From contig JAWXAQ010000021.1 in NCBI GenBank assembly GCA_034439575.1, positions 1 through 45,372 on the forward strand: 45,372 nucleotides of DNA. The letters run 5' to 3'. Shown here one piece after another: positions 1 through 45,372 of the stretch. The notes under the pieces were generated by a model. It saw only the letters and a program-made list of their open reading frames with translations, was not told where the DNA came from and ran no database searches. Position 1 is the stretch's first letter. The number at the start of each line of letters is the position of its first letter. Source of the stretch: Leptospira sp. (GTDB lineage Bacteria > Spirochaetota > Leptospiria > Leptospirales > Leptospiraceae). The position numbers were made by a program, and so were the translations under genes.

Positions 1-104
1 CTCTTCTGTCACTCGCTTGCATACGCAAGCTACGTGCCAGTCCCTAACGTCCCGTTCGGGACTCAGGGTCGAGGAACGTCGTTAAGTCTAGTTCGTTATA
101 CGCA
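1..104 (+). repeat. attC-like intergenic repeat, copy 1 (5'-truncated by the window edge), ending in R' core GTTATAC
   Basis: Clearly similar to ~790-887 (shared ttgcata, cagt.cctaa, ggactcagggt, gaacgtcgttaag, cgttat.cgc). Ends in a GTTRRRY-like core at 95-101. Confidence 0.7.
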
Positions 105-138
105 ATAAGCGCAAAACTTGATCTATTATATCATAAAA

Positions 139-684
139 ATGAAAAATATGACAACCAATGAATATGAAAAATTAATTTCAACACTAGTTAACCATACGAT
201 TATGAGAGTGGTGTATTATGAAGTATTTTCTGAAGATTCAGAAGAATATTGGAATAATAATGAATTTGATTCTCTCGATTTTGGACTCGACTTGCATACG
301 AAATCGGGCGAGTGTTTTGGAATAATGTGGGGATCAGAATTTTATCAATACGGAGTATCAATTCTAAATCATTCTTTAAAAGAAGAATTGTCCGCATATA
401 AAAGTTTTGATGTTTCTAGAAAAAGTAATTGGAATTCTTATATTGATAAAAGTATTACAGATACAAAGATTATCCGGTCTTGGTTAATAGAAACTGATTC
501 TCTAAATAAAACTTATTATCCTCAAGATCTAATATTAACATTCGAGAACAACAAATCAGTATATATTTCTGCACTTCAAATCTTGGACGAGAAAAATATT
601 CATTATATGACTGACAATATTACTGTTATTTTCGATAAGGAAGGAGCAAATAAATATAATATTGGAAATTCAAGTTATAGCTAA
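139..684 (+). CDS. Hypothetical protein, gene-cassette ORF 1
   Basis: Single AT-rich ORF between attC-like repeats. ATG at 139 preferred over TTG at 118. No recognisable motif. Confidence 0.7.
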   Translation: MKNMTTNEYEKLISTLVNHTIMRVVYYEVFSEDSEEYWNNNEFDSLDFGLDLHTKSGECFGIMWGSEFYQYGVSILNHSLKEELSAYKSFDVSRKSNWNSYIDKSITDTKIIRSWLIETDSLNKTYYPQDLILTFENNKSVYISALQILDEKNIHYMTDNITVIFDKEGANKYNIGNSSYS

Positions 685-736
685 TGTTAAATGACAAATT
701 ATATCTTTTTGAAATTTCTTATTACATTTCGCTTAC

Positions 737-887
737 TGCGTATAACTTCCGCTTCGGGACTTGCGCCCTCGCTCGGGCTAGACCCCATTCCCCTTTCGTT
801 TGCATAAGAAAACTCCATGTCAGTTCCTAAGGATTCATTCAGGACTCAGGGTTGGAGAACGTCGTTAAGGCTAATCCGTTATGCGCC
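737..887 (+). repeat. attC-like intergenic repeat, copy 2 (complete, degenerate)
   Basis: GC-rich ~150 bp island in AT-rich DNA. Starts TGCGTATAAC (R''-like, 737-746) and ends GTTATGCGCC (R'-like, 878-887). Homologous to 1-104. Confidence 0.75.
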
Positions 888-917
888 ATACATTAAAATA
901 AATTTAAAGGAAAATAT

Positions 918-1436
918 ATGATAAATATCCTCCGAATTGCCTATCTGATTACGGCATTTCTATTTACAGATAATTGTAAAACCACTGCAAAAAAGCCAAG
1001 CAATGTAGCAGTCTTTGATAAGAATCTTTATTTATATGAACGCTTATCAGATGAGAAAATCGCTAGTATATCGAATGATATTACAATTCGGTTCTTTGAT
1101 CAATATCAGCACGGTAACCAAATTGAATTCAACTCAAATTCCGGAATCACTTTCCTATGGTATCCTAATAATAAAAATCTAGTTTCCGGATTTTACAAAA
1201 TTAAAGATAATCGTGTCATTTGCTTTAACTACTCTGGGATCGCGCGAAATGAATTTACTGGAGAATTTTCCGGTAATTGGAACTGCCAGGATTTGCTATC
1301 TTATTACAATAAAGTTCGAGAGAAGATTAAAGGCAATGTATTCAATTTAAATGAGAGTAAAGCAATACCGTTTACTCTTGAGCGATTTCCAGAACAAACA
1401 ATATTAGAATTAAATCAAAAATCAGACCGATTATAA
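918..1436 (+). CDS. Putative exported protein/lipoprotein, gene-cassette ORF 2
   Basis: Hydrophobic N-terminus ending FLFTDNC (possible lipobox); AAGGA RBS upstream; lies directly after the R' site. Confidence 0.7.
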   Translation: MINILRIAYLITAFLFTDNCKTTAKKPSNVAVFDKNLYLYERLSDEKIASISNDITIRFFDQYQHGNQIEFNSNSGITFLWYPNNKNLVSGFYKIKDNRVICFNYSGIARNEFTGEFSGNWNCQDLLSYYNKVREKIKGNVFNLNESKAIPFTLERFPEQTILELNQKSDRL

Positions 1437-1627
1437 TTATAAATAGTTTTAATTTTATATATAGAAGCTATTCGATTAAAATTAAATATATAAAACTAGT
1501 AATTTAACAAAAATCAGATTATAATTTTGAATATTAAATTTAGTTCAGTTCTTTTGAAATTAAATTCAAGATAAAATTTACTATTATAATCAAAAATAAA
1601 TTTGATTCGTCTTGATAATAAATCCAC

Positions 1628-1652
1628 GGCGCTTAACTACGCCGAAAGCGCA
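1628..1652 (+). repeat. Truncated attC-like remnant (R'' only)
   Basis: GGCGCTTAAC at 1628-1637 is a 9/10 reverse complement of GTTATGCGCC at 878-887. The repeat body is not recognisable afterwards. Confidence 0.55.
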
Positions 1653-2005
1653 TTGAAAATATACAAGATGCAATTTTTAACAGATCCATTTGCATTTCCT
1701 GATCCTACGAATATTGTCATTGAATTCGATATATAGAAACTAATTTGGCTGTTAAACGGAATAGATTTCAGATAATCGTTCATTTTATTTTGTAAACGCA
1801 GACAATTTTAAAAGATAAGCGATCTCTTGTTGAAGAAAAACTAAACTTACAATTCCAACCTCAAAAATTTCAAATCATATTTTATGCAAAAGGGAAGAGA
1901 ATTGTCTTAAGTCGATTTAACACAATTCATACTTTTTCAAGATAATTGAAGTTCATCTCGATACTATTGACATCGTAAATTATAACAAAAATCAGAGACT
2001 GATCA

Positions 2006-2194
2006 TTGAAACTCCGCTTTTTGTTTTCAAAGTTAAAGGAAAGAAAAAACATCGAAGTCCTATATGTTTGTGAAACGAGAAGTAGAACGAAATATCCTCA
2101 AGAACGCTTAGAAAAGAAATTCGACGCCGAACAAGAAAAATTTGATCATTCCCAGAAGTTGAGTCTACATTTATGTTCATCACAGAAAGATTAA
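2006..2194 (+). pseudogene. Possible remnant of a YcgL/RlaP-type predicted nucleotidyltransferase
   Basis: KERKNIEVLYVCETRSR resembles the family N-terminal motif (ILYACESGSR). The ORF is only 62 aa and the similarity stops there. Confidence 0.35.
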
Positions 2195-2422
2195 GACATA
2201 TAGCTAGTTCTCAATGGGGAAATAAACATTAACTTAATGTATGCGATATTTTCTGGAATCTATCATAAAAATAAATTATTTCCGAAACTCAAACTTTTCG
2301 ATCTATTGCAAATATTAAAAAGTCTAGTTTACAATAATTTTGAAATTGGAAAATCATTAGAGTTTAAAAACAATATAGAATAAGTTCATAAATCATAATA
2401 AAATTGTATTTTTTATCTAGAA

Positions 2423-2911
2423 TTATACAATAACAACACTTTGCTTAGGATCTTCTCTCAAATATTTGATTTTTAATTTTCCACCGACTTCAATTTTATT
2501 TCGAATGACCCATTCAGTTGGTACATCTTTGATTCTTCGCAAATGAGTATTGCCTAAGGCATCTTTGTATTCGTATTCAAGTATAGAATAAATCCATTGG
2601 TAATTGACTCGAACTAAATAATTTCTATCTACAAAGAGGACATTCGCATCTGTTTCGAGACCATTCTGCATAATGAATGCGTTTTGTTTGGCAGTCTTGG
2701 CCCTCCGAATGATGCCAAAAATACCCATAAGATTAAATATAACACCCAATGAAATTAGTAAACCGGGAACGCCATATTGCAAAATTTGTTTTGCAAGTGA
2801 TATCGAAAGATTTGTCTTAATGGTAATATGAGATCCTAATGCCATAACATAAATAAATATACCCACTAGAAATAAAATAGAACCTGTAAAGATAAGGATA
2901 AGACTAGGCAT
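2423..2911 (-). CDS. Membrane protein, DUF3592-like
   Basis: Two N-terminal TM helices followed by NGLETDANV...YEYKD..G...VGGKLKIKYL.EDPKQS. Confidence 0.7.
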   Translation of the reverse strand: MPSLILIFTGSILFLVGIFIYVMALGSHITIKTNLSISLAKQILQYGVPGLLISLGVIFNLMGIFGIIRRAKTAKQNAFIMQNGLETDANVLFVDRNYLVRVNYQWIYSILEYEYKDALGNTHLRRIKDVPTEWVIRNKIEVGGKLKIKYLREDPKQSVVIV

Positions 2912-3004
2912 ATAATTTCTCCTGAAAATAAATAATGATTAAAACTTACAAAGAATTATAACCTTGCTATTTTAATTCAACATTAAAAGTAAATGTATCA
3001 AACT

Positions 3005-3098
3005 TTTGCGTTAGGGATCGAGCGAAGGCATGCCGAAGTGAGAGCCCGACCCCTCCTTCATACCATTGTAACAATTCGAAAAGATGGGAACGCCCAAA
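3005..3098. repeat. Putative REP-like intergenic element
   Basis: GC-rich island TTTGCGTTAGGGATCGAGCG...AGCCCGACCC...GATGGGAACGCCC in an AT-rich spacer. Resembles dispersed leptospiral repeats (from recall); single copy in this window. Confidence 0.45.
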
Positions 3099-3322
3099 GG
3101 ATGATACCAAACTAAATTTACACCTAACTCTCAAATTTCGATAAATTAAAGATTTGATTGATTTTTAATAATATAACATTAAATAGATTTTATATAACTA
3201 TAAACCTTTTAGATCGGTCGCTAATGAATTTGATATTCTATTAGTATTTGATTCATACGAAATTAATATTGTTCTTGAAGTCCTTGAATCATAGTAAGAA
3301 TCTATGGAATTAGGAAAGTGGC

Positions 3323-3640
3323 ATGCAAGAAAAAGAAACTTTTATAAAGAATAATTTCTGGAAAAAGATCAAAGAAACAGGTGCGAAGTTGCCATTCGTA
3401 AATGATGTGATCGCGATGTATTATTGTTTACTAGACGAAAAAACTTCGCTCAGTGCAAAGGCATCAATCGTTTTTGCTTTGTTATACTTTATCACTCCAA
3501 TAGATGTGATTCCAGATTTTATTTTGGCACTTGGATATACGGATGATGCAACAGTGATAGCATCTACTATCTTACTCTTGAAATCCCAGTTAAAAACAGA
3601 ACATTATGAGAAAGCGAAAGCGTCTCTAGAAAAAGAATGA
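3323..3640 (+). CDS. DUF1232 (YkvA-family) membrane protein
   Basis: Signature ALLYFITPIDVIPDFILALGYTDD. Confidence 0.9.
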   Translation: MQEKETFIKNNFWKKIKETGAKLPFVNDVIAMYYCLLDEKTSLSAKASIVFALLYFITPIDVIPDFILALGYTDDATVIASTILLLKSQLKTEHYEKAKASLEKE

Positions 3641-3641
3641 T

Positions 3642-4562
3642 ATGAAAAAATCCTTAAATGAAATCTCATCGAGTTTTTTAATAAAAGATGATTTTTCATT
3701 TTGGAAAGAAATCCTTTACACTCACCTAACGTATGAACCTTTACCCCTCATTGTAAACAAAAATCATATCATTTCCGCTGCAGCTATGTGGGCTTATGTA
3801 AAAATTTGGAAAGAACATTTCAGAGAAAAAGGTGCGAAGAGTGGTGATACGATACTCCTTGCTCTAAGCGAATCACCAGAATGGATCATGATACTCCTTG
3901 CTTCCTTTTGGGAAAATTTACGGGTCATTCTTTGCGATCCCAAGCAGGTCAGTATTGATACGATCCCTGAAGTCTGGGGTATTTTTAGCGAAGATAAAAA
4001 TATCACAAATTGGACATTCTCAGAGCAATTAACACCTATTTGTTTGCGCGAGCCAAATCAATTATACAAAAATGAATCGATTAAAGAACGTATTTGTTTT
4101 CACTCATATTCGTCCTCTGCAAAGATTTTAGACAAAAACAAGACAGAAAAAAAAATAAATCAAAGTTTAAGTGATAAACAATTCGCAGAATTTATATCAA
4201 AAGTAAAAATAGAAAACAAACCAAAAGGAGTTTTGTCGAGTTTACCATGGTTTTCACCTATTGGATTTTATTTTGATTTTTTTCTAAATTATTTTTCAAA
4301 AAAGGAAATATTTCTCACACAAAAATTTCAAAACCCAAATATAGAATACACAGAACTATTTAATGCTTTTTCCATTGATAAAATTATAACTACTACTCAG
4401 CAAAGCCCTATGATTAATCAATGTGCTTTAATATCTACAAAATCGCACTCTGAAATTGAAATAATCTGCTTCGAAGAACGCGAATTAAATGATATTTCAC
4501 TTTTGTTTATGGATAGTAATTTTTCGTTTTCCGAGAAACGAAATTCTATTTCCAATCAGTAA
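3642..4562 (+). CDS. Degenerate/truncated AMP-binding (ANL, acyl-CoA ligase-like) protein; candidate p-coumarate:CoA ligase homolog
   Basis: A2-like GAKSGDTILLALSESPEWIMILLASFWENLRVILCDP and A4-like VLSSLPWFSPIG. The P-loop is degenerate and C-terminal ANL motifs are absent. Adjacent to the pyp/tal genes. Confidence 0.55.
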   Translation: MKKSLNEISSSFLIKDDFSFWKEILYTHLTYEPLPLIVNKNHIISAAAMWAYVKIWKEHFREKGAKSGDTILLALSESPEWIMILLASFWENLRVILCDPKQVSIDTIPEVWGIFSEDKNITNWTFSEQLTPICLREPNQLYKNESIKERICFHSYSSSAKILDKNKTEKKINQSLSDKQFAEFISKVKIENKPKGVLSSLPWFSPIGFYFDFFLNYFSKKEIFLTQKFQNPNIEYTELFNAFSIDKIITTTQQSPMINQCALISTKSHSEIEIICFEERELNDISLLFMDSNFSFSEKRNSISNQ

Positions 4563-5198
4563 AGAATCGGCATATTCTTCACGTAAATCGAGTATCTGTG
4601 CTCTCAAATTTTCATAAGAATCTATTATATCTTCTGGCGTTGTAGCACCAATATGGTTTTGCAAATATTCTTTATCAGCATATAGACTATCCAATTGTGC
4701 TTCCATCAATGCGATTTCATTGGATTCGTTTTCCATTGAATTTATATCAATTGTGGATTCTATTCGAATTACTTCTCTTATAGGTTTCGTTAAAAATTCT
4801 TGAATTTCTTCCAATTCTGTTTCATGAATTAATGGTTCTATGGCTATTAGTAAAAAAGTAATGAGAGATGCCTTACCAACTAACACAGAGTTTGCTTGAC
4901 CAGATTTGAAATTCTGATATTGAATTTGAGTGTTTGTTTGTTTCCAAAAACATTTCAGTTCTATGTATTTTGTAAACATAGTCACACTGAGTTCTGATTC
5001 CACTTCCACATCCCGAACCAATTCTAGAAAATCTGCGATGATACTTTCAATCCAAGTTTTTGTTTCCTTGAAATCTATATCTGAGATGGAATAATCTTCT
5101 CTCCACGAATGTAAGTTATGTGAAATATCTTCTTTAAAAGCTGGGTCAGTGAATACTGCCTCAACCGCGTTAACATCTATTTTTTTTACTAATTCCAT
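4497..5198 (-). CDS. PYP-associated hypothetical protein (helical N-domain plus C-terminal ExQLxxLY module)
   Basis: Likely start MELVKK at 5198 overlaps the PYP-1 stop (alternative start 5213). C-terminus aligns with ORF 5619-5867. Confidence 0.8.
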   Translation of the reverse strand: MELVKKIDVNAVEAVFTDPAFKEDISHNLHSWREDYSISDIDFKETKTWIESIIADFLELVRDVEVESELSVTMFTKYIELKCFWKQTNTQIQYQNFKSGQANSVLVGKASLITFLLIAIEPLIHETELEEIQEFLTKPIREVIRIESTIDINSMENESNEIALMEAQLDSLYADKEYLQNHIGATTPEDIIDSYENLRAQILDLREEYADSLLIGNRISFLGKRKITIHKQK

Positions 5199-5617
5199 TT
5201 TACAAATATCCAATTGTTCGGTCTTGCAGGTCCCCGATAGAGATGTATTTTTACTGGTGTCGGTTTCATTTTATATGTAAACGTATATGGAAAAATAAGA
5301 TCCATTCTTCTTTCATCTACGCCTTTTTTAAAACTTCCATAAAAAATTTGGTTATTTGTGCAAGGTGCGATTTCTGTGAAAAAATTCTTTCCAAGAGCAG
5401 TTTTTGGATCTACGTTTGCTCGTTCTCCTTCATACTGATTAAACATTTTAATAATGCCTTTATCATCTACGGAAATTACACCAAACTCAAGCTTGTCGAT
5501 CTCAGTAGATGAAAACGTTTGTAGCTTTTGTAATAATTCATCATTAACAAAACGCATCTCACCCTTGGCATAAAATTCTGCTTGTTTTTGAATTTTGGAA
5601 ACAAGATGGTCAGACAT
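5189..5617 (-). CDS. pyp: Photoactive yellow protein (PYP-1), with ~20-aa N-terminal extension
   Basis: FGVISVDDKG..FN..E, GKNFFTEIAPCTN (chromophore Cys69 equivalent), FYGSF, YTFTYKMKPTPVKIHL, WIFVK. AGGAGG RBS upstream. Confidence 0.95.
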   Translation of the reverse strand: MSDHLVSKIQKQAEFYAKGEMRFVNDELLQKLQTFSSTEIDKLEFGVISVDDKGIIKMFNQYEGERANVDPKTALGKNFFTEIAPCTNNQIFYGSFKKGVDERRMDLIFPYTFTYKMKPTPVKIHLYRGPARPNNWIFVKWN

Positions 5618-5618
5618 A

Positions 5619-5867
5619 CTAAACCCCTCCTACCAAACGATTTTTTTCAATAAATACATTTTTTATGTCAGTGATGCTAACATTTGTAGCAGGGACTTTT
5701 CTATAATTTTCTTTCAAGCCATATAAATGAATCAGTTCTTTTTCTAATTCACTAAATTTTAAAACAATTTCTTTAGGATCTGAAGTTCCCAGTTTTTGTT
5801 CTAAAAGTAATTTTTCATCATATAAATAAATTAGCTGATTTTCGAAACTTTCTTTCAATTCTTCCAT
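5619..5867 (-). CDS. Small PYP-associated coiled-coil protein (ExQLxxLY module)
   Basis: 82-aa ORF ending 1 nt before the pyp ATG. Internal repeat ENQLIYLY/EKELIHLY. Confidence 0.8.
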   Translation of the reverse strand: MEELKESFENQLIYLYDEKLLLEQKLGTSDPKEIVLKFSELEKELIHLYGLKENYRKVPATNVSITDIKNVFIEKNRLVGGV

Positions 5868-5955
5868 ATCTGGACTTTAGACTACAAAGAAAAAAAAATG
5901 TTTTGATTTTGAAAAATTTTTATGTCAAATGAAAGAATCTTAGCAAGGAAAATGA

Positions 5956-7404
5956 ATGTCCCTATTCCTCTCTGTCGAAAAATTATACAACATATCACGT
6001 GGAGAATATTATCCAGAATTAAACTTTAATGACTTAAATGCAAGCCACCAAGCTTTATTGGATTATCTTAACAATGATAAAAATGAATTACTTTACGGAA
6101 TAGACACAGGTTTTGGTCCACATGCTTTCAAAAAAAATGAAGATCGGATAGAAAATCAAAAATCACTTATCTACCATCTAACAGCCACCTCCGATACAGA
6201 TTGTATCCAACATGAGGAAGCAAGAGCCGTTTTAGCGGCGAGGATTCATTCTTTAAGTTTGGGTGGAAGTGGCATTTCGCCAAATACTTTGGAACTTTTG
6301 AGATCATTATTGAACCAAAACATTATACCCAAAATTCCAAAAAGAGGCTCACTTTCAGCATCTGGTGATTTAATTCCATTAAGCGCCATTGGTCTTGCAC
6401 TTATGGGCGAGAATGAATGGTCAGGAGAGAACAGGCATAAGGCGCCGTCCCCATCAAATCAGAAACATTCTGAATTCAAAGGTTTACCCTTAGAGCTTAA
6501 ACCCAAAGAAGCTTTATCTCTCACGAACGGAACTAGTTTTACTACCGCATTACTTGCATTACAAGTAGAATCTAGTATTAAACTTCTAAATCATTCCCTA
6601 AACTTACTCGAAATTTTATTTAGTTTTCACTCTGTCTTTGCAGATGCTTTTTTACCAGACCTTCACAAAACAAAGGGATTTAAAGGTCCAATTCAAGTTG
6701 CAAATAGACTTTATCCCGTTATTAAGAAAAATAACAAAGTAAAGGTGGAAGGGAAACGAGTTCAAGATATTTATTCTATTCGTTGTATTCCTCAAATCTT
6801 CGGATCTCTTATAGATGAAATAGATTCATTGAAACAAGTTGTTGAAATAGAATTAAATTCTTTATCGGATAATCCTGTTTACATTGAGAGTGAAAATAGA
6901 TTTGTAGAGGGGGGAAATTTTTATGCTTCTCATGTTAGTTTCGCCGCAGATAGATTACAAAATTGTTTAGCAGTTTTCGCCACTTGGATCGAACGATTCA
7001 TTCAGTATCTATATGACCCAAATCAAAATTTTGATTTTTCACTTTCATTATCTCCAGATCCGGGAAAATATGCAGGACTCTCGGGCTTAGGATTACTTGC
7101 AACTCACCTAACAGCAGAAATAAGAAGGGATTCAATGCCAGGATCTGTTCAATCTCTAACTAGCAACGGTGGTAACCAAGATATAGTTCCCATGGGCGCC
7201 ATTAGTGTTCTTAGAAATAGACGCAGTATCGAATCCCTTTTTTCTTTAACTTCAATTTTTGCTTACTCCATTTACCAAGCTGGTTTTTTGAAAGGTATTA
7301 ATTTCGAAGATAAAAATATCTTTGAAGGTATCAAATCATCGAATAAAGATCGACCCCTTAAGGAAGAATTAAGAAAAATCGAATTATTTTTAAAAAATCA
7401 ATAA
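5956..7404 (+). CDS. Aromatic amino acid ammonia-lyase, probably tyrosine ammonia-lyase (TAL)
   Basis: YGIDTGFG, MIO-forming GSLSASGDL, KEALSLTNGT, QDIYSIRC.PQ, DNP, GGNFY, NQD. Specificity motif LIYHL is TAL-type His-Leu. Adjacent to pyp. Confidence 0.9.
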   Translation: MSLFLSVEKLYNISRGEYYPELNFNDLNASHQALLDYLNNDKNELLYGIDTGFGPHAFKKNEDRIENQKSLIYHLTATSDTDCIQHEEARAVLAARIHSLSLGGSGISPNTLELLRSLLNQNIIPKIPKRGSLSASGDLIPLSAIGLALMGENEWSGENRHKAPSPSNQKHSEFKGLPLELKPKEALSLTNGTSFTTALLALQVESSIKLLNHSLNLLEILFSFHSVFADAFLPDLHKTKGFKGPIQVANRLYPVIKKNNKVKVEGKRVQDIYSIRCIPQIFGSLIDEIDSLKQVVEIELNSLSDNPVYIESENRFVEGGNFYASHVSFAADRLQNCLAVFATWIERFIQYLYDPNQNFDFSLSLSPDPGKYAGLSGLGLLATHLTAEIRRDSMPGSVQSLTSNGGNQDIVPMGAISVLRNRRSIESLFSLTSIFAYSIYQAGFLKGINFEDKNIFEGIKSSNKDRPLKEELRKIELFLKNQ

Positions 7405-7424
7405 ATGATTTAGTAACTAGAGGT

Positions 7425-8657
7425 TCATTCTTCTCTTAAAAATTTATCTGTTTCTCTTGAAATTTCTTTCACTTTATCCTGCATTTTTTTAGTTAGGCGG
7501 TTTAACCAATCTTTCGATTGTTTCATATTTTCACATTCAACTTGAATCTTGTCTGAGAGAGATTGTGTTTCTTCTAAACTTCCATTTATATTAATCACTT
7601 CCCCATACACCTCCCCAGATGTATCTCGAACTCTTTCTGCAATTTCATCTAAGGACTTGGCTTTATCTAGAACGATACTACCGCGAGTTTTCAATTCTGC
7701 TATCGATTGAATCACTTCGGCAATAGTTCCATGTACAACATGAATCTCTGACGCAATGAATTCAAAAGCTTGACCAGATTCAGTGCTCGCATTACTTGCT
7801 AAACCATAGTCTACAATGTTATTTCTAAGTAATTTAGTAATCTCACGAGCGTTTTGTGCTGTTTGTGTCGCAAGTTTCCTGATTTCATCAGCAATGACAG
7901 TAAACCCTTTGCCTTCGCTACCAGAATGTGTTGCTTCAATAGAAGCATTGATAGCTAGCAAATTAGTTTCTTTAGAGACTCCATTAATAAAATCGATCAA
8001 TTTGAGAATACCACCAGATGATTCAGATATCCTTTTAATTGTTTCTCCTGTTTTCTTTACTTTTTCACCACCTTCATGGCTTCGTTCCACGAGTTCTTCC
8101 ATAGTTTTATTGCGACCTTGAATTTCATCAATGACAGTATTCACGATATCAAACATAATATTAATTTCCGTTGAAGTTTTACCAACGGCATCCATAAGGG
8201 TTACTTCCTCCGCTGCGAGTTTAGAAACAATAGTATAAACATTTCCAATATCATGGCCCATTAAAGATATTTTTTGGTTCAATTCTTTTAAATGTGAATT
8301 TACCTCCAAAATAATATCATCTAACGATTGTAAATTTAAATTGATTAAATGAGAATATTCTTCTAAATCAACTCCCACAGCAGCAAGAAGAATCACAGGA
8401 TCAGCCCTTAAAACTTTGGGCTCGATCATCCTTTTGAAAAATTGAAATTTTATCGTTTTTAAAATTAAAGTTGATGCGACTATTCCTAGAAGAAAAAAGC
8501 CAGTGAAGAAATGATTACGAATGAAAAAATCAGGAAAAAAAACAATCCAGAATAATGATAAAAATAATAAAACCAAACAACTAAAAATAATCAAATCAAG
8601 TTGTTTTACATGTTGCAAAACATCATGCCGAGAATTTTTTATTAAATTTTTTTCCAT
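7425..8657 (-). CDS. Methyl-accepting chemotaxis protein (2 TM, no periplasmic sensor domain)
   Basis: Signalling-hairpin motif INGVSKETNLLAINASIEATHSGSEGKGFTVIADEIRKLA; two closely spaced N-terminal TM helices. Confidence 0.92.
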   Translation of the reverse strand: MEKNLIKNSRHDVLQHVKQLDLIIFSCLVLLFLSLFWIVFFPDFFIRNHFFTGFFLLGIVASTLILKTIKFQFFKRMIEPKVLRADPVILLAAVGVDLEEYSHLINLNLQSLDDIILEVNSHLKELNQKISLMGHDIGNVYTIVSKLAAEEVTLMDAVGKTSTEINIMFDIVNTVIDEIQGRNKTMEELVERSHEGGEKVKKTGETIKRISESSGGILKLIDFINGVSKETNLLAINASIEATHSGSEGKGFTVIADEIRKLATQTAQNAREITKLLRNNIVDYGLASNASTESGQAFEFIASEIHVVHGTIAEVIQSIAELKTRGSIVLDKAKSLDEIAERVRDTSGEVYGEVININGSLEETQSLSDKIQVECENMKQSKDWLNRLTKKMQDKVKEISRETDKFLREE

Positions 8658-8767
8658 TCTTATTCCTAAAAATATTTTTTTATGAAATTAGTAAGGCTTA
8701 GACCAGTCAAAAGAGCAGAAAGCGAAGTATTATTTTAGACACATCAGTAAACGGAGAATTTGAATTT

Positions 8768-9139
8768 ATGACAAGTTTTATAGAACCTACTTTTTTGGGT
8801 AAATTGAAGTCATTGTCTCAAGAGGAAGCAGACAGTGAAAATTTTGGAATTGTTAAAGTGGATGAAAATGGAAAGATTCTCTTATATAACAAATTTGAAT
8901 CTGAATTGGCAAACGTACCCATTTCCACAGCCGTTGGTAGAAATTTTTTTACAGAAATTGCCATTTGCACAAACAATAGATTATTTTATGGTAAGTTCAA
9001 AGATGGGATTTTGAAAAAAGAAATGGATGCTACATTTAGTTATGTATTTACCTACAAAATGAAACCCACAAATGTGATGATCCAACTCTACAAAGATAAA
9101 GTTTCAAATACAAATTGGATTTTTGTCAAACCAAAGTAA
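8768..9139 (+). CDS. pyp: Photoactive yellow protein (PYP-2)
   Basis: FGIVKVDENG.ILLYNKFE (Y42/E46 equivalents), GRNFFTEIAICTN (Cys69), FYGKF, YVFTYKMKPT, WIFVK. GGAG RBS. Confidence 0.95.
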   Translation: MTSFIEPTFLGKLKSLSQEEADSENFGIVKVDENGKILLYNKFESELANVPISTAVGRNFFTEIAICTNNRLFYGKFKDGILKKEMDATFSYVFTYKMKPTNVMIQLYKDKVSNTNWIFVKPK

Positions 9140-9169
9140 TACGAATATTAAAATATTCTAAATTTCTTA

Positions 9170-10051
<882 letters not shown>

Positions 10052-10053
10052 AC

Positions 10054-11298
10054 TTATTTCACCGTTTTAATAAAAATTCGTCTAGCGCTCGTATAACGCC
10101 CTGTCCACCATTTTTCGTCTAAACTCTGTATAACGACTCCTCTACTACTAGAAGCATGTACAAAATTACTTTTTCCAAGTGAAAGCCCTACATGCGTAAT
10201 TTTCGATTGATTGGGTGATGCGGAAAAAAACACTAAATCACCAGCATTTAAATTATTTCTTGAAACAGCAGATCCTATCTTTGCTTGATCCCTTGCAGAA
10301 CGAGGGATTAGTTTGACTGGAACATCTATTCCTTTGTCAACTAACACAGACTTAGTGAATCCTGAACAATCTGTCCCAGTCTTTGATGAACCGCCATACA
10401 AATACCTTGTGCCGATCCATCCTTTTACGATTTGATCCAATTTTGATACCGATACACTTTTCCAATCTTTCAGACCTTGTTCTGTAGTTTCTGGGGCATT
10501 TAGATCCTCCATTGTCCACTCTAAACGAGGCCTTTCTCTCATTTCCAATCGACCCATTTCCACAAATTCTGAATTAAAATCGCGCATTGATGACTTAACA
10601 TTCATTATGTTATTTTTATCTTTTTTATTTCCAAATTTAACTATATCCTTGGTTAATTTTTGGCCCAATGATTGGTTCACATTTAAATTTAATTTTTTAG
10701 ATATGTCTAAGATGTTTGCTTCCATCTTCACATCTGTATCTTGATTCATCTTTAAAGGTAAATTTTTCTGTAATAATTTAAGAGTTTCCTCTGTTTCTTT
10801 TTTCTCGGATCTGGAAAGGATAAGTAACCTCATACCTGTTAAAATACTGATTCCATCGTTTCCTCGGAGTATAACATTTGCTAAATAGGAATCTCTATAT
10901 TCCAAAGGAAGTGCCGCGGATTCTGCTTCTTTTAAAGACAAAGCCAATAAAAGAAAATCATTCTCATTACCTTTAAATTTAGAAAGTATAGGTATCAAAT
11001 CTTCTGTCGTTTCAAAACCTATGCCCGCATCTATACCTTTGGATATAAAATAAATATTTCTGGCAAAGTCTTTCGGTGTTATCTCTTCCATCATGGCCCA
11101 TGGGATAAGAGATGATGTTAAATCTTTGATCGCAGTTGTATTCGCCCGATCACCAAGTAATTTTCTAACTTCCGATTTAATTAATAATCTTTGTTGGTTT
11201 GTATAATCCGACTTGGAAAGAGGATCTAAATTTTGTGCCCCTAACACAAATGGGAAAAGTAAAAAAAAGATAAATAATGAGTATTGAATTCGTTTCAT
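10054..11298 (-). CDS. Secreted NlpC/P60 (C40) peptidoglycan endopeptidase
   Basis: Signal peptide; C-terminal Y.YGG...GTDCSGF, GDLVFF, HVGL, FVHASSSRGV. Confidence 0.92.
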   Translation of the reverse strand: MKRIQYSLFIFFLLFPFVLGAQNLDPLSKSDYTNQQRLLIKSEVRKLLGDRANTTAIKDLTSSLIPWAMMEEITPKDFARNIYFISKGIDAGIGFETTEDLIPILSKFKGNENDFLLLALSLKEAESAALPLEYRDSYLANVILRGNDGISILTGMRLLILSRSEKKETEETLKLLQKNLPLKMNQDTDVKMEANILDISKKLNLNVNQSLGQKLTKDIVKFGNKKDKNNIMNVKSSMRDFNSEFVEMGRLEMRERPRLEWTMEDLNAPETTEQGLKDWKSVSVSKLDQIVKGWIGTRYLYGGSSKTGTDCSGFTKSVLVDKGIDVPVKLIPRSARDQAKIGSAVSRNNLNAGDLVFFSASPNQSKITHVGLSLGKSNFVHASSSRGVVIQSLDEKWWTGRYTSARRIFIKTVK

Positions 11299-11379
11299 AT
11301 CTGTTTATACAATCGATATAAAACTTAAGATTGTAAACAAAGTATTTTTATATAAGAGGAATTTGATTTATAATACTCT

Positions 11380-13233
11380 TTAAGATGGCAAATAATCGGC
11401 CTTGAATTGTTTAATTTTTTCATTGGAACAAATATATCCCAATTGAATCAATTTTTCATAACTAAACCATTCTAGAACTCCAAAATTATTTGTAGGAATC
11501 TGTAAAAACAATTCAGAAATTTTTTCAGTCTGACGAATCCTCTCCCTACTGGAAACAAGAATAGATCGAATGATGATATCACCAATTGGTGGGAATTTTG
11601 GTTGGAAAATATTTTTAAAATTAATTAAGTTTCCAAGTTGGACAACAGGATGATCAAGGACACCTGGATTCGACTTATCAAAGTAATTCGATAGATCCTT
11701 ATCTTGGTCTGGATAAATATCCCCAAATACATCCACACTGATAATGGGCCCTGCTCCTCTTTCTTTTAATAACAAGCCTGGAACATTATCCATAACCCCA
11801 CCATCTACATAAACGATACCATCTTCAATAAAAGGTGGAACAATTCCCGGCAAGGAAGTACTCGAGCGCACTGCTTTCCAAAGATACCCATCCGCATGAA
11901 TATGACTTTCCGAATTCGAAAGATCTGTAGATACAGCAAAATAGGGAATCCACAAATCTTCAATTTTGATGGATTGAAAAAATTCCACAATAGCGCGCGT
12001 ATATTTTCCCCCACTAACAAGAGATAGCACAGGTATCGTATATTCATTTAACAAATCTTTATCCACCCAGAGTTTTTTAGCATGTTTACGACCTTCCTCT
12101 GCATCATAACCCATGGCAATGAGAGCCGCAAAAATTGAACCCGCACTCGTTCCAGAAACCATATCAATCGGAATAGAATTTTCCTCAATCGCACGGAGAA
12201 TTCCTAAATGTGCAAATCCTTTGGCTCCACCACCACCTAGCGCAAGACCAATTGATTTTCCAAGGATACCTCGTATCAATCTTTGAATCGTAGAACTATT
12301 CTCCAAATGGATATGATAATGCCTACTCACACGTCTGAGTTTCAAATGGGACTCTGTTCCACTTGGTAAATTGAAAGATGAATGTTGTAATAAAATTAAA
12401 TCCACAGGTTGAATGCGATTTGAAGTGGATTTTATAAATGACTCCATAGGACTTATGTTTGGCGGATCTAAACTATCTTGAATGATAAGAACCCTGTCCG
12501 ATTGGCGGATGCACCGCCTAGACCAATCAGTATCAAGAAAACTTCCAATGTAGAATATAATATTATAATTATTTTCTATATTTTGAAACCAATTCAGAAT
12601 ATTGTGTTCTGTCTCCGTATCTCGCTTACCTACATTTTCAGAAAAAATAGAGGGGAATTCTCTTTCATAAATAAAACATATCTTTCCGAAGGTACTAGCA
12701 TTAGATTTTATAATCTGAATCAAGGGTTCTAAATCAAAATCTTGGTTCGCGGGAAGCAAACAAAAGCTAGATGAATTTGATTTAGTTTTGTTTGTCCGAG
12801 TTCTGGCTCTTGCCAATCTTTCGGCTATAATCGTTGTTACTTGCAGTAATGCCTGAGGATGACTAGATAAAATTTTTAATGCCAATTCTCTGGGAACTCG
12901 TATGAGTTCCGAATCACGAATGGCAATGACGGTTGCGGAACGTGGCTCTCCAGTAAATAGGCTAAGTTCACCAAGGATATCCATCTTGTGAAATTCACCT
13001 TGATCCGATTTCCCATCTGTTCCCGTTTTTTCGTACCGGAGTCGACCTTGGGCGAGAATATACAAATCCATCCCCTTATCACCTTCGCGAAATAAAACAC
13101 TTCCGCTAGGCAAATATTCTCTCACAGTACAATTCATCATTTCTCGGATGACAGCATGGGGAAGATTTCTAAATAAATCTTTTACCGTAATGTACTGGGA
13201 AAGGATTCCTTTTCTTTGTCTCTCTCGGTTCAT
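11380..13233 (-). CDS. cNMP-binding domain patatin-like phospholipase (NTE family)
   Basis: cNMP motifs LFREGD..GELSL..PRSATV; patatin motifs GGGGAKG, GTSAG, DGG. Start taken at MNRERQ. Confidence 0.92.
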   Translation of the reverse strand: MNRERQRKGILSQYITVKDLFRNLPHAVIREMMNCTVREYLPSGSVLFREGDKGMDLYILAQGRLRYEKTGTDGKSDQGEFHKMDILGELSLFTGEPRSATVIAIRDSELIRVPRELALKILSSHPQALLQVTTIIAERLARARTRTNKTKSNSSSFCLLPANQDFDLEPLIQIIKSNASTFGKICFIYEREFPSIFSENVGKRDTETEHNILNWFQNIENNYNIIFYIGSFLDTDWSRRCIRQSDRVLIIQDSLDPPNISPMESFIKSTSNRIQPVDLILLQHSSFNLPSGTESHLKLRRVSRHYHIHLENSSTIQRLIRGILGKSIGLALGGGGAKGFAHLGILRAIEENSIPIDMVSGTSAGSIFAALIAMGYDAEEGRKHAKKLWVDKDLLNEYTIPVLSLVSGGKYTRAIVEFFQSIKIEDLWIPYFAVSTDLSNSESHIHADGYLWKAVRSSTSLPGIVPPFIEDGIVYVDGGVMDNVPGLLLKERGAGPIISVDVFGDIYPDQDKDLSNYFDKSNPGVLDHPVVQLGNLINFKNIFQPKFPPIGDIIIRSILVSSRERIRQTEKISELFLQIPTNNFGVLEWFSYEKLIQLGYICSNEKIKQFKADYLPS

Positions 13234-13363
13234 AAGATCAATAAGAAGTAAATACCAAAGAAAAAGAAAGTGCAAGCAATCCTTTCCAAATCAAACATAA
13301 TTTTATTCAAACCTTCTAAAGAAGATGGAACTTACCTACTCAAGCATAGGTCTAATCCTTAAA

Positions 13364-14233
13364 ATGAAGACATTTCCCTTACTTCTAATCTTTATTCTTA
13401 TTTTATCACTTAACAACTGCTTTGTTTTCAGAAGCATTGAAAAACCGAGCCATACTATCAAAATTGAATCAGAATCGTTGGACCAAGTGAAAATTCACTG
13501 GATTGGCCATGCGACTATGCTCATACAAATTTATGACAAATGGATTTTAACTGATCCCAATTTTTCAGATTCCCTTGGGCTTGTTGTCAAAAGATATATT
13601 TACCCGCCTACCGATTTAGAATATTTACCGATCATGGATGCTGTCATTATATCCCATACCCACTTTGATCATCTGGACAAATCCACTCTTAGTTCCTTAA
13701 AAATTAAAGGAAATCTATTGGTTCCGAAAGGTGCTGGATTTTATATTCCAAAAATTCACAGAGAAAATACAATTGAGATGTTACCTTGGGATCAGGTAAA
13801 TAAAAACGAATTAGAAATTACCGCAGTTCCTGCAAGGCATTTTGGTGGCAGATGGTTACTTGACAACCTCTGGGATGGAGACCCATACACTGGTTATGTG
13901 ATCAAATACAAAGATGTCACTATTTATTTTGCCGGTGATACAGGTTACCAACCAAAAGTGTTCAAAGAAATTGGCAAGAAATTCGATATCGATATTGCGC
14001 TTTTGCCAGTGGGCCCAAGCAAAGGACCAAACAATCCAGTGCATATCAATCCAAGTGAAGCCGTCGATACGTACCTAGACTTAAATGCAAAATATTTGAT
14101 CCCTATGCATTATGGAACTTTTTACCGCAGTATGGATTCAGAACTTCCAGATTTAATGAAAGCATTAGAACCTTTAGGTAAAAAGGCCATTGTACTTTCG
14201 ATAGGTGAGAGTTTTCAGTTCAAAGGGGATTGA
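13364..14233 (+). CDS. MBL-fold metallo-hydrolase (NAPE-PLD/RomA-like), probable lipoprotein
   Basis: WIGHA, TDP, SHTHFDHLD, YFAGDTGY, PMHYGTF; lipobox-like LSLNNC. Start taken at MKTFP. Confidence 0.88.
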   Translation: MKTFPLLLIFILILSLNNCFVFRSIEKPSHTIKIESESLDQVKIHWIGHATMLIQIYDKWILTDPNFSDSLGLVVKRYIYPPTDLEYLPIMDAVIISHTHFDHLDKSTLSSLKIKGNLLVPKGAGFYIPKIHRENTIEMLPWDQVNKNELEITAVPARHFGGRWLLDNLWDGDPYTGYVIKYKDVTIYFAGDTGYQPKVFKEIGKKFDIDIALLPVGPSKGPNNPVHINPSEAVDTYLDLNAKYLIPMHYGTFYRSMDSELPDLMKALEPLGKKAIVLSIGESFQFKGD

Positions 14234-14274
14234 CAGACTGGCCTTACTTTCGGTATGTATAAATTGAGGACAGC

Positions 14275-15294
14275 ATGGCAGAAAAAATTGCAATCATTGG
14301 TGCAGGTGGACTGACGGGCAGAGAACTTTTAAAACTTCTATCATTTCATGAAGGTTTCGAAGTGGTTCATATCACATCAAACCAAGTGAATGGAAAAAAA
14401 CTAAAAGAAGTATTTCCAAATGAAGCCCATCTTCCCGATTTAACTTTCGTTAAACATGATGCCCCGTTGCCAAATGATTGTTCGGTGGTTTTAGCGACTC
14501 CAAATGAAGCCTCACTTGAAATGGCACCCACCCTTCTCAAAAACAAACATAAAGTGATCGATCTATCCGGTACATTTCGTATCCATGATCAAAATAAATT
14601 TGAGTCCGCCTACAAGTTTTCTCATACTCAATTCCATTTGATGGACCAAGTTGTTTTTGGAATTCCAGAACTTTTCCGTGAAAAATTAAAGAATACCGAT
14701 TTTGTTTCCAATCCAGGTTGTTTTGCGACTTCGGCGATCTTACCCATAGCTCTTCTTGGAAAATTAAGAGATAAAATCCAAGGGCCAATCATTATCGATG
14801 CCAAGTCAGGTGTTAGTGGGGCTGGTGGCAGGACAGAAGAAATTACTTTCGCTTACACAAATGTTTACGAAAATTTCAGAGCATATAAAATACTTTCGCA
14901 CCAACATGAACCAGAAATCGAAGAATATGCGAATACTGCAAGCCCTAAAGCCCTTCAGGTCATATTCACTCCCCACCTACTTCCCGTTTACCGAGGGATA
15001 CTCACCACAACTTATATTCAGTTTGCTGAAACGTTGGATGAAAAAGAAATTTTTCAAAAACTGAAAGAAACGACAGATAAAGAACCCTTCCTTCGTTTGC
15101 TAAGTAGCCCCGAAGCGGTGGAACTTAAAAATGTTCAGAATTCAAATTTTTTAGATATGGGACTGAGACTTCGAGGTAACACTTTAGTCATTGTTACAGC
15201 ATTGGACAATTTGATGAAAGGAGCCGCAGGCCAAGCCTTACAAAATTTAAACCTTATGCATGGTTTTAAAGAAACGATGGGCTTACTTGCTTAA
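14275..15294 (+). CDS. argC: N-acetyl-gamma-glutamyl-phosphate reductase
   Basis: [50 protein letters not shown]. Confidence 0.96.
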
Positions 15295-15883
15295 AGATTG
15301 GAATCAAGTATTAATTGCGGGTGCGTTTTCAGGGGAGATAGATCTTTTATTTACTTCTGGAAACTTCCCTCATATCCAAACCCTGGGGATTGGTAACTTA
15401 GACGCAGGTCTTTCGACTTACAAATATTTGACGGAAAATCCAGAGATTGAAACCGTTTTATTTTTTGGCTCTGCTGGAGCTTATACTTGGTCAAAAATTC
15501 CGATACGCAGTTTTGTGAACGCATCCATTTTTTCCCAGAGTGAAATTGCTCCCTTATTTTCTCTCGCCAAACAATTACCAACTGAATTCATCCAGTTTGA
15601 CCCAGTGAATCCTTTGTATCCGATAGAGGCAATTTGCAATTCACCATCTTCCATCACATTACATGACTTAACTGACAAAACAAATGATCTTTGGCAAGTA
15701 TTACAAATTGAAAACTTAGAATGTTACGGGATAGCAAGAGTTTGCCAAAAATTAAACCGACAATTCCAAGCCCATTTCGCGATCACAAATTTAGTGAGCC
15801 CAGACGGTTCTAGCGAATGGCAAAAAAATTGGCGAGAACTATCTACCGAATTACAACTTCAATTTTTAAACCAAATTTCCTAA
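15287..15883 (+). CDS. Purine nucleoside phosphorylase/MTAN-fold protein (futalosine hydrolase-like)
   Basis: [38 protein letters not shown] start overlapping the argC stop is assumed. Confidence 0.7.
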
Positions 15884-16480
15884 TACTTCATTTACCGATG
15901 TTTGATTTAAAACTCGATCAATCCACTTCTGCACATTAGGTGGTACTTCGATTTCTACATAACTCATATTTTTTATAAATGGTGCATACATTATATCCAC
16001 AAAGCCAAATTGATTTTCGATCATAAAATCATTATTTGATAGGTGTATATTCAAAATATCCAAATGTCGTCCCACTTTTTTAGTAGAATCTTTCATACGT
16101 CCTAAATCCCATTTTTCTTCCTTCACAAATCGTTTGGCAAAATATACTGTACTGGCTGGAAAACAAAATTCAGTTTCACACTGATTGGCAAATTGATTCA
16201 TCCTTGCTCGCATTTTTATTTCCGAAGGAATGGTTTTTATGGTTTCGGGAAAGGCCTCTTCTAGATAACGCATGATAGCTGTTGATTCGGCTAATATAAA
16301 ATCTCCGTCTTTCAAAACGGGCACTTTACCATAGGGATTGATTGCTAGGTATGGTTTTTTACGATTTTCTAATTTATCTAATGCTATATGTATCGTTTCA
16401 TAAGGCAATTGTTTGTATTTTAAGAATATATGAACTCGGTGTGTATAGGTGGAATTGGGATGAGTATAAAGTTCTAACAT
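15866..16480 (-). CDS. Glutathione S-transferase family protein
   Basis: YLAINPYGKVPVL.DGD..LAESTAIMRYL. Confidence 0.93.
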   Translation of the reverse strand: MLELYTHPNSTYTHRVHIFLKYKQLPYETIHIALDKLENRKKPYLAINPYGKVPVLKDGDFILAESTAIMRYLEEAFPETIKTIPSEIKMRARMNQFANQCETEFCFPASTVYFAKRFVKEEKWDLGRMKDSTKKVGRHLDILNIHLSNNDFMIENQFGFVDIMYAPFIKNMSYVEIEVPPNVQKWIDRVLNQTSVNEVLGNLV

Positions 16481-16523
16481 GTATCAAATTTTCAAAAAGT
16501 AGACCGTTCGGTCAATGATAATC

Positions 16524-17687
16524 TCAATAAGGTGCCCAAAAGATTCCTTCCATCTTTAATTTTTCCATAGCATATCTGTCCGTCATACCCGCAATATAAT
16601 CACAGATCACTCTGTGCTTACCTTCTTCATCGGCTCTCTCTAAATACGAATTAGGAATCTTATCTATATTTTTTAAAAAATAATCAAACAAAACATATAT
16701 AATCTCTTTACCTTGTTCACTCATCTTAGAGACATCTCTATGTTTGTATAAATGAGTGAACAAAAAATGTTTAAGTTCTTTCATCTCAAGGTCCATAGAT
16801 TCTGAAAAAGTAATAAGCTTCACCTTTTCCTTGTAAGCTTTTTCTACATCATCAGTCGTTTTGATTTGATGTTTTGCAAGATTTGAACTTGAACTGGTAA
16901 TTAAATTTGATACGATTTCATTAAGAATATTTCGAAATGTAGTCCTTTGAATGATTTCTTCTTTTGTTTGAGGATACGTTTTTTTGGCACTTAAATAATT
17001 ACGGCGCCAAAGTTGGATATCATTTAGGTCCTCGACTTTCAAAAATCCTTTTTCGATGCCGTCTTCAATATCATGACTAGAATATGCGATTTCATCTGAA
17101 AAATCTACAATTTGCGCTTCCAAAGAAGGTCCAGATTCAATTCTTTTTTGATTCTCTAAACTTTTTTGATAATCACCCGCATGTTTCATTATGCCTTGCA
17201 CAGTCGCATAACATAAATTTAATCCTGGGAAATCAGGATATTTCCTTTCCAATTTTTGTACAACACGTAGCGATTGTTTGTTATGTTCAAACCCACCATT
17301 TCCTCGCATAAGTTCCGCTAACGCATCTTGCCCGGCATGACCGAAAGGTGAATGACCAAGGTCGTGAGCAAGAGCTATAGCCTCAGCCAAATCTTCATTT
17401 AGACCAAGGACTTTGGCAACGGTTCTTGAAACACCAGCGACCTCTAAAGTATGTGTTAAACGATTGCGGTAATGATCACCAACGGAATATACAAACACTT
17501 GCGTTTTGTATTCCAGACGTTTGAAAGCCTGGCAATGAATAATTCGGTCTTTGTCCCTTTGGAAAGGAAGTCGATAGGCATGTTCCTCTTCAGGATACAT
17601 GCGAAAACCTGTTTCGGAGCTTTTTTGGGCGTAACCTGCAAGGTTTTTTTCCTCTTCTTCTAGAAGCTCCACTCTCGCTTTCAGCAT
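16524..17687 (-). CDS. dgt: Deoxyguanosinetriphosphate triphosphohydrolase (HD domain)
   Basis: FQRDKDRIIH, KTQVF, RNRLTHTLEV, HDLGHSPFGHAG, DYIAGMTDRYA. Start taken at MLKARV. Confidence 0.93.
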   Translation of the reverse strand: MLKARVELLEEEEKNLAGYAQKSSETGFRMYPEEEHAYRLPFQRDKDRIIHCQAFKRLEYKTQVFVYSVGDHYRNRLTHTLEVAGVSRTVAKVLGLNEDLAEAIALAHDLGHSPFGHAGQDALAELMRGNGGFEHNKQSLRVVQKLERKYPDFPGLNLCYATVQGIMKHAGDYQKSLENQKRIESGPSLEAQIVDFSDEIAYSSHDIEDGIEKGFLKVEDLNDIQLWRRNYLSAKKTYPQTKEEIIQRTTFRNILNEIVSNLITSSSSNLAKHQIKTTDDVEKAYKEKVKLITFSESMDLEMKELKHFLFTHLYKHRDVSKMSEQGKEIIYVLFDYFLKNIDKIPNSYLERADEEGKHRVICDYIAGMTDRYAMEKLKMEGIFWAPY

Positions 17688-17738
17688 AAATTCACTTTCC
17701 TTTTTCCCCGAAATCATAAAAACAGTATATATCACTGC

Positions 17739-18362
17739 ATGGACTTTCTACAAACCCTAGTCACCTTTTTTATGCAATACGGTTATTTTGCTGTATTTGG
17801 CGTCCTCATTCTTTGTGGCTTTGGTCTCCCAGTTCCAGAAGATATTTCACTCACTGCGGGTGGTGTCATATCTGGTCTTGGTTATACAAATGTTCACGTT
17901 ATGTTTGCCGTGGGAATGGCAGGAGTTCTTATCGGAGATAGCTTTGTTTTTTGGCTTGGTAGCCATTACGGAGAGAGAGCTCTCAAATTACCGATTTTAA
18001 AAACAGTCCTCCATCCAGAAAGATTTGGTAAGGTCAGAGAACAATTTCGTAAATATGGCAAATGGGTTGTATTTTTTGGAAGGTTCACTCCTGGACTTCG
18101 TATGCCTATTTTTTTTACGGCAGGCACTTCAGGGCAAATTTCGTTTATCCGTTTTGTCATCACTGATGGCTTTGCTGCATTAATCTCAGTTCCGATTTGG
18201 GTTTATTTGGGATATTATGGGGCAAACAATTTTGACCTCCTAACACAATGGATACGCCAAGGCCAAACCATTATCATTTGTATTGTGATCCTTGCCGTTC
18301 TTGGTTTTTTAGCCTTTTTGTGGAATAAAAACCGCAAGAAAAAAGAATTGGAGAAACCTTAA
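17739..18362 (+). CDS. DedA family membrane protein
   Basis: GLPVPED, GDS..FWLG, GRFTPGLR. Confidence 0.93.
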   Translation: MDFLQTLVTFFMQYGYFAVFGVLILCGFGLPVPEDISLTAGGVISGLGYTNVHVMFAVGMAGVLIGDSFVFWLGSHYGERALKLPILKTVLHPERFGKVREQFRKYGKWVVFFGRFTPGLRMPIFFTAGTSGQISFIRFVITDGFAALISVPIWVYLGYYGANNFDLLTQWIRQGQTIIICIVILAVLGFLAFLWNKNRKKKELEKP

Positions 18363-18368
18363 TTTCTG

Positions 18369-18851
18369 ATGATTCGCTTTATTTTTCCCTTTGTTTTTAT
18401 TGTTTTTTTCCTATTTTGTACAAACCATTCTTCCTCCCCATCGATACAAATTCCGCCTCTTTTAGTCACGGCAGTGAATAATCAAAATTCCACATTCACG
18501 CTCACCGTCCGGGCCACAAACCCTGAGCTTATTTTCCAAGGATATAGGTTGTTTGTTGGGCAGACTGAAAACGATGCGCGAAATTCTGGAGATTTGAATG
18601 CGGGAACTGATTGCAGTATGGGGGCCGGAACAATGACAGTTTTACCGGTCCAGCCGACTGTTTATACCTTTCTTATCGATCCTTCGGAAAGCCTACCCGT
18701 TCTCGGTTCAGGGATTGCCTGCAAATTCCGCATTTTGGTGAGTTCTGGAAGTTATATTTCGGTTCGCTCACTTGGCCTTTCCATCCAAACACAAAATAGT
18801 TCCAGTACGCTCCGGGTCTCCGGACCGTCTAATGCCATATTGTTGCCTTAA
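18369..18851 (+). CDS. Putative lipoprotein
   Basis: Hydrophobic signal ending FFLFC; beta-rich mature region. Confidence 0.75.
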   Translation: MIRFIFPFVFIVFFLFCTNHSSSPSIQIPPLLVTAVNNQNSTFTLTVRATNPELIFQGYRLFVGQTENDARNSGDLNAGTDCSMGAGTMTVLPVQPTVYTFLIDPSESLPVLGSGIACKFRILVSSGSYISVRSLGLSIQTQNSSSTLRVSGPSNAILLP

Positions 18852-19020
18852 AAATAAAACTTACTTGCATTTCAGACACAATGATGTATTTTTTTACCGA
18901 ACATTCGGCCAATTTGTTATTTTTAGAATTGTTCTAAAAGAATGAACAAAATCGAATGTTAGACCTACAAATACAGAGAGGAATTATTTTCCTCCAAAAA
19001 ATATACTGGATGGTAATTGA

Positions 19021-19923
19021 ATGAATCAAACGAAAAATCTGACAAACACTGCGCTTGCAGTTTTACTTTTATTTTCTGTAGTCGCTTGCGGAAAATCTAG
19101 AACTGTTAAAATCACAGGACCTGAAGTCGAAAGATCTAAAACACCTGCTAAACTTCCGGCTGATTTAGAAAAACTTTGGAAAAACAGACATAACGAAGCA
19201 GACTTAAGACTCGCTCTTACAGGCTTAGAACAATTCTCAAACGAAAATCCTCAGTTCCAAGATGTGAAAGTACTACTTTGCCGTGGTAATTATCTGATGG
19301 GCGATGGACATCTTTGGTTAAAACTAACTGGTGATTCTGATGATGACGCAGCTGTAAAAGCAGAAAGTTCACAATTTTATGATGCAGCAGTTAACTGGTG
19401 TGAAGCGGCACTTGCTATGAATCCAAAATTCCGTGAAAAAGTAGTGAAACAAGGTGTTGAAGTTGAAAAAGCATTAGACACTCTTGAGCCAGATGACATA
19501 GATGCACTATACTGGCGTTATGCGTCACTTGGTAAATGGTCAAGACTTGCTGGTTTCACAACTTTACTTGCTAACAGAAGTAAGTTCACAGCTATGATCA
19601 ATCGAGTTAAAGATCTCGAAAAAGCTATGGGCAAAGAATATTTTTATGCAGCGACTCTTCGTTATGATGCCGCAAGTAATGCACTCTCTCCTACTGGAGA
19701 TAAAAAATTGGCAGATAAATATTTCGAAGAAGCCATCAAAAAACACCCGAACTACTTTGCAGTTCGAGTTCTCTATGCAGAAAGCCGCCTAAAAGGTGAT
19801 GAAGCGAAATTTAAAGCACAACTTGACCATGTTCTCAAAACTCCAGCAAAATCTTTGCCAGATATTGAAGCAGATCAACTCGTTGAACAGAAAAAAGCTA
19901 AAAAACTCTTAGACGAACTTTAA
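19021..19923 (+). CDS. TRAP transporter TatT component (TPR-like lipoprotein)
   Basis: Lipobox VVAC; all-helical; A.KYFEEA / VLYAE pattern; directly upstream of dctP. Confidence 0.8.
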   Translation: MNQTKNLTNTALAVLLLFSVVACGKSRTVKITGPEVERSKTPAKLPADLEKLWKNRHNEADLRLALTGLEQFSNENPQFQDVKVLLCRGNYLMGDGHLWLKLTGDSDDDAAVKAESSQFYDAAVNWCEAALAMNPKFREKVVKQGVEVEKALDTLEPDDIDALYWRYASLGKWSRLAGFTTLLANRSKFTAMINRVKDLEKAMGKEYFYAATLRYDAASNALSPTGDKKLADKYFEEAIKKHPNYFAVRVLYAESRLKGDEAKFKAQLDHVLKTPAKSLPDIEADQLVEQKKAKKLLDEL

Positions 19924-19937
19924 ACCAAGGAGAAATC

Positions 19938-20945
19938 ATGTTCCATACACCTGTTAAATTAATCACAGGTGCAATTTTTGCCTTCACAATTAGTGGAGGC
20001 ATTTTTGCACAAACAACCGTTAAACTTGCTACTGTTGCTCCGGATGGAAGTCCTTGGGCAAACGAACTTTCAAAAATCAAAAAAAAGATCGAAAAAGAAT
20101 CTGAAGGTCAGATCAAAATGAAACTCTATCCTGGCGGACAAATGGGTGGAGAAAACGAAATCCTTCAACAAGTGATCCGTGGTAAACTGCAAGGTGCTGG
20201 TTTGACTGCTGGTGCTCTTGCCAATACGGTAAAAGAACTTAATGTTTTAGAGATGCCTTACCTATTTAATTCTTATGCGCAAGCGGATTGTGTCTTAGAC
20301 AATCACTTGTTAGAAGATTTCAAACGACTTTTTGCATCAAAAGGACTAATCTTCGTTACTTGGGCAGAAAATGGTTATAGATCCATTGGAACAAAAACCA
20401 ATGCTGTTAAGTCACCTGCTGATCTAAAAGGAATCAAGATTCGTATCCAAGAATCTCCAGTTCACATTGCATATTGGAAAGCACTGGGTGTAAGTGGTAT
20501 TCCTATTGCGATCCCAGAAGTTTTACCATCTCTCCAAACAGGTGTTGTAGAAGGTTTTGATAACACTCCCCTTTTCACTCTTGCTGCAGAATGGCAAACA
20601 GCGATTAAACATTTCAGTTTAACACGTCACATTTACCAACCAGCAGCCATCGTTTACTCAAAAAAATATTGGGACACTTTGAACGATGACCAAAAGAAAA
20701 TTCTAATGGGTGAAGGAAATGCCTTGGCTCCTGGAGCAAGATCGGCAGTTCGCTCTATTGAGAAAAACATGATCGCTACATTAAAAAAAGCAGATGTACA
20801 AGTGTATGAACCAAGCGCTTCAGAAATTGCTGGCTTCAAAGCTGCCGCAAGTTCTGTGTCAGGTGCTGTCATTGGAAAGATTGGCGGTGAGTCAAAATCG
20901 ATCTATGATAAAATTCAAAAAGCTAAATCAGCTTGCGGTAACTAA
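19938..20945 (+). CDS. dctP: TRAP transporter substrate-binding protein DctP/TatP
   Basis: KLATVAPDGSPW, YPGGQMGGE, DLKGIKIR, LQTGVVEG. Confidence 0.93.
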   Translation: MFHTPVKLITGAIFAFTISGGIFAQTTVKLATVAPDGSPWANELSKIKKKIEKESEGQIKMKLYPGGQMGGENEILQQVIRGKLQGAGLTAGALANTVKELNVLEMPYLFNSYAQADCVLDNHLLEDFKRLFASKGLIFVTWAENGYRSIGTKTNAVKSPADLKGIKIRIQESPVHIAYWKALGVSGIPIAIPEVLPSLQTGVVEGFDNTPLFTLAAEWQTAIKHFSLTRHIYQPAAIVYSKKYWDTLNDDQKKILMGEGNALAPGARSAVRSIEKNMIATLKKADVQVYEPSASEIAGFKAAASSVSGAVIGKIGGESKSIYDKIQKAKSACGN

Positions 20946-20977
20946 GATCATTTGATCTTGATTAAGGATGTTATAAA

Positions 20978-21682
20978 ATGAAATTCGTCGATAGGTTCTT
21001 GAATTACCTTAGTTTCGGCGAGAAATGGGCGGGGGGAATTTGTTTCCTCCTTCTCACACTTCTCATGATCGCAGATGTAACCAAACGTGAAGTCATTGAC
21101 AATGTGCTATCTGGTATCATTGACGGGATGGAAGCATACCCTGCAACGACTGTTGCTGGTTTACTTGGTGGATGGAGTGTTTACCTTGCAGAGTGGATGG
21201 GAGCCGAAGCGACATCCTTACTTGAATGGCTGGGTCGTGGTGGTATTGTTTGGGCACAAAAATTGTCCCTCTACTTTATGTTATGGGGTGGTCTTTTCGG
21301 ATCTGCATTAGCAAGCGCTAAAGGTTCCCACCTTCGACCAGAAATTGCTGATAAAGTTTTACCTAAAAAAATTCTGCCATATGTGAAAATTATCGAACAA
21401 TACGTTATTTCAGCATTTTTTCTTTTTTTATCATTCCTTTCTGTAATCTACGTAAAAGAAAGTATCTCTCTTGATGAAGTAAACCCAGTGACTGAGATTT
21501 CCTTATGGAAAGTTCAGCTAATATTTCCTTACGTATTTACTTCTATGGGACTTAGACATTTGTTTTACGGTATTTTCCCTGCACTTATTCCAGCTGACTT
21601 GAATGAGGCGACAGAGGCATTAGAAGAACTAAAAGACGAATACGCGATTCCGGATACGGATCAAGGGCAGGCAAAAAAATGA
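20978..21682 (+). CDS. dctQ: TRAP transporter small permease
   Basis: TM helices with LWGGLFGSALA...HL motif; lies between dctP and dctM. Confidence 0.85.
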   Translation: MKFVDRFLNYLSFGEKWAGGICFLLLTLLMIADVTKREVIDNVLSGIIDGMEAYPATTVAGLLGGWSVYLAEWMGAEATSLLEWLGRGGIVWAQKLSLYFMLWGGLFGSALASAKGSHLRPEIADKVLPKKILPYVKIIEQYVISAFFLFLSFLSVIYVKESISLDEVNPVTEISLWKVQLIFPYVFTSMGLRHLFYGIFPALIPADLNEATEALEELKDEYAIPDTDQGQAKK

Positions 21683-22986
21683 GTTCTTGGGGCATACTTG
21701 GATTATTATTAATCCTGATATTATTAAGACAACCTCTCATCGTTCTAATGGGAGCGATTACAGTTTTTTGTTATTACTTTTTACCTGATCCTCCGCTTGA
21801 ATCATTCCATGAATTGAATAGCATCATTGGTGACTTATTCTTCGCAGGTGACAAAGAAATTCTCTTAGCCATTCCTTTGTTTATCATCGCGGGAAACCTG
21901 ATGACTCACGGCAGTATCGCTAGAAGATTGATACGTATGGCGCAGGCTATGACGGCACCGATTCCAGCAGGACTTGCCATTGCTGGGGTATTTTCCTGTG
22001 GTATCTTTGCTGCGATTTCCGGATCGTCTCCAGTTACACTCATTGCCATTGGTGGTTTGATGTATCCGAGCCTAACTAAGGCAGGTTATCCGACTCAGTT
22101 TTCTATGGGACTACTTGCCTCAGGTGGAACACTTGGGATCATCATTCCTCCGAGTATTCCAATGATCGTTTATGCGATTATGGTGGGGGTGTCTGTCACA
22201 GATTTATTTATTGCTGGGATCGGTCCAGGAATCCTCCTTATGACTCTCCTTATGATCTATTCCGTGTTACGTGCAGGTAAAATCGGACGTGGCAAATGGG
22301 ACTGGCAAGAAGTGATTCAGTCTTGGAAGGAAGGTGTTCTCGCCCTTATGATGCCAGTAGTGATACTTGGCGGAATCTATTCAGGATTTTTCACAGCGAC
22401 AGAATCTGCGGCCATTGCCGTTTTTTATGCGATTATTGTTGAGGTTTTCATTCACAAAGAACTTAGCTTTCCAAAAATTCCGAAAATTATGGCGGAAAGT
22501 GCGGAGATGCTCGGGATTCTATTTTTGATTTTGATTTTGGCTGTGAGTTTAAACAAATTCATGATCGAAAATGAAATCCCACAAAACCTAGTCGCGAAAA
22601 TGACGACAATGATTTCAAGTCCTGTGACTTTCCTCATTGGTGTCAACATTCTACTCCTTATTGTAGGGATGTTTATGGATATCATGAGTGCTATACTAGT
22701 GCTTGCCCCATTACTTGCGCCTATGGCAGTCAATTATGGAATCAACCCAGTTCACTTTGGAATCATCATGATTGTAAACTTAGAAATAGGATACTTGACT
22801 CCTCCAGTCGGAGTGAACCTATTTGTGGCATCAGGGATATTCAAACAACCACTTGGAAAAGTGATACAATCAGTCGCTCCGATTGTGGGTCTATTTCTGA
22901 TTGGTTTAATATTGATTAGCTGGATTCCAGAAATTTCACTAGGCCTTGTAAGTCCTGAGGCTGCGGCACCTTCCGTTAGTCCTTAA
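21679..22986 (+). CDS. dctM: TRAP transporter large permease
   Basis: LAIPLFI.AG, FAAISGSS, GTLGIIIPPSIP, TATESAA, GYLTPPVG.NLFV. Confidence 0.95.
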   Translation: MSSWGILGLLLILILLRQPLIVLMGAITVFCYYFLPDPPLESFHELNSIIGDLFFAGDKEILLAIPLFIIAGNLMTHGSIARRLIRMAQAMTAPIPAGLAIAGVFSCGIFAAISGSSPVTLIAIGGLMYPSLTKAGYPTQFSMGLLASGGTLGIIIPPSIPMIVYAIMVGVSVTDLFIAGIGPGILLMTLLMIYSVLRAGKIGRGKWDWQEVIQSWKEGVLALMMPVVILGGIYSGFFTATESAAIAVFYAIIVEVFIHKELSFPKIPKIMAESAEMLGILFLILILAVSLNKFMIENEIPQNLVAKMTTMISSPVTFLIGVNILLLIVGMFMDIMSAILVLAPLLAPMAVNYGINPVHFGIIMIVNLEIGYLTPPVGVNLFVASGIFKQPLGKVIQSVAPIVGLFLIGLILISWIPEISLGLVSPEAAAPSVSP

Positions 22987-23002
22987 AAATTTTCCTAAAG
23001 TC

Positions 23003-23045
23003 ACACCCAAGGGAAAGATGTTCTCTTGGGTGTTCGTTTTTTATT
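23003..23045 (+). terminator. Rho-independent terminator after dctM
   Basis: Stem ACACCCAAGGGAA/TTCTCTTGGGTGT with a 5-nt loop and following T-run, between convergent genes. Confidence 0.75.
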
Positions 23046-23723
23046 TCAATTCCAACTATAACCAATACCAGGTTCTGTGATTATGTGTTTCGGTTTTGTC
23101 GGAGCATCTTCCAATTTTTTTCTTAGTTGTGTAATGTGGACCCGCAAACTATTCATTTCATTCTGGGCATTTTCTCCCCAAATGGATTTTATAATCGATT
23201 CATGTGTTAAAGTTTTTCCCGCATTTTTGACAAACAATATTAAAATTTGAAATTCAGTCGGCGTTAGTCGAATTATTTCTCCAGACTTTTTGATTTTATA
23301 ATTTGCAAAATCAATAGAAAGATTTTCCGAATTCCATATTGGTGGGGATTCCTCTATTGGCATTCGTCGAAGGGCAGTCCGAATGCGAGCAAGTAACTCA
23401 CCCATCCCAAAAGGTTTTGTGATATAATCATCCGCTCCAGCATCTAACAAGCGAATTTTATCTTCTTCTGAATTCATTACAGATAAAACAATAATCGGAG
23501 CTTCGGTAAAAATCCGTACTTCATTTATCACATCCATTCCATTGCCGTCTGGAAGTTGAAGATCAAGTAAAATCAACTTAGGTGCGTGAAGTGCAGTTTA
23601 TTCGATCGCCATTTTTTTGTTAAATGCCTCAATCGTCTCATAACCTTTGGCAACAAGGGCAATGTGTAACATTTTGCGAATCGCGCTGTCATCATCTACA
23701 ATAAGTATAGAATCTTTTATCAT
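23046..23723 (-). pseudogene. kdpE: KdpE response regulator interrupted by an in-frame TAA at codon 42
   Basis: Frame from ATG 23723 reads MIKDSILIVDDD...KKMAIE*TALHAPKLILLDLQLPDG...ADDYITKPF..., with the stop at 23598-23600. C-terminal OmpR-type wHTH present. Confidence 0.88.
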
Positions 23724-23738
23724 GATTAAATAATTAAT

Positions 23739-26312
23739 TTAATCTGGAATAGGTAGATCAATGACAAACTTTGCACCGCCTTCCACACGATTAGATGCAT
23801 TCACCACCCCTCCATGTAGTTCAACAATTGATTTTGTAATCGCAAGGCCGAGACCTGTGCCAATTTTTCCTGTGGCTTCCCCTCGATAGAATTTTTGAAA
23901 TACTTTTGAAGGATCGCTCGGTAAACCTTTGCCATTATCTTCTATAGACCAATGCAAGTTTTGGCCAATCCTATTTACTTTGATCCAAATGGTCGAACCT
24001 GAATGAGTATACAAACAAGCATTATATAATAAGTTAAAGATTGCATGTGCAAACAATACTCTATCCAATTCGATTTCAATATTTCCATCTAACATTTCTA
24101 AAACAATCTCATGATTGGATTTATTTTTTCCTAAATAAGAAATAGCATCATGAATGATATCGGCAGGAAAAGTTTTTTCTTTCTTTAATGATAGATATCC
24201 AGATTCAATTCTACTGATATCTAGCAAATTTCCTAAAAGCAAATTTAATATCAATGCACTTTCCTGAATCTCTTCAATGAGACTTCGACTCGCTTCAGGA
24301 TTATTCTGGATATCAGGATCTAACAGAGCCGATGCTGAACCACGAATCGATGTTAACGGAGTTTTTAATTCATGAGAGACTGAGTTAAATACTAAATTGT
24401 ACAATTTTTCGGATTCTTTTAATAAGTATGTTTTTTTGGCTTCTTCAGATAAAGTGTCTCTTTCTAAAGCTAATGAAACTTGGTTTGCGATCGTATTTAG
24501 AAGAATTTCTTGTTCTAAGGTTGGTTCGCTTTCAGAATCTATTTCGATCACTCCCGTTGTTCCGCCCGGAGATAGAAGTGGATAAAAAGTGGATTGAGAA
24601 AGTGAAAGAGTTTCCGTAAATTTACCAGCAGGTTTACCACTTTTAACTGTTAATGTAGCGACCGCTAGTTTTTTATTATCTAAGATCTCAGGTTCAAAGT
24701 GACCTTCCCGAAAAAAAAACAACTTCACATAAAATGGAAATAAACGTTTAAAGAAAGTTTCGCCAATTTTTGTAATTTCATTACTTTGCGATGTTTTAGA
24801 TAGATTTCTCGTTAACTCATAAAGTATTGATAACTTTTCTTCTCTCGATTGTAATTTCATCTCATTTCTTTTTAATTTAGCAGTTAATCCTCCATTGATC
24901 AAGGCAATGAGAATAAAAATCCCAAACATCAATGCATCTTCCAACTTTGAAATATAAAAAGTAAATCTTGGTGGAATAAATAAAAAATTCCAAAACATTG
25001 CAGATAACAATGCCGCAAGTAATACAGGTCCCCTACTAAAAAATATTCCAAGAAGAGCCACATAAAATAAATATAATATAGATATCGGCCAATAACCAAT
25101 ATGAGGAAGCAATGGAAGGTTTAACAGTGTTATAAAAAAAGTTAAACAAACAATGGCAAGGTATTGTCGCAGACTAGAGGAAGGAATCAGTAGTTGGAAA
25201 AAATGAAGCTTTTTTGTTTCTTCACCTATCATAGGAAATATGATAACTTCTACTTCTTTCAATTTTCTTAAAAGCCGTTCGGCGATACTATTTTTAAAAA
25301 AATTCCAAAAACGTGGTTTGGCTGAACCGCCAATCACAAGGCGATTGATGCGTTTACTTTGGATGGCATTGATGATACCTAAAACGGGATCAGATTCATA
25401 AGAATGAATCACTTCAGCTCCGAGCTCCTTAGCGAGTCGAATATGAGAACGAATGGATTCTTCTGAATGAGTATCTTTATGTTCTTCTTCTTCAGAAAAG
25501 AATGCATATAATTCAGCATTTCGTTCCAAAGATAATCTTTTGGCATGGCGAAGTAATGATTTTGAGTGAGGACTAGCACTTATGGCAACAAGAATGTGAT
25601 CTCTACCATGGGGCATTCTTTTTTCAACATATCTGGCTGTATAATTTAATGATAACTCTCGTAAATAAGTAAGGTTTTCTTTTTTAAAGAAATTTTCTTT
25701 CGCGGAATTTATTTTTTCTTCTAAGTAAATTTTTCCTTCAGAAAGTCTTTTCAACAATTCATCCGGTATGATATCAATTAATACTAATTCATCAGCTCTT
25801 TCGAGTATGACATCTGGAATCGTTTCTTTAACAGAACTTTGGATTATTTTTTCAACTGAATCCACTTGGCTTTCTAAATGTTGTACATTTACTGTAGAAA
25901 GTACATTGATACCAGCTTCGAGTAAAGTAAATACATCCTGGTATCTTTTTTTATGCAATGAGCCTGGTATATTTGAATGAGCAAGCTCATCCACTAAAAC
26001 ATATTCGGGTCTTGCAACGAGTACGGCTTCTACATCCATTTCCAACCAAACTTTATGACGATATGTAATTTGTTTTAATGGAATTTCTTCTATATTATAT
26101 AGTAATGCTTTGGTCTCTTCACGACCATGCGTTTCCACTACCCCAATTCTAACATCCGCACCTTCTTTTTGAAGACGTTGTGCTTCATTTAACATCGCAT
26201 AAGTTTTTCCAACCCCAGGCGACATGCCAAAAAAAACTTTAAAAAATCCCTTTTTCTTATCTTCCGATTGCAATGCGATACGAAGATAATCGTCTGGAGT
26301 TCTATCTGACAT
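23739..26312 (-). CDS. kdpD: Sensor histidine kinase KdpD
   Basis: GMSPGVGKTYAML, LVDELAH, USP-like region, 4 TM, SHELKTPL, GTGLGLAI. Confidence 0.96.
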   Translation of the reverse strand: MSDRTPDDYLRIALQSEDKKKGFFKVFFGMSPGVGKTYAMLNEAQRLQKEGADVRIGVVETHGREETKALLYNIEEIPLKQITYRHKVWLEMDVEAVLVARPEYVLVDELAHSNIPGSLHKKRYQDVFTLLEAGINVLSTVNVQHLESQVDSVEKIIQSSVKETIPDVILERADELVLIDIIPDELLKRLSEGKIYLEEKINSAKENFFKKENLTYLRELSLNYTARYVEKRMPHGRDHILVAISASPHSKSLLRHAKRLSLERNAELYAFFSEEEEHKDTHSEESIRSHIRLAKELGAEVIHSYESDPVLGIINAIQSKRINRLVIGGSAKPRFWNFFKNSIAERLLRKLKEVEVIIFPMIGEETKKLHFFQLLIPSSSLRQYLAIVCLTFFITLLNLPLLPHIGYWPISILYLFYVALLGIFFSRGPVLLAALLSAMFWNFLFIPPRFTFYISKLEDALMFGIFILIALINGGLTAKLKRNEMKLQSREEKLSILYELTRNLSKTSQSNEITKIGETFFKRLFPFYVKLFFFREGHFEPEILDNKKLAVATLTVKSGKPAGKFTETLSLSQSTFYPLLSPGGTTGVIEIDSESEPTLEQEILLNTIANQVSLALERDTLSEEAKKTYLLKESEKLYNLVFNSVSHELKTPLTSIRGSASALLDPDIQNNPEASRSLIEEIQESALILNLLLGNLLDISRIESGYLSLKKEKTFPADIIHDAISYLGKNKSNHEIVLEMLDGNIEIELDRVLFAHAIFNLLYNACLYTHSGSTIWIKVNRIGQNLHWSIEDNGKGLPSDPSKVFQKFYRGEATGKIGTGLGLAITKSIVELHGGVVNASNRVEGGAKFVIDLPIPD

Positions 26313-26883
26313 TCAAAAGATTCCTGAGATCAATATTTAAATTCACCACATTCACTCTTTCCCGACCCATCATTCCCAAGATAGAAGATTCGGTATTTTT
26401 GTGAATCAGATTGTTTAATATATCTTTTTCAATTTTGTGTTTGTTACTTAATGTCTGTGCTTGTTCTATTGCGCAAAGGGTTGTGATATGTGGATCTAGA
26501 CCCGAAGCAGACGCATACAATAACTCAGGACACATATTTGTATCGATCCCTCTTTCTCTAAGTTTATTTTTTCTTTCTATAACGAGTAATTTTAAATCTT
26601 CACTTGTTCGACTCAAATTGGATGCACCACTAGGTATCGTCTGATAATGCGTAGCACTTGGTCGACTTTGAAATAAATCTAAATTTGTATAATCTTCTGA
26701 AATAAGCAATGAAGCTACATTTTTATTTTGATTTATCACTAAACTTCCATTCGCTTTCCCTTTAAAAAAAGTATTCGCATACAAAGTTACTAAAATTGGA
26801 TAAATCCCAGCCAAAACAAATAATGAGAAGGCGATAAATCTAATTGATATGATTATATCTCCCGTTGGTTCATTTTTATTCAT
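26302..26883 (-). CDS. kdpC: K+-transporting ATPase subunit C
   Basis: [36 protein letters not shown]. Confidence 0.95.
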
Positions 26884-28934
26884 ATGTTTACTCCGATTAA
26901 CATTAAATCAATGAATTTGATTCCTAAAAAAGGTAATATCATACCACCACCTCCATATAATATCACATTTCTGAAAAGTGCGGAATCTGGGGATTTGGGT
27001 GTATATTTAACACCTCTTAATGCGAGTGGAATCAATGAAGGAATGATAATGGCATTGAAAATCACAGCTGATAAAATAGCATTATCTGGGCTAGATAATT
27101 TCATAATATTGATCGGCGATAATGGGGAAAATAAAGCGGGCAATATGGCAAAGTATTTAGCTATATCGTTTGCTATACTAAACGTTGTTAATGCGCCACG
27201 TGTCATCAATAGTTGCTTTCCGATTTCCACAATTTCTATGAGTTTACTTGGATTGCTATCTAAATCGATCATGTTTCCCGCTTCTCTTGCCGTTTGGGTT
27301 CCCGTATTCATCGCCACACCAACGTCAGACTGTGCTAAGGCAGGAGCATCATTTGTTCCATCACCTATCATCGCGACCAAGAATCCTTTGGCTTGTTCTT
27401 CTTTGATTCGATTGAGTTTTCGTTCTGGGGTTGCCTCAGCAATGAAATCATCAACCCCAGCTTCCGCCGCAATAGCAGCTGCAGTCAGTGGATTATCACC
27501 TGTTATCATAACAGTCTTGATTCCCATTCTTCTTAAATAGGAAAATCGCTCTTTTAATCCTCCCTTTACAATATCTTTAAGCTCAATGACTCCAAGAATT
27601 TCACTTCCTTCCGATACAAGGATCGGCGTACTTCCTTTTTTGGCTATTTCTTGCGCCTTCCAAATCATACCTTCTGAAATATTTCCATTCTGCAGTTCTA
27701 CATGCTTCTTAATTGCATCTAATGAACCTTTTCTGATATTTCTTAAAAGTTTTCCATTCTGCCAAAGTTCAACTCCACTCATCCGTGTTGTCGCAGAAAA
27801 AGGAATCCAGCTAACATCGATATGATTTAAAATTCTCTCTCGAAAAGAAAATCGTTCTTTCGCGAGTATAACAATGGATCTACCTTCAGGTGTCTCATCA
27901 GAAAGAGAAGCTAATTGTGCCGCATCTGCTAATTCTTCTTCCGATTTACCATCCGCTGGGAAAAAATTTCGAGCTTCACGATTTCCTAAAGTTATCGTGC
28001 CTGTTTTATCAAGTAGTAAAACATGGATATCACCTGCAGCCTCGACAGCTTTTCCACTCTTAGCAATCACATTATAATGTATTAATCTTTCCATCCCTGA
28101 TATACCAATTGCACTTAACAATGCTGCAATCGTCGTTGGTATCAGACAAACAAATAAGGCAAGCCAAGTGGAAAGATTAAAATTCCAATCATTTCCAGTT
28201 TCACTACCGACAAATTTCGAAATAGGAACGAGCGAAATCACAGTTAATCCAAAAAGTATTGTGAGCGCAAAAAGTAAAATACCCAGCGCAATTTCGTTTG
28301 GAGTCTTTTGTCTTGATGCTCCTTCAATCATCGCAATCATTTTATCTATAAAACTGGTACCAGGTGAGGATGTAATTTTGATATAAAGACTATCTGATAA
28401 AACTTTAGTTCCACCAGTAACTGCCGAACGATCACCACCACTTTCACGTATAACAGGTGCTGACTCACCTGTTATGGCTGATTCATCTACACTAGCAATT
28501 CCCGAAATCACTTCACCGTCACTTGGGATAAATTCGCCTCCCTTTACAAAAACAATGTCACCTAACTTCAATTCACTTGCAAGAATGTCTATAAAATTCG
28601 TATCTGATATATCTTTTACTTTTTTGCAATTAGCAGAAACTTTTGCTTTTCTTAAACTATCAGCCCTTGCCTTACCTCGACCTTCTGCAAGACTTTCTGC
28701 AAAATTCGCAAAGAGAATTGTGAGTAGTAACCAAACAAAGATAGAAACATCGTTTCCTAATTTTTTTCCAATCATTAGGAAGTATATCATTTGCAATAAT
28801 AAAATGAAAGTTCCAAGCCATACGGCTCCCATCACAGGATTTGTAAAAGCAAACCTAGGTGATAACTTTTGGAAGGATATTTTTAATGCAATGGCTAGTA
28901 AACTTGGGGTAAAAAGTCTATTTTCTTTATTCAT
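26880..28934 (-). CDS. kdpB: K+-transporting ATPase subunit B
   Basis: TGES, DKTGT, TGDN and GDGTNDAP P-type ATPase motifs. Confidence 0.97.
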
Positions 28935-28943
28935 AAATATTAC

Positions 28944-30581
28944 CTAAAAGAGATTTCCGTTTAACATTAAAATATGCTCTAAGATGGGACCAAGCGCTAA
29001 GACGGGAAAAAAAGATAACCCACAGACAATGACAATGATAAAAAATAAAAGTGTTCCAAACAATATTGTATCTGTGCGAAAGCTACCTTCAGAAGATGCG
29101 GTTTTTATTTTATTACCCAAATTGGCAGAAACCAAAATGACTGAAATGATGACACTAAATCTCCCCACTAACATACAAAACCCAAGAGTTAAATTTCCCC
29201 AAAGAGAGTCAGCGGCAAAACCGGCAAATGCAGAACCATTATTGTTTGATGCAGATCCAAATGCGTAAAGAATTTGGGAAAGTGCATGAGGTCCTTTTGC
29301 CGTATAACCAGTATTTAAATATATAGTCCCCATCGTTCCTAAAAGGATACAGACAGTCGGTGTTAGAATGCCAAAAAGAGTCCACTTGATCTCATAACTT
29401 CCGATTTTTTTACCTAAATATTCTGGGGTTCGCCCAGTCATCAGTCCGCTTAAAAAAACAGTGAGGATTAAAAATAGAAACATCCCATACATACCCGCAC
29501 CAACTCCGCCAAAAATCACTTCACCTAACATCATCTGAAATAAACCAATCCCACCGGCTAGGGGAGAATAACTATCATGCATAGAATTCACAGAACCGTT
29601 GGATGCCGCAGTCGTAGCTGTTAACCAAAGAGTTGACTCAGTTAAGTTAAATCGAGTTTCCTTTCCTTCCCAAAAGGCTGGACTTGAATTTTCAAAAATA
29701 TATACACCAGCAAAAGCTATCAAAATAACACTTAACATTACAAAAAATATTGTCCAAGCATGACGAAACGATCCGACTAACTTTCCATAGAGGAATACGC
29801 AAGCTCCCGGAATCAGAAGTATAGAGAATAATTGAATGAAATTTGAAATAGGACTTGGATTCTCAAAAGGATGGGCACTATTGACTCCATAAAAACCCCC
29901 TCCGTTTGTCCCTAATTGTTTAATCGCCACTTGCGATGCGACTGGACCTAAAGGAATTTCTGTAATCAAACCATTTGGATTTTCTATAATAATTGGTGAT
30001 ACAAATGTTTGCACAACACCTTCACCAACTAACATAATAGAAACTATAATTGATAAGGGAAGAAGTATATAAAAAACAGAACGAAAAAGATCAGTCCAGA
30101 AATTCCCAAATTCTATTTCTTTCGATGCAAAAACCGCCCTACCCATAAACAACAAAACCGAAATGCCGACTCCAGCACTTAGGAAATTTAAAGGTGTCAA
30201 TCCAACCATTTGAGAAAACAAAGATAACTGGGATTCACCAGAGTATGCTTGCCAATTTGTATTCGTCAAAAATGAAATGGATGTGTTTAAAGCCAGATCC
30301 CAATTCATACCCTTTAGTTTAAGAGGATTCAATGGTAAATAATTTTGAAAAAATAAAATAAGGAATAAAATTCCTCCAATGATAAAATGAAAAACAAAAA
30401 TACTCGTTAAATACTCTTTTGGATTTTGACTTTTGGGTTTCCAAGAAGATAAAAAATTAAAGACCAACCTTTCCGCCGGCAATTCATTCGCATTCAATAT
30501 GAATGCCATAAAATATCCAAGAAAAGGAGAAATAACGATTAACAGTCCGAAATAAATGACTAAATAGAAAATTTCATCCAT
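28944..30581 (-). CDS. kdpA: K+-transporting ATPase subunit A
   Basis: TNTNWQ, LGTNGGG, ASNGSVNSMHDS, NNNGSAF. ATG at 30581 preferred over TTG at 30587. Confidence 0.97.
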   Translation of the reverse strand: MDEIFYLVIYFGLLIVISPFLGYFMAFILNANELPAERLVFNFLSSWKPKSQNPKEYLTSIFVFHFIIGGILFLILFFQNYLPLNPLKLKGMNWDLALNTSISFLTNTNWQAYSGESQLSLFSQMVGLTPLNFLSAGVGISVLLFMGRAVFASKEIEFGNFWTDLFRSVFYILLPLSIIVSIMLVGEGVVQTFVSPIIIENPNGLITEIPLGPVASQVAIKQLGTNGGGFYGVNSAHPFENPSPISNFIQLFSILLIPGACVFLYGKLVGSFRHAWTIFFVMLSVILIAFAGVYIFENSSPAFWEGKETRFNLTESTLWLTATTAASNGSVNSMHDSYSPLAGGIGLFQMMLGEVIFGGVGAGMYGMFLFLILTVFLSGLMTGRTPEYLGKKIGSYEIKWTLFGILTPTVCILLGTMGTIYLNTGYTAKGPHALSQILYAFGSASNNNGSAFAGFAADSLWGNLTLGFCMLVGRFSVIISVILVSANLGNKIKTASSEGSFRTDTILFGTLLFFIIVIVCGLSFFPVLALGPILEHILMLNGNLF

Positions 30582-30587
30582 ATACAA

Positions 30588-30664
30588 AGTATGGCATTCA
30601 AATTCGTTCTAGTCAATTGTGTATAAATTAAGGAGATGTAATAAAGAATTAAGAAAACATTAAG
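30588..30664 (-). promoter_or_regulatory. Putative sigma70 promoter of kdpA with upstream direct repeats
   Basis: Minus strand TTGACT (30616-30611) -17 nt- CATACT (30593-30588) with TG extension. CTTAAT repeats at 30627-32, 30648-53 and 30659-64. Confidence 0.55.
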
Positions 30665-30665
30665 A

Positions 30666-31199
30666 TTATTTTTTCCACCAAACGCTAAGTCTATGCAGGG
30701 AATCTTTGCTATCTTGTGCCCAAATACTTTGTGGAAAATTAACTAATATTTCATTATAAATTTTGGCAACGGGCTCTAAAGCATGTCGCAATTCTTCGAT
30801 ATGTTTATTTTTCGCCTCATCTAAGTTTAATGGAGCATTTTTATTTTTTTCAAAATATACCAAAATCGCTTTTGTTTCTAGTTCTTTGGCGTATTTGTAT
30901 TGATTAAAAATCGGATCATTTCCTTCTTTTTTTAATTGTGTTGCCCGAGAAACAGATTCGATAGATTTTTTAGGATTTAAATTTGGATAAAAAAAGTTAC
31001 CTTTTAGATTCCACCACTCTTTCAAAAATTCATATTGTTTTTGTAATTCTTGGAATAACACATCAGAATCATATTCACCTGTGTCTGGGTGAAATTTTTT
31101 TGCAAGATGGTGATAATTGGTTTTTAAATCGTTGAGATGACTCGATTCCGTTAGTTGCAAAAAAGCAAGAGCTTCATCTAACAGTAATTTTTGATCCAA
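30666..31199 (-). CDS. J-domain (DnaJ-like) protein
   Basis: N-terminal YHHLAKKFHPD...FQELQKQYE.L. Confidence 0.85.
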   Translation of the reverse strand: MDQKLLLDEALAFLQLTESSHLNDLKTNYHHLAKKFHPDTGEYDSDVLFQELQKQYEFLKEWWNLKGNFFYPNLNPKKSIESVSRATQLKKEGNDPIFNQYKYAKELETKAILVYFEKNKNAPLNLDEAKNKHIEELRHALEPVAKIYNEILVNFPQSIWAQDSKDSLHRLSVWWKK

Positions 31200-31579
31200 G
31201 ATAAACCTGAGTTTTGATAGAAATGTGATTTAAGTTTTCTTTTCACTTGGAATTCATAATATTCTTTTTTCGAACTTAACATTTCTTTTTCCATCAGATG
31301 TTGAACCCGCAATTGAATGCTACGCGCCTCATCTAATAAGTGAAATACATTTTCAGACAACTGAATTTCTTCTTCAGACACTCCAACCGTAGATTGGTTT
31401 TCAAGAGTTTCTCTATCAAGTGCTTCCAATTGATTTAAAATCGGTTCATTTTTAAACTCTAACTTCACTGCAGAGTCCGCATCACCGTAAGATAAATATT
31501 CCTCTTCTTTTTTCAAATTCAGAAGTAAAGATGATAGTAGTTTAATTTTCTTTTTATAATAAGTGCTGAGTTCGTTCAT
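31178..31579 (-). CDS. Helical protein, putative flagellar chaperone (FlgN/FliT-like)
   Basis: All-helical 133 aa directly downstream of fliS; function inferred from context. Confidence 0.55.
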   Translation of the reverse strand: MNELSTYYKKKIKLLSSLLLNLKKEEEYLSYGDADSAVKLEFKNEPILNQLEALDRETLENQSTVGVSEEEIQLSENVFHLLDEARSIQLRVQHLMEKEMLSSKKEYYEFQVKRKLKSHFYQNSGLSWIKNYC

Positions 31580-31590
31580 TCGTTAAAAAA

Positions 31591-32037
31591 TTATCCTGTG
31601 ATGGAAATTCCAGTACTACGACCTGGTGTGTTTTGACTTTGGGCGCCTTCTTTTTTATCCAACTCTTCCCAAGAAGTCTTAAGCTCATTTAGAATTTTGA
31701 TGCACTCTTGGATGATTTTTTTGTCTTTCTTCATATTGGCTTCGAGAAGACGTTTTTTAAGGTATATATAGAGAGAAAGTAGATTACTTGCGATCTCTTG
31801 CCCTTCTTCCATATTTAGTGAGAGAAGAAGTTCCGTAATGATATCTTGCGTTTTGATGATGTGATTATTTACAATATCGTACTTTCTTGGGGTCATATTG
31901 TCCATGGCGACTCCCAAAAAACGGATGGCTCCGTCAAAGAGCATAACGATCAATTTTACCTGACTAACAGTAGAAATCTCGTTCGCCTTGTATTCATTAT
32001 AACCGGAATAGGCCCCAGTCTTTCTCGCAAGTGACAT
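31591..32037 (-). CDS. fliS: Flagellar export chaperone FliS
   Basis: KLIVMLFDGAIRFL, QDIITEL..SLN, IASNL.SLY.Y...RL.EAN. AGGAG RBS before ATG 32037. Confidence 0.94.
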   Translation of the reverse strand: MSLARKTGAYSGYNEYKANEISTVSQVKLIVMLFDGAIRFLGVAMDNMTPRKYDIVNNHIIKTQDIITELLLSLNMEEGQEIASNLLSLYIYLKKRLLEANMKKDKKIIQECIKILNELKTSWEELDKKEGAQSQNTPGRSTGISITG

Positions 32038-32114
32038 TTTTTTCTCCTGACTATTCCCATCGACCAAAAAGGATACTTGCTTAATCATCAATTGGAATAA
32101 ACTTAGAATAAGTA

Positions 32115-32756
32115 ATGATTAAACTACTGGCAACTGGAATTAAGAAAAAGGCAACCCGTATCCTTTTTCTGGCTTCGGGTCGTGGTTCTAACTTTGAACA
32201 TTCCCTACTTTTCCTTCGGAAAAAGAAAATAAATGCAGAAATCCTCGGTCTTTTGACTGACAATCCCCAATCCAAGGCGATAGAAATCGCAAAAAAGGCA
32301 AATGTCCCCGTATTCCCTTTTCCTTTCTCCGATTACAAAGATAAAAAGGATTACCATAGAGATTTTTTGAAATCGGCTCTTTCGCTAGAACCTGATTTGA
32401 TCGTGGCCTGCGGCTATATGCGCATCTTGAAACCAGAATTTGTAAATTCCTTCCCATTCCAAATTATTAACATCCATCCGTCCCTTCTTCCTGCATTTCC
32501 AGGCCTAGATGCCCAAAAGCAAGCCATCGAATACGGAGCGAAGGTGAGTGGATGCACTGTCCATTTTGTAGAAGAAGGGGTTGATACGGGAGCCATTATC
32601 CTACAAAAATCCATTGAAATAAAACCCGACTGGGGAGTAATTGAACTCTCTCGGGCAATACTTGCGGAAGAACATAAATTACTTCCATCCGCCATACAGC
32701 TATTTTGTGAGAATAAGTTAAAAATAAAAGGAAGAAAGGTTGAAATTATAAAATGA
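32115..32756 (+). CDS. purN: Phosphoribosylglycinamide formyltransferase
   Basis: [31 protein letters not shown]...VDTG.II. Start uncertain. Confidence 0.95.
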
Positions 32757-34294
32757 TAGAAATCAAACGTGCACTTGTATCCGTTTCAGATAAAACGGGA
32801 ATCACTGAGATATGTGCTTTTTTAAATGCGTCTGGTGTAGAAATTTTATCCACTGGTGGCACTTATGATGCCCTAACAAAAGCAGGCATCCCTGTGAAGA
32901 AAGTAGAAGACTTTACAGGTTTCCCAGAAATCCTTCATGGACGCGTTAAAACTCTTCATCCCAAAATCCACGGCGGGCTTCTAGGTGATACAACAAATCC
33001 CGATCACATTAAACAAATGGAACAAAACTCCATTTTGCCCATCCAACTAGTCATTGTTAATTTATATCCTTTTGTCAAAACAGTTCAAAAGCCAGATTGC
33101 ACATTAGAGGAAGCGATAGAAAATATTGATATAGGTGGCCCGTCAATGTTACGTTCGGCGGCCAAAAATAACAAAAACGTAGTTGTGATCACAGATCCAA
33201 AAGACTATACCCCATTTATGGATGAGTGGAAAAAGAATCAGGGCAAAATCTCGAAAGAAACTGCATTTAGTTATGCGGCTAAAGTTTTTGCAGAGACATC
33301 AAGTTATGACACAGCTATAGCATCTTATTTCAATGACAAACTAGGCATTCGCTTTCCGGATAAAATTTCCTTTGCCTTTATCAAAAAACAAAAACTCAGG
33401 TATGGTGAAAACCCGCACCAAGATGCAGCTTTTTATGAACCTATCTTTGCAAAGTCAGAATTTGAGGCTCTGCAAGGTAAAGAGTTATCGTTTAACAATA
33501 TGCTCGACTTTGATGCCGCATTTCATGTTGCATCCCTTCTCCCTAAAAATGCCGTTTCTATCGTAAAACACTTAAATCCTTGTGGGATCGCTTTTGGAGA
33601 TACAGTCCTTGAATCGTTTGAACTAGCTCGTAAAACAGATCCCATTAGTGCCTTTGGTGGCATCATTGGGATACACGGAGTTGTAGACAAAGGTGCCGCA
33701 GAAGAAATTACAAAAAATTTTGTGGAAGGTGTCATTGCCGAAGGATTCACCCCAGAAGCATTAGAAATATTTGGTAAAAAACAAAACATTCGTCTGATAC
33801 CAATTGCGAAATTCCAAGAAGCACTAGATGAAATGGACCTCCGGTCGCTACATCATGGCCTACTCATTCAAAATCGTGACTTTGATATCGTCACCAAAGA
33901 ACAGTTAAAGGTAGTATCGAAAATTAAACCTACCGAAGATGATATCGAAGGACTTATGTTTGCTTGGAACTGCGTAAAATTTATAAAATCAAACGCTATC
34001 GTTTATACAGATCAAAATGCAACTCTCGGAATCGGCGCAGGCCAGATGTCAAGAGTGGACTCTGTAGAACTTGGCGCGATGAAAGCACAAAAGGTCGGAC
34101 TCTCAGTCGTTGGATCTTATGTTGGTAGTGATGCCTTTTTTCCTTTTAGAGATGGAATCGACTCCATTGCCAAGGTCGGTGCGAAAGCAATCATCCAACC
34201 TGGAGGATCGATTAGAGACGAAGAAGTTATACAAGCCGCAGATGAACATGGCCTCATTATGGTTTTTACTGGCATGAGACATTTTAGACATTAA
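32753..34294 (+). CDS. purH: Bifunctional AICAR transformylase/IMP cyclohydrolase
   Basis: [49 protein letters not shown]. Confidence 0.98.
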
Positions 34295-35083
34295 ATGGAA
34301 TTTGCTTTATTTTTATTTTTTATCGTCTTAACTTCCACTTTAACGGGCGTTATAAGTTATTACGCGAATTTACTTTTTTTTCAGAAAAAAGAAATGTATC
34401 AAAGGGAAGAGATCACACATATTTGGGAACCTGCCCTACGTTTGTTGTTAAATGTTTGTGAATCTGGCGGAAATCTTTATATAGGCTTAGGCTTATTTTT
34501 CGGATTTGCTCTCTTTGCCTGGGCTTGGTCGCTCCTTGGGGGAATCCTCGGAACACCACATTATACCAGTTCGCCTGGGAATTATTTTTTCCAAACACCT
34601 TTACTCTTTATTGGTTTTTTATTTGGATATAATTTTCTAAAAGAAGGTTTTTCTAGCCCAGGACCCGCAAAGATTTTTTTTGATTCGGGACGAGCTGTTC
34701 TATCAGGACTTGGGATCGGCTATTTTTCCTCCAACCTTACCGTTTGGGGGCTCTACCATGAATTTTTCTTTTTATTTGTTTTGATCTCTGGTCTACTTGT
34801 GATTTACCCCTTGATTTATTATTGGAATGGAAAGGCATTCTTTGGCATCACCATTGGCCCAAAAGAAAGGTATGTCCCCCAATTTGAAGATGAGGACATT
34901 TATATGGAGGATGAAGAACCACAAAGGCCAAGTCCTGGCGCCTCTACCGAATTTTTCCGAGAAGAACCAAAGCCATCCCCTAAGAAATCCCCTGCACCTA
35001 CAGTATCCGATTGGGATGAAATTGATGAAGGAGGGCTTGGCGATGAGCCACCGACCCTTGATGATTTTGACGATCTAAAATAA
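34295..35083 (+). CDS. Hypothetical polytopic membrane protein with acidic/Pro-rich C-terminal tail
   Basis: About 5-6 hydrophobic segments followed by a D/E/P-rich tail; starts immediately after the purH stop. Confidence 0.75.
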   Translation: MEFALFLFFIVLTSTLTGVISYYANLLFFQKKEMYQREEITHIWEPALRLLLNVCESGGNLYIGLGLFFGFALFAWAWSLLGGILGTPHYTSSPGNYFFQTPLLFIGFLFGYNFLKEGFSSPGPAKIFFDSGRAVLSGLGIGYFSSNLTVWGLYHEFFFLFVLISGLLVIYPLIYYWNGKAFFGITIGPKERYVPQFEDEDIYMEDEEPQRPSPGASTEFFREEPKPSPKKSPAPTVSDWDEIDEGGLGDEPPTLDDFDDLK

Positions 35084-35122
35084 TGGACTTCGGAAATTTC
35101 AATTTTTTCCGATAGAAAGAAT

Positions 35123-35806
35123 ATGAAGCAGATTCTAGCCCTCCTCGCTTTCCCCCTTATTTTGATACCATCTGTCGTATCAGCTCAGGTTGAGTCCACG
35201 GTGACTAGCCTTGATGGTTTTGCAGAAGCCTCCTGGGGCATGACTTACGAATCTATCAGAGAAAAATTTCTTTCCATGGCGACAAATCCGGACGCAAAAG
35301 AAGAAATCGAAATCAAATACGAAAAGAAAGATGAAAAGTTACTCGTAAAACGAAACGGAATTTTTTATCTCTATCGTTTTTATAAAACACCTGAGCTGTT
35401 AAAGGAAGTGAGACCCAAAGAAAACCGAGGTCCTGAATCTGATCCCACAATCACAGGTCAGACAGAATTTAGAGAAAACGGAATTCTTTTTTCTGTGGGT
35501 GTGACTTTCAATCTTGTGCCTGCAGAAAAAATCAAAGACAAACTCCAGAAAAAATATGGCAAACCCAAAAAGGAAAGTATCGGAGATGATAAAGTCTCAG
35601 GTGCTAGTATTTGGGAACTTGTGGATAAAAGAGATGGAACACCTAGAGGTGGTTATACGGTTCAATGGTTAGAAGGATATAAAAAAAATTCCTACACACG
35701 TAGAATCGATTATTTCTCTGCGAATATTCGGGAAATGATTGCAAAGGATTATAAAGATTTCTTTAGCGTACAAGAAACAAAAACCTTGCGAGATTTAATC
35801 CCATAG
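35123..35806 (+). CDS. Hypothetical exported protein
   Basis: Sec-type signal peptide (...VVSA/Q). Confidence 0.75.
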
Positions 35807-35849
35807 ATACCATGTCTCTCTGAGAAGCAATTTCTCCGAAAGAGGCACA

Positions 35850-36494
35850 ATGAACTTATTTCTAGACACAGCCGATATATCTGAAATCAAAAAGGTCCAT
35901 GAAATGGGCCTACTTGACGGCATCACCACCAATCCTTCCATCATAGCAAAGTCTGGCAGAAAATTTACCGAAGTCATCAAAGAAATTTGTAGTTTTGTGA
36001 AAGGACCTGTGAGCGCAGAAGTTTTATCCACAGACGCACCAACTATGATCAAAGAGGGACTAGAACTTGCGGCCATCGCAGAAAACGTAGTCATCAAAGT
36101 TCCTTTGATTCCAGAAGGCATCAAAGCAGTTGTGGAATTTACAAAAAAAGGGATTTCGACAAACGTAACTCTTTGTTTTACAGCAAACCAAGCCTTACTT
36201 GCCGCAAAAGCTGGGGCTACATTTATTTCACCATTTATAGGTCGGTTAGACGATGTGGGTTATGATGGATTAGAACTAATTTCAGAAATTCGTGAGATCT
36301 ATGATAACTATGGTTATGAGACACAAATTTTAGCGGCCTCAGTCAGACATCCCATCCACTTCAAAGAAGTAGCACTTCGTGGAGCAGATTGTGTCACTAT
36401 CCCATATGGTGTTTTTGAAATGTTATTCAAACATCCATTAACTGATAGCGGATTGACAAAATTTTTAGAAGATGCTAAAAAACTAACCTGGTAA
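35850..36494 (+). CDS. Transaldolase / fructose-6-phosphate aldolase (short type)
   Basis: [40 protein letters not shown]. Confidence 0.95.
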
Positions 36495-36510
36495 AATAAA
36501 ATTCTATGAA

Positions 36511-36540
36511 TAGCGAATTAGCAATCCTACTAATTCGCTA
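36511..36540. terminator. Hairpin between convergent genes, probable terminator
   Basis: Perfect 11-bp inverted repeat TAGCGAATTAG/CTAATTCGCTA with an 8-nt loop. Confidence 0.65.
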
Positions 36541-36549
36541 AAAAGAAAT

Positions 36550-37581
36550 TCACCTTTCCGCATAGTCCTTCCAAATCATTTTCATTTGATCTACAAAACA
36601 AAACACTGACTGATGAGAGGCATCATTAAACAAATCGCATTCATTTGATTCATTCATATTGATAGAATACGCCCCATTTTCATCGGACAATTCTTTTATC
36701 CTTTTCCACCAAACATTCTTTATATCAAATTTTTCATATTCAGAATAATATTTTGGGTATACTTTTGGCCAAAGTACAAGCACAGGAATTTGTTTTTCTT
36801 TCGCCAGAGATAAAAAAGATTTAACGTAGGGTAGCTGGGAATTTCCTAACGTATATGATCTCATATAAATAGAAGTTACACGCCTTGTATCCTTTTCCAA
36901 TTTTTCCACAGGATTTGCCGTCGTCGCATACATCAAATATTCGCCCTTGGCATAATTAACTAATTGAAATTCCGTATTGTTTTTAGCTTTGTATTCTTTG
37001 AGTTTTCCTGTTTTTAACCTGGAAAAGAATAGCCCCATATTTAGTTCCACAGAACGTATGCTAAAGATTTGGTCTAATAGGTATTCATATTTATCTTTGT
37101 ATGAAAGGTCATTCCAAATTTCGTTTACACATTTTGGATCGCAAGCAAGACGTAAAAAAGGAGAATTGATAAATCCTTTGGAGTCATCAAAGGCTTCGGG
37201 ACTCAAAGAAAGTATGACAAAATTTGGTCTGATCCCTGATGTCAATAGATCTCGAAACATCATATAGGCATACATTGGCACACCTTGCGGTCCGCTAAAG
37301 TTATAGAGAGTCCAATCTTTTTGTTTATCTGCAGGGATCCCTTTTTCGGAAAATGGATAGGATCGTGAATCACCATAGACCACAGCAAGTTTTCGTTTTT
37401 TCACTTCTTCGTCATTTAACAAACGATCTACGAGAACTTTTCTTTGGTGATAAAATACAGAATTCCCTGATTGTAAAAATTCTTTCTGGAAGATGGGTAA
37501 AAGGAAAACTTTATCAAGCAATAGGATGCCAAAAAAAAGGTACAATGGATACAATAAAAATGATTTAGTGAACAAAGACAA
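36550..37581 (-). CDS. DUF1574-like SGNH-type membrane-anchored protein
   Basis: N-terminal TM, VVYGDSRS, C-terminal FNDASH (DxxH). Confidence 0.75.
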   Translation of the reverse strand: MSLFTKSFLLYPLYLFFGILLLDKVFLLPIFQKEFLQSGNSVFYHQRKVLVDRLLNDEEVKKRKLAVVYGDSRSYPFSEKGIPADKQKDWTLYNFSGPQGVPMYAYMMFRDLLTSGIRPNFVILSLSPEAFDDSKGFINSPFLRLACDPKCVNEIWNDLSYKDKYEYLLDQIFSIRSVELNMGLFFSRLKTGKLKEYKAKNNTEFQLVNYAKGEYLMYATTANPVEKLEKDTRRVTSIYMRSYTLGNSQLPYVKSFLSLAKEKQIPVLVLWPKVYPKYYSEYEKFDIKNVWWKRIKELSDENGAYSINMNESNECDLFNDASHQSVFCFVDQMKMIWKDYAER

Positions 37582-37628
37582 ATTCTCCCCTACTTATAAT
37601 CCAAATATCATTTCTTGATTCAATCATA

Positions 37629-38357
37629 TTACTTTGATATAATCTGTTCTTCTCGAACCCCAATAAACTTACCTTCTTCTATTGGTTTTTTTTCTAAACT
37701 GAAATTTCCGATTCGTACACGATATAAATCAATCACACTTAAATTTTTGGAATGGAACATCCTTCGGATTTGTCTTTTTTTTCCTTCACCAAGTACTACT
37801 CGCAAATGATTCGTTGGTTCTAAGGCTTCCTTGGATGTAGGAAAGGCAGGAGAGACAAATTTGGCACGCAGGGTTTCCCCACCTTCTCTTACACCTAACA
37901 TAAATTCATCGGCAATGGGTTTCCATTCGATGGCTTTATTTAAAGTCACAATATATTCTTTATCAATTTTTTTACTCGGGTGCGTGATTCTTTGGATAAA
38001 ATCCCCGTCATTAGATAAAAACATAAGCCCTCTGGAATCAAGGTCAAGCCTGCCTGCATAATTGTACTTTTGGTATTCTTTGGGAAGGAGTTCAAATATC
38101 ATATGATCGTTGTGTTCGTCTTCATGTGAGGCAAGGTATCCTGCAGGTTTGTTGAAAGCGATAATACGGAATAGATCAGGATCGTCTTTGATATCGAGTC
38201 GTTTCCCATCCAAACGTACTTCATCTTTGTCCAAAACTCGATAGGACAAATCGGTAAGTGTGGATCCATTCACTTTGACCCGACCCGCAAGCACAATCTC
38301 TTCGACTTTCCTTCGCGATCCGACTCCTGCTCTAGCTAGAAATTGATTGATTCTCAT
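37629..38357 (-). CDS. rRNA pseudouridine synthase (RsuA/RluB family)
   Basis: S4 domain MRINQFLARAGVGSRR, NKP.GY, GRLDLDSRGL, EGKKRQIRRMF. True start taken at 38357. Confidence 0.94.
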   Translation of the reverse strand: MRINQFLARAGVGSRRKVEEIVLAGRVKVNGSTLTDLSYRVLDKDEVRLDGKRLDIKDDPDLFRIIAFNKPAGYLASHEDEHNDHMIFELLPKEYQKYNYAGRLDLDSRGLMFLSNDGDFIQRITHPSKKIDKEYIVTLNKAIEWKPIADEFMLGVREGGETLRAKFVSPAFPTSKEALEPTNHLRVVLGEGKKRQIRRMFHSKNLSVIDLYRVRIGNFSLEKKPIEEGKFIGVREEQIISK

Positions 38358-38406
38358 CTTTTTCCATTTTACAAACCATCCCTCTAAAAAAAAGTCTAAA
38401 CGAGAA

Positions 38407-39300
38407 ATGAATCCCCTTAAAAAAAAGGCACGGACCAAAGAAATCCACCCAATTCCGGAACTTCCGGCGTGGATGAAGGTAAAAGTGCGTTTTCCTAGTT
38501 CTGGGGATGCCTTGGCCAAAGTCCGAAGTGAAGTAGATGGCAAAAAACTCAATACCGTTTGTGAATCTGCCTCCTGCCCCAACCTCAATCATTGTTGGAA
38601 CCGCCGCACTGCTACCTATATGCTAGCTGGTGACATCTGCACAAGAAGATGCCAATACTGTGATGTTGCCTTTGGGAAACCTAAGGAACTTGATTTACAG
38701 GAGCCAGTCCGCGTGGCAAAGTCTGTTGCCGATTTGGAACTCAAACATGTCGTATTAACTGCCGTAAATCGGGATGACTTAAAAGACGGTGGCGCCAAAC
38801 ATTTTGCAGATACCATACGAGAAATTAGAAACCTTAGACCGGAATGTGGGATTGAAGTTTTGATCCCTGACTTCAAGGCAAAACAAGAAGCTTTGGATCT
38901 TATCTATTTGGCAAAACCAAATATAATTAATCATAATATAGAAACTGTGAAACGACTCTTTTCTGACATTACGCCCCAAAAAAATTATGAAAGGTCATTA
39001 TCAGTGTTGAAAGACATCGCCGAACACGGGTTCAAAACAAAAAGTGGACTCATCCTTGGACTTGGGGAAAAAGAAGAAGATGTCGCGGAATGTTTAAAGG
39101 ATTTGTATGCGAGCGGCGTACGTATGTTAACCATTGGCCAATACTTACAGCCCACTCCGACTCATTACCCTGTAAAAGAATTTATAAAACCAGAAATTTT
39201 TGACCATTGGAAAGACTTTGCTTACCAATTAGGATTTAAAATCGTCTCCTCAGGACCACTTGTGAGATCTTCTTATCATGCTGATGAGTATGTTGATTGA
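38407..39300 (+). CDS. lipA: Lipoyl synthase
   Basis: CESASCPNLNHC (CX4CX5C), CTRRCQYC, RSSYHA. Start taken at MNPLKK. Confidence 0.97.
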   Translation: MNPLKKKARTKEIHPIPELPAWMKVKVRFPSSGDALAKVRSEVDGKKLNTVCESASCPNLNHCWNRRTATYMLAGDICTRRCQYCDVAFGKPKELDLQEPVRVAKSVADLELKHVVLTAVNRDDLKDGGAKHFADTIREIRNLRPECGIEVLIPDFKAKQEALDLIYLAKPNIINHNIETVKRLFSDITPQKNYERSLSVLKDIAEHGFKTKSGLILGLGEKEEDVAECLKDLYASGVRMLTIGQYLQPTPTHYPVKEFIKPEIFDHWKDFAYQLGFKIVSSGPLVRSSYHADEYVD

Positions 39301-39593
39301 TGGAACCTTCAGATGATTGGAAAAATGAAATTGCCAAAACCTTCTTTTTATCTATACTCTCTGATTTAAGTTCTGTTGAAGAAGAACTCTCTGATTTTGA
39401 AGTGAAACAACTGATCCTTGGCGGATTAAAAAAAATTCCCAGTATGGATGTGGAATGGGGCGAAGCGGACAGATTCGGAAAGTCCACAATTCTTATCAAA
39501 AAGGATGCGAATTTACTTGTGATCGAAGCCACTCCTCTCATCAATACGATTCGCGTTTTGTGGAACGATTACCAAAACAAAAACCAATCTTAA
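39297..39593 (+). CDS. Hypothetical protein
   Basis: 98-aa ORF coupled to the lipA stop. Confidence 0.7.
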   Translation: MMEPSDDWKNEIAKTFFLSILSDLSSVEEELSDFEVKQLILGGLKKIPSMDVEWGEADRFGKSTILIKKDANLLVIEATPLINTIRVLWNDYQNKNQS

Positions 39594-39628
39594 ATCATTT
39601 ATAATCAAATTTGATTTGATCAGGATAT

Positions 39629-39666
39629 AAAAAAAGCCCAGTGTTTTTGGCACCAGGCTTCTTTTC
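39629..39666 (-). terminator. Rho-independent terminator after lipL45
   Basis: Minus strand AAGCCTGGTG-loop-CACTGGGCTT followed by a T-run. Confidence 0.75.
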
Positions 39667-39685
39667 TGCGTAAGGGTTTTAGTGT

Positions 39686-40867
39686 TTAGAACTTAGATTT
39701 TGTTTGGAGGTCATAAATGACTTCTTCCACATTGTCCATATCTATTCTTTGAACCCCGTTTTCAGTGTGAACCACGAGCTTACCATTTTCTTGGTTGATG
39801 ATCGCACCGATTACAGTTTTACCATCGACTAGAACGATTTTTTCAATTCTTTCGTAGTAGTTGATAATGTCTTTTTTGGTTTTAAATTCTTTTGGTTCAG
39901 CTGCAAGACTTGCTTCGAATTTTTTCTTTTCAGCTTCTTGTTGTGCAGCTACATTTTTTTCTAACTCAGCTCTTTGTTTATCAATTTCTTGTTTTTTGAT
40001 AGCATCAAGTTTTTCAGTTTCAGCACCTTCGCTAAGTTTTGCGATTTGTTCTGCTGTATTTTTATCAACTGTAACAATCGTTTTGATTTCTTGTTCTTCT
40101 GCTTTTGTAAGGTGAGCAGTTTCTACAGCCGGTTTCTCTTTTTCCACAGTCTTAGATGCTTTTTCAACATCTGCAACATTGTGAGAATCTAACTTAGAAA
40201 GTTCAAGAGCCTTAACTGTTTGTTTTGATTCTTGGTTTTTTTCAAGAATTACTTCACTGCTAGAAACTGATTCTTGGAGTTTTTTAAGACTTTCACTTCC
40301 ATTAATTTCTTCTGCAGAAAGTTTTTCTAATGCTGGAACTCGGTTTGAGAAAGCAACAGATCCATCAACAACTTTGACTTTAGATGGTTTTCCTGTTTCA
40401 GACTCTACGATAAAAGACGTTCCACGAACACCCGCGATCGCGGTTGGAGTCACAACTGTAAAGTCGTCGTCTTTCTTTGCTTTGTTGACTTTTGCGAATA
40501 CTTTTCCAGAAACAAGTGCGATTTCTGTTTGGCTTGTGCCAGCACTGTTTTGAGATAGTTTGCTGAAATCGATTACGGATTTTGGAGAAATACGAATGCT
40601 CGATCCATCAGGAAACTGAACGTCTACCTTACCACTATCACCAGTTACAACATGGTCACCAGCTTTTAACGCTGTTCCCAATTGTGCTTTTTCTTGCGTA
40701 TTATCTGCGTGTTGGATTTTAGATTCTCCTACCGCAAAAACAACAACTGCTGAGAGGTCATTCGACTTCTTAGAATTTTCGCTCACGTCTACGTCTGGTT
40801 TTTTGCAAACTGCAAGACCAAGAACGGCAACTAGAGCACTAGTAATGGCTAATTTCGATGCTTTCAT
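39686..40867 (-). CDS. lipL45: LipL45-like FecR-domain lipoprotein
   Basis: Lipobox LAVC; SAVVVFAVGE; FecR motif TPTAIAGVRGT.F; charged coiled coil; C-terminal YERIEKIVL.DG..V.G.I. Confidence 0.82.
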   Translation of the reverse strand: MKASKLAITSALVAVLGLAVCKKPDVDVSENSKKSNDLSAVVVFAVGESKIQHADNTQEKAQLGTALKAGDHVVTGDSGKVDVQFPDGSSIRISPKSVIDFSKLSQNSAGTSQTEIALVSGKVFAKVNKAKKDDDFTVVTPTAIAGVRGTSFIVESETGKPSKVKVVDGSVAFSNRVPALEKLSAEEINGSESLKKLQESVSSSEVILEKNQESKQTVKALELSKLDSHNVADVEKASKTVEKEKPAVETAHLTKAEEQEIKTIVTVDKNTAEQIAKLSEGAETEKLDAIKKQEIDKQRAELEKNVAAQQEAEKKKFEASLAAEPKEFKTKKDIINYYERIEKIVLVDGKTVIGAIINQENGKLVVHTENGVQRIDMDNVEEVIYDLQTKSKF

Positions 40868-41056
40868 ATCTTCCTATCCCTTAGAGAAATTCAAATTCGT
40901 TATCCTAATCAACAAACCGGCGAGGCGAAATCGCCAAACATTTGCATTTTTTTTTAAAGATTGTGAAAAAAAATGGGTAACAAGCAAATTTCTAGCAAAC
41001 AGGGGCGAAGTGCAATCTAAATTTGTCTAAATAGCACCATCTAGGATCCTGACAAC

Positions 41057-42379
41057 ATGGCGGAAAATACAACCTTAGAACAAAGACCACCTTCAACCAT
41101 TGCCATTTTAGAAGAAATGGAGAGACTATACAAAGATCTCCCAATGGAAGCCATCGTCAAACAAGACATCTTACGACAAGGGATTCATTTTTTGCCTGAA
41201 TCCTTTTTGGGCGTTGGTGATTATAAGGCGAAAGATTACTTTATATTTTCCTTTGACCATATCCCCCTGGCCGATCTAAAGGACGGCGCGGACACAAAAG
41301 CACCCGAAGAGATCAAAATCACAGGTGGACACTTTAACTTAAAAAAAACAGTCATCTCCACTCGAAACAATCCTCATTCTCCTTATAAAATGAAATCTGT
41401 GGAAGGTGTTCCGACACTTTTTCTGGAAGCAAGCATCATTGGCCAAGCTGAATACCCACCCATCCCTAGTTGGTATGGGCACAAAACCAAAAGTGGAAAG
41501 TTGCCTGGAGAAATTGCCCCTGTCATTGAGTGGGGATATCTCATTTACCTGACGGTCTTTCGCAATTGCCAATACTTCGGAAAAGAGGAAGAATGCGCAT
41601 ACTGTGATATCAATCACAATTACCGCCAACAAAAAGGCGCAGGTCGTCCGTATACAGGCGTTAAAGATGTGGAGGATATTTTGGAAGTGATGTCTTGGAT
41701 CGCGGCAGAAGATAACATAGCTAAGGTCTATACCATCACGGGTGGTTCCGTACTTACTTCTCTAAAAAAGAAATCGGAAGTGGATTTTTATTTGCAATAC
41801 CCAGAAGCCATAGAGAAAGCCTTTCCCAATCGTTGGATGGGAAAACTTGTCGCCCAAGCCTTTGAAAAAGAAGACTGCCAAAAATTTAAGGATGTTGGCA
41901 TTGAAATTTATCATCCGAACTACGAAGTTTGGGACAAACAATTATTTGATAAAATCTGTCCTGGCAAAGCCAGCTTTATTGGCTGGGACAATTGGATACG
42001 CCGAGTGGTGGAATCAGCGGAAGTTTTTGGTCCAGAGAAAGTCATTCCGAATTTTGTGGGTGGCGTAGAACTTTCAGAGCCTTACGGATTCAAAACAGTG
42101 AAAGAAGCGATAGCCTCCACAAAACAAGGCTTAGACTTTTTTATGTCCAAGGGAATTGTTCCTAGATTTACGGCTTGGTGCCCAGAACCTTATACCACAC
42201 TTGGCCAACAAGCAGGACCACCACTTGTATATTTCTGTGAACTTCTTCGCGCATGGAAACAAACATTTGAATTTTATAATCTTCCAACTCCTCCAGGATA
42301 TGGCGAACCAGGGCCTGGAAAAGCTGTATTTTCCGTCTCAGCTTTCATGGATGTGATAGGATATTCTGGACGTAATTAG
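41057..42379 (+). CDS. Radical SAM protein of unknown function
   Basis: CQYFGKEEECAYC (CX8CX2C), TITGG, NYEVWD..LF..ICPGK. Confidence 0.82.
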   Translation: MAENTTLEQRPPSTIAILEEMERLYKDLPMEAIVKQDILRQGIHFLPESFLGVGDYKAKDYFIFSFDHIPLADLKDGADTKAPEEIKITGGHFNLKKTVISTRNNPHSPYKMKSVEGVPTLFLEASIIGQAEYPPIPSWYGHKTKSGKLPGEIAPVIEWGYLIYLTVFRNCQYFGKEEECAYCDINHNYRQQKGAGRPYTGVKDVEDILEVMSWIAAEDNIAKVYTITGGSVLTSLKKKSEVDFYLQYPEAIEKAFPNRWMGKLVAQAFEKEDCQKFKDVGIEIYHPNYEVWDKQLFDKICPGKASFIGWDNWIRRVVESAEVFGPEKVIPNFVGGVELSEPYGFKTVKEAIASTKQGLDFFMSKGIVPRFTAWCPEPYTTLGQQAGPPLVYFCELLRAWKQTFEFYNLPTPPGYGEPGPGKAVFSVSAFMDVIGYSGRN

Positions 42380-42417
42380 CAGATTCTTAGAATCTAGACG
42401 TTATAGATTCTTTACGT

Positions 42418-44502
42418 ATGCGAATTACAAAAGCCCTTACACATACATTTGTATTTTTGGTTCTATGTACAAGTTTCCTATCTTGCGAGGGAATCATTGA
42501 TATCCAAGAAGACTCGCTTCGTTTTCAAAAAGGTGTTCTTGATCTATCAAAGTTTGAATTCAAAGAAGAGAGTGTCGTAGAATTAAAAGGTGATTGGGAG
42601 TTTTATCATAATGACTTTCATTATCCTCCTTTTCATGGCAAAAAAAATCTAACTGGTTATCTAGATGTTCCAAATTCATGGCAGGGGCAAGAGTATAACG
42701 GCCATAAGATGCCGCGACTTGGACATATTACCCTACGCGGTTTCGTTATTTTAAATCCAGAAACTATCGGACAAGAGCTTAGGATTTTTGTTCCAGATAT
42801 AGCTTCGGCATATAGGATGTTTGCCAATGGAACCTTGCTTGGTGGCCAAGGAAAACCAGGTATCAACAAGTATGATGATGTTCCAAAAATCCAAGCTAAG
42901 TATTATACTCTCATTCCTGATACAGAAATCATAGAAATAGTTTTTCATATTTCAAATTACCAAAACAATTTTGGCGGGTTTTGGGATACTCCAACCATAG
43001 GAAACAAACATGCGATAGATAGACAAAGAATGATCACTACGGCAAGAGAATTATTTTTACTCGGTGCTGTCCTTATCATTGGTCTTTATCATTGGGGATT
43101 GTACTTTTATCGTAGAAAAGAAAAATCCATTTTCTATTTCGCACTCCTATGTTTTTTCTTAGGCTTACGCATTGCCTGCACTGGCAATCGATATATCTTT
43201 GATTTATTTCCAGATATTTCTTGGCAGTTAGCTTTTCGCTTGGAATTTGTTTCTTATTATTTGGCGATTCCCACAGCTATACTATTTATAGGAAATTTAT
43301 TTCCATTAGATGCGAACCATACATTTATCAAATGGATTTTATATATCTCTCTCGTTTTTGCGCTGACTCTAATATTGCCCGTTTCCATATTTACCATTCT
43401 TTTATATGGATTTCAATTTGTTGCTTTTATCACCATCGCTTATTTAATTCGTGTAAATCTTAGAGCTGCTGCCAACAAAAGACCAAATTCTAAATTATTT
43501 TTAGTCGGCCTTCTCATATTATCTGTATTAGTTGCTGTTGATATAGTGAGGCATAGTTTAAATGACAGAGGTGTTTCATTAACACCTTACGGATTACTGA
43601 TATTTATATTTTTTCAATCCTTGATACTTTCAAGTCGCATCGCGAGCGCATTTACAAGAGCCGAAGAACTGGCAGAAAGTTTAAAAATCTCCAATGAATC
43701 TCTAGTGGCACTGACAGAAAACTTAGAGCTAATGGTTTCAGACCGTACATCTCAATTGAATACCACCTTACAAAGATTAAGAAGAGATTTACAATTAGCA
43801 AAAAAAATCCAACAAAAAATTCTGCCTACTCCAGACATTTCCATTCCAAGTATTAATTTCTTTTTGCACTTCCAACCACAAGATGAGGTGGGCGGTGATT
43901 TTTATGATATCTTTGAACTAGATACAGGGATCGTGCGAATCTTTTTAGCTGATGCCACGGGTCACGGAATCCAAGCTGCACTGTATACCATGGCCATCAA
44001 ATCCGAATATGAAGCGATCAAACGTTTTGTAACTAAAACCGATGATTTGATGGGTCATCTAAATCAGAAAATTCAAAATAAATTCTCTGGACTAAAGATT
44101 GTCTTCTCTTGTTTTCTAATCGATATCGATACGTGTACAAATAAATTATATTATACTTCAGCGGGTCATCCAGATCAGATTCTTATCACAAAGAAAGCGG
44201 GAATGGAATTGTTACCTAGAACCGGAAATATCATAGGCCTTAGAAAAGAGCAACATTACACTCAATACATTACCCATATAGAAAAAGGAGATAGACTATT
44301 TTTATTTACGGATGGAATTGTTGAACAGAAAAATCCGCGTAGAGAAGAATATGGGATCGAAACAATTATCCAACGAATGTTAGATTATAATGGAAAGGAT
44401 TCATCTTTATTCCTAAAAGATCTGATAATAGATTTACAAACTTTCCAAGATTCCATTCCGCAGGAGGATGATTTAACCCTCCTACTGATTGAATGCAATT
44501 AG
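42418..44502 (+). CDS. 7TM-DISM sensor / SpoIIE (PP2C) phosphatase
   Basis: KGVLDL..LKGDWEFY, VP..W, 7 TM, VGGDFYD, ADATGHG, SAGHP, LFTDG, DDLT. Confidence 0.93.
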   Translation: MRITKALTHTFVFLVLCTSFLSCEGIIDIQEDSLRFQKGVLDLSKFEFKEESVVELKGDWEFYHNDFHYPPFHGKKNLTGYLDVPNSWQGQEYNGHKMPRLGHITLRGFVILNPETIGQELRIFVPDIASAYRMFANGTLLGGQGKPGINKYDDVPKIQAKYYTLIPDTEIIEIVFHISNYQNNFGGFWDTPTIGNKHAIDRQRMITTARELFLLGAVLIIGLYHWGLYFYRRKEKSIFYFALLCFFLGLRIACTGNRYIFDLFPDISWQLAFRLEFVSYYLAIPTAILFIGNLFPLDANHTFIKWILYISLVFALTLILPVSIFTILLYGFQFVAFITIAYLIRVNLRAAANKRPNSKLFLVGLLILSVLVAVDIVRHSLNDRGVSLTPYGLLIFIFFQSLILSSRIASAFTRAEELAESLKISNESLVALTENLELMVSDRTSQLNTTLQRLRRDLQLAKKIQQKILPTPDISIPSINFFLHFQPQDEVGGDFYDIFELDTGIVRIFLADATGHGIQAALYTMAIKSEYEAIKRFVTKTDDLMGHLNQKIQNKFSGLKIVFSCFLIDIDTCTNKLYYTSAGHPDQILITKKAGMELLPRTGNIIGLRKEQHYTQYITHIEKGDRLFLFTDGIVEQKNPRREEYGIETIIQRMLDYNGKDSSLFLKDLIIDLQTFQDSIPQEDDLTLLLIECN

Positions 44503-44506
44503 ATTT

Positions 44507-44938
44507 TTAATTCTTAATATAAAGTCTTTCTATCCCGTATGTTTCAAATTCCTTATCATAAGCGTTAATTTCTACAGCTGCCTTTTTTTCTCTTTCTTCT
44601 TCAGAAAGTTTTAAAAATTCTGCTTCAGAATATTTTTTACTGATGTCTCTAGTACCCAGTTCAAAGGCCAAATCTGACCAAAACACATCATCATTGTACG
44701 CTTCGATATAATCCTCATGAATTTGTTGAAAACATTCTTCCGTTACGGATAAATTTCCCTCTGATGTGGTCCTAAGTGGTTCTTTTAGGCCTGCACTTTT
44801 TAATTTTTTGAAAACACTTTGGCAAAAATTATCTACAGAAGGATCACTTTCTTCATGTGGTGAATTTACGATCCATTCATAAACCACCAAAGCCTCTAAC
44901 AAATGTTTCACTTCCGAATCGTTTAAATTTATTTCCAT
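44507..44938 (-). CDS. Hypothetical acidic protein
   Basis: 143-aa ORF with AGGA RBS; FW..LA..L..RD / EFE..G..RL pattern. Confidence 0.75.
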   Translation of the reverse strand: MEINLNDSEVKHLLEALVVYEWIVNSPHEESDPSVDNFCQSVFKKLKSAGLKEPLRTTSEGNLSVTEECFQQIHEDYIEAYNDDVFWSDLAFELGTRDISKKYSEAEFLKLSEEEREKKAAVEINAYDKEFETYGIERLYIKN

Positions 44939-45007
44939 GTTTATATTTTTCCTAAGATTAATTCAGTATTTTATACTTCGTTTTAAAAGACAAACATGAA
45001 ACTTATA

Positions 45008-45352
45008 TTAATCGTAAACTTCACCCACAAGTTCTGTGACAACTGGAGTTAATAGGAAAGTGAAAGGAGGAAGTATAAATGCCCATTTCGTTGATTCTTT
45101 CTGAATTAATCTAAACCTTGAGCCCTTGTTCTTTTTCGCTACTTCTGAAAAAGTTTCCAAGGATTCTGTAAATTCGGCATTTCTACGTATAGGAAAGAAT
45201 ATCAAAACATTCAAACCATAAGTGGTGGTTCGCAAATAATGTTCTGGTTTAGCTTCATGTGTTCCCATCCCGTTAAAGCGCGTCGCCTTTTCACTGGTAG
45301 CACATTGACTAAAAATAAAAACTGTGAGTAGAATTAGATAATATTTTTTCAT
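45008..45352 (-). CDS. Putative small lipoprotein
   Basis: MKKYY + hydrophobic core + IFSQC lipobox. Confidence 0.75.
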   Translation of the reverse strand: MKKYYLILLTVFIFSQCATSEKATRFNGMGTHEAKPEHYLRTTTYGLNVLIFFPIRRNAEFTESLETFSEVAKKNKGSRFRLIQKESTKWAFILPPFTFLLTPVVTELVGEVYD

Positions 45353-45372
45353 AGGCACAAATTTTCTATAAG

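Follow-up and report, generated by a model that had tools for sequence, protein, structure and literature searches.

A composite locus of two separable PYP modules in Leptospira and the hairpin and N-domain protein families that accompany PYP

Organization of the locus

The window, which is the whole stretch of 45,372 nucleotides analyzed here from Leptospira sp. contig JAWXAQ010000021.1, contains a locus of seven open reading frames, two of them PYP genes, arranged around two divergent intergenic gaps. The ORF listing agrees with the initial annotation on all of them, in coordinates as well as strands:

3642-4562, plus strand: A, 306 residues by ORF call, a probable truncated ligase relic
4497-5213, minus strand: B, 238 residues, a two-module PYP-associated protein with a probable true start at 5198
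4758-5174, minus strand: N-domain of B (approximately residues 14-152), helical and ~135 residues long, with a block pLDDT of 67-94 in the AlphaFold2 model
4569-4721, minus strand: hairpin module of B (approximately residues 165-215), as predicted in the AlphaFold2 model
Residues 217-226 of B, minus strand: strands of the tail, a basic β-hairpin in the AlphaFold2 model
5189-5617, minus strand: PYP1, 142 residues, a PYP paralogue with an N-terminal extension
5619-5867, minus strand: D, 82 residues, a small hairpin-module protein
5868-5955: divergent intergenic gap of 88 bp (by ORF coordinates), separating the lyase gene from the D-PYP1-B operon
5956-7404, plus strand: lyase, 482 residues, an aromatic amino-acid ammonia-lyase
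7425-8657, minus strand: MCP, 410 residues
8658-8767: divergent intergenic gap of 110 bp between MCP and PYP2, without the small hairpin gene z
8768-9139, plus strand: PYP2, 123 residues, the common Leptospira type

The locus combines two separable modules. In MCP-PYP2, a sensor-less transmembrane MCP and PYP2 are divergent neighbors, an organization known from earlier work on Leptospira. D-PYP1-B comprises the operon of that name, the divergent gene of what is most likely a tyrosine ammonia-lyase (TAL), and A, probably the dead remnant of the coumarate ligase found with this operon in other phyla. The unknown families are kept with PYP in other genomes, and the two modules lie on different replicons in most relatives.

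Within the operon, the stop of D and the start of PYP1 are 1 nt apart, D being upstream. The true start of B is probably the ATG at position 5198, five codons downstream of the called one, where its orthologues and the 233-residue database copy begin; a start at this site leaves a 6-nt gap between B and PYP1 and no overlap. The 3' ends of A and B overlap by 66 nt, and no che genes were found in the window. A sigma-70 promoter scan returned 25 sites versus 26.2 expected, a total not above chance, with a single promoter-like site in the 5868-5955 gap (plus strand, 5909-5938).

Photoreceptors, chemoreceptor and chromophore enzymes

Both PYP1 and PYP2 match the PYP model TIGR02373 (E 8e-33, 113 bits, and E 1e-30, 106 bits, respectively), with scores below its curated cut-off of 143 bits, and both match solved PYPs (PYP1, E 2e-28, with chain residues 6-123 aligned; PYP2, E 3e-22). 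Glu46 and Cys69 are retained in both, in line with the original assignment of two PYPs, and no further PYP match was detected in the 4.1-Mb genome. PYP2 also keeps Tyr42, has Ile in place of Pro68, and shares 63-81% identity with the single PYP of other genomes. PYP1 has Phe at the Tyr42 position, as in 7/7 orthologues, and this variant is expected to be spectrally distinct.

The MCP shows a PF00015 match (E 2e-26) over residues 191-346, corresponding to the cytoplasmic signaling domain. It has hydropathy windows only at approximately residues 13-29 and from 48-53 onward, which give two N-terminal hydrophobic segments, and is without a sensor domain. Among the 41 genomes of the genus sample (30 PYP-positive and 11 PYP-negative; all Leptospira counts rest on related genomes), it is present in exactly the 30 PYP-positive ones and adjoins PYP2 in 29 of them, in keeping with an MCP dedicated to PYP. 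The wiring of PYP to a chemoreceptor, by contrast, had been taken as undescribed; Leptospira PYPs beside sensor-less chemoreceptors, together with a proposed CetA/CetB-like relay, were already published by Xing, Gumerov and Zhulin (2022, PMC9664959).

The lyase, with a PF00221 match at E 2e-98, is the sole copy in the genome, from which urocanase is absent. The Ala-Ser-Gly triad and the His-Leu pair are kept in 8/8 aligned PYP-locus lyases. Within the genus sample, the gene occurs in 28/30 PYP-positive versus 0/11 PYP-negative genomes and is usually unlinked to pyp. The enzyme is most likely a tyrosine ammonia-lyase, and its dedicated, TAL-type character bears out the earlier assignment.

A yields only a sub-threshold AMP-binding match (E 0.0097). 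Comparison of its family (A4) with the PYP-operon ligases of other phyla (A8) using hhalign gave 99.2% and an E-value of 1e-19, in an alignment that places residues 15-231 of A onto ligase residues 13-254, namely the N-terminal half only. A ends before the C-terminal catalytic half, the segments with the other invariant ligase catalytic blocks are missing, and 4 orthologues show no conservation in the P-loop column. These orthologues are 221-306 residues long and 27-32% identical, compared to 46-82% for the neighboring genes. No copy of A was found in G033, G034 or G031, and A does not resemble the intact ligase y. A is probably what is left of a PYP-operon p-coumarate ligase, truncated and inactive, and not the working CoA ligase of the initial annotation. 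Given this truncation, chromophore activation must come from elsewhere, and the locus is not the self-contained module once supposed. An intact ANL enzyme on contig C16, outside this contig, is a candidate ligase.

Hairpin and N-domain families

D consists of a ~50-residue helical-hairpin module and a short tail. The same module is found in B and in z, the small gene that precedes PYP2 in most Leptospira; z sits in the MCP/PYP2 gap of 25/29 other PYP-positive genomes and is missing at the window locus. In hhalign, D (A1) aligned to the C-terminus of B (96%, E 4e-9) and to z (95.5%, E 1.6e-8), with the pairwise comparisons of D, z and B ranging over 95.5-97.6% probability and E-values of 1.6e-8 to 4e-12. 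The 31 relatives of D in the database are all from Leptospira, and a profile search with B (pLDDT of its AlphaFold2 model, 73) against 1.84 billion proteins gave 405 matches.

All 30 PYP-positive Leptospira genomes and none of the 11 PYP-negative ones have a hairpin gene (z, D or B), which ties the unknown neighbors functionally to PYP more firmly than the sequence alone had allowed. B is found in 24 of the 41 genomes, all PYP-positive; six PYP-positive genomes are without B and D and keep z alone, so the N-domain of B is not essential for PYP2 function. In a single-gene, midpoint-rooted tree of y, the PYP-negative genomes form at least three separate supported clades, indicating at least three joint losses or gains of the PYP/MCP/hairpin/TAL sets. 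The D-B cassette follows gene v in 12/12 single-PYP genomes fetched, where it lies on a different replicon from pyp and far from TAL and ligase. Protein v is an MCP-domain (soluble MCP-tip/Cache) protein present in PYP-negative genomes too, and where D-B is missing (7/7 PYP-negative and 5/5 PYP-positive, B-negative genomes fetched), v is followed directly by the next gene. In the G034 copy of the v/D-B operon, D and B flank PYP1.

The association extends beyond the genus. In a sample of 401 Spirochaetota genomes, PYP is present in 26/27 genomes with the N-domain versus 12/374 without, and the association holds in 4 genera; the 12 include all three sampled genomes with canonical high-scoring PYPs. 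N-domain, hairpin and PYP genes stand together in 13 of 19 N-domain-signature loci (Planctomycetota, Armatimonadota and Leptonemataceae), and PYP was found elsewhere in the genome in 4 of 5 further genomes searched. Of nine ORFs tested directly downstream of these genes, eight encode AMP-binding enzymes, and 5 lyases come next. The hairpin and N-domain families, which travel with PYP across several phyla, are apparently new.

Both families also occur in domain fusions. Nine of 20 HMM-search matches scanned by Pfam combine the N-domain with a CheW domain, of which five carry HATPase_c (P0112, P0121, P0123, P0133 and P0190) and three carry H-kinase_dim (P0112, P0121 and P0222). Seven CheA-like proteins showing no Hpt domain begin with the N-domain, and the motif HMM did not recognize the kinase dimerization hairpin. 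ORF L083 (CheW and H-kinase_dim), the one gene for an N-domain/CheA-like fusion observed within a genome, lies outside any che operon. Hairpin repeats precede a PYP-family domain in 21/148 among the matches listed, and TIGR02373 confirmed 8 of the 10 fusions tested. The chromophore cysteine is missing in 20 of these 21, which points to a structural link with the PYP fold and not to light signaling.

Among the closest known systems, the Leptospira clade-B arrangement (PMC9664959) likewise has a single-domain Cys69 PYP adjoining a sensor-less transmembrane MCP, with TAL and ligase genes sometimes nearby; the window differs by the extra Phe42-type PYP and the missing z. The main text of that paper contains no discussion of the small MCP/PYP hairpin gene, the D-PYP1-B triad or the N-domain family. 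The 12 reported MCP-PYP fusions with a C-terminal PYP (Dohmen et al. 2025, PMC12826048) also link PYP genetically to chemotaxis, whereas here the genes are separate and the fusions are N-domain/CheA-like and hairpin-repeat/Cys-less PYP-like, neither of which is in Table 2 of that paper. In the pyp-pcl-tal operon of Halorhodospira halophila, the photoreceptor gene is grouped with those for the synthesis (lyase) and activation (ligase) of p-coumaric acid (PMC12826048). This set is contained in the string of N-domain, hairpin, PYP, ligase and lyase genes in other phyla; compared to it, the window has a probable relic as ligase, a divergent lyase and two extra partner genes, and the H. halophila operon has no reported partner proteins. 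In Rhodobacter capsulatus, the small acidic PBP (142 residues, pI 3.9, predicted β-sheets), encoded beside the basic Rc-PYP (pI 9.4), binds in a light-dependent manner (bioRxiv 10.1101/2021.06.01.446672). B (pI 4.64) and PYP1 (pI 9.12) show a similar acidic/basic pairing, and stand-alone N-domain proteins are of similar size (133-148 residues), whereas the N-domain of B is all-helical in the AlphaFold2 model. In the Campylobacter CetA/CetB system, CetB binds FAD and senses redox, and we know of no hairpin or N-domain proteins there. The pair, to which Xing et al. drew the analogy (PMC9664959), comprises a soluble PAS sensor and a separate membrane MCP without a periplasmic domain.

Signal relay and alternative explanations

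From co-occurrence, gene order and domain fusions, we infer that D and B are adaptors into chemotaxis, and we lean, with some reserve, toward a composite two-module locus whose hairpin and N-domain proteins relay the PYP signal to the chemotaxis machinery. The lyase would produce p-coumaric acid, a ligase encoded elsewhere, possibly the C16 enzyme, would activate it, and both PYPs would attach the activated chromophore at Cys69. Upon illumination, PYP2 would act on its MCP and the Phe42 variant PYP1 would alter its association with the hairpin proteins. The N-domain of B may pass the signal on to the kinase of the chemotaxis system or to its receptor array, altering swimming reversals. It counts against such a relay that the window has no che genes and that the sole demonstrated light-motility response of Leptospira, as described in PMC9043183, runs via a different receptor. 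Altogether, the D and B families are good candidates for the long-sought signaling partners of PYP.

Alternatively, D, z and B might be maturation or stabilization factors, which hold apo-PYP ready to receive the chromophore from the ligase or protect the thioester, rather than relays. The co-directional strings of other phyla that include PYP, ligase and lyase, the absence of Leptospira hairpin genes whenever PYP and TAL are gone, and the close D/PYP1/B spacing, suggestive of stoichiometric production, all fit such a role. We nevertheless consider it unlikely: the CheA-like kinases fused to the N-domain have no role in chromophore chemistry, the cysteine-less hairpin fusions have nothing to load, and the D-B cassette of single-PYP genomes comes after an MCP-domain gene, at a distance from pyp, TAL and ligase. 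In addition, heterologous production of holo-PYP with TAL and ligase alone has been reported.

It is rather improbable that the PYPs control, for example, gene expression, biofilm or c-di-GMP instead of swimming, with the MCP-like protein as a scaffold. In other organisms, PYPs have been connected with GGDEF/EAL proteins and kinases (PMC12826048), the Armatimonadota locus L077 continues into a PAS-GGDEF-EAL gene, and Table 1 of PMC12826048 gives the function of Leptospira PYP as unknown, with no phototaxis shown. However, PYP2 strictly co-occurs with and adjoins an MCP bearing a full signaling domain, CheA-like proteins occur with a fused N-domain, and the photocycle of L. biflexa PYP is fast (0.35 s; PMC12826048, Table 1), which suits taxis.

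We give still less credence to D and B as accessories of protein v or of general chemotaxis, whose co-occurrence with PYP would reflect shared descent and chance insertion sites. The position of D-B after v, away from pyp, and the persistence of v in PYP-negative genomes would agree with it, but D-B never follows v in the PYP-negative genomes fetched, B is found in no PYP-negative genome, and the joint losses or gains were independent. Furthermore, the two families lie directly beside PYP in Planctomycetota and Armatimonadota, and nearly all N-domain genomes of the phylum sample have PYP. Finally, a self-contained seven-gene light module with A as a working coumarate-CoA ligase is highly improbable in view of the missing catalytic blocks, the divergence and the patchy occurrence of A, even though A is truly homologous to the PYP-operon ligases, lies 1 nt after a DUF1232 gene, and has stayed an open frame in 4 genomes, whose alignment shows 31 invariant columns.

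Gene content of the PYP locus

The PYP locus at 3642-9139 contains seven genes, all present as open reading frames exactly as described in the initial annotation:

3642-4562, + strand: A, ANL-like gene
4497-5213, - strand: B, helical N-domain (~135 aa) followed by a hairpin module (~50 aa)
5189-5617, - strand: PYP1
5619-5867, - strand: D, hairpin module
5956-7404, + strand: lyase
7425-8657, - strand: MCP
8768-9139, + strand: PYP2

Both photoreceptors match TIGR02373, PYP1 (142 aa) with an E-value of 8e-33 (113 bits, model positions 4-122) and PYP2 (123 aa) with an E-value of 1e-30 (106 bits, model positions 14-122), against a curated equivalog cut-off of 143 bits, which Leptospira PYPs attain in none of the 41 genomes of the genus. 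They also align with solved PYPs (E = 2e-28 and 3e-22, respectively), and the columns of Cys69 and Glu46 are kept in both proteins in an alignment to solved PYPs and 27 PYPs. Alignment to the 27 PYPs further showed that PYP2 keeps Tyr42; in PYP1 this residue is replaced by Phe, as it is in all seven PYP1 orthologues. Phe42 of PYP1 is a known natural variant, present in 8.9% of 984 catalogued PYPs (Dohmen et al. 2025, PMC12826048), and gives no ground for exclusion from the PYP family. According to the same catalogue, 16% of genomes have two or more PYPs; no third PYP was found in the window genome. The Tyr42-type and Phe42-type paralogues provide a natural pair for two-colour sensing. The PYP of L. 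biflexa, a PYP2-type protein, is listed at 457 nm with a photocycle of 0.35 s and an unknown function (Table 1, PMC12826048). Outside the genus, five Planctomycetota loci (L068, L070, L071, L072 and L073) encode PYPs with Cys69 kept but Tyr42 replaced by Val and Glu46 by Gln, a natural double variant in the chromophore pocket.

The lyase matches PF00221 with an E-value of 2e-98. All eight aligned PYP-locus lyases, including that of the window, keep the MIO-forming Ala-Ser-Gly triad, and all eight have His-Leu at the aligned position that we take, from Rhodobacter TAL work, to be the substrate-selectivity site. The lyase is confined to PYP-bearing genomes among the 41 of the genus, and no urocanase was found in the 99.98%-complete window genome, in a search whose control was positive in 6 of 14 genomes. 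Although its scores against the NCBIfam equivalogs for HAL, TAL and PAL all fall under their cut-offs, tyrosine ammonia-lyase is the best reading of the lyase sequence.

Gene A had been taken for a working coumarate ligase, which proved wrong. Its product (306 aa) reaches only a sub-threshold match to Pfam AMP-binding (E = 0.0097, 15 bits). The A family aligns with PYP-operon ligases of other phyla (hhalign 99.2%, E = 1e-19) over the N-terminal half only, spanning positions 13-254 of 513 and stopping before the invariant ligase-family blocks. The P-loop column is not kept among the four A orthologues, and everything past the P-loop, including the C-terminal catalytic blocks, is absent. Moreover, the A orthologues are only 27-32% identical, compared to 46-82% for all neighbouring genes. 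Judged from these sequence features, A is a decaying or repurposed ligase stub and is not counted as a working ligase. The DUF1232 gene at 3323-3640 stops 1 nt before the start of A, and the same pairing recurs in a second genome of the genus (G029, locus L014); A may therefore be transcribed together with it.

A shows no similarity (0.3%) to the intact ANL enzyme of the genus, termed y, whose copy on contig C16 of the window genome retains all invariant blocks of its own family. The enzyme y is the obvious candidate ligase for the window genome. Its occurrence in nearly all genomes with or without a PYP gene shows that it is not PYP-specific, and its presence in the latter counts against certainty; a y match is missing only from G012, which lacks PYP, and from the PYP-bearing G031, a 67% complete genome. 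Where y lies beside PYP2 (for example L029:6790-8280), it is lengthened at the C-terminus by ~90 aa that include a carrier-protein-like Gly-Met-Asp-Ser motif, giving frames of 478-518 aa; frames of 390-456 aa are found where PYP2 is absent or has been relocated. The copy of the window genome is at L035:9259-10422 (contig C16). Since the longer frame is found only next to PYP2, the extension appears to be gained and lost together with the MCP-z-PYP2 block, in which z is a small hairpin gene. Predicted PYP operons include a TAL gene in 5% and a ligase gene in 32% of cases (PMC12826048).

The MCP matches PF00015 with an E-value of 1.7e-26 and 93.6 bits, above the 34.6-bit cut-off. Its hydrophobic windows lie solely within residues ~13-71 and no further domain was found; it is a membrane-anchored protein without an extracytoplasmic sensor domain, that is, of the PYP-linked type of Leptospira. 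Leptospira clade-B PYPs have been reported always to adjoin chemoreceptors in which transmembrane regions and signalling modules are present and a sensor domain is lacking, and a CetA/CetB-like relay to CheA was proposed for them (Xing, Gumerov and Zhulin 2022, PMC9664959). Given this adjacency and relay proposal, the core of the wiring from PYP to chemoreceptor, which the initial annotation had regarded as undescribed, was already in print. The interpretation given there, a self-contained light module feeding chemotaxis, is supported in part; the PYP-chemoreceptor core is published, and the ligase claim does not hold. Light-controlled motility has been shown in the genus only for the LprA cAMP system (PMC9043183).

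Locus layout and gene co-occurrence in Leptospira

The GTDB genus comprises 41 genomes, 30 of them with a PYP gene; all were searched and the PYP loci fetched. The usual layout is DUF4842 gene, y, PYP2, z, MCP and a 692-aa gene, found in 23 complete loci and two further loci. The D-PYP1-B triad is limited to seven genomes. It adjoins the lyase and PYP2 in five of these, including the window genome, with no MCP between them in G029, and sits elsewhere in G034 and G031. The y gene of the window genome has stayed at its ancestral position on C16, where MCP, z and PYP2 are all missing. The window locus is thus composed of two modules.

Genomes with a single PYP have their B and D relatives in an operon 3' of a gene termed v (12/12 genomes fetched), and G034 has the order v-D-PYP1-B. 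The D-B cassette is cleanly absent after v in 7/7 genomes without PYP and in 5/5 PYP-bearing genomes without B that were fetched. The v gene encodes a soluble protein of 374 aa, in which an N-terminal MCP signalling-tip segment is followed by PDC/Cache-like domains and no hydrophobic segment, hence a soluble Cache-bearing MCP fragment with its parts in an unusual order. It is kept in 35 of the 41 genomes, including ones without PYP, at 59-79% identity (L030:8926-10050, L048:5389-6507 and 33 others). For the locus in the window, a promoter and terminator scan stayed at chance level.

The occurrence of the locus genes with and without PYP is as follows.

Occurrence of PYP-locus genes in 41 Leptospira genomes with (PYP+) or without (PYP-) a PYP gene
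Gene; PYP+ genomes; PYP- genomes; remark
MCP; 30/30; 0/11; copy of G029 divergent and distant
Hairpin gene (z, D or B); 30/30; 0/11
Lyase (TAL); 28/30; 0/11
B; 24/30; 0/11
Intact ligase y; 29/30; 10/11

Six PYP-bearing genomes manage on z alone. The lyase and pyp genes usually lie on different replicons. A maximum-likelihood tree was built from the single gene y for the 39 genomes that have it, with a midpoint root and some long branches. Branches with good support dictate at least three changes of the PYP- label on this tree; the hairpin genes, PYP, MCP and the unlinked lyase were therefore lost or gained jointly at least three times. Among 401 evenly sampled Spirochaetota, the N-domain occurs in 27 genomes and PYP in 38, with both in 26, the N-domain only in one and PYP only in 12. 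Joint occurrence extends over four genera of this sample, and no N-domain was found alongside its canonical clade-A-type PYPs.

N-domain and hairpin families

Neither B (238 aa) nor D (82 aa) has a family match in family scans. BLASTP gave no alignment between the two, and profiles were needed to reveal their kinship: a helical-hairpin module of ~50 residues recurs in z, in D and at the C-terminus of B (profile-profile probability 95.5-97.6%, E = 1.6e-8 to 4e-12), and z could also be matched to B orthologues by BLASTP with an E-value near 1e-7 against a small local database. The predicted model of B comprises a helical N-domain (residues 14-152, block pLDDT 67-94), then the hairpin and a short basic β-hairpin. 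Foldseek search of this model against the PDB gave nothing at E ≤ 0.001, and in a wide VIA-align search the best Z-score was 8.5, to unrelated helical bundles and no higher than the stated noise of helical models. PDB sequences yielded no meaningful match to the family profiles of the N-domain, D or A, and the protein atlas had no usable match for the N-domain of B. Altogether, these searches found no structural or sequence relative of known function for the N-domain or the hairpin module.

An exhaustive profile search with the B family yielded 405 proteins at E ≤ 0.001. Domain classes were assigned with local HMMs to 148 listed hits, two Leptospira B-family members (P0009 and P0036) being set aside. 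Among these 148, the N-domain stands alone in 83, most of which are 133-186 aa and 13 at least 264 aa; it is joined to one or more hairpins in 26, hairpins stand alone in 15, hairpin repeats precede a PYP-family domain in 21, and three have other arrangements. TIGR02373 matches the C-terminus of eight of ten long hairpin-repeat proteins tested. The chromophore cysteine is absent from 20 of the 21 PYP-like domains fused to hairpins among the listed hits. These proteins (P0081, P0087, P0088, P0093 and 17 further) are 424-1290 aa long, with 3-12 tandem hairpin modules and the PYP-family domain at the C-terminus; Tyr42 and Glu46 are also usually missing, and one of the proteins comes from a Bacteroidota MAG.

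Pfam scanning of 20 hits revealed a CheW domain together with the N-domain in nine, five of which also have HATPase_c and three H-kinase_dim. In seven of the nine, the N-domain is N-terminal and no Hpt domain is shown; in the protein P0133 it comes after an Hpt-HATPase_c-CheW core. A tenth CheA-like case is the L083 ORF, a fusion gene that stands outside any che operon in its genome. The N-domain as a CheA P1 (Hpt) domain was rejected: no His position is invariant, or nearly so, across 40 family members, Pfam Hpt is unmatched, and the fold search returned generic helical bundles (best Z 8.5). Likewise, the hairpin was discarded as a candidate kinase dimerisation domain, as the motif HMM misses all ten long N-domain proteins checked, nine of them CheW-bearing.

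Scanning species-representative genomes with the N-domain signature gave 19 loci from Planctomycetota, Armatimonadota, Kapaibacterium, Leptonemataceae and unclassified MAGs; the scan used a 12-sequence subset that samples the YIELKS[RHQ]W subfamily only, so the 19 loci are not unbiased. N-domain, hairpin and PYP genes lie together in 13 of these loci, mostly in that order and on one strand, and a PYP gene was found elsewhere in the genome in four of five further genomes searched. This recurrence of triads across phyla, with the hairpin gene in every PYP-bearing and no PYP-lacking Leptospira genome, supports conservation of the B and D families with pyp. Just downstream, eight of nine ORFs tested are AMP-binding enzymes, and five lyases come next. 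The recurring gene string is thus N-domain, hairpin, PYP, ligase and lyase, and the window locus is a rearranged form of it. One operon (L078:7698-11538) has N-domain, hairpin, ligase and lyase without a PYP gene, and none was found in its 2.4-Mb MAG. In a Chthonomonadales MAG (L077:794-5258), a fused N-domain/hairpin gene, PYP and ligase are followed by a PAS-PAS-GGDEF-EAL gene; this continuation of the string suggests c-di-GMP output rather than taxis at that locus.

Proposed partner role and surroundings of the locus

Downstream partners are still named the main gap for PYPs (abstract of PMC12826048), which are among the best-studied photoreceptors in biophysics, and the sole candidate binder examined is PBP of Rhodobacter capsulatus (bioRxiv 10.1101/2021.06.01.446672). 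B and D resemble this protein in opposite partner charge and gene adjacency. We tentatively propose that the N-domain (~135 aa) and hairpin (~50 aa) families are direct, light-dependent PYP binding partners in a previously unrecognised three-component photoreceptor-adaptor system; conserved between Leptospira, Planctomycetota and Armatimonadota, it would link PYP with CheA-type kinases and receptor arrays. We consider this possible rather than probable. The account with the best support runs as follows. Both PYPs would receive their chromophore through the lyase and an unlinked ligase. PYP2 would pair functionally with its own MCP, as proposed in print, and PYP1 would act with the hairpin proteins, as PYP2 may do via z in other species; the N-domain of B would provide the link to the chemotaxis kinase or array. 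Prediction of a complex of B, D and PYP1 scored 0.27 against a mark of 0.32 in a run without controls, and weighs neither for nor against contact. Points against this account, or gaps in it, are the six PYP-bearing genomes with z alone, the lack of the N-domain beside canonical clade-A-type PYPs, the mostly Cys-less PYP-like domains fused to hairpins, the position of the L083 fusion gene outside any che operon, and the LprA cAMP system as the sole light-controlled motility shown in the genus. The main rival explanation is that the N-domain and hairpin partners serve PYP maturation.

If true, the proposed adaptor role would settle how stand-alone PYPs transfer their signal, a question decades old. 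Traced outward, the window points to two specific families of candidate partners, both widely conserved, with a genetic rationale toward chemotaxis kinases. The main texts of PMC9664959 and PMC12826048 leave the small neighbour genes unmentioned, and their supplements may list them as hypothetical neighbours; no description of the two families was found in the literature searched on PYP partners. Recognition of these conserved PYP-linked families is of lasting value, as it makes the partner question testable, and directly so in L. biflexa, a non-pathogenic member of the host group with transposon mutagenesis tools to hand (PMC9043183).

No chemotaxis genes were found among ten ORFs scanned in the rest of the window, which has kdpD sensor kinase and kdpA/kdpB potassium-pump genes at 23739-30587 and is otherwise housekeeping (purH, TRAP transporter and aspartate-semialdehyde dehydrogenase). 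Two patatin-like phospholipase genes and an NlpC/P60-like lipoprotein gene flank PYP2 at 9170-13275 and are conserved PYP2 neighbours in window-type genomes; one of the patatin-like genes has an N-terminal region that, judged from length and sequence, resembles a cyclic-nucleotide-binding domain. Four runs of a single wastewater study contain short contigs at 95-100% identity to parts of all seven genes (3600-9200); the runs carry the label RNA-Seq cDNA together with a ‘probably DNA’ flag and so are uninformative on expression. From these matches, a very close relative lives in the sampled wastewater habitat.

What the first reader, a model, noticed from the sequence alone, without database searches (positions are those of the whole stretch)
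4497..5867. Unnamed shared module in the two unknown ORFs that flank pyp1
Seen: the 82-aa ORF (FENQLIYLYDEKLLLEQKLGTSDPKEIVLKFSELEKELIHL) aligns without gaps to the C-terminus of the 238-aa ORF (MEAQLDSLYADKEYLQNHIGATTPEDIIDSYENLRAQILDL), 12/41 identical by hand count. Consensus: ExQLxxLYxxKxxLxxx[LI]GxxxPx[ED]I. Both end in a short beta-like basic tail (NVSITDIKNVFIEK / RISFLGKRKITIHKQK). The ExxLxxLY unit occurs twice in the small ORF. The three genes appear translationally coupled (1-nt gap and 10-nt overlap). Inference: a helix-turn-helix/coiled-coil module that binds PYP or assembles a PYP signalling complex, i.e. a candidate new PYP-partner domain.
Basis: partly seen in the sequence, partly recalled or inferred. 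Interest (0 to 1): 0.85.

Follow-up and report, generated by a model that had tools for sequence, protein, structure and literature searches.

The report
Undescribed repeat protein family beside PYP
The two unknown genes that flank this Leptospira's blue-light sensor gene (photoactive yellow protein) share a real helical repeat from an undescribed protein family that lies next to, or is fused to, that sensor in several bacterial phyla, so it is a testable candidate for the sensor's unidentified partner.

Summary
The 82-aa ORF (5619-5867, -) and the C-terminus of the 233-aa ORF (4497-5198, -) share a homologous module. Pairwise evidence is weak: 12/41 identities, 1 of 2000 shuffles reaches the score, and BLASTP finds nothing. 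Profile evidence is clear (hhalign E 2.6e-6; reciprocal HMM hits).

The module is about 1.3 copies of a ~33-residue helical repeat, followed in both proteins by a basic beta-type tail. No Pfam, NCBIfam or PDB family covers it.

Linkage to pyp is strong:
- In 41 genomes of the genus, the 30 with pyp are exactly the 30 with the module.
- A pyp-blind DNA motif scan of GTDB genomes gave 48 module loci in at least 5 phyla. 45 of them carry a Cys-bearing pyp in the same 8 kb, 38 with the module gene directly upstream.
- 50 of 147 listed database relatives are tandem repeat arrays fused to a PYP-like domain. 49 of those 50 lack the chromophore cysteine.

Physical binding to PYP is not shown, and "helix-turn-helix" is not supported. 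I read the two ORFs as accessory subunits of an old pyp cassette.

The scan noted this repeat family earlier on other DNA. I found no description of it in the papers searched.

The parts
5619..5867 (-). 82-aa ORF ('S82'). Minimal member of the repeat family: two repeat helices plus a basic C-terminal tail.
   Evidence: ORF and translation. 8 close homologues. Present in 24 of 41 genomes of the genus. Model pLDDT 88.5 with helices 2-26 and 31-54. dN/dS 0.12-0.25.
5706..5849 (-). Shared module in S82 (residues 7-54). Motif E-x-Q-L-x-x-L-Y-x-E-K at residues 9-19, a G-T-S-D turn at 27-30, and a second E-x-x-L-x-x-L-Y at 42-49.
   Evidence: hhalign against the 233-aa family covers columns 7-48 and against the third family covers 6-53. 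Alignments A4 and A10.
5622..5705 (-). C-terminal tail of S82 (residues 55-82). A diverged form of the family's basic beta-type tail.
   Evidence: Aligns with the tails of the 233-aa family and of non-Leptospira members. Coil at pLDDT about 79 in the monomer model.
5189..5617 (-). pyp1: photoactive yellow protein, 142 aa, with an ~19-residue N-terminal extension. Cys69 equivalent is C86 and Glu46 equivalent is E63. Phe stands at the Tyr42 position (F59).
   Evidence: TIGR02373 E 8e-33, 113.2 bits, below the 143.05 cut-off. Alignment A5. Residue columns.
4497..5198 (-). 233-aa ORF ('L233'): N-terminal helical domain, then the module, then a beta-hairpin tail. The ATG at 5198 overlaps the pyp1 stop by 10 nt.
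   Evidence: 43 homologues, all of the named ones from Leptospira and called hypothetical, except one JGI record named 'glutaredoxin-related protein' and one UniRef record named 'PF05338 family protein'. Model pLDDT 75.9.
4758..5174 (-). N-terminal helical domain of L233 (residues 9-147). A second PYP-linked family, which occurs as a separate ORF in other taxa.
   Evidence: pLDDT about 90. Found as a stand-alone ORF beside pyp in 28 of 48 module loci and in G314. No known fold assigned.
4569..4718 (-). Shared module in L233 (residues 161-210): helices 161-182 and 188-210.
4500..4568 (-). Basic beta-hairpin tail of L233 (residues 211-233).
   Evidence: Strands 212-215 and 218-221. The motif is conserved across the family.
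5956..7404 (+). Aromatic amino-acid ammonia-lyase (probable tyrosine ammonia-lyase for the chromophore), divergent from the S82-pyp1-L233 operon.
   Evidence: PF00221 E 2e-98. NCBIfam hits. Same position in 4 related genomes.
7425..8657 (-). Methyl-accepting chemotaxis protein, 410 aa, with no recognised sensor domain. It neighbours pyp2.
   Evidence: PF00015 E 1.7e-26. Gene maps. Adjacency of Leptospira PYPs to such receptors is noted in PMC9664959 (passages).
8768..9139 (+). pyp2, 123 aa, the short PYP type. In this clade no module gene lies upstream of it.
3642..4562 (+). Short (306 aa) acyl/coumarate-CoA-ligase-like ORF, convergent with L233 and overlapping its 3' end by 66 nt.
   Evidence: Weak PF00501 hit, E 0.0097. 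The 490-aa ligase ORF of the G310 operon has this ORF as its best phmmer label; ligases beside pyp2 in relatives are 467-496 aa.

Best explanation
S82 and L233 are two members of an undescribed, multi-phylum family of PYP-associated proteins.

Anatomy. The family is built from a ~33-residue helical repeat whose core motif is E-x-Q-L-x-x-L-Y-x-E-[KR]-E-x-L ... S82 is the minimal form, with two such helices and a basic tail. L233 carries the same two helices and tail behind a separate helical domain.

The cassette. Both genes belong to an old three-gene cassette of module protein, PYP and N-domain protein. In this window the cassette is read as one translationally coupled operon, so the three proteins would be made together.

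What is shown (computationally):
- homology of the module in the two ORFs;
- the repeat structure;
- purifying selection on both ORFs;
- strict co-occurrence with pyp in the genus;
- conserved adjacency to pyp across phyla;
- natural fusions of repeat arrays to PYP-fold domains.

What is inferred: the repeat helices, with or without the tail, bind PYP or assemble it into a complex. That complex would pass on or shape the light signal towards whatever output the organism uses. In Leptospira the output would be a sensor-less MCP, and in Myxococcota and Proteobacteria an HTH domain fused to PYP.
For: Homology:
- hhalign E 2.6e-6, 5.1e-12 and 1.2e-6 between the three Leptospira families.
- Reciprocal HMM hits.
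- Repeat spacing of 33 residues (63 times) or 32 residues (50 times) in relatives.

Co-occurrence: pyp is in 30 of 41 genomes of the genus and the module is in the same 30; 11 genomes have neither.

Adjacency within Leptospira:
- A third module family lies directly upstream of pyp2 in 25 of 25 loci examined.
- S82-pyp1-L233 is found in 7 genomes.
- In another genus (G310) the order is S82-like, pyp, ligase, L233-like, lyase. In G314 it is module gene, pyp, N-domain gene.

Adjacency elsewhere:
- A DNA pattern for the repeat motif alone gave 64 loci in GTDB genomes. 48 of them hold a module ORF, and 45 of those 48 also hold a PYP ORF.
- Arrangement in the 45: module directly upstream on the same strand in 38, downstream in 5, fused in 1, divergent in 1. 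The 3 loci without a PYP ORF are cut by the locus or contig end.
- The 16 pattern loci without a module ORF hold 0 PYP ORFs.
- 46 of the 47 PYP ORFs in these loci keep the chromophore Cys.
- Record titles name Planctomycetota, Armatimonadota, Leptospirales, Spirochaetaceae, Myxococcota-type and Proteobacteria-type MAGs, and Saltatorellus ferox.

Fusion: the module profile finds 453 proteins at E<=1e-3 among 1.84 billion representatives. 50 of the 147 newly listed ones carry a C-terminal PYP-profile domain behind 2-12 repeats.

A link independent of chromophore chemistry: 49 of those 50 fused domains lack Cys69. None of the 50 has Tyr42, and 1 of 50 has Glu46.
Against: - No binding experiment or structure exists.
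- The pairwise similarity is weak.
- In 17 of the 24 genomes of the genus with S82 and L233, the two genes are adjacent to each other, behind an atypical MCP-like gene in the 7 of 8 such loci mapped where it lies within range, and on another contig or replicon than pyp. Operon linkage to pyp is therefore not obligatory.
- G057 (73% complete) has an S82-like ORF but no PYP match, and none on its 6.9-kb contig.
- A Rhodothermaceae MAG with a 9-repeat array gave no PYP-profile match at E<=1e-3.
- 97 of the 147 listed relatives have no PYP domain in the same chain, and their gene context was not examined.
- Genomes of one genus are kin, and the cassette may spread as a unit, so the counts overstate the number of independent events.
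- In some operons the two genes are interleaved with the chromophore enzymes. That also fits a maturation role.
Confidence: 0.6

Rival explanations
1. Holo-PYP maturation factors. The repeat proteins hold apo-PYP or the coumarate-CoA ligase so that the chromophore can be attached. They would not be involved in signalling.
For: The genes are interleaved with ligase and lyase genes in G310 (S82-like, pyp, ligase, L233-like, lyase). In several loci of other taxa the lyase lies in the same 8 kb. In the window the lyase is divergent from the operon and a ligase-like ORF is convergent with it.
Against: 49 of 50 natural fusions join the repeats to PYP-fold domains that lack the Cys, Tyr and Glu needed to hold the chromophore. 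In 17 genomes S82 and L233 sit far from pyp, ligase and lyase; in the 7 of 8 such loci mapped where it lies within range they follow an MCP-like gene. Per PMC12826048 (section 8), the classic pyp-pcl-tal operon consists of three genes.
Confidence: 0.15
2. Partners of the chemoreceptor rather than of PYP. The repeat helices dock on, or extend, the helical bundle of the adjacent MCP or MCP-like protein. PYP is only a neighbour in the same pathway.
For: The operon MCP-like gene, S82, L233 without pyp is seen in 7 of the 8 biflexa-type loci mapped. By coordinates, 17 genomes have this type. An MCP gene lies directly upstream of the cassette in L061 and L071.
Against: Most module loci outside Leptospirales have no MCP in the 8 kb: 4 of 48 loci have one, against 45 of 48 with pyp. 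In Myxococcota and Proteobacteria-type loci the module ORF follows an HTH-PYP fusion. The fusions are to PYP-fold domains, not to MCP domains.
Confidence: 0.15
3. Generic coiled-coil filler. The similarity reflects only helical, charge-rich composition, and the adjacency is an accident of shared descent.
For: BLASTP finds no pairwise alignment. Structural matches of the S82 model are generic long helices and coiled coils with Z<=4.9. PDB sequence hits are designed coiled coils at E about 1e-3.
Against: Position-specific conservation, with Q, L-Y and the G-x-S-D turn nearly invariant. A fixed 32-33-residue period. Profile E-values down to 1e-72 for the arrays. pyp in 45 of 48 loci that were chosen by the motif alone, against 0 of 16 control loci.
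Confidence: 0.03

Closest known systems
PYP-binding protein PBP of Rhodobacter capsulatus (RCAP_rcc01067; bioRxiv 10.1101/2021.06.01.446672, passages read)
   Same: A small acidic protein encoded next to pyp. It is predicted to have N-terminal helices followed by beta structure, and it is the only reported protein that binds a PYP in a light-dependent way. This is the functional model for S82 and L233.
   Different: No sequence relation was shown. None of the named hits among the 120 listed (of 132) of a family profile search is from Rhodobacter. The PBP sequence is in a supplement that I could not open. PBP is 142 aa. The authors report finding no similar protein in the Halorhodospira halophila genome.
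Leptospira PYP plus sensor-less chemoreceptor model, by analogy with CetA/CetB (Xing, Gumerov and Zhulin 2022, PMC9664959; passages read)
   Same: Same loci. The pyp genes of Leptospira lie beside MCPs that lack a sensor domain, and PYP is proposed to feed light signals into chemotaxis.
   Different: In the passages read, that model has two components. The intervening genes appear only as 'hypothetical protein' in a figure legend. The repeat family, the N-domain family and their spread beyond Leptospira are not mentioned there.
pyp-pcl-tal operon of Halorhodospira halophila, and the survey of 113 predicted pyp operons (Dohmen et al. 2025, PMC12826048; abstract, section 8 and passages read)
   Same: A pyp gene clustered with the lyase and ligase genes that make and attach p-coumaric acid.
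   Different: The recurring operon partners listed there are GGDEF/EAL, HisKA/HATPase, pCL, TAL and BLUF. No helical repeat protein is listed. The survey covers Cys69-containing homologues only, so the Cys-less fused forms fall outside it.
Multi-domain PYP proteins (Ppr, Ppd, MCP-PYP fusions; PMC12826048)
   Same: A PYP-fold domain at the C-terminus of a longer protein, as in the MCP-PYP fusions.
   Different: Here the N-terminal part is 2-12 copies of an unannotated repeat, and 49 of 50 of the PYP-fold domains have lost the chromophore residues.

Membership tests
PYP-associated ~33-residue helical repeat family (undescribed; defined here by profile A4) | Repeat motif with invariant Q, L-Y and a G-x-S-D turn at a 32-33-residue period | tested here: met
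   S82 residues 9-49 and L233 residues 165-210 align to it. The period was measured in relatives.
PYP-associated ~33-residue helical repeat family (undescribed; defined here by profile A4) | Encoded next to, or fused to, a PYP-fold gene | tested here: met
   In the window the 1-nt gap and the 10-nt overlap couple the genes to pyp1. In the wider family, 45 of 48 loci hold pyp and 50 of 147 listed relatives are fusions.
PYP-associated ~33-residue helical repeat family (undescribed; defined here by profile A4) | Physical binding to PYP | not testable with these tools
   Needs SEC, ITC or pull-down with purified proteins.
Rhodobacter capsulatus PBP family | Sequence similarity to RCAP_rcc01067 | tested here: inconclusive
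   No hit named as Rhodobacter among the 120 listed hits of the family profile. The PBP sequence itself was not available because supplements are closed.
Helix-turn-helix DNA-binding domains | Match to a curated HTH model, or a short three-helix DNA-binding fold | tested here: not met
   No Pfam or NCBIfam family at E<=1 for S82, and only a noise hit for L233. The model shows two helices of about 24 residues each.
Any curated protein family (Pfam-A, NCBIfam) or solved structure | Profile match above the curated cut-off, or a PDB relative | tested here: not met
   Searches give only sub-threshold noise, including on 8 long relatives. PDB sequence searches give E>=1e-3 against designed coiled coils only.
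Known folds (structure comparison) | Clear structural match of the L233 N-domain or of S82 | tested here: inconclusive
   Foldseek finds no match at E<=1e-3. VIA-align gives a best Z of 8.3 for the N-domain (HscB, rmsd 2.9 over 86 residues; a de novo design, rmsd 4.2 over 117 residues) and 4.9 for S82 (rmsd 5.1 over 60 residues), within the range of generic helical matches.
Photoactive yellow protein (for pyp1) | PYP profile match plus Cys69, Glu46 and Tyr42 | tested here: inconclusive
   TIGR02373 E 8e-33 but 113.2 bits, below the 143.05 cut-off. The Cys69 and Glu46 equivalents are present, and the Tyr42 position is Phe in 8 of 8 pyp1-type proteins. L. biflexa PYP is listed as a characterised PYP in PMC12826048.

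The most novel reading that the evidence does not exclude
The repeat family is the long-sought direct downstream partner of PYP. Its helices would bind the light-activated state of PYP and couple it to whatever output is present: an MCP in Leptospira, or a fused HTH domain in Myxococcota-type loci. The long arrays fused to chromophore-less 'blind' PYP domains would then be built-in regulators or scaffolds that pair with the real PYP.
Probability: 0.35. Interest if true: 0.92.

Novelty: categorically new. Interest (0 to 1): 0.8.

Why it matters
PYP has been a model photoreceptor and the structural prototype of PAS domains for about 40 years. How single-domain PYPs pass their signal on is still called unknown in the 2022 and 2025 surveys I read.

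This finding points to two unannotated protein families, the repeat family and the L233 N-domain family. Both keep company with pyp across at least five phyla, whatever the output.

The repeat family is also naturally fused to PYP-fold domains. That gives concrete, small, soluble candidates for binding and knock-out tests. Leptospira biflexa is a non-pathogenic species that carries all three Leptospira module families, so it is a natural place to test them.

The work also yields a profile that would annotate several hundred 'hypothetical proteins'.

What is new is the protein family and its link to pyp. The PYP system itself is well known.

Tried and rejected
- BLASTP of the two ORFs gave no alignment.
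- Pfam and NCBIfam scans of both ORFs and of 8 long relatives gave nothing above noise.
- Fold searches with the L233 and S82 models gave only generic helical matches.
- PDB sequence searches gave noise.
- ESM Atlas gave no usable hit: TM<0.5 for L233 and a feature score of 0.78 for S82.
- Complex prediction with pyp1 (alignment A5) and S82 (alignment A6) returned 'no answer', score 0.00 in two runs, and the controls were not run. This counts neither for nor against binding.
- The search for related loci rejected alignments A7 and A8 as not conserved enough. I used a degenerate DNA pattern instead.
- Test of whether the R. capsulatus PBP belongs to the family: no hit named as Rhodobacter among the 120 listed hits. 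This is inconclusive without the PBP sequence.
- Expression: four public runs were laid on 4400-6000.
  - Three wastewater libraries labelled RNA-Seq are probably DNA. Their short contigs cover parts of all three genes and bridge both gene junctions.
  - One metatranscriptome holds a single 156-nt contig on L233.
  - None of this shows transcription.
- Promoter and terminator scan: 8 promoter-like sites against 9.5 expected, and no terminator.
- A first reading of the 'Tyr42' and 'Glu46' columns used the wrong columns. One search replaces it.
- The PF05338 label carried by one UniRef homologue is not reproduced by my Pfam scan of the window's protein P0002.
Full report
**1. What is at the locus**

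The window comes from a saprophytic Leptospira. The closest named homologues are from L. ognonensis and L. ryugenii. Between 3.3 and 9.2 kb it encodes the following:

| Coordinates | Strand | Gene |
|---|---|---|
| 3323-3640 | + | DUF1232 protein |
| 3642-4562 | + | short ligase-like ORF |
| 4497-5198 | - | 233-aa ORF (L233) |
| 5189-5617 | - | pyp1 |
| 5619-5867 | - | 82-aa ORF (S82) |
| 5956-7404 | + | aromatic ammonia-lyase |
| 7425-8657 | - | sensor-less MCP |
| 8768-9139 | + | pyp2 |

One base separates the S82 stop from the pyp1 start. The pyp1 stop overlaps the ATG of L233 by 10 nt. Homologues of the window's own clade start at that ATG, not at the upstream TTG that gives 238 aa. No terminator-like site lies inside the three genes.

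**2. The observation**

- The best local alignment scores 61, and 1 of 2000 shuffles of either protein reaches it.
- BLASTP reports nothing, so the pair alone is marginal.
- With families the signal is clear.
- Searched through 41 genomes of the genus, the S82 profile finds the C-terminus of L233 in many genomes and the L233 profile finds S82.
- The tails also align. In relatives outside the window's clade, the S82-type tail has the same basic motif as the L233 tail.
- Both genes evolve under purifying selection. dN/dS is 0.12-0.25 in the 3 of 8 comparisons where dS is not saturated.

**3. A third family, and the gene maps in Leptospira**

The module part of the L233 profile also hits an ORF of 84-134 aa directly upstream of the short pyp on another contig. 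In complete genomes this is the second replicon. The hits have E 1e-9 to 1e-6 per genome, and hhalign gives E 5.1e-12.

Gene maps show four arrangements:
- (a) Window clade, 5 genomes: S82-pyp1-L233, then lyase, MCP and pyp2.
- (b) Biflexa type: an atypical MCP-like gene followed by S82 and L233 with no pyp between them. A separate locus holds ligase / pyp2 with its module gene / MCP.
- (c) Two genomes: MCP-like gene, S82, pyp1, L233, plus the second locus.
- (d) Genomes with the second locus only.

In all 25 second-type loci fetched, the module gene is directly upstream of pyp2.

Genome-level counts in the genus:

| Feature | Genomes of 41 |
|---|---|
| pyp | 30 |
| module (L233 profile at E<=0.01) | the same 30 |
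| neither | 11 |
| S82 | 24 |
| full-length L233 | the same 24 |

These genomes are kin, so the counts are not independent events.

**4. The module is a repeat found far beyond Leptospira**

I built a 36-sequence module profile and searched 1.84 billion representative proteins. It found 453 proteins at E<=1e-3 and 213 at E<=1e-10. The best hits are long proteins, up to 1290 aa, with up to 15 matched stretches.

- Spacing between successive motifs is 33 residues (63 cases) or 32 residues (50 cases).
This is why the E-x-x-L-x-x-L-Y unit appears twice in S82, 33 residues apart.

Of the 147 newly listed proteins:
- 50 carry a C-terminal domain that matches a Leptospira PYP profile.
- 29 end in the basic tail, and none of these is PYP-fused.
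- 9 carry the L233 N-domain.

The fused PYP-fold domains are 'blind'. The Cys69 position is Cys in 1 of 50, the Tyr42 position is Tyr in 0 of 50, and the Glu46 position is Glu in 1 of 50.

No Pfam family covers the repeats. Named members are 'hypothetical protein' or, for fused ones, 'photoactive yellow protein'.

**5. An unbiased test of linkage**

I scanned one genome per GTDB species with a degenerate DNA pattern for the repeat motif only and got 64 loci.

- 48 loci hold an ORF matching the module profile. The other 16 are probably chance matches, mostly in high-GC actinobacterial MAGs.
- Of the 48, 45 also hold a PYP-profile ORF within the 8-kb locus.
  - Module gene directly upstream on the same strand: 38. 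Two of these are overlapping frames that may be fusions or frameshifts.
  - Downstream: 5.
  - Fused: 1 (L072, Chthonomonadaceae, Cys kept).
  - Divergent: 1.
- The three loci without a PYP ORF are cut by the locus or contig end.
- None of the 16 control loci has a PYP ORF.
- 46 of the 47 PYP ORFs keep the chromophore Cys.
- 28 of the 48 loci also encode the L233 N-domain as a separate ORF.

Record titles place these loci in Planctomycetota (many Phycisphaerae, and Saltatorellus ferox), Armatimonadota, Leptospirales, Spirochaetaceae, Myxococcota-type and Proteobacteria-type MAGs and Rhodothermaceae.

In the Myxococcota and Proteobacteria-type loci, PYP carries what reads by eye as an N-terminal HTH domain (no family scan was run on it), and a 70-77-aa module ORF follows it.

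Within the phylum of the window:
- G310 has S82-like, pyp, ligase, L233-like, lyase.
- G314 has module gene, pyp, N-domain gene.

**6. Structure**

- L233 model (pLDDT 75.9): a confident helical N-domain at residues 9-147, a linker, two module helices at 161-182 and 188-210, and a beta hairpin at 212-221.
- S82 model (pLDDT 88.5): helices 2-26 and 31-54 separated by the G-T-S-D turn, with the tail unassigned.
- Whether the two helices fold back on each other or stay extended cannot be read from the output.
- The structural neighbours are generic long helices with Z<=4.9.
- No fold or sequence relative with a known function was found.

**7. Interpretation**

The following are shown by computation:
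- a real, conserved, selected module;
- its repeat nature;
- a tight and phylogenetically wide link to pyp, both as neighbour and as fusion partner of PYP-fold domains.

The link holds whatever the likely output (MCP, HTH or none nearby). It also holds for PYP-fold domains that cannot bind chromophore. Both points favour a protein-protein role with the PYP fold over a role in chromophore attachment.

I therefore read S82 and L233 as accessory subunits of an old pyp cassette. Most likely they bind PYP or assemble it into a signalling complex (confidence 0.6). The family and its linkage I hold at above 0.9.

Points against this reading:
- The biflexa-type genomes keep S82-L233 with an MCP-like gene away from pyp.
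- G057 has an S82-like ORF without a detectable pyp.
- One Rhodothermaceae MAG with an array has no PYP match.
- 97 of 147 listed relatives were not examined for gene context.

Rival readings (maturation factor, MCP partner, generic coiled coil) are scored in their own section.

**8. Comparison with what is known**

- The 2022 survey (PMC9664959; passages) notes that Leptospira PYPs lie beside sensor-less chemoreceptors and proposes a CetA/CetB-like pair. The genes in between appear only as 'hypothetical protein' in a figure legend.
- The 2025 survey (PMC12826048; abstract, section 8 and passages) lists recurring operon partners and fused domains for Cys69-containing PYPs. It names no helical repeat.
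- The only reported PYP-binding protein, the R. capsulatus PBP (preprint; passages), resembles this family in size, acidity and gene position. It was not shown to be a member.
- Full-text searches for PYP with Leptospira, 'PYP-binding protein', 'helical repeat', and hypothetical protein with L. biflexa and chemotaxis found no description of this family.
- Supplementary data sets of these papers were closed and may list the neighbouring genes.
- Earlier notes of this scan describe the same repeat family on other DNA. I reached the same reading before seeing them.

**9. Verdict**

The protein family is undescribed as far as I could search. Interest 0.8.

Noticed in passing
window 5189-5617 (-) and 8768-9139 (+): The two PYPs are distinct types. 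All 8 pyp1-type proteins have Phe at the Tyr42 position and a conserved ~19-residue N-terminal extension. All 15 pyp2-type proteins have Tyr and no extension. Outside Leptospira, the PYPs next to module genes mostly have the extension as well, since the profile match starts near residue 19.
   Followed up: partly
window 3642-4562 (+): The ligase-like ORF is only 306 aa and overlaps the 3' end of L233 by 66 nt. Its AMP-binding match is weak (E 0.0097). The ligases of relatives are 467-496 aa. The genome has a second ligase-like ORF of 387 aa on contig C16. Which enzyme loads the chromophore here is unclear.
   Followed up: partly
L038 1067-2191 (+); G000:C8:291391-292506 (L126 3383-4507, -): The 'MCP-like' gene that precedes S82-L233 in biflexa-type genomes encodes a 374-aa protein with only the conserved receptor tip near its N-terminus; I saw no evident membrane segment by eye, and the following ~250 residues were not scanned against any family library. 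In the window's genome its orthologue (61% identity) stands alone on another contig.
   Followed up: partly
P0053-P0199 (database relatives): 50 proteins are tandem arrays of 2-12 repeats fused to 'blind' PYP-fold domains that lack the Cys69, Tyr42 and Glu46 equivalents. Only P0103 keeps the Cys. The GTDB locus L072 (Chthonomonadaceae) is a Cys-bearing fusion.
   Followed up: partly
L074, L080, L104, L110: In Myxococcota-type and Proteobacteria-type MAGs the PYP carries, by eye, an N-terminal excisionase/MerR-like HTH segment (no family scan was run on it). In L074, L104 and L110 a 70-77-aa module ORF without a tail follows it; in L080 the 71-aa module ORF is divergent.
   Followed up: no
L071 2440-2946 (-); L057 6599-7024 (+): The L233 N-domain occurs on its own downstream of pyp. 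In L071 it carries the basic tail directly, without repeats. N-domain, repeats and tail therefore combine freely.
   Followed up: no
L013 3873-4277 (-) against L019 2405-2716 (-): The pyp2-linked module protein comes in forms of 134, 103 and 84 aa. The 134-aa form differs from the 103-aa form by a 31-residue insertion that duplicates the Q-x-x-x-L-Y-A-E-K-E motif.
   Followed up: no
L063, L085, L098, L113, L120, L122: Planctomycetota and gammaproteobacterial members end in a different C-terminal element, with Trp-containing beta-like strands, instead of the basic tail.
   Followed up: no
window 3323-3640 (+): A DUF1232 gene ends 1 nt before the ligase-like ORF. The same pair is present in G029 (L043).
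   Followed up: no
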